A DNA stretch of 64,000 nucleotides, from NCBI GenBank assembly GCA_022709715.1, contig JAKLIH010000001.1:64225-128224 (forward strand), in the 5' to 3' direction. Origin of the DNA: Patescibacteria group bacterium. GTDB lineage: Bacteria > Patescibacteriota > Minisyncoccia > UBA6257 > JAKLIH01. The position numbers were made by a program, and so were the translations under genes. Positions 1-64,000 of this stretch are shown piece by piece. The notes beneath the pieces are model-generated. The model made no database searches. It saw only the letters and a program-made list of their open reading frames with translations, and was not told the DNA's origin. Within the stretch, counting starts at the first letter, position 1; each line of letters starts with the position of its first letter.

Positions 1-168
1 AGTACAAGACTTTGTGTTGTTAGGAGAAATATCTGGACAAGCACTAGGATTACCATTTTTATCAGCAATAGTTAAAGCGTTGGCTTGATTGTTATTAACA
101 AAAACCAAGGCGCTTAAAATTACGACCAAAACAATAAACAATTTTTGATAAATATTTAAATTTTTCAT
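1..168 (-). CDS. hypothetical secreted/membrane-anchored protein, N-terminal part only (ORF leaves the window)
   Basis: ATG at 166-168 on minus strand; MKNLNIYQKLFIVLVVILSALVF... signal-like hydrophobic segment; host-like AT-rich composition. Confidence 0.5.
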   Translation of the reverse strand, partial: MKNLNIYQKLFIVLVVILSALVFVNNNQANALTIADKNGNPSACPDISPNNTKSCT

Positions 169-230
169 ATTATTTTTTTGACTCTAAAAATTAAGTTTTA
201 GAGTTTTTATTAATTATTTTATTTATTAAG

Positions 231-259
231 ATTATATCATTTTTATACCTGTGTGTCAA
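231..259 (-). promoter_or_regulatory. sigma70-type promoter for the 1-168 gene
   Basis: minus strand TTGACA (254-259), 17-nt spacer, TATAAT (231-236) with TGn extension. Confidence 0.6.
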
Positions 260-342
260 TTGATAGTCAACAATGAGAAAAGTTGTTTTCGACTAAAAAC
301 AACTCAAATTAACTATCAAGACTATTAGTTTTATATACGTAT

Positions 343-392
343 ATTATACCATTTTTTATATCTTTTGTCAATACCGTCTGTGGATAACTTTT
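343..392 (-). promoter_or_regulatory. second promoter plus direct-repeat copy 1 (contains TTATCCACA 9-mer)
   Basis: minus strand TTGACA (366-371), 17 nt, TGgTATAAT (343-351). The 363-392 segment recurs at 3694-3724. TGTGGATAA on plus strand at 379-387. Confidence 0.55.
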
Positions 393-402
393 TAGCTTAG
401 TA

Positions 403-504
403 TTTTAAAGCATTCCAAAGAGCAATAAGTAAAAATCGTAACAATATCTGTTTGGAGAGAGAGATATTATCACTGATTTTTCTGCCCTTCGAAATGCTTT
501 AAAA
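403..504. repeat. palindrome h0 (12-bp arms TTTTAAAGCATT/AATGCTTTAAAA, about 78-nt interior)
   Basis: inverted repeat 403-414 / 493-504; occupies the position that h1-h3 occupy in the other cassettes. Confidence 0.5.
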
Positions 505-514
505 CACTAAAACT

Positions 515-657
515 CCATTTACTCAGCAAATTAAAATATTTAATATTTAATTTGCTGAGAGACGGAGGGGAGGAACACTCCCCATGTGGAGATTCAACTC
601 TTTGTCAATATTATCAATCTCCCGATAATACTGAAGAGACTCTGCTTTCTCATGGCT
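515..657 (-). ncRNA. conserved structured RNA module, copy 1 (3' of ORF 725-1168)
   Basis: About 90 percent identical to 2430-2566. Contains GGGGAG/CTCCCC hairpin (567-583), 14-bp CTCAGCAAATTAAA palindrome and an H-type pseudoknot (588-594/616-622 with 597-615/624-638). Substitutions are wobble-compatible only on the minus strand. Confidence 0.45.
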
Positions 658-724
658 CACGTGTGTTGGTTTTTATGTATAAAACCATTCCCGTGATACA
701 AAAAATTTACCTTTTTACTGGAGG

Positions 725-1168
725 TTATTCGTGAGGCACATCCTGTTTCCGAGGTCTATACCCATGACATTTGTTGCAACAAACACTAAGGACTTTGTAC
801 GTTCTATCTCGACCTAGAGAACAATGATTATTGACCGCACAACCGCACGTCAAATGCCGCGATTGTGATTCTATAATCTTCCACCCACGCTCCCAGTCTT
901 CTCTACATACTTCTTCCTCATTGCAATGCACTTGAGAAATATGCATTGCATACGATATCAGGGTTTCATCACGGATCAAAGAAATCCGTGAATCTTGATT
1001 CTTCTGCAAAACCTGATCACAAGTATAAATAATCGTACTCAGACTCGACCGATAGGAAGTTGCGCACTCTTCCTGTTCGGCCATTTCTGATAGATTACAT
1101 AACTGTTTAGCTACGTAATTCAACGTCTCTTGGTCCAGCTCCTGTGTTAAATCTAACTCTTTATCCAT
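725..1168 (-). CDS. hypothetical 147-aa protein, acidic N-half, Cys/His-rich C-terminus (CGC...C...CCNKCH)
   Basis: intact ORF, SD AAGGAAGGTG upstream, GC-rich, no TGA, TAA stop. Confidence 0.7.
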   Translation of the reverse strand: MDKELDLTQELDQETLNYVAKQLCNLSEMAEQEECATSYRSSLSTIIYTCDQVLQKNQDSRISLIRDETLISYAMHISQVHCNEEEVCREDWERGWKIIESQSRHLTCGCAVNNHCSLGRDRTYKVLSVCCNKCHGYRPRKQDVPHE

Positions 1169-1215
1169 TTTTTCACCTTCCTTGCCCTCATTAGGGGATT
1201 TGTAAATTTTTCTGC

Positions 1216-1267
1216 TTTTCAGCAGAGATTATTCTACTAGCAATAATAAAATAATCTCTGCTGAAAA
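1216..1267. repeat. palindrome h1 (perfect 18-bp arms TTTTCAGCAGAGATTATT, 16-nt loop)
   Basis: arms 1216-1233 / 1250-1267; lies between the conserved AATTGTTCTTTAAAA box and the SD of ORF 725-1168. Confidence 0.8.
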
Positions 1268-1270
1268 CTA

Positions 1271-1335
1271 TGTTTTAAAGAACAATTCCATTTACTCAGC
1301 AAATTAAAATATTTAATATTTAATTTGCTAAGAGA
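1271..1335 (-). promoter_or_regulatory. conserved inter-cassette box (AATTGTTCTTTAAAA plus CTCAGCAAATTAAA palindrome), copy 2
   Basis: near-identical to 500-560 and 2413-2470; possible TTGCTG-17-TTTAAA promoter on minus strand. Confidence 0.4.
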
Positions 1336-1460
1336 TGAAGAGATTTTTTAAAGAGAAATCTCGGAAAACTCTGTTTAACTTTATTTGATCTTGATTTATA
1401 TGGGAAACCAACAAAACCTCGGATCCTACGTTCTGAGTCACCGAATCTCAGTTGTTGGTC

Positions 1461-2240
1461 TTATAGAGATTTAGAAATCTCTTTAAAAACCTGGAGCGCG
1501 TCATCCTCTGAGAACTCAACCCCACGTGGAGTTGAGCAGGCCTTAGGGTGGCCTGCAAATTCGATGCCGGCGACTATCTTGCCGGCAAATGCGTATTGCG
1601 ATTTGGGATCGCAATATATAGAAACGGTTTTGTAGTGGTTACGATAAACCACTACGATCTTGACACCATCCTCATATGGACGAGATGGGTCAAGAGGATC
1701 TTGGGCTCCTATAGCCCAAAACCCCACCTTACCATCAACTGCCTTTCGGCAGTGAAAATAAGAATTTTCTGATTTTGTTTGGGCCTCACGGCCCATTTCA
1801 ATGATCTCTGTGTCAGGAACAGAGATCATTTCTTCCACAATAGCAGTAACGTCCTGCCATTGTTCTGCTGACACTCGCGGAAAATTTAATTTTCGCGCGA
1901 GCGCAGTGATCCCTACTGAGTAGCATAAGGTAGGATTGGTTTTAATGGGGCAGACGCTACTGCCTTTTAAGTCGATCTGCTCAAGAAGAGTAAGATCGAT
2001 ATTTGGCAGTGATTTACCTGCCAATCTCAAGATACCAACAAACGTGTCAGCATCAATGTGAGTGATCTCAACAGCTGCGTTGAGATCGCTGGCCTTTTGA
2101 ATTCGTCCGTCATTACACGGACTCGGGTTTTTGGAATATTGACCATGATGATCAAAATTCCTCACCCCATCATCCATCCCCGCTTCCAGAGAGAACACGC
2201 ATCCTCTACCGGATGCTTTTGACCATAATTGATATCTCAT
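1461..2240 (-). CDS. hypothetical 259-aa protein with His/Asp-rich motifs (NFDHHG, THIDADT); possible metal-dependent hydrolase
   Basis: intact ORF; 33/60 G+C counted at 1501-1560; SD AAAGGAGAAAAAAA; no TGA, TAA stop. Confidence 0.75.
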   Translation of the reverse strand: MRYQLWSKASGRGCVFSLEAGMDDGVRNFDHHGQYSKNPSPCNDGRIQKASDLNAAVEITHIDADTFVGILRLAGKSLPNIDLTLLEQIDLKGSSVCPIKTNPTLCYSVGITALARKLNFPRVSAEQWQDVTAIVEEMISVPDTEIIEMGREAQTKSENSYFHCRKAVDGKVGFWAIGAQDPLDPSRPYEDGVKIVVVYRNHYKTVSIYCDPKSQYAFAGKIVAGIEFAGHPKACSTPRGVEFSEDDALQVFKEISKSL

Positions 2241-2341
2241 TTTTTTCTCCTTTCAGAGAAATTTAAGAAACTTTTTAAAGTTTCTAATGAATTATAGTTC
2301 TTTAAGAATTGAAGGGTTTATCCCTACTATAATTCATACCA

Positions 2342-2403
2342 CTTTTCAGTAGCTAAGAAATAATTTTAGATTTTTTTAAAATTAAAACTTAGCTACTGAA
2401 AAG
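2342..2403. repeat. palindrome h2 (perfect 16-bp arms CTTTTCAGTAGCTAAG, 30-nt loop)
   Basis: arms 2342-2357 / 2388-2403; same position and same outer bases as h1 and h3, unrelated inner sequence. Confidence 0.8.
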
Positions 2404-2429
2404 ATGCTTTTTGTTTTTAAAGAACAATT

Positions 2430-2566
2430 CCATTTACTCAGCAAATTAAAATATTTAATTTGCTGAGAGATGGAGGGGAGGAACACTCCCCATATGAAGA
2501 TTTGACTCTTTATCAATATTATCAATCTCCCGATAATATTGAAGAGACTCTGCTTTCTCGCGGCTC
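2430..2566 (-). ncRNA. conserved structured RNA module, copy 2 (3' of ORF 2700-2999)
   Basis: aligns with 515-657 with only transition differences; lacks the 7-nt loop duplication of copy 1. Confidence 0.45.
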
Positions 2567-2699
2567 CAGTGTGACTTTTTGTTTTAAAACAGAAGTATCC
2601 CTGGATACGAAACTGTTTACCCATGCTTTAACCCCCGTGGATTTTAGGGGAACCTCAATTAAGAATAATTGGGGATAAAATATCTTCTAACGCATTGGT

Positions 2700-2999
2700 T
2701 TAATGCGTTTCAAGATATGACAATTCCTCCTCTTCTGTGGGTGTCCAATAACACCCACAAACATTACAGATGAATATCGAATGATCCATTGGATCATCCC
2801 TGTCGGATGGTGGGTAATACCCAAAATCCTTATGCCCTGTGTTTTTGCCACAGAGCTCTTGGAACTTCCGTTCCAAGACTTTTTTTTGCTGGAACATTTC
2901 GTCCCAGCTTTTTTTCTCTCTTTGAAGTCGCTCTTGCAACTCCAAATTTTCTTTTCTAAGTCCATCTATGACGGACTTTCTGATAATAATCCATCCCAT
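2700..2999 (-). CDS. hypothetical 99-aa protein (coiled-coil-like middle, C-terminal CNVCGC motif)
   Basis: ORF with SD AAGGAGAAAAAAA before ATG; preferred over the overlapping frame 2687-2965, which has no SD; no TGA, TAA stop. Confidence 0.6.
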   Translation of the reverse strand: MGWIIIRKSVIDGLRKENLELQERLQREKKSWDEMFQQKKVLERKFQELCGKNTGHKDFGYYPPSDRDDPMDHSIFICNVCGCYWTPTEEEELSYLETH

Positions 3000-3077
3000 T
3001 TTTTTCTCCTTGCCAATTTTTGAAAACTGGCAGCGTATATCTATTATTCCCGATATACAGGGAAATTTATTTTTGCT

Positions 3078-3126
3078 GTTTTCAGCATATAAAAGTTAAA
3101 AGATTTAACTGCTATATGCTGAAAAC
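3078..3126. repeat. palindrome h3 (perfect 14-bp arms GTTTTCAGCATATA)
   Basis: arms 3078-3091 / 3113-3126, followed by AATATTTTAAAGAACAATT box. Confidence 0.8.
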
Positions 3127-3528
3127 AATATTTTAAAGAACAATTTACATATTCGCTCACTGATACTAATGCTAATATAGTGGGCGATTAAAACTGGTTT
3201 TATTTAAAACCGGCTTTAATCGCCGACCAAAAAGGTGAGTTAATCCTTTTTTCGGCATAAATGTATATAGTTCCCTATAGACATTTAGGTGTGGCCTTGG
3301 TTTGAACAATCTTGTTCGCGAACCAAAGAAATACCGATTGTTTGATCGTCTGCTTCAAACAATATGAATATTTTTTTCCACTAGACGAAATTTTTGATTT
3401 AAAAATATTTGCGTTTCAACCAAAATAGATAGTAAACAAATAGGTTTTTGCTTGCGAGAGATTGCAAGGCATAAATTTTTAAATCAATAGTTTTTTAAAT
3501 GTACAAATAAAAAAACTAAAATATAATG

Positions 3529-3560
3529 AAAAACGGCTCTTTTTGGAGAGAACCGTTTTT
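3529..3560. terminator. bidirectional rho-independent terminator
   Basis: AAAAACGGCTCT-TTTTGG-AGAGAACCGTTTTT; A-run before and T-run after the stem. Confidence 0.6.
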
Positions 3561-3587
3561 ATATGAAAATTGATTAAAACATCGCTA

Positions 3588-3640
3588 TAGCTCTCTCCTT
3601 CTACAACTTTGTTTTATTGCCTATTAGCTCTCTCCTTCTA
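3588..3640 (-). repeat. two copies of TAGAAGGAGAGAGCTA (minus-strand reading), SD-like
   Basis: 16-nt direct repeat at 3588-3603 and 3625-3640. Confidence 0.6.
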
Positions 3641-3674
3641 ACAAGCAAATTGTTATTTTTAGTTTATAAAATCA

Positions 3675-3724
3675 GTATAACATATTGTTTCTGTTTTGTC
3701 AATACCCCTTTGTGGATAACTTTT
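3675..3724 (-). promoter_or_regulatory. promoter plus direct-repeat copy 2 (contains TTATCCACA 9-mer)
   Basis: minus strand TTGACA (3697-3702), 16 nt, TTATAC (3675-3680); 3694-3724 matches 363-392 (13+14 identical nt around a 3-4 nt variable core). Confidence 0.5.
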
Positions 3725-3792
3725 AAGAATACTGCAAATATAATAGTAAATATTGATTCAAATGTTTTGTTTGTTTATAGATTATAAAACTA

Positions 3793-5304
3793 TTAACCCA
3801 TTAAATGTTTATAATTTTTTAAAATGAAACTAATTGCCTCCTCTTTAGTTTTTAATTTTCCTTCTTTTTGTTTATTGTAAACACTGTTTAAAATCGTTTT
3901 GAAATGGGGCCCGGTTTTAAAACCAAGCTTAAGCAAATCTTTGCCTTCAATTAGTTTTTCCAGCTTATTATAAAAAACATCCATGGCTTTGGCTAATTTA
4001 ATCAGCTCTAATAATTTTTCAATGTTTAAAGCATTTAGCTGATTCAACGGTTGACGACCCATGTAGTCAGATTCAATGACCATGGACAGATCTTTAATGG
4101 TAGCTGGTTTTATTTTATCGGAAAGTTTTTTAACAAATTTTTCCGTAACAGTTTGAACTCCCACTAAAGCATCATGATTTTTTATTAATTGCAAAATGAT
4201 AGGAATATCTTTTAAAGGAAAATTAATTTGTCGTAAAAAACTTTTTGTAAACGAAGTTGATTCGCTAGCATGACCATAGGCAGTTATTTTTTCACCTTCA
4301 ATTTTTGTGGTGGTTACTTTGCCGAAATCGTGGCATAAAACGCTCAGCATTAAAATAAGTTGATCAGCTTGTGAAAGTTTTTCTCGATTACAAATTTTTT
4401 TAGCATGATCAAGTGACTGAGAGGTATGCTCAAAAACATCGCCCTCGGGATGATATTGTTTGGGCTGTTGAAGATTTATTAAGTTATAAATTTCCGGATG
4501 TAATTTTTCTAAGATCTTGAGTTCTTTAGCAATTTTTAATCCTAGACCTGGTTGATTTGATTTTAAAAGCATTTTAGTTCATTCTTCGCCAATGCGAGAT
4601 GCGCTCAAAAAACGTAAATCAATTTGTTGGCAAAGAGTTTTGGTTTTGGTGTCAATACTAAAACCCAAAATGGAAGCAAAACGCATAGCTCGCAAAACTC
4701 TTAATGGATCTTCAGAAAATTTCTTATTGTCAACGTGCTTTAATTTCTTTTCTAAAATATCTTTTAGACCACCGTGTTCATCAATGATTTCGCCTGTAAA
4801 TGGGTCTAGACCAAGAGCATTGCAAGTAAAATCGCGACGGGACGAAGCAATTTTAAAAGATAGCTTGGGATCAAACTTAGTTTTAAAGTCTGAATGTTTT
4901 TCACCAGTTTTTGAATCTTTGCGAGGTAAGGCAATATCAATGTTTGCACCAACTTTATATACACCAAAACTTTTACCAACTAAATTAGGAGTGGTACTTT
5001 CATCTTCAGATAGCGTTGATTCTAAAACATCAGGTTTAATATCATAGATCTCAATATCAATATCTTTAAAATCAACTTCGGATTTTTGTCCAAATTTTTT
5101 AAGAACTAGATCTCTAACAAAACCGCCAATTAAAATTGGTCGGCCATTTTGTTTTTTAATTAAAGCACAAATATCAAGAACTTTTTGCATGGTTTTTTTA
5201 TCGGGAACTGAGACGGTTTGATCAATTATTTCTTTGAGAGTTAAAACCGTTATTTTAGGCAAATTGGATTGCTTGGCAATTCTTTTTTGTTCTTTGATAA
5301 TCAT
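3793..5304 (-). CDS. cca: CCA-adding enzyme / poly(A) polymerase-family nucleotidyltransferase with HD domain
   Basis: ORFs 4579-5304 and 3793-4572 are in frame, joined by one TGA; GGFVRD, RRDFT and HD (HDFGK) motifs. Confidence 0.85.
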
Positions 5305-5328
5305 AATCGCTTTTAAGATGATTATTAA

Positions 5329-7068
5329 TTACATTTCAAAATAAGCCTCTTTAGTTATTTGCGATTCTTTTAAATTAAGTTTTTTTATAAACTTTTTTAA
5401 ATCAATTTGGCTGGCGTTGTCAAAACGCACTTCCACAAAATTTCCTAATTCGACTTTTTTATTGTTTTCTATTTTGGTTACCTGATTGTCAATAGAAAAA
5501 ATTATATTGTCTAGCTTAAAAAGAATTCTTTCTTTTTTAATTTTTTTAACAATGTTGGGATAAATCTGACTGATAACTTTTTCAGTTTGGTCATCAATAT
5601 AAAATTCAAATTTCGGTCTTTCCCTAACTTCATCTTTCTTTTTCGGCCCTTTATAGGTAATGATTTTTTTACCACCTTCATTTCTAATTCTTAGAATTTC
5701 TCCGGTCATTTTTAAATCTCGATCTTGAGGATTAAAATAGGTATCAGTTTGAATAGTTGAGCTTAAAATTTCAGCTCCGATTTCGCGAAGATAATTGATG
5801 TCTAGTGAAGTTTTAAATTTAACCTGTTTTTCACTCATGCCGGATTTTTCGGATTCAATATTTGGATTATATTCATTGTTGATAATTAAATCGGCTTTCT
5901 TTTTGGTGGCATCAATATATTTTTCGTGCATGGGTTGCACGACTTGAAGAAAATATTTAAAAATATCTAGTGGCTTTTGCCCGGTTCTGGTAATGTCTCT
6001 TAGCAATCTACGAATAATTCGACCGTGAGCACCAATTTCAACAAAAACTTTTAAGTCACCATAAGATTCTAAACTTTTGTCTAAAACAAATAAGCCTTCA
6101 GCGATAATAATTTTTTTAGGAAAAACTTTTTCAGTTGTTAAAGATTCACAGGCCTTCATGTCGTAGATCGGTTTATCAACTGATTCATTATTTTTTAATT
6201 TCAATAAATGTTTACCGAACAAATCTAGATTCACGGCTTCGGGTTGATCTCAATTTAATATATGTCCTTGTTTATATTCAGATTGTATAAATTGATTGCC
6301 TTTGTAATAATCGTCACAAGAAAAAATGATAGCTTGATCTGGAAAATTATCTTTGATTATTTTTGAAACGGCACTGGTTTTACCAGAAGCTGATCCCCCG
6401 GCAATTTGAACAATTAAATTATCTTTAGTATGTTTTAATTTTTCATTTATTAAATTTGTCAGTTCTTTGAGGCCAGATTCAAGAGAATATTCTGGGATTG
6501 ATAATTTTTCATCAACTTCTTTTTTCTTTTCTTGAGGAATGAAAATGTATCCTTGTGATAAATTTTTATTTTTATATAAACTATTTTCAGTTTGTTCTTC
6601 GCCAAATCAATCGGGTATTATAAAATCATTACTTTCATCTTCATCATCAAACTCTACCTCAGCAAGAATTAAACCATTTAATCTACCTTGATACACATCA
6701 ACTTCAATTGTAAATTTTTGATAAGGAATTTTATAACGAATTTTTTCAATCTTTGACTCTAAAGTTCCGGATCACAATGAATCAAATTGTTTTTTGGAAA
6801 TTTTTATTTCAATTTCAGTTCGAATTTTGCCATCACCCTTTTTTATAGTTTGAAAATATTCGTTACCATGTTGACGAAGTCTTATTTCGGAGCCATCATC
6901 GATAATTGCTAAATAACCTTGTAAAATTTTTTGATGAGGATATTTTAAAAATTTTTCGGGTAAATTTTTAATTAAAAACTTTCTTTCAATTTCTTGATGT
7001 TTTTTTGCTTGAGCAATTTTATTATTTTTACTAATTTTTAAATTAATTTGCTTTTTCTGTTTTTTCAT
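5329..7068 (-). CDS. CYTH - uridine-kinase-like P-loop - CYTH fusion protein
   Basis: Three ORF pieces in one frame joined by TGA. N-terminal EIERKFL CYTH, GGSASGKTS P-loop, second CYTH-like C-terminus. TGA falls at the conserved Trp of the CYTH PDW motif. Confidence 0.75.
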
Positions 7069-7104
7069 AATTATTGAAGTTATAAAATAATTATAATGAA
7101 TTTG

Positions 7105-7142
7105 TGGAGCTAAGGAGAATCGAACTCCTGACCTTTACAATG
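7105..7142 (-). pseudogene. duplicated 3' part of tRNA-Ala (no 5' half)
   Basis: 42-nt direct repeat 7101-7142 = 7161-7202, 18 nt apart. Confidence 0.85.
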
Positions 7143-7164
7143 TCCCGATTTTATGGGTTATTTG

Positions 7165-7237
7165 TGGAGCTAAGGAGAATCGAACTCCTGACCTTTACAA
7201 TGCGAATGTAACGCTCTACCAACTGAGCTATAGCCCC
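7165..7237 (-). tRNA. tRNA-Ala (anticodon CGC)
   Basis: cloverleaf GGGGCTA...TAGCTCC-A with G3:U70; anticodon loop TTCGCAT; no encoded CCA. Confidence 0.9.
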
Positions 7238-7269
7238 ATAAAATAATTATACCAAAATTTTTTTGAATG

Positions 7270-7307
7270 CAAAACCCCTGCGATAACTGAATTACCAAAC
7301 AGGGGTT
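7270..7307 (-). terminator. rho-independent terminator of ORF 7335-7616
   Basis: minus strand CCCCTG...CAGGGG stem followed by TTTTG. Confidence 0.6.
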
Positions 7308-7334
7308 GTTGAGTTGTCATAGATGTCTCCTTTT

Positions 7335-7616
7335 TTATTTGTTATTAACTTTGTTAGTTATGACCGCGGTTATAAAATTTTTAATAGCCACAAGAGATTC
7401 AACTAACTTTTCAATAGTTTGGTAAGTTATTTTACTACGTGCCACAATATGATAACGAGTAATTGATTTGCCACGATTGCAACATGAAAACTTGCCAACA
7501 ACAAATACCCACCCATTGTGATCCATCGAGGCCGTATTTCTGATTTTTAGTTCACAGATAAGGCCAATAACTTTTTGTGACAACTCTTCTGATGAACCTA
7601 TTTTGGTGATAATCAT
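7335..7616 (-). CDS. hypothetical 93-aa protein
   Basis: strong SD AAAGGAGGTG, own TGcTATAAT promoter (7651-7659) and terminator; no TGA, TAA stop. Confidence 0.65.
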   Translation of the reverse strand: MIITKIGSSEELSQKVIGLICELKIRNTASMDHNGWVFVVGKFSCCNRGKSITRYHIVARSKITYQTIEKLVESLVAIKNFITAVITNKVNNK

Positions 7617-7650
7617 TTTTCACCTCCTTTTTTAAAGTTTTCTAAATAGA

Positions 7651-7718
7651 ATTATAGCATATTTTTATATAAAATAAAACAATACAAATCAAATATGCTA
7701 AAATCTAAATGAAACATT
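7651..7718. promoter_or_regulatory. shared bidirectional promoter module, copy X
   Basis: Homologous to 30805-30872 and, for about 40 nt, to 8136-8178. Minus-strand extended -10 at 7651-7659; plus-strand TGcTAAAAT inside 7697-7705. Confidence 0.5.
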
Positions 7719-7746
7719 GCGGTCAAGTAATTAATAAATCTAAAAA

Positions 7747-7842
7747 TCCCAACGCTGTCTTGCAGCGTTGGGATAAAAAACAAGTAAGTTTTTGTAATTT
7801 TAAACACCTCGGGAAATAATATTTGCCGAGGTGTTATCATGA
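7747..7842 (-). terminator. two perfect hairpins downstream of ORF 7844-8098
   Basis: CCCAACGCTG/CAGCGTTGGG followed on the minus strand by ATTTTT, and AACACCTCGG/CCGAGGTGTT. Confidence 0.5.
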
Positions 7843-7843
7843 A

Positions 7844-8098
7844 CTACGATAATTTGTGATTTATTGTTTCATCTTTAAATTTTTTAAGATCTTTTTCTGT
7901 TATTACTTTGTGGTATTGACCACCAGAACATCGTTGTGCAATTCTCCATAACATTAAATTATTTGTTTCCTTCGTTCTTTTAGGAATGGCTTCTCCTGTC
8001 TCAAGTTTCTTTATCAATATTTCAGGATCTACGAATTTATTTTCGGATGGAATATCCGAAAATAATAACTTGAAAAAACGAACAATTTTTTTAATCAT
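7844..8098 (-). CDS. hypothetical 84-aa protein
   Basis: ORF with TGaTATAAT promoter at about 8136-8144 (minus); single Trp is TGG. Confidence 0.55.
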   Translation of the reverse strand: MIKKIVRFFKLLFSDIPSENKFVDPEILIKKLETGEAIPKRTKETNNLMLWRIAQRCSGGQYHKVITEKDLKKFKDETINHKLS

Positions 8099-8179
8099 TA
8101 TATTATCCTTTCTTTTTTATACTTGTTCTAATATAATTATATCATATTTTTAAAAAATAAACCAATGCAAGGATGAAAT

Positions 8180-8318
8180 GTCACCAATCGAAAACTACTG
8201 TTTTCGATTGGTGACACCCTCGATGATATAAAATATCATCGAGGGTGTTAAAATCCAAGCGATAACCATAAATGGTTATCGCCAATCAATCGCCTTGGCA
8301 ATAGCCAAGTCGATTGAT
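8180..8318. repeat. four back-to-back unrelated hairpins
   Basis: 8180-8215 (16-bp arms), 8216-8246 (14 bp), 8259-8282 (11 bp), 8285-8318 (nested, about 14 bp). Confidence 0.8.
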
Positions 8319-8323
8319 ATAAT
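8295..8323 (+). promoter_or_regulatory. candidate promoter reading into the palindrome element
   Basis: TTGGCA (8295-8300), 17 nt, TATAAT (8318-8323). Confidence 0.45.
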
Positions 8324-8333
8324 ATTTTGCACC

Positions 8334-8952
8334 ATGTCGCAAAATATTCAGAAACAAAAGTGCGTGACACTTTATACAATGTCGCAAAATAATGCGTGAC
8401 AAGTGAAAATGTCACGCGCGTGACACTTTGACTACGTTTTCCGACTTTTAATATAAAAATTATTGCGAAATGTCACACGCGTGACAATTCAAAAGCAATC
8501 TCAAAGGTCAAATATCAAAACTCAAAAGTATAAGTCAAAGATCAAAAATTTTAATACTCAGCAAAACATAAATGATTTCAAAGTGTCACGCCTACCTACT
8601 GTCAGGCAGGCGCGTGACATTTTGATTATTAAATCGAATTTATGGTTTAAACTAATAATAATTTAGTTTGCAGATCAAAAATACATCCTTATTTTATATA
8701 AATTGAAATTTTAATATTTGCGAATTGTCACGCGCGTGACAATTCGCAATTTTTTGTTTTTTAATTACTAATTATTATTTGCCAATTACTCTTTAGTTTT
8801 TACCCCTTCCTTCATAAAGGATGGGGATTTTTAAGATTTGATTTATATTTTTGATTTTTGATTTTTGATTTAGTTGTTGAATTGTCACGCGCGTGACAAT
8901 TCAAAACCGATGTCGCAAAATATTCAGAAACAAAAGTGCGTGACACTTTATA
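8334..8952. mobile_element. 533-bp non-coding element flanked by perfect 43-nt direct repeats
   Basis: DR 8334-8376 = 8910-8952. The interior carries five TGTCACGCGCGTGACA-type palindromes (8410-8425, 8471-8486, 8584-8619 split by a 20-nt insert, 8720-8747, 8877-8904) and inverted TCAAAA modules. Confidence 0.5.
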
Positions 8953-8992
8953 AAAAGACCGAATTAACTTTTATTAATCCGGTCTTATTTTT
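8952..8992. terminator. bidirectional terminator
   Basis: AAAAAGACCG...CGGTCTTATTTTT. Confidence 0.6.
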
Positions 8993-9020
8993 CATCTCTG
9001 CTTTTATGGTTTTACTAGAA

Positions 9021-9203
9021 TTAATTTTTCATCGTCGTCAATATAAACATATTGACGACGATGATAATAATTTCATCGGCGTGTTGCCCGTTTCCATAAT
9101 GCAACATACGACACTCAGTGCAAAACCACACTAAGTCATATTGATTGGCTCGATAGGGTGGTAATCTTTGACTGGATTTATATTTAGGATTTTTACAAAT
9201 CAT
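9021..9203 (-). CDS. hypothetical 60-aa protein (CxxxxxxC...CxxC N-half, hydrophobic C-terminus)
   Basis: SD AAGGAGGGG before ATG; TTGATG-17-TATAAT promoter upstream; terminator downstream; Trp is TGG. Confidence 0.6.
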   Translation of the reverse strand: MICKNPKYKSSQRLPPYRANQYDLVWFCTECRMLHYGNGQHADEIIIIVVNMFILTTMKN

Positions 9204-9327
9204 AAACCCCTCCTTAAAATAAATCTGCTGCTTACATTATAATATATAGAAGGTGACACATCAATATATTAAAATTATTAAATTTATGGTATACTCATGA
9301 TATTAGATTTAAAATAATTTTTAAATT

Positions 9328-10311
9328 ATGAAAAATAAAATTCCTAAAGTAATTGTAATCGGTGGTGGAACTGGTGCGTTTAATACATTGATGTCTTTAA
9401 AAAAATTCCCAATCGATTTAACAGCTATTGTTTCAATTGCTGATGATGGCGGATCATCAGGTGTGCTTCTTGAAGATTTTGGAATTTTACCACCTGGTGA
9501 TATAAGAAGAGCCTTGGTGGCAATGGCACCGGATTCGGCAAAACTTTTAACTAAACTTTTTAATTATCGTTTTGAAAATGGTTCAGGGTTGCGAGGCCAC
9601 AGTTTTGGTAATTTATTTTTAACCGCCCTAACTAGTATTACAAAAAATTTTAATAAAGCTGTGGATGATGCTGGAAAAATTTTAAACATTAAGGGTAGGG
9701 TGGTACCAGTATCACTGGATCAATGTCGATTGATTGCTAAACTCAAATCCGGTATTTTTATTTTTGGAGAAACCAATATTGACATTCCTAAAAATAAAGA
9801 AAAAAATATTTTTATTGAAAAAATATTTTTAAACACCAAAGTCAATGCCAATCCGGAAGCCATAAAAGAAATTAAAAAAGCCGATTATATTATTGTTGGC
9901 CCGGGAGATCTATACACAAGTATCGTGCCAAATTTTTTAGTGACTGGTATTAAAGAAGCCTTTCAAAAATCAAAAGCTAAAAAAATTTATATTTGTAATT
10001 TAGTAACTAAATTTTCAGAGACCAATGGTTTCACAGCAATTGATTTTTTAAAAACGTTAGAAAAATATATTTGTAAAAAATGTTTTGATTATATGGTCAT
10101 CAATGACTTTCAAAAAATTCCTAAAAGATTAATTAATGTTTATAAAAAGGAAAAAAAGTTGCCAGTCAAATTCAATAAAAGAGAATTTCAAAATAATAAA
10201 AAAATGAATATTGTGATTGATGACTTAACTAGAAAAAATATGTTATTGCGTCACGATCAAAAAAAACTGGGAGAAGCCATTTGAAAAATTATACAAGCTA
10301 ATAATGCTTAA
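9328..10311 (+). CDS. YvcK/CofD-family (UPF0052) protein
   Basis: GGGTG and IADDGGSSG motifs; one TGA read-through near the C-terminus; TGgTATACT promoter upstream. Confidence 0.8.
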
Positions 10312-10323
10312 TTTTGTTGACAC

Positions 10324-10352
10324 TTGACAAATAACAAAAATAGGTGTATAAT
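10324..10352 (+). promoter_or_regulatory. consensus promoter of the CAP-domain gene
   Basis: TTGACA-17-TATAAT. Confidence 0.65.
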
Positions 10353-10377
10353 ATTAATATAAGCTAAAATTAAATCT

Positions 10378-11460
10378 ATGAAAAAAATATTTAAAAAATA
10401 TTTTACATTTAATAAGCAAAATCATTTTCAACCGATCCAAACCAAAAATTTTATGATTGGTGTTTTTCTATTAATGATGATTTTTAATAGTAGCTATCAA
10501 TGATTGAACTGTTACTTACTTAGACAAAATAGTTTAACCGCTAATTTAAATACATTAAATATTATTACCGAAATTAATAAAATTCGTAGCGCTTATGGAT
10601 TATCCCCGTTGGCGGAAAATCCAAAACTCGATATAGCCGCTTTGCTTAAAGCTCAAGACATGATTGATAATGATTATTTCAATCACTATAGCCCAACTGG
10701 TAAAACACCTTGAGATTGGATCAATAGTGCTCAATATAATTATAAATATGCTGGTGAAAATTTAGCTCTTAATTTTTTTAATGATGAGGAAACCGTTCAA
10801 GCTTGACTTAATTCACCAACCCATAAAGAAAATATATTAAATCCTAATTATAAAGATACAGGTGTGGCCATTTTAAGTGGTGTGACACCGACTACTAAAG
10901 AGACTAGAACGGTAGTAGTGCAAATGTTTGGTACCGAAAAAATAGCAACTATTACACCAACCGCTAAACCAACTATCAAAACCACAACTACAACCGTTAA
11001 ACCAACAACGACTACTTTATTAAAAACTACGACCACTTCATTAGCCACAACTACTACTGAAGAGATAGTAATAAATCAAACACCATTATTAAATGCCACT
11101 ATTAAAGCCGACGGGGAAGTAACTGTAATAAAAGAAGAAACTATGACCGCTTTAAAAAATTTGACTCCAATTTTAAATAAACAATTAAGTGATACAAAAA
11201 ATTCACTAGCCTTAAACACCGAAGTAATTGGTGAAATGATTAATCCGAAATTAACCAAGGCCATAAACAATGGTTTGGGTTTGGGTCTTTTATTTTTAGG
11301 AATTTTTGGTATAATTAGTATAAATGCTCAAGACGATATTTCTAATATGTTTAAAAAAAGATTACTTGCTAAAAATGCATTAATATTAGTTATCGGCTTA
11401 GGATTTATTTTAAATAATTTGACGGCTTTAATTTTTAAGATTAAAGTGCCTACTATATAA
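10378..11460 (+). CDS. CAP/SCP (YkwD-like) domain protein with Thr-rich linker and C-terminal TM segment
   Basis: pieces 10378.., 10504.., 10864.. in one frame joined by TGA; GENLA...WLNSPTHKENIL motif. Confidence 0.8.
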
Positions 11461-11473
11461 TAAGCTAAAAATT

Positions 11474-12220
11474 ATGGATAAATTTTTAACTTTTTTAAAG
11501 AGATCTTTTATTATTTTTTCAGTGTGTTTTACAGTGTTGTTTATTTTATTTTCCATTAACGCCATATATGCGATTGTAAAATATAAAATTGCTCATTTGA
11601 AAGATAATATTTGATATAGTTTAAAACGACCAATTACTTTTGAGCTAACCACTAAACCAATCAATAGTTTAACTGATGTAGTAAATGATGCTTTAACTAA
11701 TGCTCAAAATGCTCTGGGAATTAACCAGCCAATTATTTTTAGAGAACCACTACCAGAATTACCAAGCGAAGCTTTAACTCAAGATTTATTAGTTTTGCCA
11801 AAATTTGATATTAAAGCCCCAATTTGAACGGTTACATCTGAAAACAAAAAAGAAATTTATGCTAATTTAAAAAAGGGGGTGGTAATTTACCCAACTACCA
11901 GTTTACCAGGTGGTGAATATTCAATCATATTGGGCCATAGCTCAAGATACCCATGAGAACCGGGAAAATATAAAGCGGTTTTTTCATTGTTAAATGAATT
12001 AACGGTCGGAGATCAAATTCATGTTTTTTGAAAACAAAAAGCTTTAGTTTACGAAGTGGTTGATAAAAGAATATTTTTACCTTATCCAAAAGGTGAAGAA
12101 TACACCGAAAATATTTTTCCACCCAATAGTGAAGAAAAAACTTTAATACTCCAAAGCTGTTGGCCGGTAGGAGTTGATTATAAACGCATTGCCGTTAAGA
12201 CCAAATTAATAAATTGATAA
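11474..12220 (+). CDS. sortase-family transpeptidase
   Basis: N-terminal TM; ILGHSS (His), LILQSCWP (Cys) and a conserved Arg; several in-frame TGA. Confidence 0.7.
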
Positions 12221-12228
12221 AAATTAAT

Positions 12229-12591
12229 ATGATTGACGAACATTGTATTTTTTGTAAAATTATTCAGGGAATTATTCCCAGCAAAAAATATTTCGAAAAT
12301 GATAAATTTTTAGCTTTTTTTGATATTAATCCAATTGCGACTAATCATGTGGTATTCATTGCTAAAAACCATTATGAAAATTTGAACGAAATGCCAGATG
12401 GGGAGTGACAACAATTTATGATAGAGGGACGAAATGTGGCCGAAAAATTAGTAAAAGAAATAAATGCCGACGGTTATAATTTGATGATTAACCAGGGTCG
12501 AGCCGCCGATTCACTTGTCAATCATCGTCCACACATGCATATTATTCCAAGATTTTTCAATGACAATATAAAAATTGACCCGCGAAATTAA
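12229..12591 (+). CDS. HIT-family (HinT-like) nucleotide hydrolase
   Basis: CIFCKI N-terminus and HxHxHII motif (HRPHMHIIPR); one TGA. Confidence 0.8.
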
Positions 12592-12625
12592 AAGAAACCA
12601 ATCGTTTTAAAGCGATTGGTTTTTT

Positions 12626-13240
12626 AATCCCGCTTAACTGTTTTAAAACAGTTAAGCTCCACACCAACCAAAGGTTGGTGTGGGGACATGTTTTTTATCT
12701 TTAATTTTTGAGTTTCTTTAGGGGGCTAGCCCCTGCCTACCGGCAGGCAGGCCCACACCAACTTTCATTAAGCTTCAAGAGATTTCTTTATACAATGTAG
12801 GATACTAAATTAACCTTTGTTTATATTCTTTAAAAGTTGTGGTCTTTAATTTTTGAGATTTGATTTATATTTTTGACCCCGCTTCGCCTGCCTACCGGCA
12901 GGCAGGCTCCACACCAAGTTTGCACTAGTCATTTTGATATTAATACTAAGCAATACTAATCATTTAAAATACTAATTCATCAGCAAACTTGGTGTGGGGG
13001 CATGCTTTTGAGATTTGAGTTTTGAGATTTTTTAGTGGAGGTGAAAGTGGGCCCCCACACCAAGTCTTGTTTATATTTTTAACCCAACACCACTTTTAAA
13101 AGTGGTGTTGGGTTAAAAATTGGTAGAAGTTTTACGATATATAAAAAGCACCTCTCTCAAGATGCTATATAATTATTGCGAGTATCGTTTATAAATCTTT
13201 CGCTTCTTTCGAAGCTTAACAAGACTTGGTGTGGGGGTGA
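12626..13240. repeat. intergenic block of nested palindromes and A-tract modules
   Basis: 26-nt perfect palindrome 12632-12657; CCACACC.../...GGTGTGG hairpins; GCCTGCC-TACC-GGCAGGC hairpins; 130-nt element 12877-13000; 186-nt hairpin 13052-13237 with nested inner hairpins. Confidence 0.85.
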
Positions 13241-13243
13241 AGG

Positions 13244-13315
13244 TGGACGTGGGAGGGATCGAACCTCCGACCTCTGTCTTATCAGGACAGCGTTCTACCA
13301 CTGAACTACACGTCC
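13244..13315 (-). tRNA. tRNA-Ile (anticodon GAT)
   Basis: cloverleaf GGACGTG...CACGTCC-A; anticodon loop CTGATAA. Confidence 0.9.
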
Positions 13316-13369
13316 AAAATCATTCGATGAAATATTAACATATTTATTGTTGAATGTCTAGATATTGGC

Positions 13370-13585
13370 TTATTTAATCGGCATTTTAGTAGTTAATTCT
13401 TTAAATTGATCAATATTAAAATTTTTGCTTTGGCGAGTGGTAGTATTATGATCAACTAAAACTTTCTCAATATTATTAGCTATAAACATAATACGATGAG
13501 CAATTAAAAATATAAAAATTATTAGCAAAACTAAAGAAATTAATAAAAATATATTGATTTTTGAATTTTTGTTAATTTTGGGCAT
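13370..13585 (-). CDS. hypothetical small membrane protein (71 aa)
   Basis: ORF with one TM segment; overlaps the upstream gene by 14 nt. Confidence 0.5.
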   Translation of the reverse strand: MPKINKNSKINIFLLISLVLLIIFIFLIAHRIMFIANNIEKVLVDHNTTTRQSKNFNIDQFKELTTKMPIK

Positions 13586-14291
13586 GATTATCAGTTTTTA
13601 TATTGTCCTTTAAATAAATTTTACCTATAACGCTAACTTTGAAAACATCGGTTGGCTTAGTAGTAGTAGTGCGACGAATGGTAGTTTTGGTAGTAGAGCT
13701 ACTAGTATCAGTTGTGACTGTAGTCATATCGTTTAAAATTCTTTCAGTGCTTTTGGGTATATTTTTTTCAATAGTAATTTGATCAAAAGTAATAAAAATA
13801 TTTAGATTATTAATAGCTTGAAAAGTTTTGATGATGTTATCAAATGATCCGTTCATAGATAAAACAAAACCATAGCTAATTTGTTCTTGTTCTTTAGCGG
13901 GGTTAAGAGTCAAAATATTAAGTAATGGATCAACTTTATATTTAAGACCAATATCTACAATTTGTTTTTTAACGTTGGGCATATCGTCTAAGTCCACTAG
14001 CTTGGCTTCATATTTTTTGAAATTATCCATAACCAATTTGCTATCTTTTTCCAGTTTAGTGATATATTCCATCAAAACGTTGGCGTTGGTTTGTTTAGCT
14101 TTATAAGAAGAGATTACATCGCTAGCAATTTCTATTTTACTACTCATTTGAGAAATAAAAACATAAAAAGCTATTAAAAGAATTAAATTAATCAAAACGT
14201 AAATGATTATTTTTTTCTGAAAAGAGGTTAATGGTTTTAAACCAAATGGCATCGGTTTTTTAGTGGGTGAGTTAGGAGTCATTGGCATCAT
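13572..14291 (-). CDS. hypothetical membrane-anchored protein (239 aa)
   Basis: N-terminal TM, coiled-coil-like middle, Thr-rich tail; faintly PilO-like, not supported further. Confidence 0.55.
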   Translation of the reverse strand: MMPMTPNSPTKKPMPFGLKPLTSFQKKIIIYVLINLILLIAFYVFISQMSSKIEIASDVISSYKAKQTNANVLMEYITKLEKDSKLVMDNFKKYEAKLVDLDDMPNVKKQIVDIGLKYKVDPLLNILTLNPAKEQEQISYGFVLSMNGSFDNIIKTFQAINNLNIFITFDQITIEKNIPKSTERILNDMTTVTTDTSSSTTKTTIRRTTTTKPTDVFKVSVIGKIYLKDNIKTDNHAQN

Positions 14292-14336
14292 GAATAAATA
14301 CTAAATAATTAATTAATTAAACTATAACAAATTTTT

Positions 14337-15419
14337 ATGGAAAATACAATGACAGAAGGCAAATTTTTTAATGCCTTGAGAATAATTATGAAAGACAGTT
14401 TCGATAAACTGTGGCCAGTAATGACTGAATATCAAACTTTTCAAAATGTTTATGAAAATCTGAGAACAATATTGAGCCAACAAAAAATAAACATTAATAA
14501 CAGCATTAATTCTTTAGATATAGACAAGGAATTTGAAATATTAATTAAAAATCAAGTCAAAATTGTAACTTATAATGACATAAACTATCCGTCGCAATTA
14601 AAGCAAATTTATCGACCACCATTGGGTTTATACGTAAAAGGGGATTTGAGTGTTTTCAATAATGAAAAGAATTTGGCGATTATTGGCTCACGTAAAGCTA
14701 CTAGTTATGGCAAAATGGTAGTTGAAAAACTGGTAAAAGAATTGGCGATTTATAATATCCAAATAATTAGTGGGCTGGCGGTGGGTATTGATACTTGTGC
14801 TCACGTTTGGGCTGTAGATCAAAATTTAAAAACTTTGGCGGTTATTGGTTCAGGCTTTAATCGTTTGTTCCCAAGTGTTAATAATTCTTTGGCACTAAAA
14901 ATTGTTGAACAAGGTGGAGCTATAGTTAGCGAATATCCTATAAATTTTGAACCCCAAAAATATTATTTTGTAGCTAGAAATCGAATCATTAGTGGTTTAT
15001 CTAAAGCGGTGTTAATTATTGAAGCTCAACAAAAAAGCGGAACATTAATTACGGCTAAATTTGCGGAAGAACAAAATCGAGATATTTTAGCTGTTCCTAA
15101 TAATATTTTTTCGCAAAATAGTTTTGGCACTAATCAATTAATAAAAGAAGGCGCCAAGTTGATCATGACGGGAGATGATATAATAGAAGAGATGGGTATA
15201 GATAAAAAAATAGCAACAAAAAATCTTTTTACATTAAATTTAAATGTAAATCAAAAATTAATTTTACAATTGTTTGATCGTTTTTCCGAATTATCGATTG
15301 ATAATATTTGTGAAAATACAAATTTAAATGTTTCGCAAGTTTTGAACGAATTGACTATTTTAGAGTTAAACGGTATAATAAAACCAACTAAAAATAATCA
15401 ATACATTAAAATTATTTAG
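14337..15419 (+). CDS. dprA: DNA processing protein DprA/Smf
   Basis: GSRKATSYG and Rossmann-like DprA core; conserved dprA-topA adjacency. Confidence 0.9.
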
Positions 15420-15421
15420 TC

Positions 15422-17503
15422 ATGAAAACATTAGTGATTGTGGAAAGTCCAGCTAAAGCTAAAACAATTAATTCTTTTCTCGATAGCAAAAAATACAAAG
15501 TTATTGCTTCCATGGGGCATATTAGAAATTTACCTAAATCAACACTAGGTATTGACGTTGAAAAAGATTTTGAACCAAAATATATTGTGCCTAAAGATAA
15601 AATTAAATTTGTTAATGCTTTAAAAAAAGAAATAAAAGATTACGACAAAATTATTTTGGCATCAGATGAAGATCGAGAAGGTGAAGCCATTTCTTGGCAC
15701 TTAAAAGAGGCATTAAATATTGCTGATGATAAATATCAACGAATTGCTTTTCACGAAATTACACCGGAAGCTATAAACGAAGCTTTGAACAATCCTCGAG
15801 AGATTGATATGGATATGGTTTTGAGCCAACAAGCTCGTAGAATATTAGATAGATTGGTTGGCTATAAACTATCGCCATTCTTATGAAAAAAGATATTTAA
15901 AGGACTGTCCGCGGGTCGAGTTCAAACTCCAGCTTTACGTTTAATTGTGGAAAGAGAAAGAGAAATTGAAAAATTTAAATCCGAAGAATATTGAACAATT
16001 GATGCTCAATTTAAAAAAGATAAAAAAAGTTATATTGGTAATTTATTTAAAATTAATGATGAAGTTTTAGATAAATTTTATTTTAAAGATAGTAAAAAAG
16101 CCGAAGCCATAAAAACTAAATTAGAAAAACAAGATGTAAGTATAGATGAAATTAAAAAATCTTCAACCCTTAAAAAACCTTATCCACCATTTACAACCAG
16201 CACTCTTCAACAATCCGCTTATCAGGTTTATCGTTTTTCAGCCAAAAAAACTATGATGGTGGCTCAAAAATTATATGAAGGTATAAATATCGGTAAAAAA
16301 CAAATTGGTTTAATTACTTATATGAGAACTGATTCGTTAAATCTATCAATGGGATCAATTATGAATGCTCGAGATTTTATTCAAAAAAGTTTTGGCGAAA
16401 AATATATACCTAGCAAATTTAATATTTATAAAGCTAAATCGAAATTAGCTCAAGAAGCTCATGAGGCTATTAGAGTTACTGATGTTAATCGCACACCGGA
16501 AGATTTAAAAGAATTTTTAAGTAATGATGAATATAAATTGTATGATTTAATTTGAAAACGATTTGTGGCTTGCCAAATGGCAAACGCTATTATTGAAAAA
16601 GAAAGTATGATTACCAGTTGTAAGAATACTGATAATTATTATTTTAAAACTGATTTACAAATTATAAAATTTGATGGCTTTTTAAAAATTATGCCAATTT
16701 TAGATGCCGATCAAAGCTTGAGTTTAAAAGAAAACGATAAAGCGGAAATTGATGAAATAATACCTAAGCAACATTTTACTGAACCGCCAGCTAGATACAA
16801 CGATGCATCTTTAATAAAAACATTGGAAAAATATGGCATTGGTAGACCTTCAACCTATGCTTTAATTGTATCAATATTAATTGAACGAGGTTATGTTAAT
16901 TATAATGATGGTCATGCTTTTGTGCCAACCGATATTGGTTTAAAAACCAATGATATGTTAGTCGATAATTTTCAAGAGATAGCTGACTTTGAACTAACCA
17001 AAAAAATCGAAGATCAACTGGATGAAATTGCTGAAGAAAAAGTCAAATGAACAAAAGTGTTGGCTAATTTTTATGAACCATTTGATAAAAATTTACAGGA
17101 AAAATATGAAAAAATCACTAAACTGGATTTGACTAATAATGAAACGACCAATGAAGTATGTCCAGAATGTGGTGCAACTCTTGTAATTAAAATGAGCCGT
17201 TTTGGCAAATTTATGGCTTGTCCTAATTTTCCAAAATGTCGTTTTACTAAATCGATTAATGAATTAAATATTCCTTGTCCAAAATGTAAAACCGGTAATA
17301 TCGTTAGAAAGAGAACCAAACGAGGTAAGAGCGTTTATGGTTGTGATCAATATCCAAAATGTGATTTTATTGTTAACCAAAAGCCACTAAAAGATAAATG
17401 TCCAAAGTGCGGTTATCCATTAATCAATAAAAATAAAAAAATAAAAAAGTGTTCTAATAAAAATTGCGATTATGATACCAGCTCTGCAACCGATATACAA
17501 TAA
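15422..17503 (+). CDS. topA: DNA topoisomerase I
   Basis: five ORF pieces in one frame joined by TGA; TOPRIM N-terminus, [11 protein letters not shown]-terminal Cys4 zinc ribbons. Confidence 0.95.
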
Positions 17504-18932
17504 TTTAAAAGGCATTTATAATAATCAAGAATTCAAAATTGTTGAGGAAGCTTTTTTATTTGCCGAGTTTAAGCACCAGGGTCAAAAAAGAAAAAGCGGG
17601 GAAGATTATGTGCTTCATCCATTAAGAGTGGCTATCGAAGTTTCAAAATTAAAACTTGATGTAAATTCATTGGTATCGGCATTACTGCACGATATATTAG
17701 AGGATACAGACACAACTAGCGAAGAATTAAAAAATAAATTTGGTGAAGAAGTAATGTTTTTAGTGGAAAGTTTAAGCCATTTAACTCGATTAAAGCGTAA
17801 AGCTAATTATAAAAACAAAACAATTTATCGCGTAGAAAATTTAAGAAATTTGATTTTATCATCGGCTAAAGATGTGCGAGTGATTTTGATAAAAATTATT
17901 GATCGATTGGACAATATGAAAGCGATCTGAGCTTTGTCTCCCGAAAAACAAGTGGAAAATGCAGAAGAAACTTTAGAAATTTTTGCCCCTATTTGTCGTC
18001 GCCTTGGTTTTAATTTTCTTGGCCAACAATTAGAAGAAATGTCATTTCCATATGTATATCCCAAAGATTTTGCCGAAATAAAAAACCGAGTGAGTAATTA
18101 TTATTATGAAATTGAAAAATATTTAGATGAAGCTAGAGATGAATTGGCAAAATTTTTAGAGCAAAAAAGATTACACTACTCAGAAATACAATTTCGCAAG
18201 AAAACTTTTTTTAGCATTTATAAAAAATACAAAAAAGAAGGTGATTTCAATAAAATATATGACATGATCGCTTTACGCGTGATTGTTAATAGTGTGCCTG
18301 AATGTTACACGGCGTTAGGCCTAGTGCATCAGTTGTGGTTGCCACTACCCGGTAGATTAAAGGATTATATATCACTACCAAAAGTCAATGGTTATCAAGC
18401 TATTCACACAACTGTTTTAACCAATAACAATCAAATTGTGGAGGTGCAAATTGTTACTAAAGATATGTATCAAAATAATGAATATGGCATGGCGTCACAT
18501 TGGCTATACAATTTGAGCAAAGATACAAAATCGTATACGAAAAGACAAAATGTTAGTGGTTTAAAAATTTTATATAAAAGTTTAAAAAACATTGATTTTC
18601 AAAATACAAACTCAAGCGATTTATACAATTTGTTGGTAAAAGATTTATTATCTGAGCAAATATTTGTGGTTACGCCCAAAGGCGATGTAATTGACCTAAA
18701 AGTTGGGTCCACACCAATTGATTTTGCTTATAAAATTCATACTAGCATTGGTAATAATTGCAAAATGGCAAAAGTTAATCATCAGCTAGTATCTTTAAAC
18801 CACATTCTCCAATCGAGTGATATTGTAGAAATTATTACTGATCGTAAACAAAAACCAAATAAAAAATGACTAGAATTTGCTAAAATGGCTGAAACCAAAG
18901 AAAAAATAAGAAAGGAATTACAGAAAAAATAG
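17472..18932 (+). CDS. rel: RelA/SpoT-family (p)ppGpp synthetase/hydrolase, short form (HD + synthetase + TGS)
   Basis: HD motif LLHDILEDT, synthetase core, TGS domain; two TGA; overlaps the topA end by 32 nt. Confidence 0.9.
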
Positions 18933-18997
18933 ATTTGACAAAACTTTAAAATCGTGTATAATATATGTAATTAATAAAAACATAAATAACAAACATT

Positions 18998-19435
18998 ATG
19001 AAAGATAAAAAAGCAGGGGAAATTAATAAAGAGGTAATTAAAAAGATAACTGAAAGAAAAAAAGAAAAAGAACAACAGAAAGCAGCAGATTATCAAAAAA
19101 TGATTGATGTTATTATGAAAAAATTAGGATTAGATGAGAAAGACGTAGCTCTTGCGAGCCATTGCGAGTTAACATTTCGAACAACTGACAAGGGCACTTC
19201 AATTGATTATTCCGTAATTGAGGGAAAGATTAATGGTAAAAAAATAGAGATGGAAGAAAATGCATGAGAGAATGTTTATACTTGTAAAATTGATGGAAAA
19301 GATGTGGGAAACGATTTTGCTAAAAAGTTGTGAAATAAATATGTATCAATAGCACAAGTACAGACAAGAATAGCAGATAATAAATGTTTAGAAGATTATA
19401 TGTCAGATAAAGCAGCACAAGAATTACTTAAAGTA
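18998..19435 (+). CDS. hypothetical Lys/Glu-rich protein (145 aa)
   Basis: own TTGACA/TATAAT promoter at 18935-18962; two in-frame TGA; TAG stop. Confidence 0.55.
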
Positions 19436-19576
19436 GCACAAGAATTATTAAATTTACAATAGTTGTTGACAAACTTCTAATCTATGATATAATAAAAATA
19501 TAATAATGTTGATTAAACAGGTCGTCTTACGGGCGATCTGTTTCACAAAATTTTAATAAAATTATAAACTAAACTT

Positions 19577-20755
19577 ATGTTAGATCTACGTGATGTAAAG
19601 ACAGCTGTTAAGCAGTTGACTATGGAAAAAGGTTTTCCGGAAAATAAGATTTGGGAAATTATCGAATTGGCTATTGCTAGAGCTTATAAAAAAGAACACC
19701 TTAAAAAAGGTGAAATTATTAGAGCTAAAATTGATCAAGATACCGGTTCGGTCAAATTTTATAAAGTCATGATCGTGGTGGATAGCGAAATGCTAAAAGA
19801 TGAAAATGATGATGACCAAGATACTTATTTTGATGATGAAGAAAGCATTGATAATCCCGATAAAAAAATCCGCTTTAATCCCGATAAGCATATTATGTTA
19901 GAAGAAGCGAAAACAACCCACAAAAATGTATCGGTTTTGGATGAAATTGTTACGCCGCTAGAAGCTGATGAAACTTTTACTAGAATTGCTGCTCAATCGG
20001 CTAAACAAACCATTATCCAAGAAATAAGAGAATTAGAAAAAAACTTAGCTTTGGATGAATTTAAAGATAAAGAAAATGAATTGGTTTCAGGCACAATTCA
20101 AAGAATTGAGAATAATAATGTTTATGTGAATTTAGGTAAAGCTTCCGGTTTGCTTTTTGCCAAAGAAGCATTACCCAACGAAAGCTTTAGGATCGGTGAA
20201 AGAAAAAAGTTTTTAGCTTTAGGTATGAAAGAAGCCGGCGGGACATTGATGATTTTATTATCCAGAACTCACCCTTCGTTTGTAGAAAAACTTTTGGCTA
20301 TAGAAGTGCCCGAACTTCAAGAAAAAATAGTAGAAATAATGGCTACGGCTCGAGAACCAGGCTTTAGAACCAAAATTGCGGTTAAAAGTAATAATGATGA
20401 AATTGATCCAGTTGGAGCTTGTATCGGACCAAAAGGAGTAAGAATTAATGCTTTGGCCGACGAAATACCTTCTGAAAAAATTGATGTGATTGAATATTCA
20501 GAAGAACCAGCTAAATTTGTAGGTAATGCTTTGTCCCCTGTGACAATATCGGAAACAGAAATTATTCCGGAATCAAGAGAAATAAAAGTTTATGTTGACC
20601 CAAATTTACTTTCTGCCGCTATTGGTAAAAATGGTCAAAATGTTAGATTGGCATCTAAATTAACTGGTTGAAATATAAAAATTTATTCTTCGATCACATC
20701 CACTGAAGTTAAAACCGATAATGATGTCGAAGAAACCAGTGATAGTGAAAATTAG
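19577..20755 (+). CDS. nusA: transcription termination/antitermination factor NusA
   Basis: S1 and KH domains; TGA at 20669-20671 aligns with the Trp of the conserved LSGW motif. Confidence 0.95.
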
Positions 20756-20785
20756 AAATTAATAATTTGAAAATAAAAAAATATT

Positions 20786-22069
20786 ATGAAGAGCGAACAA
20801 AAACAATTATCAGCCAGTAAAATTGAAATCACTTTTGAATTTGAAAAACAAGATATTGATCCTTTTACGAAAAAAGCCGCTGAAAATTTATCAACTAATA
20901 TGAAAATTGATGGCTTTCGAGAAGGGAAAATACCTGAAGAGATTGTTAAAAAGACCGTTGGTGATATTGGTATTTGAGATGAAGCTTTACGCTTAACCAT
21001 CCAAGATCAATATCCAAAATATATAGAAGCAAACAACATCGGCATCATTGATCAACCCGATGTAGTAATTACGAAATTTGATCCTCAAACAACTTCGGAA
21101 TGCAAAATAACCGTTGAAATTATCCCATCAGTGCCATTAAAAAATTATAAAGAACAAGCTCAAAAAATTGCTAAAACTCGAAAAGATGTAAAAGTTGAAG
21201 ATAAAGAAATTGAAGATACCATTAAATGAATTTTGGAATCTAGAAGTAGTTTTACTGAACTAGACAGGCCAGCTGAAGAAAACGATATTGTGGATGTTAA
21301 CTATGATGTACTAGTTGATGATCAAACTCAAGAAGAGTTAAAAGCCATAAATTATAAATTTATTATTTCAAAAGAAGAAACTTTTCCGGAACTCAATCAA
21401 GGAGTTATTGGTATGAAAAAGAATGATATAAAAGACATACCAATAGTTTTTAAAAAAGATTTTTATATTGAGGCCTTAAAAGGCAAAAATGGTGTTTTAA
21501 AAGTAACTCTAAATAAAATTTTAAAAAGACAAATTCCCGAATTAACCGATGAATTTGTTAAAAGTTTAGGTAAATTTGAAAATGTGGATGCATTTAAGAA
21601 AAACTTAAATGATGGTATTTTACAAGAAAAACAAATGCAAGAAGAAGATAGAATAAAAGTTGCTATTTTAGATGAAATTCAAAAAGATGTTAGTTTAGAA
21701 TTGCCAGAAGTATTAATAAAACGCGAGACCGATAGAATGATTGATGAAATTAAACACCAAATAAGTCACATGAATATGGAGTTTGATGCCTATTTAAATC
21801 AAATTAAAAAAACCGAAGAGGATATTAGAAAAGATATTAGAGGCGATGCCGAGAAAAAAGTATTAAATGCCTTGATATTGCGAGAAATAATTAAATTGGA
21901 AAAAATTACCGTATCCCCTGAAGAAATTCATGAAAAATCTCAACAAATAATCAATGACTTGTCCTATCAAAACCCTAACGTCAAAGATATTGATATGGAA
22001 ACGTTAAATGGTTATAGCGAAGAAATTATAAAAAATGAAAAAGTATTTAAATTATTAATGTCTTTATAG
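20786..22069 (+). CDS. tig: trigger factor
   Basis: GFREGKIP motif; PPIase and C-terminal domains; two TGA. Confidence 0.9.
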
Positions 22070-22074
22070 ATTTA

Positions 22075-22520
22075 ATAAAAATCCCCCTCTTTTAAAAGTT
22101 GATTACAACTTTTTAAAAAAGGAGGCCAAGCTCCCTCCTTTAAAATCGCCCCCGACAACCAACCGAAGGTTGGTGTGGGGACTAGCAATATTTTTGCAAA
22201 ACAAAAATATTTGATACAAAAGCGATTTCTAAAGAAGGGGGTAAAACTCCCTCCTTTAAAACTCAAGCGTTTTTCAAACGCAAAGATTCAAAGGAGTTTG
22301 TAAAGAAGGGGGTAAAATATTTAACAAAAATACTCCATTTTACGAATCATAAATGGTTCTTAAAAGAGGGAGAGTAAACCCCCTCTTTTAAAAATTGGGC
22401 GATTAAAATCGCAATTAGGATAACTGAACAAAAAAGATTAATAAAATATTTAATAAAAATTCTCTCGATATAAAAGTTGTACCCTTAACAACTTTTAAAA
22501 GAGGGGGTAAATCAAAAATT
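22075..22520. repeat. block of CCCTCTTTTAAAA / TTTTAAAAGAGGG palindrome modules ending at the clpP SD
   Basis: modules homologous to 34740-34900 and 63136-63262. Confidence 0.8.
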
Positions 22521-23162
22521 ATGAATAAAAAAATTATGGCTCAGCTAATTCCAATGGTAGTAGAAAAAACACCATCTGGCTATGAACGGGCTTATGACAT
22601 TTATTCAAGATTGTTGCAAAATAGAATTATATTTTTGTCTGGGCCGATTGACGACGAAATGGCTAACACCGTTATAGCTCAATTATTATTTTTAGCTTAT
22701 GAGGATCAAAACAAGGACATCCAACTATACATTAATTCACCCGGTGGATCGGTAAGTGCAGCTTTAGCTATTTATGACACCATGCAATATATTAAACCTG
22801 ATGTTTCAACTATTTGTATTGGTATGGCGGCTTCAGCTGCAGCTCTAATATTGGCTTGTGGCGAAAAAGGAAAAAGATTGAGCTTGCCAAATTCAGAGAT
22901 ATTATTACATCAAGTGATGGGTGGAGCTGAAGGTCAAGCTAAAGATATCGAGATTTCCGCTAAACATATTTTGAAAGTAAAAGAAAAGGTTAATACCATT
23001 TTAGCTAAACACACCAATAAACCTTTGACTCAAATTGAAAAAGATACCGATCGAGATTTCTGGATGTCAAGTAAAGAAGCACTGGATTATGGCGTGATAG
23101 ATAATATTATTGGTATAAAAAAGAATGAAATGAACGTTGCGACCAAAAGAAATAAAAAATAA
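22521..23162 (+). CDS. clpP: ATP-dependent Clp protease proteolytic subunit
   Basis: full-length ClpP with Ser/His catalytic context (GMAASAA, HQ). Confidence 0.95.
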
Positions 23163-23195
23163 AAAAACCGGTCAACGAATAGTTGACCGGTTTTT
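23161..23195 (+). terminator. clpP terminator
   Basis: ACCGGTCAAC-GAAT-AGTTGACCGGT followed by TTTTT. Confidence 0.75.
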
Positions 23196-23284
23196 AATTA
23201 TTAAATCTTTAGAATTAAAAGATAATCGCTAAAACATTTACTTAATATAAATAAAAAGACGATAACAAAACTAAATTGTCATAA

Positions 23285-24244
23285 TCAACGAATTTTATAG
23301 AAAAATCCATAGATCAATAATATTAAAGCAAAACCAATAAAAATACTATTAAACAAAAGCCAAATTGATTGATCATAAACTAATGTATAATAGTAAGGTG
23401 GATGAGTTACAAAATAATTATCAATCAAAATATAAGCATTGATTGGCATAGAAACTAACAAAAAAGCTATAAAATTTTCAAAATCGAACTTTTCAGTAAC
23501 TATTGATTTATAAATAAAATTATATAATAAAAGGCCGAGCGTTACTAAGAAAAATAGCACCAAGAAAAGACCATGTGCGTAGAAAGCATTATAGGCATAA
23601 ACACCGATATCAAAAAAATTAAAATTATCAAAAATATCAATTGTCAAAGCTAAAAGCACAATTGAGCCAACAATAATACTTAAAATTTTTCAAATGCGAC
23701 CAATGATTTTTAATTGTTGTTTTCTGTTAATTAATTCAGCTAACCCAAAAGTTAATCCACAAAAACAAAGTAACAAAAGAAGCTTAAGGATGGTGCCAGC
23801 GAATAAACGAATATCAAAAACCGTGATATCTAAATTAAAAATCATTATAGATCATGTCATAAACAATCCAAAGCTTAAAATGGCTACAATTTTAGATGCA
23901 TAATGATAGGCTAATGGAATAATGCCCATCAATCAAATTAAAACAAACCAATGATAATCAAATCGAATTTTGAACTTATCAAATAATAAAAACAAAATGA
24001 TATTAATTATTACTGGAAAGATAATCACTATTATTCCACCAAAAAAACCTAAAAATTTTTTTGAAATGTCAATAAATTTTTTGTGAAGCAGTATAGATAC
24101 AATACTAAAAATAATGATAGAAACACGAAGTGATAAAAATAAATTTTTTCAATTAAACAATACTACTACTAAAAGACAAACCCCTAATAAGCAAGATGTG
24201 ATATCAAAATGAGAAAATTGCAATGGTTTTGGTTTTTTAGCCAC
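23285..24244 (-). CDS. hypothetical polytopic membrane protein
   Basis: frame stays open from 23285 to the GTG at 24242-24244 when TGA is read as sense; hand-translated with no TAA/TAG; start uncertain. Confidence 0.55.
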
Positions 24245-24254
24245 AAAAATAAAA

Positions 24255-24926
24255 TTAAATTTTTCTTATAATGATAAAAGGTGTTAATTCATCGTCTTGA
24301 CCCATGGGATTATCAATTAAAATAGATCTGAGGGTTTTATTGTCAATGCTTACACCATCACTTTTAGCAATAATTTCAGTGTTGATATTGTTGCCATCTA
24401 TAATAATTGTTTTAATTTGAAGATTTTTTTCAATATTGTTGCAAGTTTCAGTTGGATTTTTAGGAGGAAGTATAGCATATTCAGTATATGGATACATCGC
24501 ATCGGGATTGAAACCATCGATTTCAGACACACGATTGCCGGCAATTTTTCAAAAATATCCTGGTTTACCAAAAAATTTCAAGATGCCCCCAAGTATTACA
24601 GCTAAAATCATCCGTGGATAGCCCGAAATATCAATGGCTACTTGCATTTTGGCAGGCAATGAAAATCCTATATCATTTGGATATTTTTTTACAAATTTAG
24701 TAATAATTTTTGATAACAAACTTACTTTAACACTAGAGATATGTCTCATATTGTTTTGGCAGACCGAAACTACTTTTTCAGAAATAGCTAAAGTATCGCT
24801 ATCTTTATAAGCCGGAGAAACATATTGATTAATAATGGTTTGCAAATTTTCACCGAAGCCAATTAAATGAGTTTTAATTAAAATCCGCTCAAATTCTCGA
24901 TTGTTAACATTTTTGAAAGAAGACAT
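24255..24926 (-). CDS. CofE/F420-ligase-like domain protein (putative)
   Basis: ORFs 24549-24926 and 24255-24530 in frame via one TGA; weak resemblance (AG..V.EIDGFN, GQDDELTPFIIIR). Confidence 0.4.
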
Positions 24927-25025
24927 AATAAATGTTTGTTTAAATACTTAATTAAATTATAACAGAAAAAATAATAAACTTCAACAAAAAATGCCTTTAC
25001 AAATAAAGGCATTTTAAAATGATTA

Positions 25026-25355
25026 TTAACGATTATCCCCAGAACCATGCAATAAATTTTTTTCCATTCTCTCTTGCAATTTTTTAAGATTGGTCTGGGC
25101 AATATCATCTAAAGATAAATTTAGTTCCGTGGCAACTTGGGCTAAATATCATAAAACATCTCCTAATTCTTTTTTTATATCATCAATTCTTGCTTGGTCG
25201 GCTACGCCACTATTATCGCGAATAATTTTTTTAATTTTTTCGGCAACTTCGCCAGTTTCACCACACAAACCAAGAGTTGGATAAATAAAATTATTGTTTA
25301 AATTTGGGTAAATGGCAGTTTGGCGAGATATTTTTTGATAATCATTGAAATCCAT
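25026..25355 (-). CDS. mazG: MazG-like nucleotide pyrophosphohydrolase
   Basis: GLCGETGE and ELGDVL-W-YL motifs; the Trp is TGA at 25149-25151. Confidence 0.8.
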
Positions 25356-25378
25356 GTTTAAGGTTTTATATTTTATTA

Positions 25379-25873
25379 TTAAATTTCAGCAAAAAATATC
25401 ATGTAGTTATGACCAAATTTTTTGGCACATTTTGGACAATAAGCATAATGAATATAATATTTTTTGGCTTTTTTGTTTATAGTATTTAAATATTGATCCA
25501 TTTGCTTGATATGTTTGGGAACATCGTTATAACCACCATCAAAAACTTTACTCATAAAAGTTCCCGAAATAGTAACATTATTTTCATTATCAATAGGGCT
25601 TTTAACTGTTAAATAAATTTCCGATTTAAAAGCCGAAGGATCGGCAAATAAAATTAATGTATCTTCTTTGTTATCTAAATTGGCGTTTACTTTTTCGGCA
25701 TGAGTAAACATTTTGGTTATTTTTTGACCAATCATCGGTGGAAAGGGCATATGAAATAATGTGGGTATGGTTTCTTTTATAAACATTTTATTATTTCAAA
25801 TAAACGTTTGGTTGTCTCATTTAGTAACATTAAGTTCGGGACAACATTGAGAATTTATTGGTTGATTATCCAT
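25379..25873 (-). CDS. hypothetical protein with N-terminal CC and C-terminal CPKC motifs
   Basis: ATG at 25871-25873; two TGA read-throughs join it to ORF 25379-25786. Confidence 0.6.
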
Positions 25874-25894
25874 AATTATTAGTTTAATTTTTTA

Positions 25895-26566
25895 TTAATT
25901 ATTAAGAAGAAAATATTTAATCATTAAAGATTTGGAATCTACGTGATCAATAATAAAATACTTTTTTAGTAATTTTTCAAATTGTTTATTTGTCGGTAAA
26001 TTATATCTAAATCTTTTAAGATAATTTTCAAATTTTACCATGGTTTTAAAACTGGAATGTTTCTGATTGGGAAAGTCAATAACTAATTTTGAGTTAGGTT
26101 TTAAAATTCTTTTGAATTCTTTTAAACATTTTTCTATATATATTATATCAAAATATTCTAAAACACCAATACAGGCCAAAATATTAAAAAAACCATTTTT
26201 AAAACCAGTTTTATCAGCTTGATAAACATATAAACCACCAATTTTGATTTTGTTTATTTTTGCGAACTTCTTAACAGCATTGATTAGTTTTTCACTAATA
26301 TCAATACCGTAATATATAGAAGGTCAATTATATAATTTATAGGTTATAAAATTTACATTAGACCCAACATCAAGAAATTTCATATTTCTTTTTGGATTAA
26401 GATATTTTTTAATATCTGGATCACTGCTATTACATTTTTTTATTTTTTTAAATTCTTTTGAATTTAAGAAGCTTTTTGGTAGTAAATCTAAATCTGAAAT
26501 ACCTTTGATATAATTATCAAAGGTTTGATTATAGGCTTTTTTTATAATTTTTATTTGTTGTAACAT
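25895..26566 (-). CDS. class I SAM-dependent methyltransferase
   Basis: LDVGSN motif I and GIDIS motif II; pieces in frame via TGA. Confidence 0.75.
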
Positions 26567-26619
26567 TATTATATTTTATTATAGTAGAATACCAAAAATA
26601 TAAATATTATTTTGAGTTG

Positions 26620-27336
26620 TTAAAATGGTTTTACTCAATTTGTATTAATCATTTCACGAATTCGATCTTTAATATCAAATTGTAAATTTACTCATTCGTT
26701 TAAGGAATTAGCTATTTCCAGTTTTAGTTCGTCTATGGCTTTATCTAATCCAGCTGAGCTCAATTGAACAGAAGGACTTCTATTATTCATTCTGCTAACA
26801 AGTTCGGTCAAATTATTTTTATAGATTAATGCTTCCTGCTCAAATTTATCATGAAATACATTAAATTTTGGCCCTAAAGATAAATTGTTTTGATTTATCC
26901 CAGCTTGTATATTATTAAGCTCTGCCAAAATTAACTTTATTTGATCTTTTGATTTTGGTTGTTGATTTTTAAGATCTAATTGACGCTGAGTATCAATTAA
27001 AACTTGCATATATTGGGCTTCTTGATATTTATCTTGAGCTTGAGCACCATAAAATTTATCGATTTTTTCTTTAAAACTATCCGATACAATGTCCATGGAT
27101 TTTAATTCTTCTAATATTTTAGCGGAATTTTTGGAAAGATTTTCTCACGATAAAAGAGAAATTTCAGTTTGATTTTGCTGAACCGTTTCTAAGTTCATGG
27201 TTTTAGTAGTAATTGTTTCTATAGCTAAGCCTTGTTTTTTAATGTTTTGTGATTTTAAATTACCTAATCACCAATAACCTCCAAATCCTAAAATAATAAT
27301 AACTAATAATATAATAATTATATGAGTCGTTTTCAT
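26620..27336 (-). CDS. hypothetical membrane-anchored coiled-coil protein
   Basis: N-terminal TM (IIIILLVIIILGFGGYWW); several TGA; hand-translated to the TAA at 26620. Confidence 0.55.
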
Positions 27337-27460
27337 AAATTTTTATTAATAATTTTATTAAAAATTTTGTAATTCGACTTTAAATTTATATCTTTCTTCT
27401 ATATATAGTAGAATATCAAAAATACATCAAAAAAACAATCAATTATTTGATTGTTTTTTG

Positions 27461-27907
27461 TTAGTTTTCTAATATTGCTTTTAATTTATCTATGAAAGCT
27501 CGTTTCCAAAATTTCATGGCAAACCAACCAACAAGAGGTTTGGCAATAATACGTAATAATGGCTTGTGAATATCAACTTGATAAATATAATTAATCATTG
27601 TGCCTACTTCGGTTTCTTTTAACATTAATTCTTCGTGTCCGGATGTGCCAATTATCGGGCTTTCGTTATCAGAAATAAAACCTTGATCTTGAATAATAGT
27701 TGTTTTCATTTTCACAGGAAATGTTTTTCCAAACGATTTTACTTGAGCATCAATTATCAAATTATTACCATTGCGACTAATTATATTTATTGATTTGGCA
27801 ACGGCTGGAAAATTTTTTGGCATCTTTTCAAAATCAGTAACAATATCAAAGACTCCCTTAATAGGAGCTTTTATTAATCATGAACCTTTTAAGTTAATTT
27901 GTTTCAT
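27461..27907 (-). CDS. SRPBCC (START/polyketide-cyclase-like) family protein
   Basis: typical length and pattern for the family; one TGA near the N-terminus. Confidence 0.6.
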
Positions 27908-28536
27908 AAATTGTTTTTCTTAAGTAATTTAAAATCTTTTTCTGTAAGAGGTTTCTTATATAACTCATTTACTAATCAAAGCCCTCCTTTTTGGATTTTT
28001 TCTTTTGGAGAATAAATGCCAAGCCAATTTTTTGAAGGTCTACAATTGGTACAAAGAGAAATAGTTGAGATAAATTTTGATTCTAAATCTAATCTATCTT
28101 TTTTATTATCAACTTGAATAACCACAAAACTAAAATTATTTTGAATGTATTTTGAAACTTCTTTTTCAATTGATTTTTGTTTTTCAAGATCAATTAAATT
28201 TAAATACTTATCTCTGGAAAGCTTAGAAGTTAAATCTAATTCTCAATATTTAAGAAAAGGATCGTTTATTTTATTTAAAATAGCTCTGCCAATATTTTTT
28301 CTAAAAATGCTTCTGTCTTTATTTTCGGTTAAGAAATGCTGTTTTAATCTTGATCTTAATTGATTAATACCTGTGTGGGTACCAACACGAACAATACGAT
28401 TTGCCCCATGAGCTTTTTCGCTTTTTTCAAATAAAATATAGATTCCATTTAAAGGAATCTCTAATTCATTAAAGGGAAATTTAAAAGTTTTAAGGGTATT
28501 AGCTCATTTGTGAAGTTGACCACAATTATTTTTCAT
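27889..28536 (-). CDS. GIY-YIG domain nuclease-family protein
   Basis: Hand translation gives GIYILFE...RIVRVGTHTG...LRSRLKQH. Not in the ORF track because of 4 in-frame TGA. Overlaps both neighbours. Confidence 0.65.
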
Positions 28537-28948
28537 GGTTTATTTTATTTTTTAAATATTGCAGTTGTTTCCCAATACTTAAACCTTCTAGAGGAATACT
28601 GCAATTTTTAAATTCATTTATAAGGTACTTTCTATATTTAATGCCAGCTAAAAATATTATTTTATCTTTGTTAAAGTCAATTTTTCTTTTCATTTGTTTT
28701 TTGACTTTTCCTGCCCAAACTTTAATTTCATTATTTTTCATCGTATTTAGAGTTTTGTTATATGTTTCTATTTGTTGGTTTAGATTAACTAAACCATATT
28801 TAGCCGAAAGAATAAAGATTTTATTAGGTTTAAATGTCTTGGCAAATATTAAATTAAGCTTGAATAGTGGACTGATATATAAATCCTTGGCTTTAGCTTT
28901 ATGATTTAATTTTTTACTAGCACAGGAAATCAAAACAATTTTGTTCAT
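28526..28948 (-). CDS. hypothetical protein (SCASKK ... ILSAKYGL motif, DUF6884-like from memory)
   Basis: intact ORF; overlaps the GIY-YIG gene start by 11 nt. Confidence 0.6.
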   Translation of the reverse strand: MNKIVLISCASKKLNHKAKAKDLYISPLFKLNLIFAKTFKPNKIFILSAKYGLVNLNQQIETYNKTLNTMKNNEIKVWAGKVKKQMKRKIDFNKDKIIFLAGIKYRKYLINEFKNCSIPLEGLSIGKQLQYLKNKINHEK

Positions 28949-29103
28949 AAATTTTATAATTAATTAGTGGAGAGGGAAGAATGTTGAAGAAATATTTAAG
29001 CGACAAATCAAATATATCTACATCCCAAATTTAAGTCCTTAAACTTAGTTTTATTATATCAAATTTTATTCCACCATTCAATTCACTATATTGTTTTTGA
29101 AGT

Positions 29104-29142
29104 AATAAAAACGAGTGTGTGCAGATTGCTCCACACACACCC
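29104..29142 (-). terminator. terminator of the 517-aa ORF
   Basis: minus strand GTGTGTGGAG-CAAT-CTGCACACAC then TCGTTTTTATT. Confidence 0.6.
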
Positions 29143-29162
29143 TTTGAGTTTGAATACGAGGT

Positions 29163-30716
29163 TTACTTATTGTAGTGATCGTTGTGCGGACCACTGACAA
29201 CCTCAACCTCATCGAAGGAGAGCTCTCGGTTAATGAGGACTACGGGCTGTTCATATCCGCCCTTGTACTCGCTAATCGGAACGATCGTACGACCTCTTGC
29301 GCGAGTGAAATCGGCAATCTCGGCGTTGGTAAACTGATCCCGACCCTTCTCCATTGCATCGCCGAGCTCCTTGCGTCGCTTTTCGTACTGCGCATGATCG
29401 GCGATGTAGATGTCGTTTGCTCGATTGGGTTTTATTCGGATCACGAAACGCTCGTTGCCTGACCATCGGTAATAGCCTGGCACTTCGAGCGAATTGACGG
29501 TCATTTCGGCTGTCACTTCACCAATACCACACCAGAGAAAGCCTTCGTAGGCGATCTTCGGCAAAGTGCCATCATCAGACACACCGAGCGAAACAAGACG
29601 ATGGCCGTTGCCCAACAGACCATAACGATCTGCCGGTTCGAGCTTCTCTGCATCATTCTTGCCCTGCTTGATTCGTTCCGCTTCGTCATAATCGCCGAAG
29701 CAGAAAAGTTGTCCGATGGACTCAGGAAAAGGAATCGGTTGCGGCGGAATGAACATGTCGATCTTTTCTGTTGGGATCGGACATAACATAATCGCTTGAA
29801 GTATGACATCGCGCAGGTATTGCTCGAACTCCCCCATAACCCCTGCAGTTGCGAAGAATTTTGGTTCGTCGCCCTCAGGATCATACTGGCGGCCCAAATC
29901 GTTTGTGTGAACCAAACACGGTGATCGACGACCCCGATGTGTGTGAGCCATTCGAGCTAACTCCTTAGTATCATCCATGAACATGGCGTTCAGGAAACCG
30001 ACGCCTTCAAAAGTGGCTCCTGCCGCTGCCTGACAGTTACATTCGCCCTTGTACTTGAGAAACATCTTCGGTTCGCCGTTAAGCTTACAGTTGACCTTCG
30101 AGCTATTCATGAACTTTTTGCGATCTCGCTTATAGTCGTTGCCAACATAGAGATAGAAAGTTGGCCCCGATTCGTCTTGATAGACGTGAAGCTCCTTCTT
30201 CGGAATCACAAGTTCGGTTACAGCTGCCGTGTCATTCCAGTGACCACCAGGTATGGTACGCTGCACTCGGCAAAACCAGAGTTTAAAATCCTGACCGCTG
30301 ATCTGTGAGACGAAACGGAACTTCTGAGCTCCACTTCCATACTTATAGAATTCAACGATGATGCCCGGCACCTGCCAGTTGCGCTTTTCGAGCTCACGAA
30401 CAATCTGCTCGCAAGTCGAATCAAACGGAAATTGTTGTACACTCGGATAGAGAAATTGTACCTGATTGCTCTTTTCTGCTTGCTCGTCAGACGGTCTAAA
30501 AAACCGTCCAATTTTTGCACGCCACCCAGCGCACTTTTTCTGAAGTTCCCCAAGCAATACAACACTGCCTTGTTCTGGCCACTCCTTCTCTCTCCAAACT
30601 GTGGGATCGAGTGAGAATGTCACCGAACCTTCAATTTGGTCTGAAGTTGCGACCGCGAAGGGGCCATGTTTGCCCTTAGGCACCACTTTCTGAACTACTG
30701 CTTTTAAATCATTCAA
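29163..30716 (-). CDS. orphan 517-aa protein, no domain recognised
   Basis: 1.55-kb uninterrupted ORF; 34/60 G+C counted at 29581-29640; TTG start 7 nt after AAGGAGG; 8 Trp all TGG; TAA stop. Confidence 0.8.
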   Translation of the reverse strand: MNDLKAVVQKVVPKGKHGPFAVATSDQIEGSVTFSLDPTVWREKEWPEQGSVVLLGELQKKCAGWRAKIGRFFRPSDEQAEKSNQVQFLYPSVQQFPFDSTCEQIVRELEKRNWQVPGIIVEFYKYGSGAQKFRFVSQISGQDFKLWFCRVQRTIPGGHWNDTAAVTELVIPKKELHVYQDESGPTFYLYVGNDYKRDRKKFMNSSKVNCKLNGEPKMFLKYKGECNCQAAAGATFEGVGFLNAMFMDDTKELARMAHTHRGRRSPCLVHTNDLGRQYDPEGDEPKFFATAGVMGEFEQYLRDVILQAIMLCPIPTEKIDMFIPPQPIPFPESIGQLFCFGDYDEAERIKQGKNDAEKLEPADRYGLLGNGHRLVSLGVSDDGTLPKIAYEGFLWCGIGEVTAEMTVNSLEVPGYYRWSGNERFVIRIKPNRANDIYIADHAQYEKRRKELGDAMEKGRDQFTNAEIADFTRARGRTIVPISEYKGGYEQPVVLINRELSFDEVEVVSGPHNDHYNK

Positions 30717-30804
30717 TTTATTTCCTCCTTCTTTCTTTTTTAATTTTAAGAATGTACACTACGCTCTCCGTAGTAGAGATTATCACCCATTGTGACGATA
30801 CTTA

Positions 30805-30872
30805 ATTATAACATTTTTAATATAAAATGTCAATGTTGCGCATCAAGTATGCTAAAATCTAGACGAAATATT
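30805..30872. promoter_or_regulatory. shared bidirectional promoter module, copy Y
   Basis: minus strand perfect TTGACA (30828-30833)-17-TATAAT (30805-30810); plus strand TGcTAAAAT within 30842-30872. Confidence 0.65.
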
Positions 30873-31043
30873 AATCAGAACGGTACCTGGTACCGTTCTG
30901 ATTAAAGCAAAGGTTAAGTCACATTTTTAAAACCATAACAGGTTCGGAATCAAGTTCCGAACCTGTTATGGTTTGATCACAACGCTGCCTGGCAGTGTTA
31001 TATTATAAATTGTTATTTTTTAATAATTTAATATTTCGTCTAT
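30873..31043. repeat. three perfect hairpins enclosed by a 13-bp long-range stem
   Basis: TAGACGAAATATT (30870-30883 approx) pairs with AATATTTCGTCTA (31030-31043 approx). Inner stems AATCAGAACGGTACC, AACCATAACAGGTTCGGAA (about 19 bp) and AACGCTGCC/GGCAGTGTT. Confidence 0.6.
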
Positions 31044-31421
31044 TCACCCGAGTCTTAATCATAAAACTATTTCGTCATAACATGCTACATCTTTAGAAGG
31101 CATATTAGCAAGTATTAATTTTATATTTTTTCCATAAACTAATTTTTGAGCTAACCCAAAGCATAACTCTGCAAAAGTTTCTGCGCCTATATAACCATTG
31201 ATTTTACCTCTTTTATTGTTGGCAATAAATAAAACATCTGTTTTAAGTATATTTTTAAAAAAGTTTTTATGAACATCTGGATATAATTCGTCAAAATTTT
31301 CTTTAGGAATAATTAAAGGGTAATCTAAAACCAAATAACCATATTTGTTATTTCAATATCGTATTCATTCTTGTATTTCATTTTGAAGTTCTGCACTTCC
31401 AGCTATTACTACTTTTATCAT
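31020..31421 (-). CDS. nucleoside 2-deoxyribosyltransferase-like protein (putative)
   Basis: MIKVVIAGS... pattern; ORF 31059-31334 extended at both ends through TGA codons. Confidence 0.4.
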
Positions 31422-31454
31422 ATTTGAAACCAAACATTTGATTATTTTTATGAG

Positions 31455-31542
31455 CGGAGGGTGTGAGATTCGAACTCACGGGCCGCTTTTAAGACAGCCA
31501 CGGTTTAGCAAACCGTTCCTTTAACCACTCAGGCAACCCTCC
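31455..31542 (-). tRNA. tRNA-Ser (anticodon GCT)
   Basis: 88 nt, long variable arm, anticodon loop TTGCTAA. Confidence 0.9.
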
Positions 31543-31629
31543 TTTTATATGAAAATCTTATCATAAAAAGTTGCAAAAAACAAGGTAATATATTAAACTG
31601 TAGGTGTAATATTAAACAATAGAAACAAT

Positions 31630-32931
31630 ATGAAAACAGATTTCGTAAAAATGCTAAAAAACAAAAAAGTTTTAATTTGAAGTTTAGGGCTACATGGCGG
31701 TGGTATTGGCGCTACCAAGTTTTTTGCCAAGAACCAAGCTAAAGTTTTGGTAACCGATCTAAAAGACGCAAAAGCTTTAAAACCATCAATCCAAAAATTA
31801 AAAAATTATAAAAATATTGTTTATCGTTTGGGGTTACATGATAAAAATGATTTTAAAAACAATGATTTGATTGTAATTAATCCAGCTGTGAAACCAACTA
31901 GCGAATTTTATAAATTAGCAATCAAAAACAAACAGAAATTAATCACCGATATGGGTTTTCTGTTTGAAAATACTAAAGCTTTAATTGTTGGCATCACTGG
32001 CACCAAAGGAAAATCCACAACTACAAAATTAATCTACGATTTAATAACGTATGAAATCAAAAAGAAAAAACACCCATTGTTTAAAAAATATAATAAGGTA
32101 TATTTAGGTGGAAATATTCGAGTATCCCCATTTGATTTTATGGATAAATTAGACGAAAAGAGCGTAGTGGTGCTAGAAATGTCAAGTTTTCAACTATATC
32201 ATACTAAATATGCTAAAAAGAGTCCGAATATATCAATTGTTACAAATATCATGCCCGAGCATTTAGATTGACATAAAGATTTTGAAGATTATCAAAGATC
32301 AAAATGTTTAATTTTTAAATACCAGAAAAAGGATGATATTTTAATTATTAACAAAAATTTGAAAAAATTAGTTGGTAAAAACAATAAAAAGGTTTACTAC
32401 ACCAATGGTAATAACGAAGACAACATTTATCAATTTGCCAAAGCTTTAAATATTGATAAAGAAGACGTTATAAAAATTATTAAAGATTTTAAAGGCCTGG
32501 AAGGTCGTCAAGAAATTGTGGCAAAAGTAAACAATCGAATTTTTATCAATGATACTTGTGCAACTCATCCAGTGGCCAATTTATATATGTTAAAATCATT
32601 TGAAAATCCTATTGTTATATGAGGTGGAGTGGACAAGGGGTTTGATATTAAAAAGCTTGCTAAAGAATTTATGAACAGAAATATTAGATTGTTTATTTTT
32701 AAGGGCAGTGCGGGTGAAAAAATGCTCAAAATTCTTAAAAAAGATTATGCTAAGAAATATGTAACTAGTAATATCCAAACCATGAATGATGCCGTTGAAA
32801 TGGCTTATAAAATAAGCAAGAGTGGCGATATTATTGTTTTATCACCGGGAGCATCAAGCTTTAATATGTTTTTGAATGAATTTGACCGAGGCAAAAAGTT
32901 TATTAAAGCGATTAAAAGTTTGACAAAATAA
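31630..32931 (+). CDS. murD: UDP-N-acetylmuramoylalanine--D-glutamate ligase
   Basis: four pieces in one frame via TGA; GLHGGG, GITGTKGKSTT P-loop, MPEHLD motif. Confidence 0.9.
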
Positions 32932-32992
32932 TAGGTTGTAAAAACCATTAAATTATGATAGGATAGCACTATAAAGCCTATAAATTATATTT

Positions 32993-33664
32993 ATGGAAAT
33001 AAAAATAAAGAAAGTTAATAGCCAAAACCAACTTGAGGACACCAAAAAACCGCCACGTAAGAAAAGAACCTCTTCAAAAGTAAAGAAAATTGTGCCAGTT
33101 ATAAAACCAGTAGAAAAAAATATTGAAAATTACGTGACTGAAACTTTAGCTGACATAGATGACACCGTAACAGTTGATGAAAGGGAAGAAATTCAAAGAG
33201 AGCCAATTTTACCGACTATTAACATCAATCATTTAGAGTGGATTTATAATATGCGAGATAAAAGCTCTTGATTTTATTTAGTTTTATTTGGATTATCAGC
33301 TGGCTTTATTTATTTTAGTTATAAATATAATAATTGGATGTTGGCTTTAATTGTCATTTTGGGATTTGTAATGGTGGCTCAAAAAAATACTAAAATAGAA
33401 AATTTTAGAATCGATGAAGCCGGTATAAATATACAAAACCAGAAAATGGAATGAACGGATATATCAAGCTGTGGAATTGAAACTTTAAACGAGTCAACTT
33501 TGTTATTGACGGTAATGCCTAATACGTTTTTACATTCAAAAATTTATTTGCCATTTGAAAAAAGTAAAGAGCGAGAAGTTTTGTATTTGATTAATAAATA
33601 TTCAAAATTTGTTAATAACAAGAGCTCGGCTTTTGATCAAATTGTGAAATGAATAATATTTTAA
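32993..33664 (+). CDS. hypothetical membrane protein (223 aa)
   Basis: Lys-rich N-terminus and two TM segments; extended through TGA to the TAA at 33662. Confidence 0.55.
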
Positions 33665-33713
33665 AACATCTTTAAAAAGAAAAATACATTTTCTTTTTAA
33701 ATTGTTAATATTT

Positions 33714-33787
33714 GTCCCCGTAGTTCAATTGGATAGAGCGCAAGTTTGCGGAACTTGAGACTACAGGTTCGAGTCCTGTCGGGGACA
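33714..33787 (+). tRNA. tRNA-Arg (anticodon GCG)
   Basis: cloverleaf GTCCCCG...CGGGGAC-A; anticodon loop TTGCGGA. Confidence 0.85.
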
Positions 33788-33790
33788 CTA

Positions 33791-34160
33791 ACAATTAAAT
33801 CAAATCTCAAAAGTCAAAAGTCAAATCTGAAAATCAAAAATTTAAAAATATAAATATATTTAATCATAAAACAATGATAGTCGCTCATAACCTTTACTGG
33901 GTGTGGGGGCTAGCCCCGCTTCGCCTGCCTACCGGCAGGCAGGCTCCACGACTAACCAAAGGTTAGTGTGGGGGCTGGCCCACAATTAAATCAAAAATTA
34001 AAGATAAAAAAGAGATGTAAATGGTAAATGGTAATTAGTAATATAAAGAGTAATACAATTGTAAGACGATTGTAAAGAGTAAGAAGTAAATAGTAAGCAG
34101 TAAATCAATCAATAGACGGTTATTAATTACTATTTTCTACTTACTAATTACGCATTTATT
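33791..34160. repeat. tRNA-trailer repeat block (A-tract module, CCACAC hairpins, GTAA-phased module)
   Basis: 50-nt unit 33791-33840 recurs at 34468-34517 and 34608-34657; GCCTGCC hairpin at about 33925-33946. Confidence 0.8.
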
Positions 34161-34173
34161 GCCGAGGTGGTGA
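34161..34173 (+). pseudogene. 13-nt fragment identical to the 5' end of tRNA-Leu
   Basis: GCCGAGGTGGTGA matches 34383-34395. Confidence 0.5.
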
Positions 34174-34304
34174 CCCGACAACCTATTAACTTTAATTTTG
34201 GGTCAATTTGCTTTAGTTGTTAGATAACACTCTCGTGCAATAATATGTTCTTTAAATATTGCTAATATTGGCAAAATTATTCAAAAATTGATAAATCAAT
34301 TTTT

Positions 34305-34382
34305 ACAAAGTTTCTAGGTGTCTGGGTAGTCATTTGGAACATTAATTTGTTTTAGATAGCTCAGCCCTATAATATTCTTTAT
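34305..34382 (+). promoter_or_regulatory. 78-nt conserved tRNA-Leu upstream block, copy 1 (includes TATAAT at 34368-34373)
   Basis: 3 mismatches versus 62955-63032. Confidence 0.7.
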
Positions 34383-34467
34383 GCCGAGGTGGTGAAATTG
34401 GTAGACACGCAAGTTTTAGGAGCTTGTGCTTTACAGCATGCGAGTTCGAGTCTCGCCCTCGGCACCA
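34383..34467 (+). tRNA. tRNA-Leu (anticodon TAG), CCA encoded
   Basis: long variable arm; anticodon loop TTTAGGA; 3' GGCACCA. Confidence 0.9.
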
Positions 34468-34934
34468 ACAATTAAATCAAATCTCAAAAGTCAAAAGTCA
34501 AATCTGAAAATCAAAAATGTAAAAATTGAAAAACAAAATTAAAAAATAGAAATATATTTAAATACTAACCACTCAAAAACTTTTCTGAGTGTGGGGGCTA
34601 GCCCCCAACAAATAAATCAAATCTCAAAAGTCAAAAGTCAAATCTGAAAATCAAAACTTTTTAAATGAAATACCGATAAAAAACTCAAAACTCAAATCTC
34701 AAAAGTCAAATCCATAAATCAAAGATCAAATATCAAAACCCCCCCTTCTTTAAAACTCAAGCGTTTTTCAAACGCAGAGATTTAAAAGAGTTTGTAAAGA
34801 AGGAGATAAAGCCCCCTCTTTTAAAATCGCAATATTTTTGCAAAACAAAAATATTTAATACAAAAGCGATTTCTAAAGAAGGTGGTAAAAGAAAAATAAA
34901 AAGTGATTAGTAGATAACTACTAATCACTTTTTT
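34468..34934. repeat. A-tract modules, CCCTCTTTTAAAA palindrome modules and a bidirectional terminator (34898-34934)
   Basis: modules homologous to 22140-22320. Confidence 0.8.
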
Positions 34935-35004
34935 GTGCTTGCAAAACATATTAATTTGTGGTATAATTGAAATACAAAATTTGTTCTTTGAAAGGGGTGC
35001 ATTG

Positions 35005-35772
35005 ATGCACAAAAAGATTCTAAGTTTTTTAGTTTTGATATCATTGCTATTGGTGATTGGTTGCCAAAAAGCGGAAACTAGTAATTACCAGACAAACAAT
35101 GGTGATTATCGGAAGATAGTTACTATTGATTCTGGCGCAATAAGCTCAACGGACCTGATTTTGTCAACGAGAGTCAGTCTTAACTCGTTAGATGATAGAA
35201 ATATCATCACTGGTATTGATCAAATTTCAATTCCCGAAAATGTGCGAGTCGATATCATCAACGGGGAATATGCACTTCTTCGTACCCATTATAACAATCT
35301 GGGGCTCAAAGGGAAGTTGAAGTTGATTATAAATGACCGATGGATTTCTGAACAACCCTTTTGTTTCTCAGAAAAGAACACTATAGAAACAATCAATCTG
35401 TTAAAAAGCCTCGGAATGGAAACCCCTCAACCATTTTTACCAGATTCATACACAATAGATTTTCAAGAAACTGTGAAGGATATTCACGCTGTAATTATGT
35501 TCGAAAAGAATAAGGTTATAGCACGTTTAAGAAAAACTTATGAATATTTTGACCCCGCAAGCACGCGACATCTCTCGTCAGGATCATTGGATCTGCCCGA
35601 TATCCCTGAGCGGATTATAATCCCGAAAGAATATTTGGACCTCAACATTGATTATGTATTGGAAGACGGGAAAATGCGGTTGGATTTTGAATCGTCAACT
35701 GCAATACTCGATAATATCCTGGTGACGTTTCCAAATGGCGAATTTATTTTCGCCAAGATTGATTATTGGTAA
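35005..35772 (+). CDS. lipoprotein (255 aa), function unknown
   Basis: lipobox LLVIGC; TTGCAA-17-TGgTATAAT promoter at 34939-34967; SD GAAAGGGG; terminator 35808-35842; no TGA; TAA stop. Confidence 0.75.
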   Translation: MHKKILSFLVLISLLLVIGCQKAETSNYQTNNGDYRKIVTIDSGAISSTDLILSTRVSLNSLDDRNIITGIDQISIPENVRVDIINGEYALLRTHYNNLGLKGKLKLIINDRWISEQPFCFSEKNTIETINLLKSLGMETPQPFLPDSYTIDFQETVKDIHAVIMFEKNKVIARLRKTYEYFDPASTRHLSSGSLDLPDIPERIIIPKEYLDLNIDYVLEDGKMRLDFESSTAILDNILVTFPNGEFIFAKIDYW

Positions 35773-35908
35773 ATCGCGATCACAAATAAAAAAATGTTTT
35801 TGTCAGCGAAAATCACTTGTTTAAGAAGCAAGTGGTTTTTTTATGGTTGATAAAATAATAAAAATAAGGTATAATTGTTATTGATTTCACTAAATAAAAT
35901 ATATAGAA

Positions 35909-36604
35909 ATGAATTTAAAACATATTTTACTAATACCGGATGGTAATAGACGTTGAGCCAAAAATAAAAAGATGCAAGCGTCCAATGGACATAAAATAGG
36001 GGCTAATACTACTAGGGAACTTTTTAAATATATAGTCACAAGTCACCCACATATTAAATATTGTTCTTTTTGAGCAATGTCAAAAGATAATTTTATTAAA
36101 AGACCTAAAAAAGAAATTAATTTTTTAATTAAGCTCATTGATGCTGAAATACAAGAATTTGCTAACGATCCTTTAATCGATAAGAAAAAAGTGTGTGTGA
36201 AATTTTATGGGGCTTATGAAAAGCTTTTTGATAAAAAAACTATAAGTGATTTAAAAAAAGTTGAAAAAAGAACTGAAAAATATTCTGATTTTTATGTTTC
36301 AATATTATTGGCTTACAATGGTAAAGATGAATTAATGGAAGGATTAAAAAAGATAAAAAACATAAAAACAGTAAATGAAAACAAGATAAAACAGGTTTTG
36401 TGGACTAAAGATTTACCAGCCGTTGACTTGATTGTTAGAACTGGAGTCGAAGGTGACCCTCATTTAAGTGGTAATGTTTTAATGTGACAAACTGATTATT
36501 CTCAACTATACTTTACCAAAACATTATACCCAGATTTTACTACTAATGAATTGGGATTGGCTATTGAAGATTATCAAAAAAGGGAAAAACGAAAGGGTAA
36601 ATAA
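35909..36604 (+). CDS. uppS: undecaprenyl diphosphate synthase
   Basis: DGNRR-W-A with the Trp as TGA at 35954-35956; C-terminal ...EDYQKREKRKGK. Confidence 0.9.
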
Positions 36605-36623
36605 ATTAAATCAAAACTGGAAC

Positions 36624-37250
36624 ATGATTAATAAAAACATTCCCAATATAAAAAATAACAAAGACCCATCTCTAGAAAAAATGGAAAGGAAAGCTAATAT
36701 TATTTTAAATTCACTGGGATTTAAAAGTTTTGATGAGTTAAAAAATAAAAAAATATTGGATATAGGGTCTGGCGATGCCGATTTAGCTTTGATAGCAAAA
36801 AATAATGGAATAGATATTGTTTGCTCGGATATTGATAATGAAAAATTTCAAAAGGGTGTGGAATTGGGATTAGATTATAAATGGTTTAGTGGCTATAATA
36901 TACACGCGGAAAGCGAAAGTTTTGATTTAGTTCTATCGAGCGGTTCAGTGCCAATGATATCATGGAAAAGAAGTGAAGTAATCGATTTGTTAAAGGAAGT
37001 GAAGCGAGTTCTAAAGGTAGGCGGTGAATTTCGTTTTGGACCTGGATGTTTAATTGCATCAGTTACTGATTCTAATTTAAACCCTGCGGAACGAAATGCT
37101 ATTTGGCAACCCAATAAAGACGCTAAAGCTAAAAGAAGAAAACTCTCTTTAGAAATATTACATAGTTATGATCCAAATATTGTTGAAACATTAATTAGCT
37201 TGCGTACAAAATATCCAAGTGTGTATTACACAATGAAAAAAGATAAATAA
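36624..37250 (+). CDS. class I SAM-dependent methyltransferase
   Basis: ILDIGSGDADLA motif I; ATG at 36624 chosen after the uppS stop (track ORF starts at 36546 inside uppS). Confidence 0.7.
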   Translation: MINKNIPNIKNNKDPSLEKMERKANIILNSLGFKSFDELKNKKILDIGSGDADLALIAKNNGIDIVCSDIDNEKFQKGVELGLDYKWFSGYNIHAESESFDLVLSSGSVPMISWKRSEVIDLLKEVKRVLKVGGEFRFGPGCLIASVTDSNLNPAERNAIWQPNKDAKAKRRKLSLEILHSYDPNIVETLISLRTKYPSVYYTMKKDK

Positions 37251-37259
37251 AAAAATTAT

Positions 37260-38030
37260 ATGAACATATTACAATCTTTAATTTTAGGTGCGGTTCAAGG
37301 TTTAACCGAGTTTTTACCAGTTTCTAGTTCTGGACATTTAGTTTTATTGGAGAAATTTTTTAGTATTCAAGATAACTTAGTATTATTAAACTTAATTTTA
37401 CATTTGGGCACGGCTTTTGCAGCCATTATTTTTTTCTGAAAAGATTTGCTAAACATTATATTGAAACGCGATTGGAATATGGTTAAAAATTTATTCATTG
37501 CATTATTAACAACCACTTTATTGGGTTTTTTGATAAAAAATATTGTGGAAAATATCTTTATATATAGTAGTAGCATCAAACCGGTGCTTATTGGCATGAT
37601 ATTTACTTCTATAATATTGTTTATTTCTACAAAATTTAATAAATCTAGACGTGATTTAAGTACGTTAACTATTATTGAGAGCGTAAAGATTGGATTGGTC
37701 CAAGCCATAGCCATTGTGCCTGGCATATCTAGATCTGGACTTACTTATTTTACAACCTTACAATCGGGTATTAAAAAAGAAGAAGCTTTTAAATTTTCTT
37801 TTTTATTAGCAATTCCAACCATAATAGGAGCAGCTTTTGTAGAAACTGTTAGCAATTATGGAGAATTGATGGTTAATATTCAATGGTTGCCGCTAATCAT
37901 TGGCTTGATTATTTCGTTTATTTTTGGTATCTTAGGATTATGAATATTTAAACGAGTCATAAAGACATCAAAAATATGAATGTTTAGTGTTTATTTGCTA
38001 ATTCTAGTGACTTGATTGTGGTGTTTATAA
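37260..38030 (+). CDS. uppP: undecaprenyl-diphosphatase
   Basis: GLTEFLPVSSSGH and PGISRSG motifs; several TGA. Confidence 0.9.
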
Positions 38031-38035
38031 GCATC

Positions 38036-38106
38036 GCGAGAGTAGCACAGTGGTAGTGTGTCTGCCTTCCAAGCAGAATACGCGGGTCCGATTCCCGTCT
38101 CTCGCT
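38036..38106 (+). tRNA. tRNA-Gly (anticodon TCC)
   Basis: GCGAGAG...CTCTCGC-T; anticodon loop CTTCCAA. Confidence 0.9.
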
Positions 38107-38400
38107 CAGGCAAAAAGAGTAATACAATGGTAATGCAATAGTAAAACGGTAGTAAAACGATAGTAAAGAGTAAGAAGTAAGTAGCAATTGGTAATAAAAA
38201 GAGCAAAGAGTAATACAATGATAAAGAGTAAGAAGTAAATGGTAATTGGTAATACAAAGAGTAATACAATACCAATAAAAAATTAAAGATTAAAAATAAA
38301 AAATAATAATACCCACCACGACTAACCAAAGGTTAGTGTGGGGGGCTAGCAATTGTAAGACGATGGTAATAAAATACCAATCAAATTAATTTAAAACATT
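38107..38400. repeat. GTAA-phased low-complexity module plus CCACC...GTGTGGGG hairpin
   Basis: runs of 11-nt words beginning GTAA; hairpin at about 38306-38340; produces spurious ORFs 37984-38329. Confidence 0.8.
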
Positions 38401-38420
38401 TAAATATAGCCTTTAAAAAT

Positions 38421-39353
38421 ATGGAAAATAATTCTGATTATGCCATTGATGTTAAAGATCTAACTAGAAAATTTCCCCACCTTATAGCTGTAAATAAGGT
38501 GTCTTTTAATGTTAAAAAAGGAGAAATTTTTGGTTTTTTAGGACCAAATGGGGCTGGTAAAACTACCACTGTAAATATGCTGTGTACATTATTAAATCCA
38601 AATAGTGGCGACGCCTTAGTGGATGGTTATAGTATAAAAACTCAACCATTGCAGGTCAGAAAAGCCATTGGTATTGTTTTTCAAGAATCGACACTTGATA
38701 ATCACTTAACGGTGAGGGAAAATCTTTTTTTACATGCTAAATTATATGGATTGACTAATTCTGAATTTAAAAAACAATTTTATCAAGTAATCAAATTAGT
38801 TGATTTAGAAGATAAACTCGATAAATCTGTTGGTCAATTATCCGGCGGTACAAAAAGACGAATAGAAGTTGCTAGGGTTTTGATTCATAAACCAAAAATT
38901 TTATTTTTGGATGAACCAACGGTTGGGCTAGATGCTCAAACTAGAAATAAGATTTGAGATTATTTATTAAAAGTGAGAAAAGAAAATAATATGACAATTT
39001 TTTTGACCACTCAATATATTAATGAGGCAGAAATTTGTGATAGAATTGGTGTGATTGACAATGGTGAAATCATTGCTCTTGATACCCCCGATAATCTGAA
39101 AAATTTAGCTAATGAAGATACAATTGAAATTCAAACTAATAATAATCAAAAAAGTATTGAGGAAGTAAAAACGGCTTTTCCGAATATATTTGTAAAACAA
39201 TTCGGAAAAAATATTATTATAAAAACGGAGAAGGGTGAAACATTTTTACCAAAAGTATTAGAAGCCATAACGGAAGAAATTAATTCAATTAATTTAACAA
39301 AACCATCACTGGAAGATATATTTTTAAAACTAACTGGACGACAAATTAGATAA
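38421..39353 (+). CDS. ABC transporter ATP-binding protein (ABC-2 / DrrA-like)
   Basis: Walker A GPNGAGKTT, signature LSGGTKRR, Walker B LFLDEP; one TGA. Confidence 0.9.
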
Positions 39354-39374
39354 ATTAATAACTATATATAAAAT

Positions 39375-40223
39375 ATGAAATCATACGATACTAAAAAAGA
39401 ATTAACTGGCATTTACATTATTTGATATCGCGAGATGTTGTTGTATTTTAGAAATACCATTAAATTGTTTACATCTTTTTTTGCCCCAATTGCCTTAACT
39501 TTATTTTTGGGCAGTGGACTAGCATCTTTTTTCCCAACTGCTAATCAAGTTGAAAACTTTTCCAATTTTTTCTACAGCGGAGTATTGGTCTTGAGCATTG
39601 TTATTAATGTTTTTGATGCAACCATTTCGTTGGTTTGAGATAAAGAATTTGGTTTTATGCGCGAAATTTTGGTAGCACCGTTATCAAAAACAAAAATTGT
39701 TTTAGGAAAAACATTGGGAGCAGTTACTAGAGGATTAATGCAGGGAATAGCTTTATTAATCGTTTCGCCAATATTGGGAGTCAACATATATCCTTATCAA
39801 ATTTTATTATTACTTTTATTAATAATTTTGATATCTATAACTATCGCTAGTTTGGGTATAATTGTTGCAACTTTTATAAAAAGAATTGAAACTTTTACAG
39901 TTCTTTCTCAAATTGTAGTATCACCTTTATTATTTTTATCCGGAGCATTTTTTACTTTAGAAAAAACACCTCATTTTATACAAGCTATCAGTTATTTCAA
40001 TCCTATTTTTTATGCTGTTAACGGAACTAGAATTTTAGTATTTAATACTGATTTTCTACCAGAAAAAATGTCCACGATGTTAGTTTATAATTTAAATTTT
40101 GGCTTTATAGTTTTAAGTGCTTTTGCTTTAGTTACCTTAGTGGCGTCCATTATGGCTTTTAGTCGCATTAGCATTACAGAGGTAATTAAAAAAATTATTG
40201 CCGAGACAGAAGATATGATATAG
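39375..40223 (+). CDS. ABC-2 type transporter permease
   Basis: six-TM-like pattern; pieces in frame via TGA; follows the ATPase. Confidence 0.8.
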
Positions 40224-40224
40224 G

Positions 40225-40500
40225 AAAATAAGTCAAATCTCAAAAGTCAAAAATCAAAAATATAAATCAAAAATTAAAAATTAAAGATAAAAAACAATAG
40301 TAAAGCAGTGGTAAAGCAATGGTAAAACGATTGTAATACAATAGTAAGACCCCCACACTAACCTTTGGTTAGTGTGGGGGCTAGCAATATTCTAATACTC
40401 TAATAACCCTGCCTACCGGCAGGCAATATGAAACAATGGTTGGTATCTCTTGCTTTATGATTAAAAATATGATAGAATACTAATCGATTTAAATAAAATA
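40225..40500. repeat. composite intergenic module (A-tract, GTAA-phased, CCCACAC hairpin, CCTGCC hairpin)
   Basis: same module order as at 33791-34160 and 38107-38345. Confidence 0.8.
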
Positions 40501-40511
40501 AGAAAAATATT

Positions 40512-40973
40512 ATGTTAACAATTAGATTAAAAAGCGAAGGTAAAAAACACCAAAAAACAATGAGAATCGTAGTGGTTGATTCTAGAAAATCTTCTATTAG
40601 CAATCGTTATATTGAAAAAATTGGTTGATGAATTCCAGCCGATCATAAATATGCGGTAAATAAAGAAAGAGCTTTGTATTGAATCTCTAAAGGCGCCAAG
40701 CCCAGTACAACTGTTCATAATTTATTAATTGAAGAAAAAATTATTGAAGGTAATAAAATTCCAAAACATAATCATTCCGAAAAAGCTATTGAGGCTAAAA
40801 ATAAAAAAGATAATCCCGAAGTAGTAAAGACTGAGAATAAAGAAGAGAAAAAAGAAATTAAAGAAGAAACTAAGCCAGAAGTTGCTGAAGAAATAAAAAC
40901 TGAAGAAATTAGCGAAGCTACAGTAACTGAAACTCAAACTGAAGAAGCCGAAAATTCTCAAACAACTAACTAA
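40512..40973 (+). CDS. rpsP: 30S ribosomal protein S16 with Glu/Lys-rich C-terminal extension
   Basis: tandem TGA-TGA at 40626-40631 (GWWIP versus E. coli GFFNP); TGA at 40680-40682 aligns with the conserved Trp (HW in E. coli). Confidence 0.9.
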
Positions 40974-41149
40974 AATTTAAAAACCAGCCAAACCAATGTG
41001 GCTGGTTTTTAAATTAAAAAATGATAATAAATTTGAATGGGTTAAACAGGCTTTGACTGTTGACAAAAATTTATTTCTGTTATAGTATATAGATAGATAA
41101 ATCCATTTGGTCGGATTATCTGAATTAATAAAAGTTATAATAGAATAAC

Positions 41150-41479
41150 ATGGAACAACATACTGATTTGGTTGTTTTGGAAACTATTTTGAAAAGCATT
41201 GTGAGCAATCCAAATGCGGTGAAAATAGATCGCCAAATTGACGAAAGAGGAGTTTTGTTAACCGTTGATGTTGACCCAGCTGATATGGGGCACTTAATCG
41301 GACGACAAGGCAGAACCATTCAAGCCATTAGAACTCTTATAAAAATTGTTGGTGCGAAAAATCAAGCTCGTATCAATATTAAGATTCCTGGCTCACAAGA
41401 CAATGGTGGTTACCAACATAGCGACCGATCATCAAGTGGGGACAGAGTATCTGATGCTTTAGATGATTTGAAAATTTAA
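41150..41479 (+). CDS. KH-domain RNA-binding protein (YlqC/UPF0109-like) with C-terminal tail
   Basis: LIGRQGRTIQAIRTL GXXG motif; conserved position after rpsP. Confidence 0.85.
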   Translation: MEQHTDLVVLETILKSIVSNPNAVKIDRQIDERGVLLTVDVDPADMGHLIGRQGRTIQAIRTLIKIVGAKNQARINIKIPGSQDNGGYQHSDRSSSGDRVSDALDDLKI

Positions 41480-41565
41480 TTTACAATAAACAAAAGAGGT
41501 GGTTTACCACCTCTTTTTTTTATGCTAATTATATGCTAAAATTGATAAAACTTTATTAAATACTC

Positions 41566-42726
41566 ATGAAACAATTTATTTCTATATTAAAGATAATGGT
41601 GGCTTTTATTTTAATGATTATAGGTATGTGACTTTTTGATTATCTCAAGGATCACACAAAAAATGTTTATATCGAAACTAGGCCAGAATACAATATAAAT
41701 AATATTTGGCAAAAACCAAATTCAGATCTCAAAACACAAATATATACAACTCCAATTAGTTATGTACTCAACGATGAACGAAGCATTTTGATCGATCTTA
41801 CAAATATGAATTTATTTTTATTAAAATCGGGAGAAATATATAAAACTATAAAAGTATTGCATAAAGGACCAAGTAATTTATGATTTCAATCACCAACCAA
41901 TTATTTTAACGTGGGGGTTAAATATAAATTACTTAAATCTGGCATTGTTAATGTTTATATGCCTTATTCGGTGCAGATTCATCAAGATTTCTTTGTTCAT
42001 GGCATCCCTTATTTTCCCAATGGTGAACGAGTAAATAGCCAGTATAGTGGTGGTTGTTTGAGAGTTAGTGATGAAAATGCAAAAATTATATATGACTTTT
42101 CAAAAAGAAATGATAAAATCATTGTTTTCGAAACAGCCATAAAAAATGAAAATATAAAACCAGGATTTTATAATCCCATTGATTCAAACCATTATTGAGT
42201 TCGACAAAGTTTTAACAGTCCATTAAAAATTAATAATCAATATTTGCAACATGCCGGTATTGATATGTCGACTAAAGAGGCGGAAAATGTAAAATCAATA
42301 TATGCTGGCGAAATAGAAAATATTATTTTGACTGGCGATAATGATTTTGGTTTTGGCAATACTGTGATTGTTAAACATCAAATTGATGAACAAACTGTTT
42401 ATAGTTTATACGCTCATTTAGAAACAGTTGATAAAAATATTTTGATCGGTCAAAAAATTAATGGCGGAACAATATTAGGAAAAACTGGCGCTAGTGGTTA
42501 TGGTTGTCAAAACTATTGACGGCTGGAAAGTGACGGCTGTAACGCTAGTGATTATTTGGATCGTCATTTACATCTAGAAATAAAAACTAAACCAGTTTTA
42601 ATTAATAGTGAAGGTAATAATGATTGCCAACAAAAAAATGGTCAGTTAGGACCTTGTTTTGGCTATGCACCAAAAAATCCTTTAAATTATGGTTATATTA
42701 ACCCAATAAAATTTTTAACAAATTAA
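41566..42726 (+). CDS. L,D-transpeptidase (YkuD) - M23 peptidase fusion protein
   Basis: HGIP...SGGCLRV and HAGIDM...YAHL...HLHLEIK motifs; three pieces via TGA. Confidence 0.8.
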
Positions 42727-42727
42727 T

Positions 42728-43420
42728 ATGAAAAAAATAAAAACTTTTAATATTTTAACGATTTATCCAACTATTTTTGATTCTTATTTTAATTTAGCTT
42801 TAATTAAAAAAGCCATCGATAAAAAAATAATCAAAATTAAAATTCATAATTTAAGAGATTATAGTGTAGATAATTATAAATCGGTTGACGATCGACCTTA
42901 TGGTGGAGGGGCGGGTATGATTATGAGATTGGATATTATTTTTAAAGCGATTAAAAAAATTTTAAAAAATGGCAAAACTAAAAGCCATATTATTGTTTTT
43001 TCAGCTAAAGGAAAAGTTTTAACCCAACAAAGTTTGGAAAAATGAAAAAAATATGATAATCTAACTTTAATTTGTGGACGATTTGAGGGTATTGATCAAC
43101 GCGTTGTTGACAAAATCGCCGATGAAGAAGTTTCTATTGGCGAATATGTTTTGGCCGGTGGAGAGATACCCGCCATGATTGTTGTTGAAGGCATAGCTAG
43201 ATTACTCAAGGGAGTGCTTGGCAATATCGATTCTTTAAAAGAAGAATCGCACAATCAAAAAGGAATAATGGAAGCTGGACAATATACTCGCCCGGAAAAA
43301 TTTTACCCACAAATAAAAAATAAAAAATTGGTTTGAGGCGTACCTAAAATTCTTTTATCGGGCAACCATAAAGCCATTGCTGAATACCGTAATCAAAAAA
43401 CAAAAATAAATAAAAAATAA
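42728..43420 (+). CDS. trmD: tRNA (guanine37-N1)-methyltransferase
   Basis: [11 protein letters not shown] and [11 protein letters not shown] motifs. Confidence 0.9.
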
Positions 43421-43424
43421 TTCT

Positions 43425-44954
43425 ATGAACGTTTTACAAAATATTGCTTTTTCAATTATCAATCTTACACCTCCTTGATTTTTTAATTTGTTAAATTTTT
43501 CATCCTGATTTTGAGTTCAGGTGTTTACCGGGCTATCGATAGTATTTATAATCAGAATGGTTTATGTTTTTTTGAGTACCAAATCAAGATTCGCTAAAAC
43601 TGGTAAAACTTCTTCAGCCCAACTAGCTAATTTAATAAAAGAAAAAAATACGGTTTATCCAAAATTTTCAATTATTGTGCCCGCTAGGAACGAAGCTGAT
43701 GTTGTAGAAAAAACCATCAAAAAATTAATCCAATTGGATTATCCAAAAGATAGGATGGAAATAGTTATTATTACTGATCAAAAAGAAAAGTTGAATAATC
43801 CGGATAACAAAATTACCACTCAAGAGGTCATTCAAAAAGTTCAGCAAGAATTGAGCGATCAACCAGTAAAAATTTATCATTTAGATGTTCCTTATAATTT
43901 TGATGGGTTGTTCAAGGGAAAACTAATGGAGTATGAAATAAAATCAACCAAGGGTAGAGCTTTAAATTATGCTTTTACGGAAATGTTTGATCATTTTAAT
44001 CAGAACACCGACTTTTTTGCTTTTTTTGATACCGATGATCATCCTGATAAACGCTGTTTAATTGAAGTGGCCAGAGAAAATATATTGCACCCACATAAAA
44101 ATGTGTTTCAGTTGCCAATTTTTCAATGTCGAAATTTTTGACAAATTTCAACTTTTTGTAAAATCATCGCCTTAGGCCAATCTTTTTCTCATGAAATATT
44201 TTTGCCTTGAGTGTTAACTTGATTACCATTTTTGGGTGGAACTAATTTGTTTATACAAAAAGATGTTTTATTTCAAGTTGACGGATTTAATTATAATTCT
44301 ATAACCGAAGACCTGGATTTGGGCATTACAATATATTTAAAAACCGGCAATTGACCATATTATTTGCCATTAGCTTCAACCGAACAAACTCCGGATAATG
44401 TTAAGGCCTATTTAAAACAACGCCATAGATGAGCTTTGGGGCAACTAGAAGTTATAAATCATTTAAAAGCCCAGAAAAAATTAAAAACCCCGATTGGCAA
44501 AAAATCAAAAATATTATATTATAAATTAAGTGTTTATGGACCAACCGAATGGGTTGTTTATTTCTTGGCTACAATTTTAAGTATGGTGGTTCTACTTACA
44601 CGACTGTTAAGAACTATTGTCGTTATAATTGGCATGCAACAAGTAATTAATTTCTTCTCAATATCATTATTAATAAAGGAACTGTTTATCTCGATTTTTA
44701 CTTACGCCGGTATGCCAATGATCGTCTTCTCGTTGTTTTTACTATTACACTACAATCGTTATATTGAGTATAAAGAAAGCGATTGAGCTATTTGTAAAAA
44801 GTTTTTAAAGTTTTTAGCGGAAACTTCATTAATTATACCTTTTATGGTGGTTTTGTATCCTTGACCATTCTTCTCGGCATTTTTCAAATATATAACCGGC
44901 TACTATCGCAATCGTGAATTAACCTGAGTTAAAACGCCAAGGACTAGGGAGTAA
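43425..44954 (+). CDS. family 2 glycosyltransferase with multiple TM segments
   Basis: VPARNE, FFDTDD and a QRHRW-like motif (Trp as TGA); many TGA. Confidence 0.75.
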
Positions 44955-45166
44955 GAAAAAGAGTAATACCCACCACGACCAACCAGAGGTTGGTGTGGAG
45001 GCTAGCAATTGTAAAGAGTAAGAAGTAATTTGGAAATACAAAAATAGCCCTAACGGGCTATTTTTTTGTCTTTAATAAGTTTTAGGTTTTTAATTAAATA
45101 CCACTGTTGTATTTTATTTATTTTTTTGTTAAAATATCAGGGTAATAAATATTAAAAGTTATCTTT

Positions 45167-45811
45167 ATGATTATTAATTGATTCGATCATTCTTTTTTTA
45201 AGATAGAAACTCAAAACAAAATTATCGCCATCGATCCATTTAATGAAGAAAAATTAGGTAATAAACCATCCCGTTTTAAAGCCGATATAGCTTTATCAAC
45301 TCACGATCATCCCGGGCACAATAATATTGATTTAATTATGGGCTCACCCTTTATTTTAAACACACCGGGTGAAATTGAATTTAATGGTGTGTTTATTAAA
45401 GGTATAGATACTTATCACGATAATGATGATGGCACAAAATTTGGGAAAAATACAATTTTTATAATCGATAGTGAAAATATTAGGCTGGTTCATTTAGGTG
45501 ATTTTGGCGAGAAAAAAATAAAAGATGATTTATTAGAAAAAATTGGTAGCGTTGATATCTTATTAATTCCTATTGCGTCTAAATATCGAACTCAACCAAT
45601 TGAAGAGGCAATTAATATTATAAAACAAATTGAACCAAGAATAATTATTCCTATGCACTATGGATCATCCCAAGATAAAAATGATTTAGAAAAATTTATT
45701 AAAGAAATTGGTTTACCTCCAGAAAAAATGGAAAAATTAAACATTAAACGCAATAACATTAGTGATGACGAAGATGCTCAAATGCAATTAATCGTTTTAG
45801 AAAATAATTAA
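45167..45811 (+). CDS. MBL-fold metallo-hydrolase
   Basis: INWFDHS (Trp as TGA), THDHPGH motif. Confidence 0.75.
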
Positions 45812-45822
45812 AATTATTTATA

Positions 45823-48800
45823 ATGGATGAAAAAACAAAAAAAATTGATAATCAACATGATCAAATTATAGCTTGCGATATTAGCCAAGAATTAAAAGAA
45901 TGCTATATTGATTATGCCATGTCCGTAATTGTGGCAAGAGCTATACCTGATTGCCGAGATGGTTTAAAGCCAGTACAAAGAAGAATTCTTTATTCTATGA
46001 AAGAGCTAGGTATGGCACCAAACACAAAATTTAAGAAGAGTGCATTAATCGTTGGTCATGCTATGGGTAGATATCATCCTCATGGCGATATGGCTATTTA
46101 TGATACATTAGTTAGAATGGCCCAGCCATTTTCTTTAAGATATATGTTGGTTAATGGTCAAGGCAATTTTGGATCAATCGACGGCGATCCAGCAGCAGCC
46201 CAAAGGTATTGCGTAACCGGAGATAGCTTAATTCTGACTAGTAAGGGATTAATAGAAATTGGTTCTATTTCAAATAAAAGAGAGACAAAGATCGATTTGA
46301 ATATATCTAATTTCCAAAGTAAAAAAGTTAAAGCTGATAAGTTTTTTAATTCTTGAAAACATCCTACAATAACAATAAAGAATAAAATGGGATATGAAAT
46401 TACTGGTTCATATAACCATCCTGTTCTTTGCTTGGAAAAGAATGTTGAGCAAAAACCGACTTTGGTTTGAAAAACATTAGAAGAAATCAAGAAAGGGGAC
46501 TATACAATAATAAATCGAAGTTCCAATTTATTTAGTGATACAAATTGTGATTTAACACAATATTTTCCGCAACAAAACAATAGGCGTGATAAAATTACTT
46601 TGCCTAAAGTAATGACAAAAGAATTGGCTTTTATATTAGGAGCGTTGGTGTCAGAAGGATCGTTTCATCAAGGAAATATATTATTTATTAATAAAGATAT
46701 CAACTATTATAATACAGTTAAAACATTGCTGAAAAAGGTATTCCCAGAAATTAAAATTTACGAGAGACAGCTATCGAAATGCAAGTCATGAGAAATGACT
46801 ATATATCAACGCTATTTAGTAGAATTCTTTATTAACATTGGGTTAACTAATGTGAAATCACACCAAAAAGAAATCCCAAGTACAATTTTAAGGTCTCAAA
46901 AAGAAATAATTGCAGAATTTTTAAAATCTTTATATGAATGGGACGGGGGTGTTGTTTATAGACAAGACAAGAGACATGGTGGCGAGTGTATATGCATAGA
47001 TTATGATTCTAAAAGCAATAAATTAATTAAACAATTGAAAATATTATTGTTGAATTTTGGTATTGCAACTGCTAAACCCATTAGAGATAAAAGAAACGAA
47101 TGCATGAAGCTTGAGATTAATGGACAAAATAATTGTTATATCTTTAAAAATACTATTAATTTCTTTTCAGAACATAAAAGAAGTATTTTATCTAAGATAG
47201 ATGGGATTAACAATAACAGAATGTCTAAGAATGATTTTGTGCCATTTCTTAATGATTATTTAAGAGCTAATTACCCACAAACATTTATTAAAAAACATAA
47301 TCTGGATCGATATAATAAATTGCAATTAAATTATTGAACAATTAAATCGTTATTAACGCAAAGCGATCAGGTTTTGATTGAAAATATTCTAAAATATAAT
47401 TTTCTTTTTTCTCCAGTTGAGGAAAAAATTAAAAATCGGAAATCGGAAAATGTTTATTCTATACGAGTTGCAAATGAATGTCATTCTTTTGTCGCCAATG
47501 GCTTTGTAAATCATAATACGGAGTGCCGAATGATGCCATTAGCCGAACAAATGTTTGAAGATATTGAAAAAGAAACAGTTGAATTTGTGCCTAATTATGA
47601 CAATAATTTAAAAGAGCCAAAAGTGCTACCAACAAAGTTCCCTCAATTATTGTTAAACGGTACTACCGGTATTGCTGTGGGTATGGCCACAAATATCCCG
47701 CCTCATAACTTGAGCGAATGTATGGATGCGGCCATATTTTTAGCTGATAATCCAGATTGTAATACTGATGATTTAATGCAATTTATAAAAGGCCCGGATT
47801 TTCCAACTGGTGGCACGATTTATGGTTGAAATGAAATAAAAGAGGCCTACAGCACTGGCAAGGGAAAGGTTTTAATCAGAGGTACAGCTGAAATTATGGA
47901 AAATGGTAATACCAACCAAATTGTTATTACTGAAATTCCTTATATGGTTAATAAATCCGAATTAATTAAAAAGATTGCCGGATTAATTGAAGACAAAAAA
48001 ATTATTAATATCAAAGATATTCGCGACGAATCAGATAAAAATGGTTTAACTATTACTATTGATCTTAAAAGGGAAGCTAACCCTAAAAATATTTTAAACC
48101 AATTGTATAAATATACTGATTTAGAAAAATATTTTCATGTTAATTCTATTGCTTTAATTGACGATGGTTTGCAACCGGAATTATTATCATTGAAAGACAT
48201 GCTCAATGAGTTTTTGAGTTTTCGAAAAAATGTTGTCTTCCATCGAACTCAATTTTTACTACGTAAAGCTAAAGAAAGATTACATATTCTTGAAGGTTTA
48301 AAAACAGCCTTAGATCATATTGATGAAATTATTGATATTATTAAAAAATCCGAAAATAAAGAAGATGCCAATTTAAAACTTTGCAAGAGATTTAAATTTA
48401 CAGAAATTCAAGCCAACGTCATTTTAGAAACAAAGCTTCAAGCTATTGCTAAGTTGGAAAAAATGAAAATTTTAGACGAGCTTAAGGCGAGAAAAAATGA
48501 AATTGATGATTACGAAATGACTTTAAAAGATCAGAAAAAAGTTATAAAAATTGTTAAACAAGAATTTGCTGAAATTAAAGAAAAGTTTGGCGATATTCGT
48601 CGCACTAAACTAGTAAAGGGCATGCCCGATAAAATTGAAGAAGCCGATTTAATACCGGATGAAAACGTTTTAATTACTATGTCCCAAAATGGCTATATAA
48701 AAAGAATGAATTCAAATATTTTTAGAACCCAACAACGAGGCGGTAAAGGTATTATTGCCTATAATGCTGGCGACAATGATGTACTCGAGCATATATTAAA

Positions 48801-49593
48801 TGTAAGCACAAAAGATAATTTATTGTTCTTCTCAGATCGAGGTAAAGTATATCAAACTAGCGCTTACGATATTAATGATGGTTCTCGAGAATCAAAAGGT
48901 AAAGCCATTCAAAATTTCATTGACATTACATCGGATGAAAATGTTTCGGTTGTGCTTGGTTATAATCAAGAAATGACAAAGTCAAATAAATATTTGATTA
49001 TGGCCACTAAAAATGGCGTGATTAAAAAAACCGAATTAGAAGAGTTTAAAAACATTAGAAAGAATGGGTTACTATCAATAAAATTAGATAGAGATGATTT
49101 ATTAAAATGAGCTGATTTTTCATCCGGCGATGATTTAGTTTGCTTAATAACAAAGCAAGGTCAATCAATTACTTTCTCAGAAAAAGATGTAAGATCAATG
49201 GGCAGATCAAGCTCGGGCGTTACTGGCATTAAACTAGGTAAGGAGGATGAAGTTGTTGGTATGATGGTAATCAAAAAATCATCCAACAAATCAGTTGACG
49301 CAATTGTTTCTTTGAGCCAATTTGGTTTTGGCAAAAAAACCGCCATAAAAGAATATCGAATACAAAAACGAGGTGGTAGTGGTATAAAAAACTTTAAAGT
49401 CACAACTAAAACTGGATTGTTAGTATCTAGCAAATTGGCTAATACCCAAGAAATATTAATAACTATATCTAAAAATGGTTTAATTCTACAAACCGAATTA
49501 AGCGCCATTCCTTGTTTAAGCCGCACAACCCAAGGGGTTAGAATTATGAAACTGGATGAAGGCGATCAGGTATCGGAAATAGTGTTATTATAA
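45823..49593 (+). CDS. gyrA: DNA gyrase subunit A (precursor containing an intein)
   Basis: single frame across 9 ORF pieces; extein motifs [15 protein letters not shown] / TE..., [14 protein letters not shown]. Confidence 0.95.
46210..47517 (+). mobile_element. GyrA intein (436 aa) with LAGLIDADG homing-endonuclease domain
   Basis: Starts with Cys right after the catalytic Tyr (RY|C) and ends VNHN|T. Splicing blocks [10 protein letters not shown] and VYSIRV...[21 protein letters not shown]-like [12 protein letters not shown] and [13 protein letters not shown]. Confidence 0.9.
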
Positions 49594-49647
49594 TTGTTTA
49601 AAAATTATTTTTGTGTTATAATAAAAATTAAGAGTTAATTAATTTTT

Positions 49648-50181
49648 ATGGAAAACCTTGTCAATTTCAATGAATTGCTAAATAAAATGCCATGATGAGA
49701 TGGTATGAGTATTGCTGATTTTGGATCCGGCTCAGGTATTTTTACAATTGAAATGGCTAAACGATTAAATCCAGGTAGTCATATTTTGGCAATTGATGTT
49801 TTAGAAAAACCATTGATGTTTTTATTTGAAAATGCCAAGCGTAACAATGTGGCTCACATCATAACTACAAAAGTCTGCGATTTAGAAAATAAGACCTTGG
49901 GATCTAGTTTTCAAGAATCATTTGATATAGTCACGATCATCAATGTCTTATTTCAAATAAAAAACAAAGGGGGAATTATTAAAGAAGTTAGAAGAGTTTT
50001 AAAAACTAATGGGTTTTTAGTAGTAGTGGACTGAGAAATTTATAAAATTCCTTTAAATGATAAATTATATCCAGTTAAACAAGATGATTTGATAAAAATC
50101 ATTGAATCTTTTGGTTTAACCTTAAAAGAAAAAATTAAATTATCCAATACTCATTTTGGTATGATTTTTATAAAATCTTAA
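49648..50181 (+). CDS. class I SAM-dependent methyltransferase
   Basis: DFGSGSG motif I; tandem TGA-TGA near the N-terminus (MPWWDG). Confidence 0.75.
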
Positions 50182-50191
50182 AAAATATATT

Positions 50192-51493
50192 ATGTTAAAA
50201 GATATTTGGACAAAATATAATAAAATAATCATTGGCGGAGCTATAATTTTGATAATTATATTTGGGTCTTCAGTTTTTACACTTTTTCGTCGACCGATAA
50301 AGTTAACAGTGTGGGGAAGTAATTTATCTAGTGAAGAATTTGATTTGTTAACAGCTAGTATAAAGCCTAAATCGGGAAATGTTATCAAATTTGAATATAC
50401 CGAAATTGAATCAGAAAAATACGAAAAAACGATACTTGAATCTTTTATTAATTCTGAGAGTCCAGATATTTTTTTAATTACTGATGATCAAATTGGTAAA
50501 TTTAAAAAGCTAATCTCGCCGTTATCTTTAGAAGATAAAAATTATAATTTAGCTAATCTCAAAAAAGATTACCCGACAATTATAGTTGATAATGCAGTAA
50601 TTGATAACAATCTTTATGTGTCTCCAATAACTATCGATAGTTTAGCGATGTATTATAATCGTAATATATTTGATAGTTTGTCGATTGCTAATCCACCAAA
50701 AACTTGAAATGAATTATTGGCATTAATCCCCGATATGAGACAACTCGATACTTACAATCGAATCGTGCGGGCTCCCGTGGCTATGGGTTTGGGAGATGAT
50801 ATTAATAATAGCGCTGATATGCTGGCGTTGTTGATCATGCAATTTAATGGTCAAATTGTTGATGCTGAAAATCAGAAATCATCGTTATTGATAAGAACAA
50901 AATTTAACAATAAATATATTCTCGCCGGCGAAGAAGCTCTAAAATTTTATACTCAATTTTCACAATCTAATAATCAATACTATTCTTGAAATCAATCTTT
51001 TGGAAATGATTTAACGGCTTTTGCTAACAATAAACTGGCTATATATTTTGGCTACAAATCCGATAAAGATCAAATTGAAAAGAAAAATGCCAATCTTAAT
51101 TTTGATGTTGCCGAAATGCCACAAATTTTATCTAACAATAGTGTCAATTTTGGTAAATTTATGGGATTAACAGTATCGTCTCAATCAAAAAACGCCATGG
51201 TAGCTTGAGAAGCAATCAAACTAATGACCGAAGCTAAGAATATAAAATCATTGATAGACGAATCTAAATTACCACCAGCTAATCGACAATTAATTAGTGA
51301 ATATCTTAGCGATCCAGATATTGGTATTTTTGCCAAACAATCATTAAACAGTAAAACTTATTTTCATCCAGATACCACTTTAACTAAAAATGCTTTTGTA
51401 TTAGCCATTGATTCCATTCGCTATAATCAGGATTATGAAAATGCCATTCGAGTTTTGCACCAAAGTTTAACAAACATTTTTTATAACAATTAA
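50192..51493 (+). CDS. extracellular solute-binding protein (family 1-like) with N-terminal anchor
   Basis: three pieces in frame via TGA; SBP-like pattern. Confidence 0.65.
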
Positions 51494-51495
51494 AT

Positions 51496-52017
51496 ATGCC
51501 AAAACTTAAAAGATTGCTAATTACTATATTATTAATGATACTGTTACCAAGCGGAATATTGTTGCAAGCTCAGGGATTGGTGCCATGTGGTTTAACTGAA
51601 AATGATATGTGCACTATTTGTGATTTGGTGGTATTATTTCAAAATTTATTAAATTTATTTGTGACTAAAATATTGTGGTTTATTGCTTTAGGTATGATAC
51701 TCTATGCTGGTTTTATAATTATTACTGGTTCTGAAAATAATAAGAAAAACGGTTATGATTTAATAAAAAGAGTATTAATTGGTTTAGCCATTGTGCTATT
51801 ATCTTGAGTGATAATTAATACTTTTATTTATATTGTGGCCCCGAATTATGTGGATCCAATGACAGGTGAAAAATTACAAAATAGTTGAAATAAAATTAAT
51901 TGCAATAGTTATGACAATGTAATTCAAAGCAATCAATCGAGTACAAGTGGGGATGGTGGTAATATGACTGGCGGTGGCGGAGATGGAGGAGGAGGAAGTG
52001 GTGGTGGTTTTCATTAA
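51496..52017 (+). CDS. VirB2/TrbC-like pilin-family small membrane protein, paralog 1 (Gly-rich tail)
   Basis: signal peptide, two TM helices flanking a short polar loop (TGSENNKKNG). Confidence 0.6.
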
Positions 52018-52042
52018 AATTAATTAAAAAATAAATAAAAAT

Positions 52043-52468
52043 ATGAAAAAAATACTTTTACTAATTATATTGTCTTTATCTATTTTAGCCAATGTTAATA
52101 TAGTAATGGCTCAAACAGCGGCTACAACTACGAATGATTTTGTGGTATTAGAAAATCCAGTGGGAGCTGGAAATATTTGAGCAATTGTTAATAGAGCCAT
52201 AAATCTGTTGTTCACAGTTTCTTTATATGCGGGACTGGTGTTAATTATTTGAGCTGGTTGAGTGTTGATAACTTCGCAGGGTGATTCTGGAAAAACCAAA
52301 GATGCCACCAAGATTATAACTTCGGTTTTAATTGGTATTGCGGTTATATTATTGGCTAGATTCATCATTTCAACCGTTTATTATATTGTAACTGGTAATC
52401 CTGGAGGGGTGCCGGATTTAAACAATACGAAAACTACTTTTCACTGATTATTAAGTAATTTTATCTAA
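52043..52468 (+). CDS. VirB2/TrbC-like pilin-family protein, paralog 2
   Basis: signal peptide; TSQGDSGKTKDA loop between two TM helices. Confidence 0.6.
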
Positions 52469-52555
52469 ATAGCCGTTAAGTAGTTGCTTTTTTAAAAAAA
52501 ATTATATATAATAATAGTAATTTAAAAGGTCGTAATAAAAAATTAAATGTTTTTT

Positions 52556-52939
52556 ATGAAATTTTTAAAAAGTTTTGCTATCGGTTTGTTAATTTTATCA
52601 TTACCATTGGCGGGGCTAGCTCAAGAGGCCTGATTAGATGAAATGCCCAACTATATGGAAAGTGCTCCGGACGCAAATAGTTTTAATATATTTAGCTTTA
52701 TTAACAAGCTTATCAATTGATTGTTTTATGCTTTATTAGTTGTAGCGCTGGTTATGATTTTAATGGTTGCCTATACCTATATAACGGCTGGAGGAGAATC
52801 GGATAAAACTTCTAAAGCCGGGAAGAATTTAGGTTTTATATTATTTGGTATTGCTATTGCCTTATTAGCTAAAGGATTGATTTATTTAACGTGTTTAATC
52901 GTTGGCAGCTCAGAGATTTGTACATTCAAATTTAATTAA
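52556..52939 (+). CDS. VirB2/TrbC-like pilin-family protein, paralog 3
   Basis: ITAGGESDKTSKAGKN loop; LLAKGLIYL helix shared with paralog 4. Confidence 0.6.
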
Positions 52940-52967
52940 AAATTTAATAAAAATTTAAATAAAATAT

Positions 52968-53330
52968 ATGAAAAGATTTTTGTCTATTTTTATGTTGGCA
53001 CTATTGGTTTTGCCATTAGGTGTATCGGCTATACCTGAAGCACCTTCTAAATTACCGGAGACTTTTGCTACAACAGATGATTTATTTAACTATATTCGTA
53101 TTGCTCTTAATTGGATTTTTTATGCGTTACTAGTATTAGCTTTGTTCTACATTTTGCTTATTGCCATCAATTATGTGACTCAAGGTGGTAGTGGCGGAGC
53201 TGACAGTGTTAAGGATAATGGTAAAAAGTTATCGTATATTCTTTTGGGTATTGCATTAGCTTTAATTGCTAAAGGATTAGTTTATGTAGTTTGTTATTTA
53301 GTATCCGGAGCCGGATATTGCAAATACTAA
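52968..53330 (+). CDS. VirB2/TrbC-like pilin-family protein, paralog 4
   Basis: VTQGGSGGADSVKDNGKK loop; terminator at 53342-53372. Confidence 0.6.
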   Translation: MKRFLSIFMLALLVLPLGVSAIPEAPSKLPETFATTDDLFNYIRIALNWIFYALLVLALFYILLIAINYVTQGGSGGADSVKDNGKKLSYILLGIALALIAKGLVYVVCYLVSGAGYCKY

Positions 53331-53530
53331 CAATAAATTTTAAAAAGCCAACTTGAATAAAGTTGGCTTTTTAAGATAATGATTAAATGGTTTGGGGTCA
53401 ATGCGTACATTGTCTCGCTTCGCGAGCTACTTACCACTAACTTTTGTCAGGGGTTTTAAATTTGTAAAAAAGATAGAAAGTTGATATAATAAATATAATA
53501 AAAAGATAATTAATTTAATAGAATACAATT

Positions 53531-54592
53531 ATGGATAAAAAAATTACAACAAAAGATGAATTAACAGAATTTTTACTTTACACTTCACCAAGTGGAGAAA
53601 TAAAAGTAGAAGCATTTCTATATAATGAAAATGTTTGACTTACACAAAACAGGATTGCCGATTTATTCGGTGTAGCAAAATCAACTATTAGCGAACATTT
53701 TTTTAATATTTTTGAAAGTAAAGAATTAGAAAAAGAGTCAACTGTTCGGAATTTCCGAACAGTTCAAAAAGAGGGTAGTAGAGAGGTTGTAAGAAACTTA
53801 GAATTTTATAACTTAGACGGAATTTTATCTGTTGGGTATCGAGTTAATTCAACCCAAGCAACCAATTTTCGTATTTGGGCAAACAAGATTTTGAAAGAAT
53901 ATATTATTAAGGGCTTTACCATGGATGATGACAGATTAAAAAGAGGACACTATTTCGGCAAAGATTATTTTCAGGAATTATTAGAAAGAATTCGCTCAAT
54001 TAGAACAAGTGAGAGAAGGATTTATTTACAAATTACTGATATTTTTGCGGAGTGTAGCATTGACTATGATAAAAATTCAGATATTACAAAGAACTTTTAT
54101 GCTATGGTACAAAACAAATTTCATTTTGCAATAACCAATAAGACAGCTGCCGAGATTATTTATAAAAAAGCCGATGCAAAAAAAGAAAAAATGGGTCTTT
54201 TATCTTGGACGAATTCTCCAAAAGGTAGGATATTAAAATCAAATACAATAATTGCCAAGAATTATTTAGAAGAAGCTGAAATCAAAAAATTAGAAAGAAC
54301 CATTTCAAGCTACTTTGACTATATTGAAAGAATGATTGAGGCCCATACAATATTTACAATGGAAAAACTGGCAAAATCAATAAATGAATTTTTACAATTT
54401 AACAAATATGAAATATTAAAAGGAAACGGTAAAATTTCTCATACAAAAGCAGAATTAAAAGCTTTTAGAGAATATGATAAATTTAATAAAACACAAAAAA
54501 TTGATTCTGATTTTGAAAGGGAAGTTATAAAGCGCCTTGAATCAGATGGAGATAAAGATTCAAAAGAAAAAGATAAGAAACAATACAATTAA
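53531..54592 (+). CDS. RhuM-family protein
   Basis: ENV-W-LTQ (TGA at 53636-38), YNLD..ISVGYRVNS..AT.FRIWA..L.EY..KGF. Confidence 0.85.
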
Positions 54593-54773
54593 TGGTAAAA
54601 TTTGATTTCTAATGAATAATGTTTGTTGTGTTTAACCATTTTTAAATCCCTTTTCAATCCAAAATTCTAAGCTCGTTTAGGAATGAGAGATCCCGCCTAC
54701 CATAGATAGGCGTAGCGGGACACCCACACTATTGTTATTTTTCTAAGAAAGATACTTTTGGTTAGATTGTTTG

Positions 54774-54846
54774 AGGTCACTGTGGGAATTGCACCCACGA
54801 ATAACGGTTTTGCAGACCGCAGCGTTAGCTACTTCGCCAAGTGACC
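54774..54846 (-). tRNA. tRNA-Cys (anticodon GCA)
   Basis: GGTCACT...AGTGACC-T; anticodon loop CTGCAAA. Confidence 0.85.
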
Positions 54847-54929
54847 ATATTTGATTTTGATCAATTCTTTTTGTAGGTGCTTTGAAATATCTATATTTAA
54901 ATTATATCAAATTTATATTATTATTCAAG

Positions 54930-55229
54930 TTATTTTTCTTGAACTAGCAATAATTTTATTCTGGGAGCCATGCGACATCTTAAATGTTTATTCAAATATT
55001 GCTGGATGTGATAAATATCTTTTTCGATTTCAGGAAAGACAACTAATTCTTTTTCTTTTGGAAAAATTGATAAATAAATTTTAGCTGAATCCATTTTGTC
55101 ATTAAGAACAACGTCTACAACTGTAATAAGAGTAGATCTATCGGTGTAATCGTTAGTTTCAATGTAATTAGCAATAATTTTACCAATTTCACCTGATCTT
55201 AATAATTGAGTTTTTTCTCGATTATCCAT
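54930..55229 (-). CDS. rbfA: ribosome-binding factor A
   Basis: RbfA-like sequence; follows infB. Confidence 0.85.
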   Translation of the reverse strand: MDNREKTQLLRSGEIGKIIANYIETNDYTDRSTLITVVDVVLNDKMDSAKIYLSIFPKEKELVVFPEIEKDIYHIQQYLNKHLRCRMAPRIKLLLVQEK

Positions 55230-55231
55230 AT

Positions 55232-56713
55232 TTAAATATAAAATTTTAATAAATCGTTAGTTTCGATTATAGTTTTTGAATCAATCATTAATCCGCATTC
55301 ATTGATGCTACCTAAAGAGTTTACTTTTTGTTTTTGACATTGAATGCCAACAATTTTACCCTTGCCAATATCTTGATTATCGCGTTCAATGGAAAATTGA
55401 TCGTTAATATTTATTTTACCATCAAAAACTTCTCCACCGATTACTTGATAATCTTTAACATTATTAAATTTTGCTAAAATTTTTACTTGACCAACTATTT
55501 TGGGTTTTTCTTCTTCTTGGCTTAAAACATCGTTTTCAATTTGTTCTAAGATTTCATAAATAGTATCGCCATAATATATTTTAATATTTTTGGTTTCAAT
55601 AAAATTATTAATATCATTTTCGCTTTTCATACGAAAATTAATAATAGCAGATTTAGTTAAATCGGCTAATTTTACATCTTTCTCATTAATATTGCCAATA
55701 TTGTTATCTATAATTTTAAAACTAACATTTAAATTTTTAGCTAAAACTTGTAAGCTATGAATCAAGGCTTCACATGATCCAATACAATCGGTTTTGACCA
55801 AAATATTAATCACTTTTTCAGTATTTTCGCCAATAACTTGATTGCGACAAAAATCAATGGCTATATTTTGTTTTAAGCTATTTATTAATTCATCGGTTAT
55901 AACATCGCCAGCTATAAATTCACTACCCGATTCAGGCAAATCATTAAAACCAACGACAATGGCAGGGGAAGAAAATGTTAGAGTTGATTTATTTTTGCCT
56001 AAAAAGTCTTTTAACATTTTAATTTTCCCATCGGTATTTGAGGTTACAATATTGTCACCAATATGTAGTGTTCCATCTTTTATGATTAGTGTGGCGGTAA
56101 AACCACATTTAGCATCCATGTGTGATTCTAACACAAAACCACGAGCAATATTGTTTGGGTTGGCTTTGGCTTCGGCTAAATCCGATAATAAAATAATCAT
56201 TTCTAATAAATCATCCACATTTGTTCCGTCTTTAGCCGATATTTCAATACAGGGCACATTACCACCTCGACCTTCAATAAATATATCATGCTGAGCCAGT
56301 TCATTTTTGACTTTTTCTACATTGGCGTTTGGACGATCGATTTTATTTATAGCCACAATAAAAGGAATATCGTTAACACGAATATGCTCTAAAGCTTCTT
56401 GAGTTTGAGGTTTAAAGCCTTCATCTGCCGCGATAATTAAAATAGCAATATCAGCGATTTTAGCCCCCCTAGATCTTAAAGATGAAAAAGCTTCGTGCCC
56501 CGGTGTATCTAAAAAGGTAATTTTTCTTTTTTGATTTTCAACATCAATTTCAATTTCATAAGCAGCAATATGTTGAGTGATATTACCACTTTCAACCAAA
56601 ATAGACTTGTTATGTCTAATATAAGACAACAAGGTAGTTTTGCCATGATCAATATGGCCGGTAACCACTACAATTGGTGGTCTTGGAACTGATTCTTTAT
56701 TTTTAATAGGCAT
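55232..56713 (-). CDS. infB: translation initiation factor IF-2 (short form, 493 aa)
   Basis: GHIDHGKTTLL, DTPGHEAF, NKID GTPase motifs. Confidence 0.95.
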   Translation of the reverse strand: MPIKNKESVPRPPIVVVTGHIDHGKTTLLSYIRHNKSILVESGNITQHIAAYEIEIDVENQKRKITFLDTPGHEAFSSLRSRGAKIADIAILIIAADEGFKPQTQEALEHIRVNDIPFIVAINKIDRPNANVEKVKNELAQHDIFIEGRGGNVPCIEISAKDGTNVDDLLEMIILLSDLAEAKANPNNIARGFVLESHMDAKCGFTATLIIKDGTLHIGDNIVTSNTDGKIKMLKDFLGKNKSTLTFSSPAIVVGFNDLPESGSEFIAGDVITDELINSLKQNIAIDFCRNQVIGENTEKVINILVKTDCIGSCEALIHSLQVLAKNLNVSFKIIDNNIGNINEKDVKLADLTKSAIINFRMKSENDINNFIETKNIKIYYGDTIYEILEQIENDVLSQEEEKPKIVGQVKILAKFNNVKDYQVIGGEVFDGKININDQFSIERDNQDIGKGKIVGIQCQKQKVNSLGSINECGLMIDSKTIIETNDLLKFYI

Positions 56714-56739
56714 TGTAATTATTTAATCAAATCTATTTT

Positions 56740-57540
56740 AATTGTGTAATGTAATTTTACACCAAATGGTATTGAAAGTCAAGCATAGGAAGAAAGATAA
56801 AAGAAAAGCAATGGTAAAACAGTAGTAAAACAATGGCAAAACAATTGTAAGACAATTTGGAAGAGTAAGAAGAAAGAGCAAATAGTAATTAAAAAATAAA
56901 GAGTAATTGGTAATGAAAAGAGTAAAGAGTAAATGGTAAAAAAAGAGCAATATGAAAAGAAAGACAATAGTAAAACCCCCACACCCAGAAAGGTTTAGAT
57001 TAAAAATAAAATTTTTAATCAGGAAATGAATGAATCCAATTTATAATTATACCTTCAATTTGAACGTTTAAACTAATAAAACAATGTTAATCACTCACAA
57101 CCTTTACTGGGTGTGGGGACTAGCAATAGTAAAACCCACCGCAACTAACCAAAGGTTAGTGTGGGGGTTGTCCCGCTTCGCCTGCCTACCGGCAGGCAGG
57201 CTCCACACCAAGTTTGCGCTAGCCATTTAAATGTTAATACAAAGCAATACCAATCATTTAAAATATTAATTTATTAGCAAACTTGGTGTGGGGATCAACT
57301 GTTTGTACATCTTAGTTTTCGAACAAAGGTGATCGTTTGAAAATTAAGATACAAACACTTGACCCCCACACTCAGAAAGTTTAAGGTTAAAAATTCTATT
57401 TTTAACCGTAGAACGATTGAACTTGCTATATAACATGTATTTTAATCAGAATGCTTAACTACAAAACATTACGTTTGTCACTCAAAAACTTTTCTGAGTG
57501 TGGGGGTTGATTTTTTGGGTAAATGTTATTATAATATACT
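56740..57540. repeat. 800-nt gene-free block of GTAA modules and large nested hairpins
   Basis: hairpins 56975-57118 and 57363-57506 (CCCCACAC.../...GTGTGGGG arms, 100-nt-plus interiors); 130-nt element 57172-57293. Confidence 0.85.
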
Positions 57541-57582
57541 TAAGAAATCGAAATTATTTTAATAAAAAAATAATAAATAATT

Positions 57583-58914
57583 ATGATTGACCCAAACAAT
57601 GCCAACAATTTAAATCCACAAAATGTAAATAACAATACTTCTGAACCAATCGATCCTAGCTTTTTGCCAAAAGATTCAAATGTTTATATCCGAACCATGA
57701 ACACTGATTTAACTGACTTAAAGTCGAGGGGAGGTGAAGCCTTGCCTTATGTAGAAACACCTTCGCCAATTAATAATATGCCTAGCATAAATGTTGGACA
57801 AGAGATAGCAAAACCGATTGATCCGATAAATCCTCCACCAATAATTAATCCCGCTCCTTCAACAGATTTTTCAAATATTACTCAGGTTAACCAACCAGTT
57901 AGTCCTAATATAGGTGGAATGGTTGATCAAAGTTTAAACAATGAGTTTAATATTCCACAAACAACCAACGATCATTCAACTTTAGAGGGGATACAATCAA
58001 AAATTAATGAATTAAATAGCGGTATTAATAATCCTAACAAAAATAATACAACTGATAATCTTAGTGCTAATTTAAATGATTCTTTGAATAAATTAATCGC
58101 TCCTGAAGAATTTAGCCCATTGTCTAACGCTGATTTAAATTCAACTCCGCCCAAAAGCAAAAACAAATTATTAGTTTTGGTATTATTAATTATTTTAATT
58201 GTATCTTTAATAGCAGTTTGGTTTTTTATAATTAGACCCAAAATGTTATCACCAAAGGTTAGTTTCAAACCAACTACTAACACCAGTTTATTAGCGCCAG
58301 CTACAACTGTTACCACACTAAAGCCAACACCATTTATTACGATTAAAGATGGCTATCAGGCCAATAATTTAGATATCGATGTATCTAAATCGCCAGAAAT
58401 TGTCACTCAAATTAGATCGGAAGCTAATAATTTATTGCCAGTTGGTGAAGTTAAAATAATTATGCCAAAAATTAAAAACCAATTTTTAACTTCTTCTGAA
58501 ATCGTTAATGCTTTTGTTGATAATATTCCACCATCGTTACTAAATAATTTAGATGAAAAATACTTAGTTTATAGTTTTTACGGTGAAGTTCATCCGGCTT
58601 TAGGCATAGTTTTGACCGTTGATAATAATGGGCTAGATCAAATTAAAGCTGATTTTTTAACTTGAGAAAAGAATCGAGAAATTGTTAAAAGCACTTATGA
58701 TCTTTGATTGTTTACAACTAAAGCCTCGACATCAAAAGCATTCAAGGAAAGAGAATACTTGGGTGCTAGCATAAGGCATTTTGATTATCCGGGAAACGAA
58801 GCTTCGTTTGTATACGCTTTTTATCAAAATAATATTATTCTTTCGACGTCAAATGAATCGATAGATGCAGCTATAAATCTTTTACAAAATCCAAATGCAT
58901 CAGTGGGACAATAA
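57583..58914 (+). CDS. hypothetical protein (Asn/Pro-rich N-terminus, one TM, C-terminal domain)
   Basis: two pieces in frame via TGA. Confidence 0.6.
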
Positions 58915-59023
58915 AATTCATTAATTAAAAAAACAGCTGGTAACAGCTGTTTTTTATTGTTGTATTTTCATCTTTTATTTGCTAATCTATAAAACGATAA
59001 ACAAAACACTAATTTATGTAACA

Positions 59024-60841
59024 ATGAAAAATCTAATAAAAAATATATTGGTAGTGGCATTGATTTTAATAGCCGTATTATTGATGTTCAGTAATAGCGA
59101 ACAAGGTTTAATTTTTAATGAAAAAACTAAAACTATTGCTATTAGCGAATTGGTAAAATTGATTAATAACAATCAGGTTGTAGAATTAGAGATAAAAAAA
59201 GATAATGTTGTAATAATCGGCAAAGATAATCATAAATCGATTGCTAAAATTAATGATGGCGAATCGGTTTTTGAGTTATTAAAATTCTATGGAGTTAATT
59301 CAGAAAAAATTAGCAATACTAAGGTTATATTTAAAGAAGATATAAATTGAATGAGTATAATCTGATATATAATAATTGCTTTAGTTCCACTATATTTATT
59401 GTTTATGGTTTTTAATATTTTTGGAAGGCAAAATAAACAGGGTCCAGGCCAAATGTTTTCTTTTAACCAATCGGGTATAAAACAATTCTTGCCTAATAAA
59501 AATAAAATAACATTCAAAAATGTAGCTGGTATGAAAGAAGAAAAAGAAGAATTGTTAGAAATTGTTGATTTTCTTAAAAATTCAAAAAAATTTACTGATT
59601 TGGGCGCAAAAATACCTAAGGGCGTTTTGCTTATGGGCAGTCCTGGTACAGGAAAAACCCTTTTGGCAAGGGCCATTGCTGGCGAAAGTAATGTACCTTT
59701 TTTCCATATTTCTGGATCAGAATTTGTAGAAATGTTTGTTGGTGTCGGTGCTTCTCGTGTAAGATCAGCTTTTGCAATTGCTAAAAAAGCTTCGCCTTCA
59801 ATACTTTTTATTGACGAGATTGATGCCATTGGCCGAGAAAGAGGATCGGGTATTGGTGGTGGCCAAGATGAAAGGGAGCAAACATTAAATCAAATATTAG
59901 TAGAGATGGATGGATTTGACAATAATACCAATGTAATCGTAGTGGCAGCTACTAATCGACCTGATGTTTTAGATAGCGCTTTATTAAGACCCGGCCGATT
60001 TGATAGGAGAATTATTTTGCATTTACCAGATATTAATGAAAGAGAAGAGATTCTCAAGCTGCATCTCAAAAATAAAAAAATTAATGGCAATGTTAATGTT
60101 CGTAAAATTGCCGAGAGAACACCTGGCTTTTCTGGAGCCGATTTAGAAAGTTTAGCCAATGAAGCCACGTTACTAGCAGCAAAAAATAATCAAAAAGAAG
60201 TAAACGAAGAAGATTTATTGAAATCAATCGAAAAAGTAATTTTAGGACCAGAAAGAAAAAGCCATATTATTCAACCCAAAGAAAAAGAAATTACGGCTTA
60301 TCACGAAAGTGGCCATGCTTTAGTTGCTTCTAAATTAAAAAATGCTGATCCCATTCATAAAATATCAATTATATCTCGAGGGCGAGCGGCTGGTTATACT
60401 TTACAACTGCCAACCGAAGATAAAAATTTTTCAACTCGGTTAGAAATATTAGACGAATTAACAACTTTAATGGGTGGCTATAGTGCTGAAGAAATTATTT
60501 TTGACGATATATCAACTGGCTCAGCCAATGATTTAAAAGTTGCATCTGAAAAAGCTAGAGCTTTTATTATGAAATTCGGTATGAGTAAATTAGGACCAAT
60601 ATCCTTAGCCGAAGATGAATCAATATTTTTAGGTAAATCATTGACATCAAAACACAATTTTTCTGAAGAATTGTCGGCTAAAATTGATGAAGAAATGAGT
60701 GGTTTATTAAACACTGCCCATAAAAAAGCCAAAGATATTATTAATGAAAATAAACCAGTTTTAGAAAAAATTGCTAAAACATTATTGGAAAAAGAAACAT
60801 TAGAAAAGGAAGAATTTTACGCATTGCTTGAAGAAAAATAA
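59024..60841 (+). CDS. ftsH: ATP-dependent zinc metalloprotease FtsH
   Basis: Walker [18 protein letters not shown] zinc motif; both Trp are TGA. Confidence 0.95.
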
Positions 60842-60879
60842 TAAACAAAAAACCGCTAAGTTTAGCGGTTTTTTGTTGG

Positions 60880-60953
60880 TGGACGATAGAGGACTCGAAC
60901 CTCTGACCTCTACAATGTCAATGTAACGCTCTAACCAACTGAGCTAATCGTCC
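60880..60953 (-). tRNA. tRNA-Val (anticodon GAC)
   Basis: GGACGAT...ATCGTCC-A; anticodon loop TTGACAT. Confidence 0.85.
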
Positions 60954-61065
60954 ATAAAGCTATATTAACATATTTACATTTTTTTATCAATATTTTTCGC
61001 TGTCATAAAAGAATTTAAATACTTGACCGATGTATTTATGTTTATTATTTTAATTAACATCTTGG

Positions 61066-61139
61066 TGGGCGTAAATGGATTCGGACCATTGACCCCGGCT
61101 TTATAAGAGCCGTGCTCTAACCAGCTGAGCTATACGCCC
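61066..61139 (-). tRNA. tRNA-Ile (anticodon TAT)
   Basis: GGGCGTA...TACGCCC-A; anticodon loop CTTATAA; T-loop TCCGAAT. Confidence 0.8.
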
Positions 61140-61213
61140 ACCAAAATGATAATTCTTTTTTGAAACAATTAATATATCGGATATTACTAATAGTATATAA
61201 ATTGGAATATCCG

Positions 61214-61252
61214 CTATAAGAGACATAATCTAACCAGCTGAGCTATACGCCC
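61214..61252 (-). pseudogene. degenerate copy of the 5' half of tRNA-Ile(TAT)
   Basis: 23 nt identical to the acceptor/D region (61231-61253) plus the TATAAGAG anticodon segment; D and anticodon stems no longer pair. Confidence 0.7.
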
Positions 61253-61368
61253 AATTAAAAATGTTATTAGTGATTTCATTTTACCAGTTTTTTAGAAGAA
61301 ATTCAAGCCTATTGATTTTTATTTGATTTTATTATATTATGATGATATATTACAATATTTTAACTATC

Positions 61369-62289
61369 ATGCAAATATTATTTAAAGATACTGGAAAAAT
61401 AAGATTTGATAAATGATTGGCCTATAAATTCCCGGAAAAAAGTCGGGAATTTTTTAACCATAATATAAAAAATGGCAAGATTTTATTAAATAAAATCATT
61501 GTTAAACCATCGATAAAATTACAAATTAATGATGAAATTGATATTGATGATAAAATTTTTGAACAATTTAAAGTTGAATTGTTGCCAAATAAAACAATAA
61601 AGCTAAAAATTGTTTTTGAAAATGATGATTTTGCGATAATTGATAAGCCGGCTGGGTTATTGGTGCATCCAGTCAAAGCTGACGATAACAATACATTGGT
61701 TAACGCCTTAATACATAAATGACCAAAAATTATAAATGTTGGCGATGATCCTTTAAGACCTGGTATTGTTCATCGTTTAGATAAAGATACATCGGGATTA
61801 ATGATTATTGTAAAAAATCAATTGGCTTTTAAAAGTTTTAAAATAAAATTTCAAAACCATAAGGTTCAGAAAATTTATATGGCCTTGATTTATGGTAAAT
61901 TAAAAAATAAAAGCGGGACCATTAATACACCTATTGCTAGATCAAAAAATAAATTCAATCATAGAAAAATAACTTTAGATAATAGTGGTAAAGAAGCTAT
62001 AACTGATTATGAAGTTATAAAAGAATTCGAAAAAACTTCTTTAATAAAAGCTTACCCTAAAACCGGGAGAACTCATCAAATCCGAGTACATCTATCTTCG
62101 ATGTCAAACTATATTATAGGGGATAATGAATACGGTTCAAGCCGAATAAACAAGAAATATAACATTACTCGTCAGTTTTTACATTCAACGGAATTGATTT
62201 TTGATTATAAAAGAGAGAAATATCATTTTATTTCTAAATTACCAAAGGATTTGTCTACCTGACTTAAACAATTTGAACAGGTTGACTAA
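61369..62289 (+). CDS. RluA/RluD-family pseudouridine synthase
   Basis: S4-like N-terminus (RFDK-W-L, Trp as TGA), GIVHRLDKDTSG catalytic motif. Confidence 0.85.
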
Positions 62290-62350
62290 TCGTTGTTTTT
62301 TTGGTAATATCTTACATGCGTATAAATTAATTGACTATAAATTAAGTAAA

Positions 62351-62809
62351 ATGACAAAAAGTATCTTTGCAATAAATGAAGAAATCAAAAAAGATTCAAA
62401 AACCGTTTTAGATAATATAAAAGTTGGCGATACAGTCAAAATTGTATTAAAGTTAAAAGAAACAAATCCAGATAAGAAATCCAAGGGTAGTAAAACCCAA
62501 ACGGTTCAAGGATTGGTGCTAGCTCGCAAACATAATAAAGAATTGGGTGCAGCCATTACCATCAGAAGTATTGTTGATTCGGTTGGGGTAGAATGAATTA
62601 TACCACTATACACTAGCGATATTATTAAAGTTGACATTCTAAAATCGTCTAAGGTCAGACGAGCAAAACTGTATTATATTCGTAGAAAATCTATAAAAGA
62701 AACGAAAGCCAAGTTGAGAAAAGAAACAAAAAAAGTAGTAGAAGAATCAGTTGGTGATAAGAAAGGTGATATTGTTGAACCAGAAACTACAGAGGAAAAA
62801 CCACAATAG
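62351..62809 (+). CDS. rplS: 50S ribosomal protein L19 with Lys/Glu-rich C-terminal extension
   Basis: VGDTVKI..., RRAKLYYIRRKS; one TGA. Confidence 0.9.
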
Positions 62810-62954
62810 ATTCATTTAAAAAAGATTTGGTAAACAAATCTTTTTTAAATGTTGAAATTTCGAAATAAACATGGTAAAATGAACAAATGTGTAATTGGTA
62901 AATAGAAAATAGTAATTAGAAAAACAATGGTAAAGCAATTGTAAGATAATGCAA

Positions 62955-63032
62955 ACAAAGTTTCTAGGTGTCTGGGTAGTCATTTGGAACATTAATTTGT
63001 TTTAGATAGCTCAGTCTTATAATACTCTTTAT
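62955..63032 (+). promoter_or_regulatory. 78-nt conserved tRNA-Leu upstream block, copy 2
   Basis: see 34305-34382. Confidence 0.7.
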
Positions 63033-63116
63033 GCCGAAGTGGCGGAACTGGCAGACGCGCTACTTTGAGGTGGTAGTGGTAGCAATACCTTGTGGGTTCA
63101 AATCCCACCTTCGGCA
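63033..63116 (+). tRNA. tRNA-Leu (anticodon GAG)
   Basis: GCCGAAG...CTTCGGC-A; long variable arm; anticodon loop TTGAGGT. Confidence 0.85.
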
Positions 63117-63135
63117 CTAGAAATTAAATCAAAAC

Positions 63136-63275
63136 CTCCTCTTTTAAAAGTTGTGCGATTAATATCGCAACTCAAATAACTCTGTAAAAAGAGAATAACA
63201 AACAATTAAAAAAATCCCTTCAATATAAAAGTAATATCTTTAACAACTTTTAAAAGAGGGGGTAAACAATAAAAT
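63136..63275 (+). promoter_or_regulatory. long-range stem that could sequester the SD, upstream of the thioredoxin-fold gene
   Basis: CCTCCTCTTTTAAAAGTTG (63136-63154) pairs with CAACTTTTAAAAGAGGGGG (63244-63262), which contains the SD. Confidence 0.5.
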
Positions 63276-63710
63276 ATGAAAAATACAAAATTTTGGACAT
63301 TAGTTATTTTAGTTATCTTTTTATTTGGTAGTTTTGGTGCTTATTTTATTAGTAGTTTAACTAGTGGCACTACTGATTTACAACTAGACAATAAAGAAAT
63401 AGAAATAACACCGACGCCCGAAGAAAACACTGATGATAAATCAATATTAATTTTTTACTCAAGTACCTGTCCGCATTGTGATAATGTAAAAAAATATTTA
63501 GCTGATAATAAAGACGGTTTGAGCGTAGGTATTAAAACCTTAAAAATCGATGATCCAAAAAATGATAAAGATAATTTGGCTTTAGCTCTGCAAAAAGCTC
63601 AAGAATGCAATTTAGGTGAAAGCTGAGGCGTTCCGCTTATGTATAACGATGGCGAATGTTTAATGGGTGATCAACCGATCATTGACTATCTTAGCCAGAA
63701 AATTAATTAA
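63276..63710 (+). CDS. membrane-anchored thioredoxin/glutaredoxin-fold protein (CPHC)
   Basis: N-terminal TM, CPHC motif; one TGA (ES-W-GVP). Confidence 0.7.
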
Positions 63711-63722
63711 TTAAAAAATGGC

Positions 63723-64000
63723 CTATTGGCCATTTTTTAATTGGCGACGATAAAGTTTATGATGATATTCAATCGCAAAACGATGAGATTCATTTTGTAT
63801 AGCTATCAATAAATTTTTTAAACCGCCGCTTAAATCCTTTAAAAAAATATATTGAATTTGCTGATTTTTGTATACGAGCAACTGTTTTTTACCTTTAGCT
63901 AATGATCCCAATAAAACATCTTTAAAATTTGGGTTCTGAGAAAAAATTGATATAGCAGCATTTAATTGAGCAATCCCGCCATCAATTAATATTAAATCAG
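63723..64000 (-). CDS. uvrC: excinuclease ABC subunit C, C-terminal part (ORF continues beyond the window)
   Basis: DLILIDGG..QL and QNESHRFAI motifs on hand translation. Confidence 0.7.
   Translation of the reverse strand, partial: DLILIDGGIAQLNAAISIFSQNPNFKDVLLGSLAKGKKQLLVYKNQQIQYIFLKDLSGGLKNLLIAIQNESHRFAIEYHHKLYRRQLKNGQ

Follow-up and report, generated by a model that had tools for sequence, protein, structure and literature searches.

What is the 3.3-kb island that lies near the start of this stretch of DNA (64,000 nucleotides, hereafter the window): a shuffling gene-cassette array, an ordinary acquired operon or a dedicated three-gene system? It contains three minus-strand ORFs, all TAA-terminated, at 2999-2700, 2240-1461 and 1168-725, which encode proteins of 99, 259 and 147 aa as stated in a preliminary description made from the sequence alone. 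Chimeric assembly, a concern raised there, does not explain the block: identical assemblies were recovered from more than eight independent samples (JGI, NCBI, ENA and Logan). In the direction of transcription of the three ORFs, its features are the following.

3674-3719, minus strand: upstream boundary promoter, TTGACA-17-TATACT (3702-3674), with TTATCCACA at 3719-3711 just upstream
3529-3560, minus strand: intrinsic-terminator-like hairpin (terminator scan)
3131-3145, minus strand: box copy 3, exact match to AATTGTTCTTTAAAA
3079-3125, minus strand: hairpin h3, in the 5' leader of ORF3 (-25.7 kcal/mol, z -8.6)
2700-2999, minus strand: ORF3, 99 aa, small protein with coiled coil and CxxC, SD AAGGAGAAAAAAATG
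2426-2573, minus strand: A-type module, copy 1, downstream of ORF3, 88-91% identical to 511-665
2415-2429, minus strand: box copy 2, exact match to AATTGTTCTTTAAAA
2343-2402, minus strand: hairpin h2, in the 5' leader of ORF2
2241-2342, minus strand: ORF2 leader, with two further hairpins and an SD
1461-2240, minus strand: ORF2, 259 aa, predicted divergent DHH/DHHA1-fold phosphoesterase
1284-1340, minus strand: AT-rich hairpin module after ORF2 (repeat D2), 93% identical to 511-567
1273-1287, minus strand: box copy 1, exact match to AATTGTTCTTTAAAA
1216-1267, minus strand: hairpin h1, the polymorphic junction of the array
725-1168, minus strand: ORF1, 147 aa, Cys-rich ORFan
511-665, minus strand: A-type module, copy 2, downstream of ORF1, with a GC hairpin (567-583) and an AT hairpin (522-559)
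397-510, minus strand: h0, terminal long hairpin at the array end (inverted repeat I3, 86% complementary, degenerate box)
343-387, minus strand: downstream boundary promoter, TTGACA-17-TATAAT (371-343), 12/12 consensus matches, with TTATCCACA at 387-379

The host is a Paceibacterota/Minisyncoccia genome in which TGA is read as Trp. TGA behaves as a sense codon in its long ORFs (125 TGA vs 54 TGG) and occurs at the W position of a QxxRW motif. Within the three ORFs, all eight Trp codons are TGG (P about 7e-5), three of them in ORF3, and the G+C content is 0.41-0.46 vs 0.30 in the remainder of the window. The cassette genes of the alternative allele B (see below) likewise lack TGA, and a neighbouring host gene in the relative L018 contains TGA and has a G+C content of 0.27. 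Because they are TGA-free and GC-richer than their host, the three cassette genes are foreign. The foreign composition already noted for the block thus holds, its G+C counts (33/60 and 21/60) being exact and codon use agreeing with them.

Upstream of each ORF the same layout recurs, as had been observed: an exact 15-mer AATTGTTCTTTAAAA, then a hairpin of 47-60 nt whose foot is TTTTCAG/CTGAAAA, then a strong SD. The three copies of the box, all on the minus strand, are the only exact ones in the 64 kb, and the window contains only three TTTTCAG-N-CTGAAAA palindromes, with 0.06 expected by chance. In the collection scans the motif turned up only in this species and in a single relative, L018. 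A different CPR genome, L002, has a like layout of unrelated sequence, in which a 171-nt repeat lies upstream of three accessory genes. Predicted folds of h1-h3 range from -25 to -31 kcal/mol with z-scores of -8 to -11. The palindromes had been called perfect, which is true of their outer 13-18 bp, the whole being only 89-92% complementary. The degenerate h0 is a real inverted repeat with 28-nt arms (397-424/483-510), yet it has no conserved foot. As stated earlier, the long hairpins are not terminators; no U-run follows them on the 3' side. A promoter scan detected no sigma-70-type promoter at the box, so that a 'regulatory cassette' function of the box is only putative.

The stems evolve as paired structures. 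Four variants of the outer 15-bp helix of h2 are 100% paired, with five compensatory double changes and two G.U intermediates; a paralogous copy of h3 in L008 carries a compensatory foot change (TTTCCAG/CTGGAAA), and a U-A > U.G > C-G series spans L010/L012 and L018. In the L018 orthologue, the last hairpin of the ORF2 leader keeps its structure with a different stem (AGAAACTTT/AAAGTTTCT vs GGGTATTTT/AAAATACCC). The sense strand is at least as stable as the antisense strand in seven of eight hairpins, with six vs two G.U pairs; for h1, whose 24-bp stem is completely paired, the sense fold reaches -30.6 vs -23.7 kcal/mol for the antisense fold, with two G.U pairs. Also, one-sided changes in the A-type module keep pairing through G.U on the sense strand in 4/4 cases. 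Pairing in the hairpins is under selection, with a bias to the sense strand, and the palindromes are structure-conserved as first proposed. Such RNA-like covariation, together with stems of 20-24 bp, the size of RNase III substrates, would suit an ordinary acquired operon in which the hairpins are only processing or stability sites, strain differences are incidental indels and the modules play no part in gene mobility.

A conserved module of about 150 nt, overlooked in the preliminary description, follows the ORFs. Its consensus fold has three hairpins, and full copies occur after ORF3 and ORF1, copy 1 comprising an irregular long hairpin, a GGGGAG..CTCCCC hairpin (2475-2491) and an AT-rich hairpin (2437-2467). 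After ORF2 the module is partial, with a C-type upstream part at 1341-1460, the AT-rich hairpin occurring three times in the block. A plus-strand ORF across 2426-2573 shows two synonymous vs seven non-synonymous differences and is therefore non-coding.

The repeats that flank the block (363-392 and 3694-3724 in the original account) proved real, with a 1-nt indel between them and a promoter in each. Both are near-perfect sigma-70 promoters, the upstream one (11/12 consensus matches, with a TG extension) being a diverged direct repeat of that at 343-387 (repeat families D7/D10/D13). A second perfect promoter (12/12) follows the latter at 259-231 and serves the next host gene. Exact TTATCCACA occurs in the window only at 379-387 and 3711-3719; these copies were considered as an origin cluster and rejected as such. 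Transcription from the 3702 promoter would yield a leader or small transcript of about 140 nt, closed by the 3529-3560 hairpin, which may act as an attenuator; this leader contains two copies of TAGAAGGAGAGAGCTA (plus strand, 3588-3603 and 3625-3640; repeat D19).

The cassette-like character of the array is most evident when strains are compared. Independent assemblies of the same species differ after h1, which is followed by ORF1, by a 143-aa ORFan or by a third gene. L008, L009 and L029 are 99.95% identical to the window down to 1210 and part from it directly after the 3' foot of h1; beyond this point come the 143-aa ORFan, a hairpin resembling h3, a 72-aa gene resembling ORF3 and then h1 for a second time. 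In allele B other genes sit between ORF2 and ORF1, and ORF1 contigs from the same three samples have h1 joined to other upstream modules, giving at least four upstream and at least three downstream contexts for h1. The long alleles are known in part, with none complete, because contigs break at the repeats. Gene content after h1 thus differs between near-identical strains, and the junctions are mosaic, some breakpoints lying 5' of the box, others between box and hairpin or at the 3' foot, and others again at the start codon. All variation observed is at h1 and none at h2 or h3, the ORF3-ORF2 part being invariant in 16 contigs, a constancy that also fits an ordinary operon. Against that reading, at least three or four alleles from independent samples exchange unrelated ORFans exactly at module boundaries, identical h1 units stand ahead of three different genes, and h3 and its L008 counterpart are 96% identical (45/47) while the ORFs that follow share only 27% aa identity. 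An ordinary operon is therefore regarded as quite unlikely; by its strain differences, the block behaves like a shuffling gene-cassette array.

The preliminary description likened the array to those built by site-specific recombination. A distant recombinase could read box and foot, perhaps as folded single-stranded DNA, and insert or excise cassettes in an integron-like manner. The array has one hairpin per ORF, all oriented alike; their outer bases are conserved while the inner arms vary, and strand-biased G.T pairs would also suit a folded sense DNA strand. The point at which the window and L008 diverge coincides with the 3' foot of h1, and the junction in L045 lies inside the box, implying a crossover within about 15 nt of identity, a length more in keeping with a site-specific enzyme than with RecA-type recombination. 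Furthermore, the modules are lineage-specific and missing from the phage copies of ORF2, as if ORFs were packaged locally. However, no recombinase, integrase or transposase was found within about 10 kb upstream or 6-7 kb downstream, and a crude regex test retrieved no HxxRH (Tyr) or Ser-recombinase motif in the 64 kb. The feet also depart from the attC R''/R' consensus, breakpoints fall at four or more different positions, and h1 is reused before different genes, whereas integron cassettes each carry their own attC. Integron-like capture is thus considered unlikely, and a canonical integron was rejected, there being no integrase and no attC consensus. With their varied positions, the junctions agree better with recombination between the repeated modules, by homology or short homology, than with a single crossover point.

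The encoded proteins bear on the third possibility, a defence, toxin-antitoxin or anti-defence system of three genes with its own RNA elements. PADLOC, Pfam and NCBIfam gave zero matches for any of the three proteins. ORF1 retrieved only itself among 5.8e9 clusters and 1.84e9 HMMER-scanned representatives, and its AF2 single-sequence model is unusable (pLDDT 40.7); ORF3 likewise matched only itself, apart from a weak paralogue, the 72-aa gene of L008 (27% identity). The statement that no family could be recognised thus stands for these two ORFans but not for ORF2, which is predicted to be a divergent DHH/DHHA1-fold phosphoesterase. Its AF2 model (pLDDT 96.3) matches the two-domain fold of PggH, NrnA, RecJ and GdpP/Pde2 with Foldseek probability 1.0, as well as phage and giant-virus DHH proteins, although TM-scores are only 0.3-0.44, its length is only 259 aa and neither the DHH nor the DHHA1 Pfam HMM matches it. 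Invariant family residues (D30 H31 H32, H61 D63 D65, D90, G230 H231) include the DHH, HxDxD, D and GH shared with these enzymes, but DHH (30-32) precedes HxDxD (61-65), unlike the canonical order. The 93 homologues, which databases label 'VanZ', apparently wrongly, occur in phage, plasmid and CPR, mostly on phage contigs and also on a C. botulinum plasmid, in line with a foreign origin of the gene. Enzymes of the DHH class degrade pApA, pGpG and c-di-AMP, and homologues of ORF2 lie near a Csx3-domain gene and a DEAD helicase in L002 and near an Apyc1-like metallo-beta-lactamase in L023, as might be expected of a defence function. Yet neighbours of the homologues differ at every locus examined, never including ORF1 or ORF3; these two have no homologues, so there is no conserved gene set, and alleles insert genes between ORF2 and ORF1. 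A fixed three-gene system was rejected on these grounds, and the cooperating three-gene defence or toxin system suggested earlier is highly improbable.

The best explanation, to which about an even chance is given, is that the block is a strain-variable accessory-gene array ('ORFanage' or hyperplastic region) of self-contained expression cassettes, whose modules would serve both as RNA elements and as recombination substrates. The genes would have been acquired independently, one encoding a phage-type DHH phosphoesterase and the others small Zn-finger-like ORFans. Each cassette consists of an upstream part (15-nt box, 20-24-bp hairpin at or near the leader 5' end, strong SD) and a downstream part (GC-rich and AT-rich hairpins). 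The hairpins presumably act in mRNA, either by stabilising its 5' end or as RNase III-type processing sites through which the cistrons become uncoupled, and the box may be a promoter or protein-binding element. Repeated modules could provide the homology for cassette gain, loss and swap by general or short-homology recombination, possibly with excised circles as intermediates, as for the PeSL cassettes discussed below. A Campbell-type crossover probably brought in the block as a whole and left the flanking promoter in duplicate. Weighing against this explanation are the lack of a detected sigma-70-type promoter at the box, the short identity at the L045 crossover, the confinement of the observed variation to h1 and the finding of the motif in just one species and L018.

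Three known systems are closest to the array. Stem-loops act as 5' stabilisers in bacterial and phage mRNAs, and the early genes of phage T7 are separated by the RNase III processing hairpins R0.3-R1.3. These resemble the array hairpins in being long (at least 20 bp), placed ahead of each cistron in a same-strand series, alike in structure but not sequence, and not terminators. T7 sites, however, have internal loops, lack a conserved foot or upstream box and are not junctions of gene-content variation; the array hairpins are putative cleavage sites.

Integron arrays and CALINs, whose attC sites are recombined by IntI, share unidirectional ORFs with one imperfect palindrome each, conserved at its ends and variable within, a strand bias in pairing and strain-variable content rich in ORFans. 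The present array differs in lacking IntI, attI and Pc, in having TTTYCAG/CTGRAAA feet instead of RYYYAAC/GTTRRRY and no extrahelical bases, in placing the hairpin upstream of its ORF and adjoining the SD leader, in reusing one hairpin before different genes with breakpoints at no single position, and in its additional conserved modules of about 150 nt.

Promoter-early stem-loop (PeSL) elements are mobile regulatory cassettes of hyperplastic regions in T4-type phages (Arbiol et al. 2010, PMC2839356; Comeau et al. 2014, PMC4122927). PeSLs are found in phages, whereas the array resides in a bacterial (CPR) chromosome, and mini-circles are hypothetical in its case. Its box has no detectable sigma-70 consensus promoter, its long hairpins, lacking a 3' U-run, are not terminators, unlike PeSL stem-loops, its modules, of about 100-250 nt and as many as five hairpins, far exceed PeSLs in size, and hairpin interiors vary among cassettes while the foot is conserved. 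In both cases, repeated intergenic motifs with a stem-loop, SD and start codon flank mostly ORFans with no dedicated recombinase, the motifs are more conserved than the genes they flank, and indels and replacements between near-identical genomes end in these motifs.

Between 363 and 3724 the minus strand carries three ORFs, each with a strong Shine-Dalgarno (SD) sequence and a TAA stop, and each preceded by the same box, hairpin and SD layout, as claimed in the preliminary description. The box, an exact 15-mer AATTGTTCTTTAAAA, occurs 5' of every ORF on the sense strand (three copies, with no further exact copy in the 64 kb); a hairpin of 47-60 nt with the foot TTTTCAG...CTGAAAA begins 5-12 nt after it and is followed by the SD leader and the ORF. 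Three hairpins with this foot are observed in the window against 0.06 expected.

Features of the array, in sense order
3702-3674, minus: upstream flanking promoter, near-perfect sigma-70 (11/12 matches)
3560-3529, minus: strong terminator after the upstream promoter
3079-3125: hairpin h3, 5' of ORF3
2999-2700, minus: ORF3, 99 aa
2426-2573, minus: A-module (conserved repeat of ~150 nt), copy 3' of ORF3
2343-2402: hairpin h2, 5' of ORF2
2240-1461, minus: ORF2, 259 aa
1216-1267: hairpin h1, 5' of ORF1
1168-725, minus: ORF1, 147 aa
511-665, minus: A-module, copy 3' of ORF1 (copies 88-91% identical)
397-510, minus: h0, a different long hairpin with a degenerate box, end of the array
371-343, minus: downstream flanking promoter, near-perfect sigma-70 (12/12 matches)

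The direct repeats first described at the ends of the block are real and correspond to the near-perfect sigma-70 promoters, each of which contains one of the two exact TTATCCACA copies in the window; the larger repeat of ~150 nt had been overlooked. The duplication of the flanking promoter-leader has diverged (81-86% identity over about 50-80 nt). A replication origin at the TTATCCACA repeats was rejected, the two exact copies being unclustered and the one-mismatch counts at chance level. At the three boxes the promoter scan recovered no sigma-70 promoter, and, on direct reading, only some variants at other loci resemble TTGAAT-16/17-TAAAAT.

The A-module folds as sense RNA into three hairpins, and all four one-sided differences at paired sites retain the pair via G.U. 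Its AT-rich hairpin, CTCAGCAAATT...AATTTGCTGAG, recurs 3' of ORF2, and the GC hairpins of the downstream modules have no clear U-tract. A plus-strand ORF over the module was discarded as non-coding, since its copies differ by 2 synonymous versus 7 non-synonymous changes.

Both flanks also carry elements of their own. From the 3702 promoter, a leader or small RNA of ~140 nt (3525-3672, minus) ends at the strong terminator; it contains two TAGAAGGAGAGAGCTA copies, whose GGAGAGAG part can pair with TTCTCTCC of the terminator 5' arm, and the second copy is followed by a mini-ORF (ATG TTT TAA). Judging from this arrangement, leader and terminator may constitute an attenuator gating read-through into the array. 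At the opposite end, two tandem 12/12 sigma-70 promoters (231-371, minus) lie 5' of the adjacent host gene for a secreted protein (start ~170). A short hairpin with a T-run is found at ~300-270 downstream of the first of them, which may yield an RNA of ~65 nt whose start resembles the 3702-promoter leader.

The long hairpins h1-h3 have a T-run at the 5' side and an A-run at the 3' side and are therefore not intrinsic terminators, which bears out the earlier assertion. They fold with energies of -25 to -31 kcal/mol (z-scores -8 to -11), and their sense-strand stems measure 20-24 bp, with a continuous stem of 23-24 bp in h1, a symmetric 3x3 internal loop in h2 and a single mismatch in h3. Identity with MITE or REP elements was rejected, the copies sharing only the foot while being palindromic over their whole length. 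They also match no known RNA family in Rfam, which at the gathering threshold reports only tRNAs in the 64 kb and at E<=5 only chance microRNA-like matches on the hairpins (positions 1-4000).

Pairing is conserved where sequence is not. Four variants of the h2 family were compared, from the window, from the L010/L012 loci and two from L018, a contig of a related organism. In the outer 15-bp helix every cell is paired (100%), compared with 23-61% in slid controls; five pairs show compensatory double changes, alongside two G.U intermediates, and one position runs from U-A (window) through U.G (L010/L012) to C-G (L018). The last hairpin of the ORF2 leader likewise keeps its shape in L018 with a completely different stem sequence. 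The sense fold is as good as or better than the antisense fold in seven of eight hairpins (h1, -30.6 versus -23.7 kcal/mol), with 6 G.U pairs versus 2. Together, the covariation and the strand bias argue for a single-stranded function on the sense strand, most simply read as an RNA function of the hairpins, although a folded sense DNA strand could also be the functional form.

The surrounding DNA is bacterial chromosome, with 10 tRNAs, gyrA, clpP and a CCA-adding enzyme. In long ORFs outside the block TGA codons outnumber TGG (125 vs 54), and in-frame TGA is found in the CCA-adding enzyme (5304-3793, minus) and many other genes (e.g. 5329-7068, minus; 43425-44954, plus); under code 11 this enzyme and a CYTH-PRK-CYTH protein are split solely by such codons. 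In a GT2 glycosyltransferase TGA occupies the W of QRHRW (QxxRW motif), indicating that TGA encodes Trp (code 4). The first report of UGA-to-Trp reassignment in Patescibacteriota (class Minisyncoccia) is a 2026 preprint (10.64898/2026.05.24.727570). In contrast, the three cassette ORFs have 8 TGG codons and lack TGA altogether (P about 7e-5), and the foreign composition proposed for them holds (GC 0.41-0.46 vs 0.30 for the rest of the window). The additional cassette genes of other strains are also TGA-free (GC 0.41-0.43), whereas the host radical-SAM gene beside the ORF2 orthologue in L018 has a GC of 0.27 and in-frame TGA. Being TGA-free and GC-rich, the cassette genes thus trace to a standard-code gene pool or are shared with one.

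Three other features of the window deserve mention. A second foreign-looking gene (29163-30716, minus; 517 aa, GC 0.50, 8 TGG, 0 TGA) has no Pfam or NCBIfam match; it has its own TTGACA...TATAAT promoter and, upstream at about 30975-30935 and 30905-30870, a pair of perfect GC-containing palindromes, a layout unlike that of the box/hairpin cassettes. The gyrase subunit A gene (45823-49593, plus) is, from its translation, apparently interrupted by an intein, which starts with C after ...AAQRY, contains a LAGLIDADG-like segment and ends in ...VNHN ahead of TECRMM. Also, a tRNA-Ile at 61063-61139 (minus) with anticodon UAU, unusual among bacteria, adjoins tRNA-Val(GAC).

The view that none of the cassette proteins belongs to a recognisable family stands for ORF1 and ORF3 and fails for ORF2. 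ORF1 and ORF3 are true ORFans: among 5.8e9 clusters both match only themselves, as does ORF1 when 1.84e9 representatives are scanned in full with HMMER. Neither the three ORFs nor the genes of the alternative allele described below have a significant match in Pfam, PADLOC, PHROGs or NCBIfam. The C-terminal CxC...NH...CxxCH of ORF1 is HNH-like by eye, a candidate dropped as no HNH model matches; its single-sequence AF2 model has a pLDDT of 40.7.

ORF2, which is 100% identical to a "Candidatus Paceibacterota" MAG protein, has 93 homologues in CPR genomes, phage contigs and the C. botulinum plasmid pCLK. Its AlphaFold model (pLDDT 96.3) retrieves only DHH-family proteins among the top 40 Foldseek matches in the PDB (probability 0.77-1.0, E down to 3.6e-5), with PggH, NrnA/Pde2, RecJ and GdpP at probability 1.0, and also matches phage and giant-virus DHH proteins. 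Residues D30 H31 H32, H61 D63 D65 (HxDxD), D90, G230 and H231 are invariant in 46 sequences. DHH precedes HxDxD, differing from the canonical order, and neither DHH (PF01368) nor DHHA1 (PF02272) is matched in Pfam at E<=1, which makes it a divergent subfamily; NCBIfam gave no match and the family profile no PDB sequence match. On the strength of the predicted structure, ORF2 is a divergent DHH/DHHA1-fold phosphoesterase, and its family relationships suggest that it may hydrolyse short or cyclic oligonucleotides. The "VanZ" name that several sources attach to its homologues is unsupported by family and fold searches. ORF2 defines an unannotated, phage-borne family of DHH-like phosphoesterases, mislabelled in databases, and is a candidate nucleotide-signal or nanoRNA hydrolase.

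In phage settings, which also comprise IMG/VR contigs of 40-105 kb, homologues of ORF2 are found with a tape-measure protein, RecT and an SNF2 helicase, and the neighbours differ at every locus examined. This speaks against the suggested three-gene defence or toxin-like system, as do the zero matches of the three proteins to PADLOC models at E<=1, on which a known defence system was also rejected.

The cassette modules are absent from the phage copies of ORF2, and blastn with the block had no match in the phage collection and only 151 nt in the plasmid collection, inside the pCLK homologue. A box and hairpin scan of metagenome, GTDB-genome and IMG/VR collections returned one related locus, L018, the remaining matches being single chance ones in unrelated phyla; as these collections evidently lack the window's own contigs, a missing match there carries little weight. 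In L018 (Ga0116185_1043425, a related code-4 organism) a boxless h2-like hairpin follows the host-type radical-SAM gene (2352-2413); it has the foot TTTCCAG/CTGGAAA and four compensatory pairs relative to h2 of the window. Its position beside a host-type gene indicates that the hairpin family is not confined to foreign cassettes.

An accessory island of a GC-rich CPR genome (L002; GCA_030698385.1, JAUYLZ010000037.1, 4600-11900) carries a 171-nt leader repeat in three copies (74-96% identical), each comprising hairpin, hairpin, TGTTCCTTACAAT box, long hairpin and SD. The copies precede an ORF2 homologue, a Csx3-domain gene and a 376-aa gene with DHH and DPDADG motifs, whose product shows no significant relation to the ORF2 family by hhalign. 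The island also contains an 84-nt repeat and five terminator-like GAGGGAT...ATCCCTC hairpins. Its design is that of the window array and its sequence unrelated, suggesting that the design may be widespread in CPR accessory islands.

Comparison of strains confirmed that cassette content varies. Many independent samples yielded the same assembly of the block, so the assembly chimera that had been raised as a concern is ruled out. The ORF3-ORF2 part is unchanged in 16 contigs, and variation lies after h1: in allele A, the window arrangement, h1 is followed by ORF1, and in allele B, found in three samples (L008, L009, L029), by different genes. From 9000 down to 1210 allele B matches the window at 99.95% identity; it diverges immediately past the 3' foot of h1. 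Samples with both alleles include JGI 3300009782, 3300010355 and 3300009776 and ENA ERZ761564.

Order of allele B after the h1 divergence
1: 143-aa ORFan
2: second type of downstream module
3: box and h3-like hairpin (h3'), foot with compensatory TTTCCAG/CTGGAAA
4: 72-aa coiled-coil/CxxC gene, 27% identical to ORF3
5: another module, box and second h1
6: ORF1-type leader, gene start MDCKKI instead of MDKELDL, contig end

In allele-B samples ORF1 lies on separate contigs beginning just 5' of h1. There, h1 is attached either to a B-type module and box (L045) or to the 3' region of a further cassette (L046, L047), and the box-hairpin spacer is TAATA in place of CATAG. In all, h1 occurs in at least four upstream and at least three downstream contexts, with breakpoints 5' of the box, in the spacer, at the 3' foot and at the start codon. 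The regulatory unit has changed far less than the genes behind it: h3 and h3' agree at 45 of 47 positions, against 27% amino-acid identity between their ORFs. No strain with an empty site was found. The 35 mismatches of GCA_028709345.1 are concentrated in the CCA-enzyme gene (4027-5294), and 2711-4026 has none. A block-specific sweep was rejected, as the whole downstream flank is (near-)identical too; the pattern indicates a local tract acquired by recombination from a diverged strain.

The locus is best modelled as an accessory-gene hotspot of self-contained expression cassettes. By analogy, the hairpins would serve as 5' stabilisers of the mRNA or as RNase III-type sites for its processing, the box would be a promoter or protein-binding element, and the repeats would provide homology for cassette turnover. 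Circular DNA could integrate by a single crossover in the flanking promoter-leader, with which its diverged duplication is consistent. Three points leave some room for a dedicated recombination system directed by the box or hairpin: the L045 junction, which implies a crossover inside about 15 nt of identity (the box itself), the mapping of all variation seen so far to h1, and the module-less phage copies of ORF2. We consider such a system unlikely. Also unlikely is a previously undescribed Patescibacteria cassette-capture system, in which foreign ORFs would be packaged with lineage-specific box/hairpin sites, an enzyme acting on the folded hairpin or box would move them in and out of chromosomal arrays, and the pool would be kept TGA-free and shareable across the code 11/4 boundary.

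CPR/Patescibacteria have tiny genomes, and little is known of how they acquire and turn over accessory genes. At this locus, ORFans are gained and lost within the population at hairpin modules that are structured and covary, and no recombinase is in evidence nearby. Should the modules be what drives the shuffling, they would provide a concrete, searchable signature for CPR accessory-gene hotspots and extend to a bacterial chromosome the principle of the promoter-early stem-loop (PeSL) cassettes of T4-type phages, in which regulatory repeats serve as recombination handles. Also, TGA-free cassettes in a UGA=Trp host bear on horizontal transfer across genetic-code boundaries.

Among known systems, integrons and CALINs resemble the array in that cassette content and order vary between close strains. 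Integrons have an IntI-type tyrosine recombinase beside the array, absent by definition in CALINs, and attC sites have the cores R'' RYYYAAC and R' GTTRRRY and a bottom-strand fold with an unpaired central spacer and extrahelical bases. In contrast, the array hairpins all have feet of the form TTTYCAG...CTGRAAA, lack extrahelical bases and lie upstream of their ORFs, and one of them, h1, is reused before different genes. No recombinase gene was annotated by Pfam within about 10 kb upstream or 6-7 kb downstream, nor did a crude regex find an HxxRH or Ser-recombinase motif in any frame of the 64 kb. A canonical integron was rejected on these grounds. RNase III-type intercistronic processing sites, such as those between T7 early genes, have at least ~20 bp of dsRNA, a length that the sense-strand stems reach. 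In hyperplastic regions of T4-type phages, PeSLs are short repeated promoter and stem-loop cassettes that flank ORFans, and their recombination, partly via mini-circles, yields the insertions, deletions and replacements separating close relatives (PMC2839356). The array differs from them in its chromosomal CPR setting, in a box with no detectable sigma-70 promoter where PeSLs have a strong consensus, and in far larger, multi-hairpin modules whose hairpins are non-terminators with a conserved foot and variable interior. Both have a repeated intergenic motif (stem-loop, SD and start codon) flanking ORFans, both show indels and replacements between near-identical genomes that end in the motifs, and both lack a recombinase; on these likenesses, PeSLs are the closest described analogue.

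What the first reader, a model, noticed from the sequence alone, without database searches (positions are those of the whole stretch)
515..657. Conserved pseudoknotted RNA module 3' of two cassette ORFs (second copy 2430-2566)
About 140 nt downstream of ORFs 725-1168 and 2700-2999 are roughly 90 percent identical, while the ORFs themselves are unrelated. The segment folds into a GGGGAG/CTCCCC hairpin, a 14-bp CTCAGCAAATTAAA palindrome and an H-type pseudoknot. In copy 1 the pseudoknot pairs 588-594 with 616-622 and 597-615 with 624-638. The differences I see between the copies are transitions. Three of them fall in paired positions and stay as G-U or A-U pairs only if the RNA is read from the minus strand, the sense of the ORFs. 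These are 589/2497, 623-624/2531-2532 and the CTCAGC/GCTAAG arm in the partial copy at 1288-1335. On the plus strand the same changes give A x C mismatches. The plus-strand ORFs predicted here (552-734, 2460-2678) differ mostly by non-synonymous changes.
Basis: seen in the sequence. Interest (0 to 1): 0.7.

Follow-up and report, generated by a model that had tools for sequence, protein, structure and literature searches.

The report
Hairpin end-module of mobile gene cassettes
The repeated ~140-nt hairpin-rich segment is real, and it looks like the non-coding end-piece of small swappable gene cassettes in an uncultured bacterium that reads TGA as tryptophan, resembling integron cassette sites but lacking their defining sequence features, so it may mark an undescribed gene-capture system.

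Summary
The repeat is real. Windows 511-665 and 2426-2573 are about 91% identical behind unrelated ORFs, and 1284-1365 is a partial copy. Nothing else in 64 kb matches.

It is non-coding and matches no Rfam family. Read in ORF sense (minus strand) it forms three hairpins: hpM, hp1 and a two-tier terminal hairpin.

Context changes the reading. The module sits in a 3.3-kb array of promoterless, same-strand ORFs. These ORFs are compositionally foreign: GC 0.41-0.50 against a host mean of 0.30, and 0 TGA against 12 TGG in a host that uses TGA for Trp.

Every ORF unit is bounded the same way: TTGTTCTTTAAAA core, 5' hairpin hp3, ORF, terminal hairpin, 3-4 nt, next core.
- The terminal hairpin keeps its geometry through compensatory changes in seven elements.
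- Strains differ by two whole cassettes, with divergence starting just after an hp3.
- A related species has an empty site.
- An 11-nt core (GTTCTTTAAAA) recurs in an unrelated CPR array.

Canonical attC boxes are absent and no recombinase was seen in the window.

Best reading (0.45): the module is an integron-like but non-canonical cassette end, in its full form an ORF-less mini-cassette. A purely RNA role (3'-UTR stabiliser) remains possible (0.3). The pseudoknot is sterically feasible but untestable with two copies.

The parts
511..665 (-). Module copy 1, downstream of the 147-aa ORF. It is the last element of the array. In ORF sense it reads hpM, hp1, then the terminal hairpin.
   Evidence: 91% identical to 2426-2573. 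Fold z-score -5.3.
2426..2573 (-). Module copy 2, downstream of the 99-aa ORF. It is preceded by a degenerate core-like sequence, TGTTTTAAAACAAAAAG.
   Evidence: Fold z-score -5.7.
1284..1365 (-). Partial copy, downstream of the 259-aa ORF. It has the terminal hairpin only and is preceded by a degenerate core, ATTTCTCTTTAAAA (1346-1359).
   Evidence: D13 (93% identity). (core with 2 mismatches at 1346-1359)..
498..572 (-). Terminal (RE) hairpin of copy 1. Outer stem CCGT/ATGG, internal loop of 2 nt and 3 nt, 14-bp inner stem. It is followed by AGTT and then non-array sequence, so this is the array end.
   Evidence: Model R1, 76.9 bits. Pair counts. DNA fold z-score -7.4.
1271..1345 (-). Terminal (RE) hairpin of the partial copy, followed by AATT and then the core.
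   Evidence: Model R1, 82.3 bits..
2413..2480 (-). Terminal (RE) hairpin of copy 2, followed by AATT and then the core.
   Evidence: Model R1, 87.9 bits..
567..583 (-). hp1, GGGGAG/CTCCCC, a 6-bp hairpin with a 5-nt loop. The second copy is at 2475-2491.
   Evidence: Analogous G/C-rich hairpins with other sequences occur in L014 (GGAAGG/CCTTCC) and L142.
598..638 (-). hpM. Arms 605-615 and 624-634 (11 bp), loop 616-623, plus the outer pairing CTCT/AGAG. The second copy is at 2506-2546. Its foot, TCTTCAG, resembles the hp3 foot TTTTCAG.
588..594 (-). The 7-mer complementary to the hpM loop, which is the claimed pseudoknot stem. The second copy is at 2496-2502 and carries one C>T change that gives a G-U pair.
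   Evidence: Read. The difference at 589/2497 is. Not testable further.
1273..1286 (-). Junction core, TTGTTCTTTAAAA in ORF sense, between the 259-aa and 147-aa cassettes. Identical cores lie at 2415-2428 and 3131-3144.
   Evidence: Three exact matches. Invariant in all five aligned junctions. The motif GTTCYTTAMA occurs at the cassette junctions on the ORF-sense strand, plus once on the plus strand at 34247.
1216..1267 (-). hp3C, the 5' hairpin of the 147-aa cassette. The foot TTTTCAG/CTGAAAA is conserved and the interior varies. hp3B is at 2342-2403 and hp3A at 3077-3127.
   Evidence: (I4-I6). Compensatory changes in L014 (TTTCCAG/CTGGAAA) and in L142. Folds.
725..1168 (-). Cassette ORF of 147 aa, function unknown. 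The other cassette ORFs are 1461-2240 (259 aa) and 2700-2999 (99 aa).
   Evidence: GC 0.41-0.46 and no TGA codons.
397..510 (-). Inverted repeat at the array end (arms 397-424 and 483-510). The distal arm overlaps sequence that aligns with the empty site of a related species.
   Evidence: I3. Alignment with L146.
3529..3702 (-). Promoter P1 (3702 to 3674), a short leader, and an intrinsic terminator (3560 to 3529), upstream of the array in ORF sense. P1 is the only consensus promoter that faces the array.

Best explanation
The 140-nt module is the structured, non-coding end-piece of small mobile gene cassettes. It is not a free-standing RNA gene.

GRAMMAR (shown). The 3.3-kb region 390-3700 is an array on the minus strand. 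Each unit reads: core GTTCTTTAAAA, 5-12 nt, 5' hairpin hp3, ribosome-binding site, ORF, an optional G/C-rich hairpin hp1, then a two-tier terminal hairpin. That hairpin has a 4-5-bp outer stem, a 2-nt/3-nt internal loop and a 9-16-bp A/T-rich inner stem. It is followed by 3-4 nt ending in T, and then the next core.

THE MODULE (inferred). The full module carries an hp3-like hairpin (hpM), hp1 and the terminal hairpin behind a degenerate core. It therefore looks like a complete cassette without cargo. This would explain why near-identical copies follow unrelated ORFs.

MECHANISM (inferred).
- Cassettes are joined and exchanged by site-specific recombination at or next to the core.
- The flanking hairpins, folded from the ORF-sense single strand, act as the recognition structures. 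This is analogous to integron attC sites or to the hairpin ends of IS200/IS605-type elements.
- The enzyme is encoded elsewhere in the genome.
- Because the array is promoterless and lies behind promoter P1, the same hairpins are also present in the mRNA and may protect it.
For: 1. GRAMMAR. The core TTGTTCTTTAAAA is invariant at all five aligned junctions. In the window, 3 of the 4 GTTCYTTAMA matches lie at cassette junctions on the ORF-sense strand.

2. TERMINAL HAIRPIN. Across seven elements from three contigs, 97.7% of cells are paired against 86% in shuffles and at most 55% when slid. Seven pairs change on both sides, and 0 of 500 shuffles reach the score. I read the loop sizes and the spacing to GTTC as constant from the alignment.

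3. hp3. Compensatory changes are seen: TTTTCAG/CTGAAAA becomes TTTCCAG/CTGGAAA in L014. Two compensated pairs occur in L142, with a T.G intermediate in strains L141 and L006.

4. STRAIN POLYMORPHISM. Four independent contigs (L004, L005, L013, L014) match the window up to the edge of hp3C. They then carry two extra cassettes (143 aa and 72 aa), each with its own hairpins and core, before a second hp3C.

5. EMPTY SITE. In a related species (CCA enzyme 63% identical) the CCA gene is followed about 260 nt later by the secreted-protein gene, with no array.

6. FOREIGN CARGO. Cassette ORFs have GC 0.41-0.50 against a host mean of 0.30. They have 0 TGA and 12 TGG codons, where host genes have 91 TGA and 43 TGG. 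My calculation gives a chance of 0.32^12, about 1e-6. No function is found in Pfam, PHROGs or PADLOC.

7. NO INTERNAL PROMOTER. No consensus promoter lies inside the array, whereas host promoters are perfect consensus. The hairpins have no T tail.

8. SAME CORE ELSEWHERE. A 58%-identical homologue of the 259-aa protein lies in an array in another CPR MAG (L143). There, hp1-like and terminal-like hairpins precede GTTCCTTACAA, GTTCTTTACAA or GTTCTTTAAAA, followed by a long 5' hairpin and the ORF.

9. CONFINED TO THE ARRAY. The element occurs nowhere else in 64 kb.
Against: - No recombinase or transposase gene was recognised in the 64-kb window. This rests on my reading of translations and only partial Pfam coverage. 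None appears in the flanks listed with the related contigs.
- Canonical attC boxes are absent.
- The strain polymorphism could equally arise by RecA-mediated deletion between the two near-identical 75-nt hp3C repeats.
- No circular junction or second insertion site has been seen.
- Only two lineages with this grammar were found. Both large pattern scans returned only chance hits.
- The ORF-proximal 80 nt of the module (hpM and the putative pseudoknot) is explained only by analogy with hp3.
- With DNA parameters the two strands fold equally well. The wobble asymmetry therefore fits an RNA role at least as well.
Confidence: 0.45

Rival explanations
1. Purely RNA-level element. The three stem-loops, with or without the loop-linker pseudoknot, sit in the 3' UTR or intercistronic part of a polycistronic mRNA made from P1. 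They act as barriers to 3' exonucleases or as processing and insulation signals, as REP or ERIC repeats do. Their spread behind different ORFs is a by-product of duplication and recombination.
For: - One-sided substitutions in stems give G-U on the ORF-sense strand: 589, 631, 563, 1330, 2350 and the outer stem of the partial copy.
- With RNA parameters the sense strand is more stable than the antisense strand in 9 of 10 hairpin sequences. With DNA parameters there is no difference.
- The array has no internal promoter, and the hairpins lack T tails, so they would be transcribed through.
- The 7-bp loop-linker complementarity is kept in both copies.
Against: - This does not explain the invariant 13-nt core, its fixed 3-4-nt spacing from the hairpin, or its recurrence in an unrelated CPR array.
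- It does not explain cassette presence/absence at the core and hp3 or the foreign, TGA-free cargo.
- All six wobble-creating changes are C>T or A>G on the sense strand. A deamination bias of the exposed strand predicts this without selection.
- No Rfam family matches.
- No transcript data are available.
Confidence: 0.3
2. Selfish miniature repeat (MITE- or PATE-like), or simply a remnant of a local duplication, with no function for the host. The hairpins are the ends of a non-autonomous element.
For: - The copies have no ORF.
- There are 2.5 copies at 91-93% identity.
- The loop gains and loses a 7-nt unit among strains.
- The module has both an hp3-like hairpin and a terminal hairpin.
Against: - The copies are confined to one 3-kb array and always lie in the same orientation and register with the core.
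- No target-site duplication or terminal inverted repeats are seen.
- Other cassettes carry differently sequenced hairpins of the same geometry, which argues for selection on structure.
Confidence: 0.12
3. The segment encodes small proteins. Candidates are the plus-strand ORFs 552-734 and 2460-2678, or a minus-strand peptide once TGA is read as Trp.
For: Gene callers in public assemblies did call the 72-aa ORF.
Against: - The ORFs have no homologue other than themselves in 5.8 billion proteins and no Pfam match.
- In each of the three reading frames I translated by hand, the differences between the copies are mostly or entirely non-synonymous (from the differences listed).
- The 7-nt indel shifts the frame.
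- The minus-frame ORF lacks a shared start codon.
Confidence: 0.03
4. The palindromes are double-stranded DNA binding sites (operators) for a dimeric regulator.
For: The palindromes are perfect and lie in intergenic DNA.
Against: At least three distinct inner-stem sequences keep complementarity rather than sequence. The asymmetric 2/3-nt internal loop and the outer stem make sense only for a folded single strand.
Confidence: 0.05

Closest known systems
Integron attC sites, especially the species-specific repeats of sedentary chromosomal integrons (such as the Vibrio cholerae repeats, VCRs) and integrase-less attC clusters (CALINs)
   Same: - An array of promoterless, same-orientation ORFs of unknown function. 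Each is followed by a 60-150-nt imperfect palindrome kept by structure rather than sequence.
- Repeats are near-identical within one array behind unrelated ORFs.
- ORF-less cassettes occur.
- Cassette content varies between strains.
- A promoter lies upstream of the array.
- No integrase lies next to the array, as in CALINs.
   Different: - No RYYYAAC...GTTRRRY boxes occur on either strand.
- The element is three local hairpins rather than one long R/L-box hairpin.
- Cassettes also carry a conserved 5' end of about 80 nt (core plus hp3), which integron cassettes lack.
- The conserved core GTTCTTTAAAA lies outside the hairpin, 3-4 nt downstream.
- The host is a CPR-like bacterium that reads TGA as Trp.
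IS200/IS605-family ends and their cargo-less derivatives (PATEs), moved as single strands by HUH Y1 transposases
   Same: - Hairpins lie near both ends on the same strand.
- The 3' hairpin lies at a fixed short distance from the element end.
- There are no terminal inverted repeats and no target duplication.
- Cargo-less mini elements exist.
- If the origin lies near 8-10 kb, the active-looking strand would be the lagging-strand template. This is my inference from the GC skew.
   Different: - No TnpA or TnpB gene was found.
- The conserved 13-nt core is much longer than the 4-5-nt target or cleavage motifs of that family.
- Tandem head-to-tail arrays of cargo genes are not typical of the family.
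- The guide/cleavage-site pairing could not be tested.
REP/BIME, ERIC and similar transcribed intergenic stem-loop repeats that stabilise upstream mRNA
   Same: These are stable stem-loops without a U tract, lying 3' of ORFs in transcribed DNA. They are repeated, and G-U pairs are tolerated on the sense strand.
   Different: Those repeats are dispersed genome-wide. This one is confined to a single variable array, sits in register with a conserved junction core, and is linked to foreign cargo.
H-type RNA pseudoknots (for example, an IBV-type knot with an 11-bp stem 1)
   Same: Stem and loop lengths in ORF sense are compatible with such a knot: S1 11 bp, L1 1 nt, S2 7 bp, L3 10 nt.
   Different: There is no slippery site and no ORF in register, since the stop codon lies about 90 nt upstream. 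There is no covariation, and a competing extension of stem 1 uses the same bases.

Membership tests
Integron / CALIN (attC cassette array) | attC sites with R'' (RYYYAAC) and R' (GTTRRRY) boxes 50-160 nt apart | tested here: not met
   A regex scan of 300-3700 on both strands found 0 R''/R' pairs. The conserved triplet context here is GTTCTTT, and it lies outside the hairpin.
Integron / CALIN (attC cassette array) | Imperfect palindromes conserved in structure, not sequence, separating same-strand promoterless ORFs | tested here: met
   Covariation of the terminal hairpin. hp3 compensatory changes. No internal consensus promoter.
Integron / CALIN (attC cassette array) | An intI tyrosine recombinase with an attI site next to the array (complete integron) | tested here: not met
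   None was recognised in the 64-kb window (translations, read by eye; Pfam was run only on the ORFs next to the array). None appears in the flanks of the contigs.
Integron / CALIN (attC cassette array) | Cassettes gained or lost as units at the boundary sites | tested here: met
   Two extra cassettes are present in L004, L005, L013 and L014, with divergence starting at the edge of hp3C. A related species has an empty site. Homologous recombination is not excluded.
Integron / CALIN (attC cassette array) | A hit to the attC covariance model (IntegronFinder or HattCI) | not testable with these tools
   The model is not in Rfam and not available here.
IS200/IS605 ends / PATE | A Y1 HUH transposase (TnpA) in the element or in the genome | tested here: inconclusive
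   None was seen in the window.
IS200/IS605 ends / PATE | Subterminal hairpins at both ends on one strand, with cleavage sites at fixed offsets | tested here: inconclusive
   The 3' hairpin lies 3-4 nt from the core in every RE element that is followed by a core. The 5' hairpin lies 14-22 nt after the G of the core. The cleavage points themselves are unknown.
Intrinsic (Rho-independent) terminator | A G+C-rich stem directly followed by a T run | tested here: not met
   The terminator scan reports none of the module hairpins on the minus strand. It does find the host-type terminator at 3560-3529.
Any Rfam RNA family | A score at or above the family gathering threshold | tested here: not met
   Only tRNAs pass the threshold in the window. 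The permissive scan of 150-3800 gives only sub-threshold miRNA-hairpin noise on hp3.
H-type pseudoknot RNA | Both stems supported by covariation or by probing | tested here: inconclusive
   Only two copies exist. There is one transition in S2 (C-G to U-G) and one in S1 (A-U to G-U). Strains show no variation there. The MFE fold competes for the loop bases.
Dispersed MITE/REP-type repeat | Many copies scattered over the genome | tested here: not met
   Three sites in the window, all inside the array. The translated module finds no other copy in the protein collection.

The most novel reading that the evidence does not exclude
This is a previously undescribed, non-integron gene-cassette system of CPR-like bacteria.
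- Small cargo units are bounded by a conserved 5' end (GTTCTTTAAAA plus the hp3 hairpin) and a two-tier 3' hairpin.
- They are joined head-to-tail at a core of about 13 nt, whose 11-nt centre (GTTCTTTAAAA) recurs in an unrelated CPR lineage.
- They are exchanged by a hairpin-recognising enzyme encoded elsewhere in the genome.
- They carry TGA-free foreign genes into a host that reads TGA as Trp, so the cassettes remain readable under both genetic codes.
- The 140-nt module would be the cargo-less form of such a cassette.
Probability: 0.3. Interest if true: 0.8.

Novelty: new variant of a known kind. Interest (0 to 1): 0.55.

Why it matters
Integrons are the only well-understood platform that captures single promoterless genes at structured single-strand sites. 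My literature searches found no report of one in CPR/Patescibacteria.

Suppose the grammar seen here (core, 5' hairpin, two-tier 3' hairpin) marks a working capture system.
- It would give a second, mechanistically distinct example of cassette capture.
- It would show how tiny, host-dependent bacteria with a recoded stop codon still import genes. The cargo avoids TGA altogether.
- It would provide a searchable signature for finding such arrays in metagenomes.

Suppose instead the hairpins are only mRNA stabilisers. The finding is then a local curiosity of one uncultured species.

Tried and rejected
1. GENOME-COLLECTION SCAN with TTGTTCTTTAAAAN{4,14}TTTYCAG. It returned 120 single chance hits. 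None had a closing hairpin.

2. METAGENOME SCAN with AAATGGRATTGTTCTTTAAAA. It returned four chance hits in coding DNA. The collection apparently does not hold this organism's array.

3. TWO VIRAL-CONTIG SCANS found nothing.

4. TRANSLATED MODULE AS A HANDLE for finding more copies in 5.8 billion proteins. It found only itself.

5. CONTEXTS OF SIX HOMOLOGUES OF THE 259-AA PROTEIN.
- Two show the same grammar (L142, L143).
- Two are phage contigs (L148, L149).
- Two are ordinary chromosomal contexts without the grammar (L145, L147).

6. CANONICAL attC BOXES: none.

7. CODE 25 (TGA = Gly) was my first assumption and is rejected. All four TGA codons in TopA align with conserved Trp.

8. STERIC ARGUMENT AGAINST THE PSEUDOKNOT. 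I first argued this from the plus-strand order, then withdrew it. In ORF sense the loop lengths are acceptable.

9. CRUDE UNION COUNT OF G.T AGAINST A.C PAIRS over all predicted pairs. It gave no clear asymmetry (about 27 against 24), because peripheral and internal-loop pairs swamp it. Only substitutions inside covariation-supported helices are informative.

11. LITERATURE SEARCHES for integrons or cassette arrays in CPR/Gracilibacteria, and for TGA = Trp in Patescibacteria, turned up nothing relevant.
Full report
**1. The observation**

The repeat is real. Windows 542-665 and 2450-2573 are 91% identical over 124 ungapped nt (D8). With a 7-nt indel in a hairpin loop, the repeat runs 511-665 / 2426-2573. 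A third, partial copy (1284-1340) is 93% identical to 511-567 (D13).

The ORFs upstream of the two full copies are unrelated (147 aa and 99 aa; BLASTP E = 58).

Between the full copies I count 10 transitions, 2 transversions at the ORF-proximal edge, and the indel. Nothing differs at 623-624; the real difference in that stem is at 631/2539.

The segment matches no Rfam family. Its plus-strand ORFs have no Pfam match. In 5.8 billion proteins they find only themselves. In each reading frame I translated by hand, the differences between the copies are mostly or entirely non-synonymous.

**2. The host**

The window is 100% identical over the 6.3 kb compared to NCBI MAG GCA_035453665.1 and to several anaerobic-digester contigs.

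Many table-11 ORFs fuse when TGA is read through. All four in-frame TGA codons of topoisomerase I align with conserved Trp in solved TopA structures. The organism therefore reads TGA as Trp, with 91 TGA against 43 TGG codons in long ORFs.

The organism has cell-wall genes (seen by eye). Its CCA enzyme is nearest to CPR lineages, but only at 41-44% identity. A single closer relative exists at 63%.

**3. Structure of the module**

In ORF sense (minus strand) the module folds into three hairpins:
- **hpM**: an 11-bp stem, 605-615/624-634.
- **hp1**: GGGGAG/CTCCCC.
- **Terminal hairpin**: a 14-bp A/T-rich inner stem, a 2-nt/3-nt internal loop, and a 4-bp outer stem CCRT/ATGG.

Both strands fold far better than shuffles (z -5.3 to -8.3), as any inverted repeat does.

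The claimed pseudoknot is the hpM loop GGGAGAUU pairing with AAUCUCC 10 nt downstream. In this orientation it is sterically acceptable. Three points weigh against relying on it:
- It rests on two sequences, with one C>U change.
- The MFE fold competes with it by extending hpM around a GAGA loop.
- It has no counterpart in the analogous hairpins of other cassettes.

**4. The context: a cassette array**

Reading the minus strand from 3145 to 500, every inter-ORF region has the same grammar:
- terminal hairpin;
- 3-4 nt ending in T;
- invariant core TTGTTCTTTAAAA (three exact copies);
- 5-12 nt;
- a 50-60-nt hairpin, hp3, with a conserved foot TTTTCAG/CTGAAAA and a variable interior;
- ribosome-binding site and ORF.

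Aligning five junctions from the window and from a strain variant shows the core and the hp3 foot invariant, while everything else changes.

A covariance model of the terminal hairpin finds only the three array sites in the 64-kb window, at 77-88 bits. The next best hit scores 22 bits.

**5. Structure is selected, not sequence**

Seven terminal hairpins from the window, L014 and L142 use at least three different inner-stem sequences and two outer-stem versions (CCAT/ATGG and CCTAT/ATAGG).
- 97.7% of cells are paired, against 86% after shuffling and at most 55% when partners are slid.
- Seven pairs change on both sides.
- No shuffle of 500 reaches the observed score.

hp3 shows the same behaviour.
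- TTTTCAG/CTGAAAA becomes TTTCCAG/CTGGAAA in L014.
- hp3B of a 78%-identical homologue of the 259-aa cassette (L142) has two compensated pairs.
- Strains L141 and L006 carry a T.G intermediate of one of these pairs.

**6. Evidence for mobility**

- **Strain variants.** Four independent contigs match the window up to the edge of hp3C. They then carry two additional cassettes (143 aa and 72 aa) with their own hairpins and cores, followed by a second hp3C.
- **Empty site.** In the only close relative found, the CCA gene is followed about 260 nt later by the secreted-protein gene. In the window that gene lies beyond the array. The DnaA-box/promoter segment is duplicated on both sides of the array.
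- **Foreign cargo.** The cargo ORFs have GC 0.41-0.50 against a host mean of 0.30. They contain 12 TGG and no TGA codon. By my calculation this would happen by chance about once in a million given host usage.
- **No known function.** Pfam, PHROGs and PADLOC give none.
- **Homologues are themselves mobile.** Homologues of the 259-aa protein occur in phage contigs and on Clostridium botulinum plasmids.
- **The same core in another lineage.** One homologue lies in an array in another CPR MAG (L143). The repeats there are different, but the order of parts is the same and the core is nearly the same: GTTCCTTACAA, GTTCTTTACAA, and once GTTCTTTAAAA exactly.

**7. What the module itself is**

Both full copies are preceded by a degenerate core-like sequence: TGTTTTAAAACAAAAAG before copy 2, and a more diverged version before copy 1. 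hpM has an hp3-like foot (TCTTCAG).

I therefore read the module as a cassette that has both ends but no cargo. The partial copy is an even shorter one, behind the degenerate core ATTTCTCTTTAAAA. This is inference. It would explain near-identical copies behind unrelated ORFs, much as ORF-less cassettes and VCR-type repeats do in chromosomal integrons.

**8. Mechanism and its limits**

No consensus promoter lies inside the array. Host promoters are perfect TTGACA-17-TATAAT, and one of these, P1, faces the array from 3702. It is followed by a short leader and a terminator. The module hairpins have no T tail, so they are not terminators.

I commit to a DNA-level role, with confidence 0.45. Cassettes are joined at or beside the core, and the hairpins of the ORF-sense single strand act as recognition structures.

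Three points count against membership in the integron family:
- There are no R''/R' boxes.
- No integrase was seen in the window or the flanks.
- Cassettes carry a conserved 5' end that integron cassettes lack.

The two-ended hairpin design also recalls IS200/IS605-type single-strand elements, but no HUH gene was seen.

The polymorphism could also come from homologous recombination between the repeated hp3C copies.

**9. RNA versus DNA**

All six informative one-sided changes in supported helices give G-U on the sense strand. Sense-strand RNA folds are more stable than antisense folds in 9 of 10 hairpin sequences. With DNA parameters the strands are equal. This favours an RNA contribution.

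However, all six changes are C>T or A>G on the sense strand. A deamination bias of the exposed strand predicts exactly that pattern. A crude count over all predicted pairs shows no asymmetry.

The RNA-only reading (3'-UTR or intercistronic stabiliser) therefore stays a serious rival at 0.3. The two roles are not exclusive.

**10. Verdict**

- **Observation**: confirmed.
- **Interpretation**: partly supported. The element is structured and reads on the sense strand. RNA is plausible. The pseudoknot is unproven.
- **What it most likely is**: an integron-like but non-canonical cassette boundary in an uncultured bacterium that reads TGA as Trp.
- **Novelty**: a new variant of a known kind.
- **Chance that it marks a distinct capture system**: about 0.3.

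Noticed in passing
window 15422-17503 (+), and genome-wide: TGA is read as Trp (code 4), not as stop and not as Gly. All four in-frame TGA codons of TopA align with conserved W in PDB TopA structures. Long ORFs hold 91 TGA against 43 TGG codons. This is unusual for a walled, CPR-like bacterium. NCBI labels the MAG 'Candidatus Paceibacterota bacterium'.
   Followed up: partly
window 725-1168, 1461-2240, 2700-2999; L014 11585-12016 and 12455-12673; L142 226-993: All cassette ORFs are GC-rich (0.41-0.50 against a host mean of 0.30). They contain no TGA codon, with 12 TGG instead, so they are readable under both the standard and the host genetic code.
   Followed up: yes
window 3529-3702 (-): A consensus promoter (3702 to 3674) is followed by a leader of about 110 nt. 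The leader holds two copies of AGAAGGAGAGAGCTA (3639-3625 and 3602-3588), which could pair with the 5' arm of the terminator at 3560-3529. This looks like an attenuator, riboswitch-like leader or small RNA in front of the array. No Rfam match.
   Followed up: no
window 343-387 and 3674-3719: A perfect DnaA box (TTATCCACA) plus a consensus promoter is duplicated on both sides of the array. The related species L146 has a single copy.
   Followed up: partly
window 8400-8920: Four copies of the palindrome GAATTGTCACGCGCGTGACAATTC (D16) lie where gene orientation switches and the cumulative GC skew reaches its minimum. This may be an origin region or a set of operators.
   Followed up: no
window 45823-49593 (+): GyrA is 1256 aa once TGA is read through. 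It appears to carry an intein inserted right after the catalytic RY motif (...AAAQRY|CVTGDS...VNHN|TECRM). I saw this by eye in the translation.
   Followed up: no
window 33789-34733, 38126-38345, 40229-40381, 56788-57168, 62904-62955: Several other dispersed non-coding repeat families occur (D1-D7, D12):
- a 50-nt A-rich repeat after tRNA genes;
- 11-nt periodic GTAAAnCAnTG arrays;
- the hairpin CCCCCACACTAACCTTTGGTTAGTGTGGGGG, in 7 copies.
   Followed up: no
window 34163-34185 and 34247: A 5' fragment of tRNA-Leu is duplicated 220 nt upstream of the intact gene (34383-34467). A core-like GTTCTTTAAATATTG lies between them. This may be the scar of an integration event.
   Followed up: no
window 28000-32000; ORF 29163-30716 (-): A GC-rich patch (0.36) holds a TGA-free 517-aa ORF of GC 0.50 for which I ran no family search. 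It is probably another foreign insertion.
   Followed up: no
L143 4500-12000 (GCA_030698385.1): A second cassette-like array in another CPR MAG. It has 61-nt and 197-nt boundary repeats, includes a Csx3-domain ORF, and has the same GTTCYTTAMAA core between a terminal hairpin and a long 5' hairpin.
   Followed up: partly
window 1461-2240 (-): NCBI labels the 259-aa cassette protein family 'teicoplanin resistance protein VanZ', but it has no Pfam support. The family is widespread in CPR MAGs, phage contigs and Clostridium botulinum plasmids.
   Followed up: partly

What the first reader, a model, noticed from the sequence alone, without database searches (positions are those of the whole stretch)
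8334..8952. 533-bp non-coding element with five TGTCACGCGCGTGACA palindromes, flanked by perfect 43-nt direct repeats
ATGTCGCAAAATATTCAGAAACAAAAGTGCGTGACACTTTATA occurs at 8334-8376 and again at 8910-8952. Between the two copies lie five copies of a 16-bp palindrome: 8410-8425, 8471-8486 with one mismatch, 8584-8619, 8720-8747 and 8877-8904. The last two extend to 28-nt perfect palindromes. The third is split exactly at its centre by a 20-nt insert of the GCCTGCC-hairpin family. The element is also internally symmetric, because palindrome 2 plus its TCAAAA module mirrors the TCAAAA module plus palindrome 5. Clustered identical palindromes are typical of operator arrays, centromere-like (parS-type) sites or iterons. 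Direct repeats around an internally symmetric core are typical of an inserted element. The region lies in a 1.2-kb gene-free gap where gene orientation switches from minus to plus.
Basis: seen in the sequence. Interest (0 to 1): 0.6.

Follow-up and report, generated by a model that had tools for sequence, protein, structure and literature searches.

The report
Diverged parS centromere array, CPR bacterium
The cluster of TGTCACGCGCGTGACA palindromes is most likely this tiny uncultured bacterium's chromosome-segregation site (parS), in a version that has drifted far from the sequence usually described as universal on bacterial chromosomes; relatives preserve the intermediate steps.

Summary
The 16-bp palindrome occurs nowhere else in the 900-kb genome (TGA-recoded Patescibacteria, 30% GC).

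It is not a REP-like repeat, a recent insertion, or an origin by GC skew or DnaA boxes. Every member of the same family with an assembled locus has one such array. In genera g1 and g2 it lies upstream of the same cofD/yvcK gene.

About 16 sister families of the order instead carry one tight array of canonical parS (TGTTTCACGTGAAACA) with the same build. These arrays have 2-11 sites in under 1 kb. Some have the same accessory box (ATGTCGCAAAATA) or bracketing direct repeats.

Hybrid sites inside single arrays link the canonical half-site to this one: TGTTTCAC, TGTTTCGC, TGTTTAGC, TGTCACGC, TGACACGC.

The genome has one full-length chromosomal-type ParB (plus a 95%-identical fragment on C85) and no canonical parS. 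I therefore read the element as the ParB-binding centromere, at about 0.8 confidence. Binding is inferred, not shown.

The 43-nt repeats are conserved boundary modules (box plus half-site), not target-site duplications.

This scan has already noted dense canonical parS arrays in many Patescibacteria. It has also noted this same palindrome array in another genome, without a visible follow-up. The new point here is the non-canonical sequence and its traceable path.

The parts
8334..8376 (+). Left boundary module (43-nt direct repeat). It consists of the accessory box ATGTCGCAAAATA (8334-8346), a spacer, and a right half-site GCGTGACA (8362-8369).
   Evidence: The same module brackets the arrays of G005, G002 and G010. 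The box also lies next to canonical parS arrays in G023, G051 and G143.
8379..8402 (+). Short module: box ATGTCGCAAAATA (8379-8391) plus half-site GCGTGACA (8394-8401).
   Evidence: G023 has ATGTCGCAAAATAAT followed by GTGAAACA, the canonical half-site, at the equivalent place.
8410..8425 (.). parS-like site 1, a perfect TGTCACGCGCGTGACA followed by CTTTGAC.
   Evidence: The CTTTGAC tail also follows each TGTTTAGCGCTAAACA site in G009.
8471..8486 (.). parS-like site 2, with one mismatch (TGTCACACGCGTGACA).
8584..8619 (.). parS-like site 3, split at its central CG by a 20-nt insert (8592-8611). The insert is the core of a dispersed GC-rich hairpin repeat. The site is probably inactivated.
8720..8747 (.). 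parS-like site 4. The core is 8726-8741 inside a 28-nt perfect palindrome. It is followed by a T-run and also scores as an intrinsic terminator on the + strand.
8877..8904 (.). parS-like site 5. The core is 8883-8898 inside a 28-nt perfect palindrome.
8910..8952 (+). Right boundary module, the second copy of the 43-nt repeat. Box at 8910-8922, half-site GCGTGACA at 8938-8945.
8295..8323 (+). Promoter-like site TTGGCA-17-TATAAT with an upstream TG. It matches 11 of 12 consensus positions and points into the left boundary module.
   Evidence: This is a consensus match only.
8487..8539 (-). Inverted copy of a dispersed TTTTGA-rich repeat in the spacer after site 2.
8754..8872 (+). Spacer made of copies of two dispersed intergenic repeats (8754-8800 and 8823-8872, about 17 other genomic copies each) around a terminator-like hairpin at 8806-8826.
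8957..8990 (.). Bidirectional terminator-like hairpin (AAAAAGACCG...CGGTCTTATTTTT) that closes the locus. It lies downstream of the 60-aa minus-strand ORF at 9021-9203.
   Evidence: read directly from the sequence.

Best explanation
The element is the chromosome's parS centromere, an array of binding sites for the genome's one full-length ParB (Spo0J-type CTPase clamp).

In this family of Patescibacteria the half-site has drifted from the canonical TGTTTCAC to TGTCACGC. That changes 3 of 8 positions while keeping T1, G2, T3, C6, C8 and the central CG.

Proposed mechanism (inferred, not shown):
- ParB dimers recognise the four intact 16-bp sites through their HTH domains.
- Arg173 reads the invariant G at position 2 of the half-site.
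- The dimers close as CTP-dependent clamps and spread over the neighbouring DNA. This forms one partition complex that marks the region for segregation and/or for loading of the SMC-like protein.

The 43-nt direct repeats are conserved boundary modules. Each is made of an accessory box (ATGTCGCAAAATA) and a single half-site. The box's partner or role is unknown. In this genome it lies just downstream of a strong promoter-like site.

Site 3 has been broken by insertion of a genomic hairpin repeat. The spacers have been colonised by dispersed intergenic repeats, which explains the internal symmetry.
For: 1. Uniqueness. All perfect copies and 12 of 15 half-sites in the 900-kb genome lie here.

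2. Conservation. One array per genome was found in G001 (6 sites), G005 (4), G002 (3 or more), G003, G006, G008 and G010. It lies upstream of cofD/yvcK in genera g1 and g2.

3. Mutual exclusion with the same build. Canonical parS with up to 1 mismatch is missing from the 11 other genomes of family f1 and from G000 itself. The one exception is a single, probably chance, site in G002. In about 16 sister families it forms one tight array of 2-11 sites within 0.1-1 kb.

4. Shared accessory parts.
- ATGTCGCAAAATA(A/G)T plus a half-site precedes the canonical arrays of G023 and G051 (f13).
- ATGTCGCAAAATAT precedes the array of G143 (f3).
- The same box precedes the f1 arrays.
- The canonical array of G035 is bracketed by roughly 45-nt direct repeats containing a TGTCGCA motif and split half-sites.

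5. A stepwise series with hybrid sites inside single arrays.
- G038: TGTTTCGC|GTGAAACA.
- G011 and G027: TGTTTAGC and TGTTTCGC mixed.
- G009: 7 copies of TGTTTAGCGCTAAACA.
- G008: 2 copies of TGTCACGCGCGTGACA and 6 copies of TGTCACGC|GCTAAACA.
- G006: TGTTTCGC|GCGTGACA.
- G010: TGACACGCGCGTGTCA.
Hybrid sites are not self-complementary. What is conserved is therefore a pair of half-sites, not a hairpin.

6. The partner protein.
- One full-length ParB with ParB_N, HTH_ParB and ParB_C domains. It scores 172 bits on TIGR00180 against a cut-off of 58 and carries the GERRLRA motif.
- It lies 55 kb away on the same contig.
- There is no second full-length ParB/Noc. The only other match is a 95%-identical fragment on contig C85, probably a strain variant.
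- It keeps every parS-contacting residue listed in PMC7383237: Q162, G170, K171, S172, R173, N178, small residue at 201, R204.
- R173 bonds the G that is invariant in all variants.

7. One covariation event. G010 is the only genome whose palindrome changed T3 to A. It is also the only one of 29 ParBs with S172G and E174Q in the recognition helix. Its congener G006, 87% identical, keeps both the old site and the old residues.

8. The three sampled genomes with no ParB match (G019, G026, G037) also have no array match.
Against: - No binding data exist. The ParB-site link rests on comparative inference only.
- The f1 ParB shows no change at the four known specificity positions relative to ParBs of genomes with canonical parS. 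How it would read C4/A5/G7 is therefore unexplained. The only family-wide differences are Y160, E163 and M164, and these are clade-linked.
- The site fails the canonical consensus at 6 of 16 positions. One of these is position 7, which is reported as highly conserved among 1030 predicted sites (PMC3899335).
- No canonical ParA was found (best hit 41.6 bits). An SMC hinge was not found either.
- Distance to oriC could not be measured, because dnaA is on another contig.
- The array's neighbours differ from those of the canonical arrays: cofD here, yraN-nusA there. Positional homology across families is therefore only loose, with nusA lying 10.6 kb downstream in this genome.
- The covariation in G010 is a single event.
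Confidence: 0.8

Rival explanations
1. The palindromes are an operator array for a different, so far unidentified, dimeric DNA-binding regulator. That regulator would control transcription from the promoter-like site at 8295-8323 or of the neighbouring small genes. ParB would bind something else.
For: - A strong promoter-like site points into the array, and site 4 scores as a terminator.
- The ParB DNA-contact residues are unchanged although the site differs at 6 of 16 positions.
- The conserved box ATGTCGCAAAATA also occurs at a second promoter-like locus, C64:17567.
Against: - No HTH or other DNA-binding domain was found in the adjacent ORFs, and those ORFs are not conserved beside the array in relatives.
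- The array is homologous in architecture and accessory box to arrays of perfect canonical parS in sister families.
- Hybrid sites join canonical-type and derived half-sites within one 16-mer.
- If ParB bound something else it would have no site, because no canonical parS exists in the genome.
Confidence: 0.1
2. The region encodes a structured non-coding RNA, or a set of terminators or attenuators, in which the palindromes act as RNA hairpins.
For: - A promoter-like site lies upstream.
- Site 4 plus its T-run scores as a terminator, and a terminator-like hairpin lies at 8806-8826.
- Four hairpins precede the array at 8179-8318.
Against: - There is no Rfam match.
- Spacers are not conserved between species, whereas the 16-mers are identical.
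- In G008, G006, G011 and G038 most sites are hybrids of two different half-sites and cannot self-pair.
- Sister families have canonical parS at the same architectural position.
Confidence: 0.05
3. The region is a replication origin (chromosomal oriC or an integrated plasmid or phage origin) with the palindromes acting as iterons.
For: - Gene orientation switches from minus to plus near here.
- A-tract or TTTTGA-rich stretches could serve as unwinding elements.
- Perfect DnaA boxes lie next to the canonical arrays in G023, G051 and G143.
Against: - GC skew is positive on both sides for tens of kb, with only a local dip that follows gene orientation.
- There is no DnaA-box cluster within 3 kb, and no perfect box nearer than 4.6 kb.
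- dnaA is on another contig.
- No Rep-type gene lies nearby.
- The TTTTGA-rich stretches are copies of a dispersed repeat.
Confidence: 0.03
4. The region is a mobile or inserted element whose 43-nt direct repeats are target-site duplications or att-like ends.
For: Perfect 43-nt direct repeats bracket an internally symmetric core.
Against: - The same repeats, built from the conserved box and a half-site, bracket the array in G005, G002 and G010. Analogous repeats bracket a canonical array in G035.
- The locus is at the same chromosomal position in two genera.
- No empty site was seen.
- No transposase or integrase lies adjacent.
Confidence: 0.02

Closest known systems
Chromosomal ParB/Spo0J-parS centromeres (consensus TGTTNCACGTGNAACA; B. 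subtilis, Caulobacter, and the Myxococcus xanthus cluster of 22 sites in 3 kb, PMC3899335)
   Same: - The site is a 16-bp inverted repeat of two 8-bp half-sites with a central CG.
- T1, G2, T3, C6 and C8 are retained.
- Several sites are clustered at one locus.
- A chromosomal-type ParB with the CTP motif and all known parS-contacting residues is encoded in the genome.
- Sister families carry the canonical sequence in the same kind of array.
   Different: - Six of 16 positions differ (T4C, T5A and A7G per half-site).
- The sites are packed within 0.5 kb, as in a plasmid centromere.
- Box-plus-half-site direct repeats bracket the array.
- No ParA was found.
- PMC5450999 describes TGTTTCACGTGAAACA as shared by the chromosomal Par systems identified so far, whatever the species.
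Bsr centromeres of Burkholderiales secondary replicons (PMC5450999)
   Same: - They are families of 16-bp palindromes with a central CG that diverged from one another and resemble chromosomal parS.
- Each is read by its own ParB.
- Some positions tolerate change.
- Natural asymmetric (hybrid) sites exist, for example parS-12J.
   Different: - Those belong to secondary chromosomes and plasmids and co-exist with a canonical parS on chromosome 1, where divergence prevents cross-talk.
- Here the only ParB system of a single small chromosome has drifted.
- Whether this ParB groups with the Bsr ParBs was not tested with a tree. It scores as a generic ParB/Spo0J.
Noc/NBS, the ParB paralogue with switched specificity (PMC7383237)
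   Same: It is a documented case of a ParB-family protein whose 16-bp palindromic target differs from parS at two positions per half-site, reached through permissive and specificity-switching changes.
   Different: - The NBS sequence (ATTTCCCGGGAAAT) is absent from the genome.
- This ParB has R173, A179, Q184 and S201, the parS-type pattern, not Noc's Q/K/K/R.
- The Noc model scores below its cut-off.
Plasmid centromeres built of phased repeats (F sopC, 12 x 43 bp)
   Same: Many ParB sites lie at short, roughly regular spacing in a few hundred bp. Relatives show 42-, 48- and 52-bp phasing.
   Different: - This array is chromosomal and conserved at one locus across genera.
- Its spacing in this genome is irregular (61-157 bp), because dispersed repeats have invaded the spacers.

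Membership tests
Chromosomal parS (ParABS centromere) | 16-bp inverted repeat of two 8-bp half-sites with a central CG | tested here: met
   TGTCACGC|GCGTGACA. There are three perfect copies, one copy with one mismatch and one split copy.
Chromosomal parS (ParABS centromere) | Match to the consensus TGTTNCACGTGNAACA | tested here: not met
   10 of 16 positions are identical. No site with 2 or fewer mismatches to the consensus exists anywhere in the genome.
Chromosomal parS (ParABS centromere) | A cognate chromosomal-type ParB is encoded in the genome | tested here: met
   One full-length ParB (plus a 95%-identical fragment on C85). It has ParB_N, HTH_ParB and ParB_C domains, scores 171.9 bits on TIGR00180 (cut-off 58.45), carries GERRLRA, and has all parS-contact residues.
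Chromosomal parS (ParABS centromere) | ParB binds the site specifically and loads as a CTP-dependent clamp | not testable with these tools
   This needs EMSA, bio-layer interferometry, ChIP-seq or a clamp-loading assay.
Chromosomal parS (ParABS centromere) | Location in the origin-proximal part of the chromosome | tested here: inconclusive
   parB is 55 kb away on the same contig. dnaA is on another contig, both here and in four relatives. GC skew is uninformative across contigs.
Chromosomal parS (ParABS centromere) | A ParA (Soj) partner ATPase | tested here: not met
   The best AAA_31 hit is 41.6 bits inside an 830-aa frame, and there is no Soj-like gene next to parB. The genome is 98.8% complete but lies in 107 contigs.
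Chromosomal parS (ParABS centromere) | Homology of the locus to arrays of undoubted parS in relatives | tested here: met
   The evidence is a shared box (ATGTCGCAAAATA), bracketing repeats, the CTTTGAC tail, and hybrid half-sites that link canonical and derived forms.
Noc binding sites (NBS) | The ATTTCCCGGGAAAT-type sequence and a Noc protein with Q173/K179/K184/R201 | tested here: not met
   No NBS array was found. The residues are R/A/Q/S. The Noc model scores 218.8 bits against a cut-off of 315.
REP/BIME-type dispersed palindromes | Many copies scattered through the intergenic regions of the genome | tested here: not met
   All copies lie at one locus.
Iterons of a replication origin | Repeats next to a rep or dnaA gene, DnaA boxes, and a skew switch | tested here: not met
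Inserted mobile element with target-site duplication | Direct repeats that arose on insertion, empty sites in relatives, and a recombinase | tested here: not met
   The repeats are conserved functional modules in other genera and in another family. No empty site and no recombinase were found.

The most novel reading that the evidence does not exclude
This order of Patescibacteria may be a natural case of a chromosomal centromere sequence evolving step by step, with the steps preserved as hybrid sites, while the known DNA-contact residues of ParB stay fixed.

This would imply that ParB here reads mainly T1-G2-T3 and the central C8/G9, and tolerates or reads differently positions 4-7.

In addition, the array may be a transcribed, bounded unit:
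- a promoter fires into it;
- conserved box-plus-half-site modules at both ends bind a second, unknown factor or limit ParB spreading.

The single S172G/E174Q change in G010, paired with T3 to A in its sites, would then identify the residue-base contact for position 3.
Probability: 0.3. Interest if true: 0.75.

Novelty: new variant of a known kind. Interest (0 to 1): 0.6.

Why it matters
PMC5450999 describes chromosomal parS as one sequence shared by the chromosomal Par systems identified so far, whatever the species. PMC3899335 reports that positions 3 and 7 are almost invariant among 1030 predicted sites.

This report describes a lineage whose single chromosome uses a site that differs at 6 of 16 positions. 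Relatives hold the intermediate and hybrid forms. That would give a natural counterpart to the engineered ParB-to-Noc specificity paths.

It makes three questions directly testable:
- which ParB residues read positions 3-7;
- whether specificity can drift by promiscuity rather than by switching;
- what ParB does in a genome in which no ParA was detected.

Such pairs could also serve as orthogonal ParB/parS labels.

For annotation, searches with the canonical parS matrix will report "no centromere" for this family, and that result would be wrong.

Tried and rejected
- **WhiA operator idea.** It was prompted by the GACAC-like motif and the neighbouring yvcK gene. It was dropped because no HTH_WhiA or LAGLIDADG_WhiA match exists in the genome.
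- **oriC idea.** GC skew on C1 is positive on both sides of the locus and is heterogeneous between contigs. There is no DnaA-box cluster nearby.
- **Rfam.** The scan of 6000-11000 found only the tRNA.
- **Neighbouring small ORFs as regulators.** The 84-aa and 60-aa ORFs gave no domain apart from a sub-threshold Mut7-C hit. They are not conserved beside the array in relatives.
- **Strict synteny with the canonical arrays.** The canonical arrays lie upstream of yraN-nusA. Here yraN is on contig C17 with no array, and nusA is 10.6 kb downstream.
- **Family-wide ParB covariation.** The specificity positions 173, 179, 184 and 201 do not separate the f1 ParBs from ParBs of canonical-site genomes. 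G027 has TGTTTAGC sites with the ordinary QREI helix.
- **The box ATGTCGCAAAATA as the start of a gene (MSQNI...).** The downstream frames are not conserved between species.
- **Literature.** Searches for parS in Patescibacteria or the candidate phyla radiation found nothing relevant. PMC4450421, the Spo0J-parS structure paper, is not held.

Full report
**The observation**

- The 43-nt repeat is at 8334-8376 and 8910-8952, and extends to 46 nt at 98%.
- TGTCACGCGCGTGACA is perfect at 8410, 8726 and 8883.
- The copy at 8471 has one mismatch.
- At 8584-8619 the two halves are separated by exactly 20 nt.
- 8720-8747 and 8877-8904 are perfect 28-nt palindromes.
- Shuffled sequence gives no match, against four found.

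The window lies in a 900-kb genome of 107 contigs with 30% GC. In that genome all three perfect copies, and 12 of the 15 GCGTGACA half-sites, lie at this locus. They are the only perfect TG-N5-CG-N5-CA palindromes apart from two copies of a GC-rich hairpin repeat. The palindrome is therefore not a dispersed REP-like repeat.

**The organism**

Several long frames close only if TGA is read as sense, and dnaA carries an in-frame TGA. In NusA the TGA aligns with an invariant tryptophan. Public titles of the relatives' contigs name Patescibacteria or Paceibacterota.

**Ideas that failed**

- Origin of replication. GC skew on the 154-kb contig is positive on both sides of the locus, with only a local dip that follows a block of minus-strand genes. 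There is no DnaA-box cluster nearby, and dnaA is on another contig.
- Known RNA family. Rfam finds only the tRNA.
- Local regulator. The neighbouring ORFs show no DNA-binding domain.
- WhiA. It was considered because the next gene is a cofD/yvcK homologue, but WhiA was not found in the genome.

**Conservation in relatives**

BLAST of the region against 40 relatives found the locus in every same-genus genome and in other genera of the family.
- G001 has six perfect palindromes, G005 four, and G002 three plus a gap. In G003 and G004 the array is cut by contig ends.
- G010, from another genus, has three copies of a variant, TGACACGCGCGTGTCA.
- The bracketing repeats are conserved as well. The module TGTCGCAAAATA...GCGTGACAC stands at both ends of the array in G005, G002 and G010.
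- In genera g1 and g2 the array lies directly upstream of the same cofD/yvcK gene.
- In every relative with an assembled locus the DNA between the repeats held palindromes, and no empty site was seen.

This rules out a recent insertion with target-site duplication.

**The decisive comparison**

- The genome has one full-length ParB, 55 kb away on the same contig. A 95%-identical fragment on contig C85 is probably a strain variant.
- The genome has no site within two mismatches of canonical parS.
- Across 150 genomes of the order, GWCACGCGCGTGWC occurs only in this family, apart from one lone site, and always as one cluster per genome.
- Canonical parS with up to one mismatch is missing from the 11 other genomes of the family and from G000 itself. 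The one exception is a single, probably chance, site in G002.
- In about 16 sister families canonical parS forms one tight array. Examples are five copies at 48-bp spacing in G016, five in G035, six to nine in G013, eight to ten in G025, and four or five in G023.
- The architecture is the same as here: several 16-bp palindromes in a few hundred bp at one locus.

**Homology of the loci**

- The box that opens the 43-nt repeat, ATGTCGCAAAATA, also precedes canonical arrays. In G023 it reads ATGTCGCAAAATAAT followed by GTGAAACA. In this genome the short module at 8379-8401 reads ATGTCGCAAAATAAT followed by GCGTGACA. The sequence is the same, and each family's own half-site follows it.
- G051 and G143 show the same box next to their arrays.
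- The canonical array of G035 is bracketed by roughly 45-nt direct repeats that hold a TGTCGCA motif and two separated half-sites. This is the same plan as the 43-nt repeats here.
- In G009, from the same family, the box is followed by seven copies of TGTTTAGCGCTAAACA. Each is followed by CTTTGAC, the same tail that follows site 1 here.

**The half-site series**

Arrays in single genomes contain hybrid sites:
- G038: TGTTTCGC|GTGAAACA.
- G011 and G027: TGTTTAGC and TGTTTCGC halves mixed.
- G009: TGTTTAGC palindromes.
- G008: two TGTCACGCGCGTGACA and six TGTCACGC|GCTAAACA, at 42-bp spacing.
- G006: TGTTTCGC|GCGTGACA next to full TGTCACGC palindromes.
- G010: TGACACGC.
- G022: eleven sites that vary at positions 6-7.

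Two points follow. First, canonical parS is connected to the palindrome of this window by small steps, each seen inside arrays of the same kind. Second, many sites are not self-complementary. Selection therefore keeps pairs of half-sites, as expected for a dimeric DNA-binding protein, and not a hairpin.

**The protein**

- The ParB has ParB_N, HTH_ParB and ParB_C domains and passes TIGR00180. The Noc model stays below its cut-off.
- It carries GERRLRA and ENVQRE.
- Mapped on the Caulobacter numbering of PMC7383237, it keeps every residue reported there to contact parS: Q162, G170, K171, S172, R173, N178, a small residue at 201, and R204.
- R173 hydrogen-bonds the G at position 2 of the half-site. 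That G is invariant in all variants found here.
- Against the reading, the four specificity positions (R/A/Q/S) are the same as in G035, which has canonical sites. Only Y160, E163 and M164 distinguish the whole family, and this difference is confounded with descent.
- One independent event does fit. G010 is the only genome whose sites changed T3 to A. It is also the only one of 29 ParBs with S172G and E174Q. Its congener G006, 87% identical, keeps both the old residues and the old site.
- The three sampled genomes with no ParB match (G019, G026, G037) also show no array.

**Other features of the locus in this genome**

- The 20-nt insert in site 3 matches 19 of 22 positions of the dispersed GC-rich hairpin repeat GCCTGCCTACCGGCAGGCAGGC. 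The insertion is specific to this genome and probably inactivated that site.
- The spacers hold copies of two dispersed intergenic repeats, 8754-8800 and 8823-8872, each with about 17 other copies. An inverted copy lies at 8487-8539. This accounts for much of the internal symmetry and is not conserved in relatives.
- A strong promoter-like site (TTGGCA-17-TATAAT with an upstream TG, 8295-8323) points into the left repeat, and site 4 with its T-run scores as a terminator.
- No Soj-type ParA was found, and no SMC hinge. A short SMC-like gene is present on C64.

**Comparison with what is known**

- PMC5450999 states that the chromosomal Par systems identified so far, whatever the species, share TGTTTCACGTGAAACA.
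- PMC3899335 notes that positions 3 and 7 are highly conserved among 1030 predicted sites, with only two examples of G at position 7.
- Divergent 16-bp palindromes with a central CG are known for secondary replicons of Burkholderiales (the Bsr families) and for Noc.
- I found no paper on parS in Patescibacteria.
- This scan already holds many notes on dense arrays of canonical parS in Patescibacteria. It also holds one note, with no visible follow-up, on this same palindrome array in another genome, read there as an iteron or operator array. Those notes were found after my own comparison and agree with it.

**Verdict**

This is a real, conserved, single-locus array that is best explained as the ParB-binding centromere in a strongly diverged form. 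Confidence is about 0.8.
- Shown: the sequence facts, the conservation, the mutual exclusion with canonical parS, the shared accessory parts, the hybrid series, and the presence and residues of ParB.
- Inferred: that ParB binds these sites, how it reads them, what the box does, and what the complex does in a genome in which no ParA was detected.

Noticed in passing
window 19577-20755 (nusA): The single in-frame TGA aligns with the invariant Trp of the KH-domain motif KLTGW(K/R)ID in NusA of three relatives. TGA therefore appears to be read as tryptophan in this Patescibacteria genus. dnaA of genera g1 and g2 also carries an in-frame TGA, whereas dnaA of G009 does not.
   Followed up: partly
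genome G000, location not determined: ARAGORN reports one tRNA with anticodon UUA, which would read the stop codon TAA, and finds no tRNA with anticodon UCA.
   Followed up: no
G000:C64:17567-17660, outside the window: A fourth copy of the box ATGTCGCAAAATATT lies in an intergenic region. It is followed by AAGGAG, a 9-12-codon frame and a terminator hairpin. The arrangement is conserved in G001 and G003, and G004 also has a second box copy (context not examined). The box may mark the start of a small transcript or be an operator.
   Followed up: partly
window 8179-8318: Four abutting hairpins precede the array. The last two are conserved as structures in G005, with a compensatory change in one and a replaced inner stem but retained outer arms (ATCAAYC...GRTTGAT) in the other. 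G001, G002 and G010 have different hairpins at the same place.
   Followed up: partly
window 8592-8611 and 37 other genomic places: A GC-rich hairpin repeat with core GCCTGCCTACCGGCAGGCAGGC is dispersed in this 30%-GC genome. Here a copy lies exactly at the centre of a parS palindrome, which suggests insertion at palindrome centres.
   Followed up: partly
window 8754-8800 and 8823-8872: Two short dispersed intergenic repeats, each with about 17 other copies in the genome. The TTTTGA-rich one also matches many places in other families of the order.
   Followed up: partly
G000:C64:34503-36767 and C40:483-836, outside the window: The only SMC-like gene is short (about 750 aa). Its head domains match, but no hinge was detected. 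The only ParA-like hit is weak (41.6 bits) and lies inside an 830-aa frame. ParB may work here without Soj.
   Followed up: no
L027 about 4005, L063 about 1320-1340, L062 (G023, G051, G143): Perfect DnaA boxes (TTATCCACA) lie within or just after the canonical parS arrays of these sister-family genomes, between the array and yraN or nusA. This hints that the array may abut oriC there.
   Followed up: no
G022:C7:14332-15308: An array of eleven TGTTTNNC|GNNAAACA sites in which positions 6-7 differ from site to site (AT, AC, GT, AA, GG, AG, GA). ParB of this order may tolerate much variation there.
   Followed up: no
G000:C85:3-440: A second, partial parB copy 95% identical to residues 285-430 of the main gene. 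It probably reflects strain heterogeneity in the assembly.
   Followed up: no
window 9021-9203 (-): A 60-aa ORF with a strong AAGGAGG Shine-Dalgarno sequence and a terminator. It contains Cys motifs and gives a sub-threshold match to the zinc-ribbon end of Mut7-C (E 0.004). A weak counterpart lies beside the array in G005.
   Followed up: partly

What the first reader, a model, noticed from the sequence alone, without database searches (positions are those of the whole stretch)
12626..13240. Nested palindromes: conserved outer arms with variable or inserted cores, in several families
Intergenic DNA here and at 22075-22520, 33791-34934, 38107-38400, 40225-40500, 44955-45040 and 56740-57540 is built from a few palindrome families. 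Their outer arms are conserved, while interiors range from a 4-nt loop to more than 130 nt holding further hairpins. Family 1 has CCCCCACAC(C/T)NA.../...GTGTGGGGG arms, for example 12658-12688 with a 4-nt loop and 13052-13237 with a 150-nt interior. Family 2 has CCCCCTCTTTTAAAAGTTG/CAACTTTTAAAAGAGGGGG arms. Family 3 is GCCTGCC-TACC-GGCAGGC, often preceded by CCCGCTTCG. Family 4 is GGGGCTAGCCCC. One family-3 hairpin sits exactly at the centre of a TGTCACGC|GCGTGACA palindrome (8592-8611). This points to insertion into palindrome centres or MITE-like elements with conserved terminal inverted repeats, yet I found no transposase or RAYT-like gene in the window.
Basis: partly seen in the sequence, partly recalled or inferred. 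Interest (0 to 1): 0.6.

Follow-up and report, generated by a model that had tools for sequence, protein, structure and literature searches.

The report
Nested mobile hairpin repeats in Patescibacteria
The intergenic DNA of this tiny, stop-codon-recoded bacterium is packed with small hairpin-shaped repeats that share the same ends but have different middles; they behave like miniature transposons that land beside tRNA genes and inside one another, and no enzyme that moves them was found.

Summary
All four palindrome families are real and far above chance: CCCCCACAC occurs 84 times in the 0.9-Mb genome against 2 for the reversed control.

Family 1 is a set of discrete non-coding elements of about 30, 95, 142, 186 and 320 nt. 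They share 9-20-nt terminal inverted repeats but have unrelated interiors.

The same intergenic sites are 1-49 nt long and empty in same-genus genomes that lack the motif.

The motif is patchily spread over the order and phylum. In other genomes (G024, G040, G037 and others) the hairpins are flanked by perfect 4-5-bp target-site duplications, often inside the loop of another palindrome.

In this genome no duplication is detectable. Nine of 54 tRNA genes are followed directly by a family-1 arm.

Family 3 is an independent 18-20-nt insert found in the centres of other palindromes. Family 4 is only a junction.

Two RAYT-like genes exist outside the window. One is flanked by a fifth palindrome family (23 copies), not by family 1. 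No DDE, Cas1 or TnpB gene was found.

Verdict: MITE/REP-like mobile palindromes, a new variant of a known kind, with the transposase unidentified. Earlier scan notes on this genome described other hairpin modules, not this family.

The parts
12632..12696 (+). Small palindrome GCTTAACTGTTTTAAAACAGTTAAGC followed by a family-1 short hairpin (12657-12685). The hairpin has an ACATGTTTTTT tail and is terminator-like.
   Evidence: The same module pair recurs at C20:59100-59157 and C42:28134-28190.
12722..12750 (+). Family-4 junction GGGGGCTAGCCC followed by the family-3 core CTGCCTACCGGCAGGCAG (12733-12750). The core is inserted in the C-run of a family-1 arm.
   Evidence: the context GCTAGCC|F3|GCCCACACC occurs 14 times in the genome.
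12751..12830 (-). Truncated end (one arm only) of a 320-nt class C family-1 element.
   Evidence: I2. Compared with the class C right end seen.
12877..13005 (+). Class B composite: CCCCGCTTCG, then the family-3 insert (12888-12905), then a 94-nt family-1 element (12907-13000), then CATGC.
   Evidence: There are 8-11 copies. Copies without the family-3 insert exist (C42:46264, C81:305).
13052..13237 (+). Class E family-1 element, 186 nt, with 20-nt perfect arms. It holds an inner perfect palindrome at 13075-13120. The element lies 4 nt from the 3' end of tRNA-Ile(GAU) (13242-13315, minus strand). It is bounded by an imperfect ~10-nt direct repeat, GTGAARGTGG.
   Evidence: The whole 12626-13241 block is absent in G003 and G004.
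8592..8611 (+). 20-nt family-3 variant (CTACCTACTGTCAGGCAGGC) inserted at the exact centre of a TGTCACGC|GCGTGACA palindrome.
   Evidence: Uninterrupted copies lie at about 8412, 8472, 8727 and 8880.
22083..22520 (+). Family-2 cluster with CCCCCTCTTTTAAAAG / CTTTTAAAAGAGGGGG arms in short and ~125-nt forms. It also holds one family-1 short hairpin at 22149-22180. It lies directly upstream of clpP.
   Evidence: The orthologous spacer is 6-49 nt in all five relatives, including G005.
33789..34382 (+). 594-nt mosaic between tRNA-Arg and tRNA-Leu. In order it holds: TCAAAAG-type low-complexity repeats; a half class A end (to 33909); CTAGC-CCCGCTTCG; family 3 (33925-33942); a short hairpin (33944-33974); GTAA-type repeats; and a 13-nt copy of the tRNA-Leu 5' end (34161-34173) abutting a degenerate arm CCCGACAACC.
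   Evidence: The two tRNA genes are 1-2 nt apart in G001, G003 and G004.
34545..34890 (+). Half class A2 end (to 34597) plus CTAGC, then low-complexity repeats and family-2 modules.
38312..38350 (+). Asymmetric short hairpin (D2 subfamily: CCCACCACGACTAACC...GGTTAGTGTGGGGGG) plus a CTAGC tail. It is embedded in GTAA-type repeats 3' of tRNA-Gly(UCC).
   Evidence: The site is empty (15-24 nt) in G001, G003 and G004.
40350..40421 (+). Perfect short hairpin (40350-40380) plus CTAGC, followed by a family-3 hairpin (about 40404-40421).
   Evidence: Absent in G003, G004 and G005 at this site.
44969..45006 (+). D2-type short hairpin plus a CTAGC tail.
   Evidence: The spacer is about 100 nt shorter in G003 and G004.
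56976..57506 (+). Array of: class A1 (56976-57118); D2 hairpin (about 57137-57170); CCCGCTTCG plus family 3 (57182-57199); class B (57201-57293); another palindrome (57290-57367); class A2 (57363-57506).
30866..30910 (.). Copy of family 5, the palindrome that flanks the RAYT-like gene on contig C2: TTAATCAGAACGGTACCTGGTACCGTTCTGATTAA.
   Evidence: 23 copies genome-wide.

Best explanation
Families 1-3 are non-autonomous mobile palindromic elements. They are MITE-like in anatomy and resemble REP/BIME or neisserial NIME mosaics in their arrangement.

Shown:
- Family 1 is defined by a conserved terminus, CCCCCACAC(C/T)...(G/A)GTGTGGGGG. Arm complementarity runs to about 20 nt within a class.
- The interior is arbitrary and specific to a lineage.
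- The shortest members are nothing but the two arms.

Inferred: a trans-acting enzyme that recognises these ends inserts the elements into intergenic DNA. Preferred sites are directly after the discriminator base of tRNA genes and the loops of existing hairpins. Repeated hits at the same sites would build the nested and mosaic clusters.

Shown:
- In related genomes insertion duplicates 4-5 bp of target, mostly TTTA/TAAA.
- In this genome the amplified units carry extra conserved tails (RCTAGC, CATGC, CCCCGCTTCG) and show no clean duplication.

Family 3 is a separate 18-20-nt hairpin insert that lands in other palindromes. Family 4 is a junction.

Some copies, namely a hairpin followed by a T-run, probably act secondarily as terminators. 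This is inferred.

Not shown: the enzyme itself, current activity, and whether DNA or RNA structure is what matters.
For: Excess over chance and structure:
- The motifs are far above chance and form discrete multi-copy classes.
- The elements are extragenic. Family-1 arms lie in 49 of 674 intergenic regions, whose median length is 460 nt against 69 nt for the rest. Only 8 of 125 arms fall inside ORF calls that my filter kept.

Empty orthologous sites in same-genus genomes that have 0-1 copies of the motif:
- 22-30 nt against 648 at tRNA-Ile.
- 15-24 against ~310, 4-5 against ~225, and 66-76 against ~175 at three further sites.
- 1-2 against 594 between tRNA-Arg and tRNA-Leu.
- 6-49 against 451 upstream of clpP, empty even in the closest relative G005.

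Turnover between close relatives: G005, L049 and L050 carry different content at the same sites.

Patchy distribution of the 9-mer: G000 84, G005 89, G006 24, G024 58, G040 24; four other same-genus genomes 0-1. Perfect short hairpins occur in 13 of 401 phylum genomes against 0 for the reversed control.

Target-site duplications in other genomes:
- G024: 13 of 22 elements with unique flanks have perfect 4-bp direct repeats. The shuffle control gave a mean of 2.2 and a maximum of 7 in 2000 shuffles.
- G040: 2 of 2 with TTTA.
- G037: 2 of 5 with 4 bp and 2 of 5 with 3 bp.
- Four of 15 elements from other families have 4-5 bp. One of these is nested in another family-1 element.

Nested insertions in this genome.

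Shared ends, different middles: arms are shared between G000, G005 and L049, but interiors give no BLAST match.

A family-2 sub-module is 81-88% identical at non-orthologous loci of G005 and G006, which is higher than gene identity with G006.
Against: - There is no significant target-site duplication in this genome: 3 elements with a 4-bp repeat against 0.94 expected.
- No element with these ends carries a gene.
- No DDE_Tnp_1, rve, DDE_Tnp_4, IS1380-type, Cas1 or TnpB gene was found in the family-1-rich genomes. DDE_Tnp_1 did match in G006 and G012, but those IS loci carry no family-1 arm.
- Copies within a class are 66-97% identical, not near-identical, so a recent burst is not shown.
- At tRNA genes the inserts are bounded by 10-14-nt copies of the tRNA end. 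This fits an integrase better than a 4-bp staggered cut.
- At one orthologous site, tRNA-Gly(CCC)-element-tRNA-Thr, G000 and G005 keep the arms but not the interior. That could equally mean selection on the arms of a resident structure.
Confidence: 0.65

Rival explanations
1. REP/REPIN-RAYT system. The family-1 hairpins are REP-type sequences cut and spread as single-stranded DNA by one of the two RAYT-like Y1 (HUH) transposases in the genome.
For: - Two Y1_Tnp genes have an HUH motif and the Y-x-H-x-N-P tyrosine motif. Their best NCBIfam hit is REP-associated tyrosine transposase, though below its cut-off.
- One family-1 half-arm lies about 70 nt upstream of the C14 gene.
- Y1 genes were found in 4 of the 7 genomes with 12 or more copies of the motif, against 8 of the other 34.
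- The absence of a target-site duplication in this genome fits a Y1 mechanism.
- The asymmetric ends, with a conserved tail on one side, recall IS200/IS605 ends.
Against: - No RAYT-like gene in this genome or in 11 relatives is flanked by family-1 arms.
- The C2 gene is flanked by a different palindrome, family 5 (23 copies). The G024 genes are flanked by yet another.
- G005, G006 and G040 have many family-1 copies and no detected Y1 gene.
- The 4-5-bp duplications in relatives are not expected of Y1 transposition.
- There is no conserved GTAG-type 5' tetranucleotide.
Confidence: 0.12
2. Resident functional structures. The arms are terminators, tRNA-trailer processing or stability hairpins, or protein-binding sites. 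They are kept by selection and multiplied by duplication or recombination rather than by transposition.
For: - The junction with nine tRNA genes is precise.
- tRNA-adjacent spacers are enriched: 16 of 77 against 33 of 597.
- Arms are conserved but the interior is not at an orthologous G000/G005 site.
- Compensatory changes keep both helices of the 142-nt class.
- One short hairpin scores as terminator-like.
- The family-2 long form always sits just upstream of start codons.
Against: - Congeners do without them at every site examined.
- There is no bias for convergent, tandem or divergent spacers, and class A orientation is mixed.
- Most copies lack a T-run. No terminator-like site was called in the 56.7-57.6-kb array.
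- No Rfam family matches.
- Target-site duplications occur in relatives.
Confidence: 0.12
3. Scars of site-specific integration. The clusters are decayed remains of small integrative elements or cassettes that entered tRNA genes through a tyrosine integrase, with the family-1 arms as recombinase-binding sites.
For: - A 14-nt copy of the tRNA-Gly 3' end lies at the far side of the insert in G005, L049 and L050.
- A 13-nt copy of the tRNA-Leu 5' end lies at 34161-34173.
- An ~10-nt repeat bounds the element at tRNA-Ile.
- A 41-nt duplicate of tRNA-Ala lies at 7104-7142.
- An integrase fragment sits on the 571-nt contig C100, and a tyrosine recombinase lies 1.4 kb from a tRNA-Arg cluster on C64.
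- Earlier notes describe foreign gene cassettes in tRNA-adjacent islands.
Against: - Most elements are not next to tRNA genes.
- Head-to-tail arm junctions are rare, 8 in the genome.
- Recombinases leave no 4-5-bp duplications.
- The C64 recombinase looks like housekeeping Xer, judged from its N-terminus; this was not tested further.
Confidence: 0.08
4. Palindromes made in place by template switching or fold-back synthesis during replication, with no element moving.
For: Perfect arms and apparent compensatory changes could arise by quasi-palindrome correction. This follows from my own knowledge of that mechanism and was not tested here.
Against: - The asymmetric D2 subfamily (a mismatch plus a bulge in the left arm) is copied faithfully more than 10 times instead of being corrected.
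- Identical interiors recur at unlinked loci.
- The same 9-mer occurs across families of the phylum.
Confidence: 0.03

Closest known systems
Bacterial MITEs (for example Correia elements of Neisseria, RUP/BOX of pneumococci, and Tn3- or IS-derived miniature elements)
   Same: Short, non-coding, extragenic and multi-copy, with conserved terminal inverted repeats. Insertion polymorphism is seen between relatives. Short target-site duplications are seen (in relatives). Some copies carry a satellite-like repeat, as in the Porphyromonas MITE of PMC4596501.
   Different: No cognate IS or transposase was found. Members can be as short as 25-36 bp, that is, two arms only. Several unrelated interiors share one terminus. 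The same terminus is shared across families of a phylum. The elements are tightly joined to tRNA 3' ends. There is no clean duplication in this genome.
REP / REPIN / BIME with RAYT (enterobacteria, pseudomonads)
   Same: GC-rich extragenic hairpins of 25-40 nt in mosaic clusters with other conserved motifs. RAYT-like Y1 genes are present in the genome. No duplication is seen in this genome.
   Different: The RAYT-like genes are flanked by other palindromes (family 5), not by family 1. No GTAG-type leader is present. Long forms have 60-290-nt interiors. Relatives carry 4-5-bp duplications.
Neisserial intergenic mosaic elements (dRS3 inverted repeats flanking variable RS units); recalled from my own knowledge
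   Same: A short conserved inverted repeat brackets many different core sequences, building intergenic mosaics that vary between strains.
   Different: dRS3 is a recombination target for phage-type or IS110-type enzymes. No such enzyme or phage link was found here. The viral-contig scan gave background levels only.
Mobile GC clusters and palindromic elements of AT-rich organelle genomes (yeast mitochondrial GC clusters, Volvox organelle palindromes); recalled from my own knowledge
   Same: Very short GC-rich hairpins scattered through AT-rich intergenic DNA. They insert into one another, carry 2-4-nt flanking repeats, and have no known enzyme.
   Different: Those occur in organelles and have unrelated sequences. 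The link to tRNA 3' ends and the families of long interiors are not features of those elements, as far as I recall.
Integron attC sites
   Same: Imperfect palindromes with conserved outer arms and a variable-length centre. Gene cassettes lie in the same genome islands (earlier notes).
   Different: There is no tandem same-orientation array. The RYYYAAC/GTTRRRY cores are not conserved across classes. No IntI was identified. The elements are dispersed at about 49 loci in both orientations.

Membership tests
MITE | Short non-coding element with terminal inverted repeats conserved among many dispersed copies | tested here: met
   Classes of 29-324 nt have 13-25-nt arms. There are 22 copies of the 142-nt class. 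All lie outside genes.
MITE | Target-site duplication flanking each copy | tested here: inconclusive
   Not met in this genome: 3 against 0.94 expected. Only constant flanks such as TTTGA or GTAAAA appear on both sides. Met in G024 (13 of 22; shuffle control mean 2.2), G040 (2 of 2), G037, and 4 of 15 elements from other families.
MITE | Presence/absence polymorphism at orthologous sites | tested here: met
   Six sites are empty in G001, G003 and G004. One is also empty in G005 and G006. The comparison is between species of one genus, not between strains.
MITE | A cognate autonomous element or transposase with the same ends | tested here: not met
   There are no multi-copy coding repeats except a pilin-like gene family. 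No DDE_Tnp_1, rve, DDE_Tnp_4, DDE_Tnp_1_4, Cas1 or TnpB was found in G000, G005 or G024. The IS loci of G006 and G012 carry no family-1 arm. All genomes are draft MAGs, so absence is not proven.
REP-RAYT | RAYT (Y1 HUH transposase) gene flanked by inverted copies of the repeat | tested here: not met
   For family 1 only a half-arm lies upstream of the C14 gene, and none at 11 relatives' loci. The feature is met for family 5 at the C2 gene, with three flanking copies.
REP-RAYT | Conserved 5' tetranucleotide (GTAG-type) next to a 20-40-nt imperfect palindrome | tested here: not met
   Left flanks are TAAAAC or the tRNA discriminator, and right flanks are RCTAGC or CATGC. No GTAG is present.
Integron attC / cassette array | Tandem array of cassettes with attC sites in one orientation beside intI, with R''/R' core sites RYYYAAC/GTTRRRY | tested here: not met
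   The elements are dispersed in 49 spacers in both orientations. Only classes C and D contain CCAAC...GTTGG, which matches 5 of 7 core positions; classes A and B differ. The only tyrosine recombinases are one Xer-like gene and one fragment. The IntI-specific insertion was not examined.
Casposon-derived miniature elements | Cas1 casposase in the genome; 14-15-bp duplication at a tRNA 3' end | tested here: not met
   A 14-nt tRNA-Gly end duplication exists in G005, L049 and L050. No Cas1 was found in any family-1-rich genome.
Intrinsic terminator | GC-rich stem-loop followed directly by a T-run, placed at gene 3' ends | tested here: inconclusive
   The short hairpin at 12657-12685 qualifies. 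None was called in 56700-57600. There is no bias for 3' ends of genes.
Known RNA families (Rfam 15) | Match at or near a family's gathering score | tested here: not met
   Only tRNAs reach the threshold. Relaxed scans give only generic hairpin (miRNA-precursor) matches far below threshold.
TIGR-Tas arrays | Tandem ~36-nt units (edge repeat, spacer, loop repeat, spacer) beside a Nop-domain gene | tested here: not met
   The architecture described in PMC12045711 is a tandem array. The elements here are dispersed single units with no 36-nt period. A Tas gene was not searched for.

The most novel reading that the evidence does not exclude
A phylum-wide family of ultra-short hairpin transposons in Patescibacteria. 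The minimal members are 25-36 bp, just two 9-12-bp ends, and duplicate 4-5 bp of target. They would be moved by an enzyme outside the known transposase families, or by one supplied in trans from another replicon or from the host organism. The enzyme would read a hairpin end and prefer tRNA 3' ends and hairpin loops. Longer members would arise when arbitrary DNA is captured between the two ends.
Probability: 0.2. Interest if true: 0.75.

Novelty: new variant of a known kind. Interest (0 to 1): 0.55.

Why it matters
Patescibacteria have among the smallest, most streamlined bacterial genomes and are usually described as poor in mobile DNA. Here about 10% of a 0.9-Mb genome is repeated sequence, and spacers that hold these elements are about seven times longer than the rest.

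The elements break the assembly. They mark the hot spots, next to tRNA genes, where foreign gene cassettes also sit. At least one lies at a rearrangement breakpoint.

One 9-nt terminus shared across distant families, combined with clean target-site duplications and no recognisable transposase, gives a concrete handle for finding the mobilising enzyme. It also offers a marker for tracing DNA exchange among uncultured symbionts.

Tried and rejected
- Genetic code 25 was tried first. Code 4 was then adopted, because the tRNA(UCA) shares its acceptor 3' end with tRNA-Trp(CCA) and earlier notes say the same.
- Rfam at the gathering threshold and at relaxed thresholds gave nothing but tRNAs and generic hairpins.
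- Promoter and terminator scans showed no excess in the arrays.
- A recombination-site reading of GTGTGGGGG-CTAG-CCCCCACAC was dropped. Only 8 head-to-tail junctions exist in the genome.
- Long multi-copy segments turned out to be a pilin-like / FGE-domain gene family, not IS elements.
- No RAYT gene flanks hold family 1, in this genome or in 11 relatives.
- A scan of viral contigs for the hairpin gave 99 hits against 67 for the reversed control, that is, background.
- Searches for DDE_Tnp_1, rve, DDE_Tnp_4, DDE_Tnp_1_4, Cas1 and TnpB were negative or unlinked to the elements.
- Target-site duplication in this genome, tested against shuffled flank pairings, gave no signal.
- Literature searches found no description of such repeats in Patescibacteria and none of the 9-mer.
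- TIGR arrays were considered and rejected on architecture.
Full report
**Setting.** The window is C1:64225-128224 of a 900,236-bp draft genome in 107 contigs, with 30% G+C and 98.8% estimated completeness. Core genes are broken only at TGA, and reading TGA as a sense codon restores them. The tRNA with anticodon UCA ends in the same acceptor 3' strand (CCCCTGCC) as tRNA-Trp(CCA). I therefore used code 4, as earlier scan notes also state. Public titles of close relatives call them Patescibacteria / Saccharibacteria MAGs.

**Check of the observation.** The motifs are not chance. Against a reversed-sequence control, CCCCCACAC occurs 84 times against 2. The family-2 16-mer occurs 15 against 0. The family-3 14-mer core occurs 35 against 0. 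GGGGCTAGCCCC occurs 7 against 0. An unbiased census of inverted repeats puts the family-1 arm first among GC-rich arms. Self-comparison puts 10.5% of the genome in repeats and 5.3% in repeats with three or more partners.

**Anatomy of family 1.** Family 1 is not a continuum. It falls into discrete classes with conserved interiors:
- D: 29-37-nt hairpins, about 25 copies. They include an asymmetric subfamily, CCACCACGACCAACC...GGTTGGTGTGGGGG-CTAGC, which is copied faithfully more than 10 times.
- B: 93-97 nt, 8-11 copies.
- A: 139-148 nt, 22 copies in two subfamilies.
- E: 186 nt, one copy, at 13052-13237.
- C: about 320 nt, 3-5 copies.

In class A, a 19-bp outer helix and a 10-bp inner hairpin are kept in all copies. 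Three pairs switch by double changes between the subfamilies: CG/TA, TA/GC and GC/AT. The roughly 80-nt remainder is AT-rich and has no predicted structure.

The ends are asymmetric in this genome. The left side abuts TAAAAC or a tRNA. The right side carries RCTAGC, CATGC(T)TTT or family 3.

Family 4 is simply a right arm plus CTAG(C) running into another C-run.

**Family 3.** This family has an 18-nt core, CTGCCTACCGGCAGGCAG, in 27 copies. It behaves as an independent insert and occurs in these contexts:
- Inside the C-run of family-1 arms, as GCTAGCC|F3|GCCCACACC, 14 times.
- In the class B leader, where copies without it exist.
- In the centre of a GGACGGCC..GGCCGTCC hairpin.
- In the centre of TGTCACGC|GCGTGACA at 8592-8611.
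- Inside a tRNA-Leu pseudogene.

**Family 2.** This family has the same short/long architecture. Its ~125-nt form ends 12-15 nt before start codons of unrelated genes, clpP among them.

**Where the elements sit.** Family-1 arms occupy 49 of 674 intergenic regions. Those regions have a median length of 460 nt, against 69 nt for the rest. There is no preference for convergent, tandem or divergent spacers. Class A orientation relative to neighbouring genes is mixed.

tRNA-adjacent spacers are enriched, 16 of 77 against 33 of 597. Nine of 54 tRNA genes are followed by a left arm. In eight it starts directly after the discriminator base, so that the C-run replaces the CCA position. At tRNA-Ile there is a 4-nt spacer. 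Arms are mildly enriched near contig ends, 12% against 7% of bases.

**Comparison with relatives.** The 9-mer is abundant in G000 (84) and in one same-genus genome, G005 (89). It is absent or nearly so (0-1) in four other same-genus genomes. It is abundant again in G006 (24), G024 (58), G040 (24), G037 (12) and G038 (13), which belong to other genera and families of the order.

Across 401 genomes sampled from the phylum, perfect short hairpins occur in 13. The reversed control occurs in none.

At six orthologous sites the congeners that lack the motif have almost no spacer:

| Site | Relatives (nt) | G000 (nt) |
|---|---|---|
| tRNA-Ile | 22-30 | 648 |
| After tRNA-Gly | 15-24 | ~310 |
| Upstream of rpsP | 4-5 | ~225 |
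| 44.9 kb | 66-76 | ~175 |
| Between tRNA-Arg and tRNA-Leu | 1-2 | 594 |
| Upstream of clpP | 6-49 | 451 |

The clpP site is empty in all five relatives, including G005.

The closest relatives (G005 and metagenome contigs L049 and L050, at 88-90% protein identity) do carry family-1 elements, but with different content at the same sites.

The interiors of G000 classes A, B, C and E have no BLAST match in the G005, G006 or G037 loci that I fetched. The arms, by contrast, are shared out to about 18 nt. At the orthologous site tRNA-Gly(CCC)-element-tRNA-Thr, G000 and G005 have the same arms and CTAGCC tail but unalignable interiors.

**Target-site duplications.** In G024 (47% G+C), 13 of 22 elements with distinct flanks are bordered by perfect 4-bp direct repeats: TTTA/TAAA, TTCA/TGAA, CTTG/CAAG and TATA. 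Shuffled flank pairings gave a mean of 2.2 and never more than 7 in 2000 trials.

Some G024 copies are paralogues of composites in which the hairpin sits in the loop of a larger palindrome. I estimate about ten independent events.

Both short hairpins of G040 have TTTA on each side. In G037, two of five ~139-nt elements have TAAA and two have 3-nt repeats.

Among 15 hairpins from other families of the phylum, three have 4-bp repeats. One has a 5-bp repeat (CTTAC) and is nested inside another family-1 element.

In G000 itself the same test gives no signal, 3 against 0.94 expected. What is seen instead are constant flanks on both sides of extended units. One example is TTTGA around CCCCGCTTCG...GGGGGCATGC. 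Another is GTAAAA-type repeats around class A/D plus CTAGC. These cannot be told apart from target preference or co-mobilised tails.

At tRNA genes the inserts are bounded by longer copies of the tRNA end:
- 14 nt of tRNA-Gly in G005, L049 and L050.
- 13 nt of the tRNA-Leu 5' end at 34161-34173.
- An imperfect 10-mer at tRNA-Ile.

**Search for the enzyme.** The genome has two RAYT-like Y1 genes outside the window (C14 and C2). Both have an HUH motif and the tyrosine motif, and both score below the NCBIfam equivalog cut-off.

The C2 gene is flanked by three copies of a fifth palindrome, ATCCCAACGGTACCWGGTACCGTTGGGAT. This palindrome has 23 copies genome-wide. Its core is invariant and its outer stem varies in a compensatory way. 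One copy lies in the window at 30866-30910. This is a classical REP-RAYT arrangement, but for family 5.

The C14 gene has only half a family-1 arm upstream. No Y1 locus in 11 relatives holds the family-1 8-mer. In G024 the Y1 genes are flanked by yet another palindrome. Co-occurrence of Y1 genes with family 1 is weak: 4 of 7 against 8 of 34.

Other searches:
- No DDE_Tnp_1, rve, DDE_Tnp_4, IS1380-type, Cas1 or TnpB gene is present in G000, G005 or G024.
- The DDE elements of G006 and G012 lack the arm.
- Tyrosine recombinases are one Xer-like gene on C64, 1.4 kb from a tRNA-Arg cluster, and one fragment on a 571-nt contig.
- The only long multi-copy genes are pilin-like.

All of these genomes are draft MAGs, so multi-copy or extrachromosomal genes may be missing.

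**Interpretation.** The best reading is that these are non-autonomous mobile palindromic elements. The conserved part is the terminal inverted repeat. The interior is cargo that differs by lineage. New copies land after tRNA genes and in the loops of existing hairpins, which produces the nested and mosaic appearance.

This is shown for the family as a whole by target-site duplications in several genomes, empty sites and patchy distribution. For this genome it is inferred from empty sites, nesting and copy structure.

The enzyme is unknown. The longer tRNA-end duplications hint that a second process also shapes the tRNA-adjacent islands, namely integrase-type insertion of the islands that also hold foreign cassettes. 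Secondary use of some copies as terminators is plausible but untested.

**Limits.** Comparisons are between species at 67-83% DNA identity, not between strains. My gene calls are simple ORF calls. The count of independent duplication events in G024 is my estimate.

Noticed in passing
G000:C2:19496-20430 (outside the window); window 30866-30910: A genuine REP-RAYT pair. A 238-aa RAYT-like gene is flanked by three copies of ATCCCAACGGTACCWGGTACCGTTGGGAT. That palindrome has 23 copies in the genome, with an invariant core and an outer stem that varies in a compensatory way. One copy lies in the window next to the GC-rich 517-aa orphan gene.
   Followed up: partly
window 8330-8900: Five copies of the perfect 16-bp palindrome TGTCACGCGCGTGACA lie within about 500 bp, one of them split by the family-3 insert. 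A repeated GTCGCAAAATATTCAGAAACAAAAGTGCGTGACACTTTAT segment is also present. The arrangement looks like an operator array for an unknown regulator.
   Followed up: no
window 7104-7142 and 7163-7203: A 41-nt duplicate of the 3' part of tRNA-Ala(CGC) lies 60 nt beyond the gene. This is the usual signature of integrase-mediated insertion at a tRNA gene. It sits next to small GC-richer ORFs.
   Followed up: no
window about 54700-56790: The segment with tRNA-Cys and infB (IF-2) is inverted relative to G001, G003, G004 and G005. One breakpoint falls in the repeat cluster at 56783-57507.
   Followed up: partly
G000:C1:34921-35099 (outside the window): ARAGORN calls a tRNA with anticodon UUA, which would read the stop codon UAA, and an adjacent odd tRNA with a 2-nt anticodon call. 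Both share the same downstream sequence.
   Followed up: no
window 38108-38300, 56790-56960; G000:C64:13790-13880: Two low-complexity repeat types accompany the hairpins: GTAA-type units (about 11-12 nt, CAATAGTAAAAC) and TCAAAAG-type heptads. On C64 the GTAA type forms a perfect 11-nt tandem array of 8 units. They are absent from the empty sites of congeners.
   Followed up: partly
L050:3580-3870 (= G005:C28 end): A 144-nt unit containing a solo family-1 right arm is tandemly repeated three times between tRNA-Gly and the 14-nt copy of its 3' end.
   Followed up: no
G000 contigs C39, C34:1-974, C42:2470-3421 and 52112-53176, C97:33697-34680, C17:12001-12887, C27:4597-5174: Seven paralogues (75-85% DNA identity) of a gene for a prepilin-type N-terminus fused to an FGE-sulfatase-like C-terminus. 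Most lie at contig ends.
   Followed up: no
window 34155-34466: The ~310-nt unit made of the tRNA-Leu 5' fragment, a degenerate arm, a promoter region and tRNA-Leu(UAG) has four copies at 73-80% identity in G005. A tRNA-containing block seems to have multiplied there.
   Followed up: no
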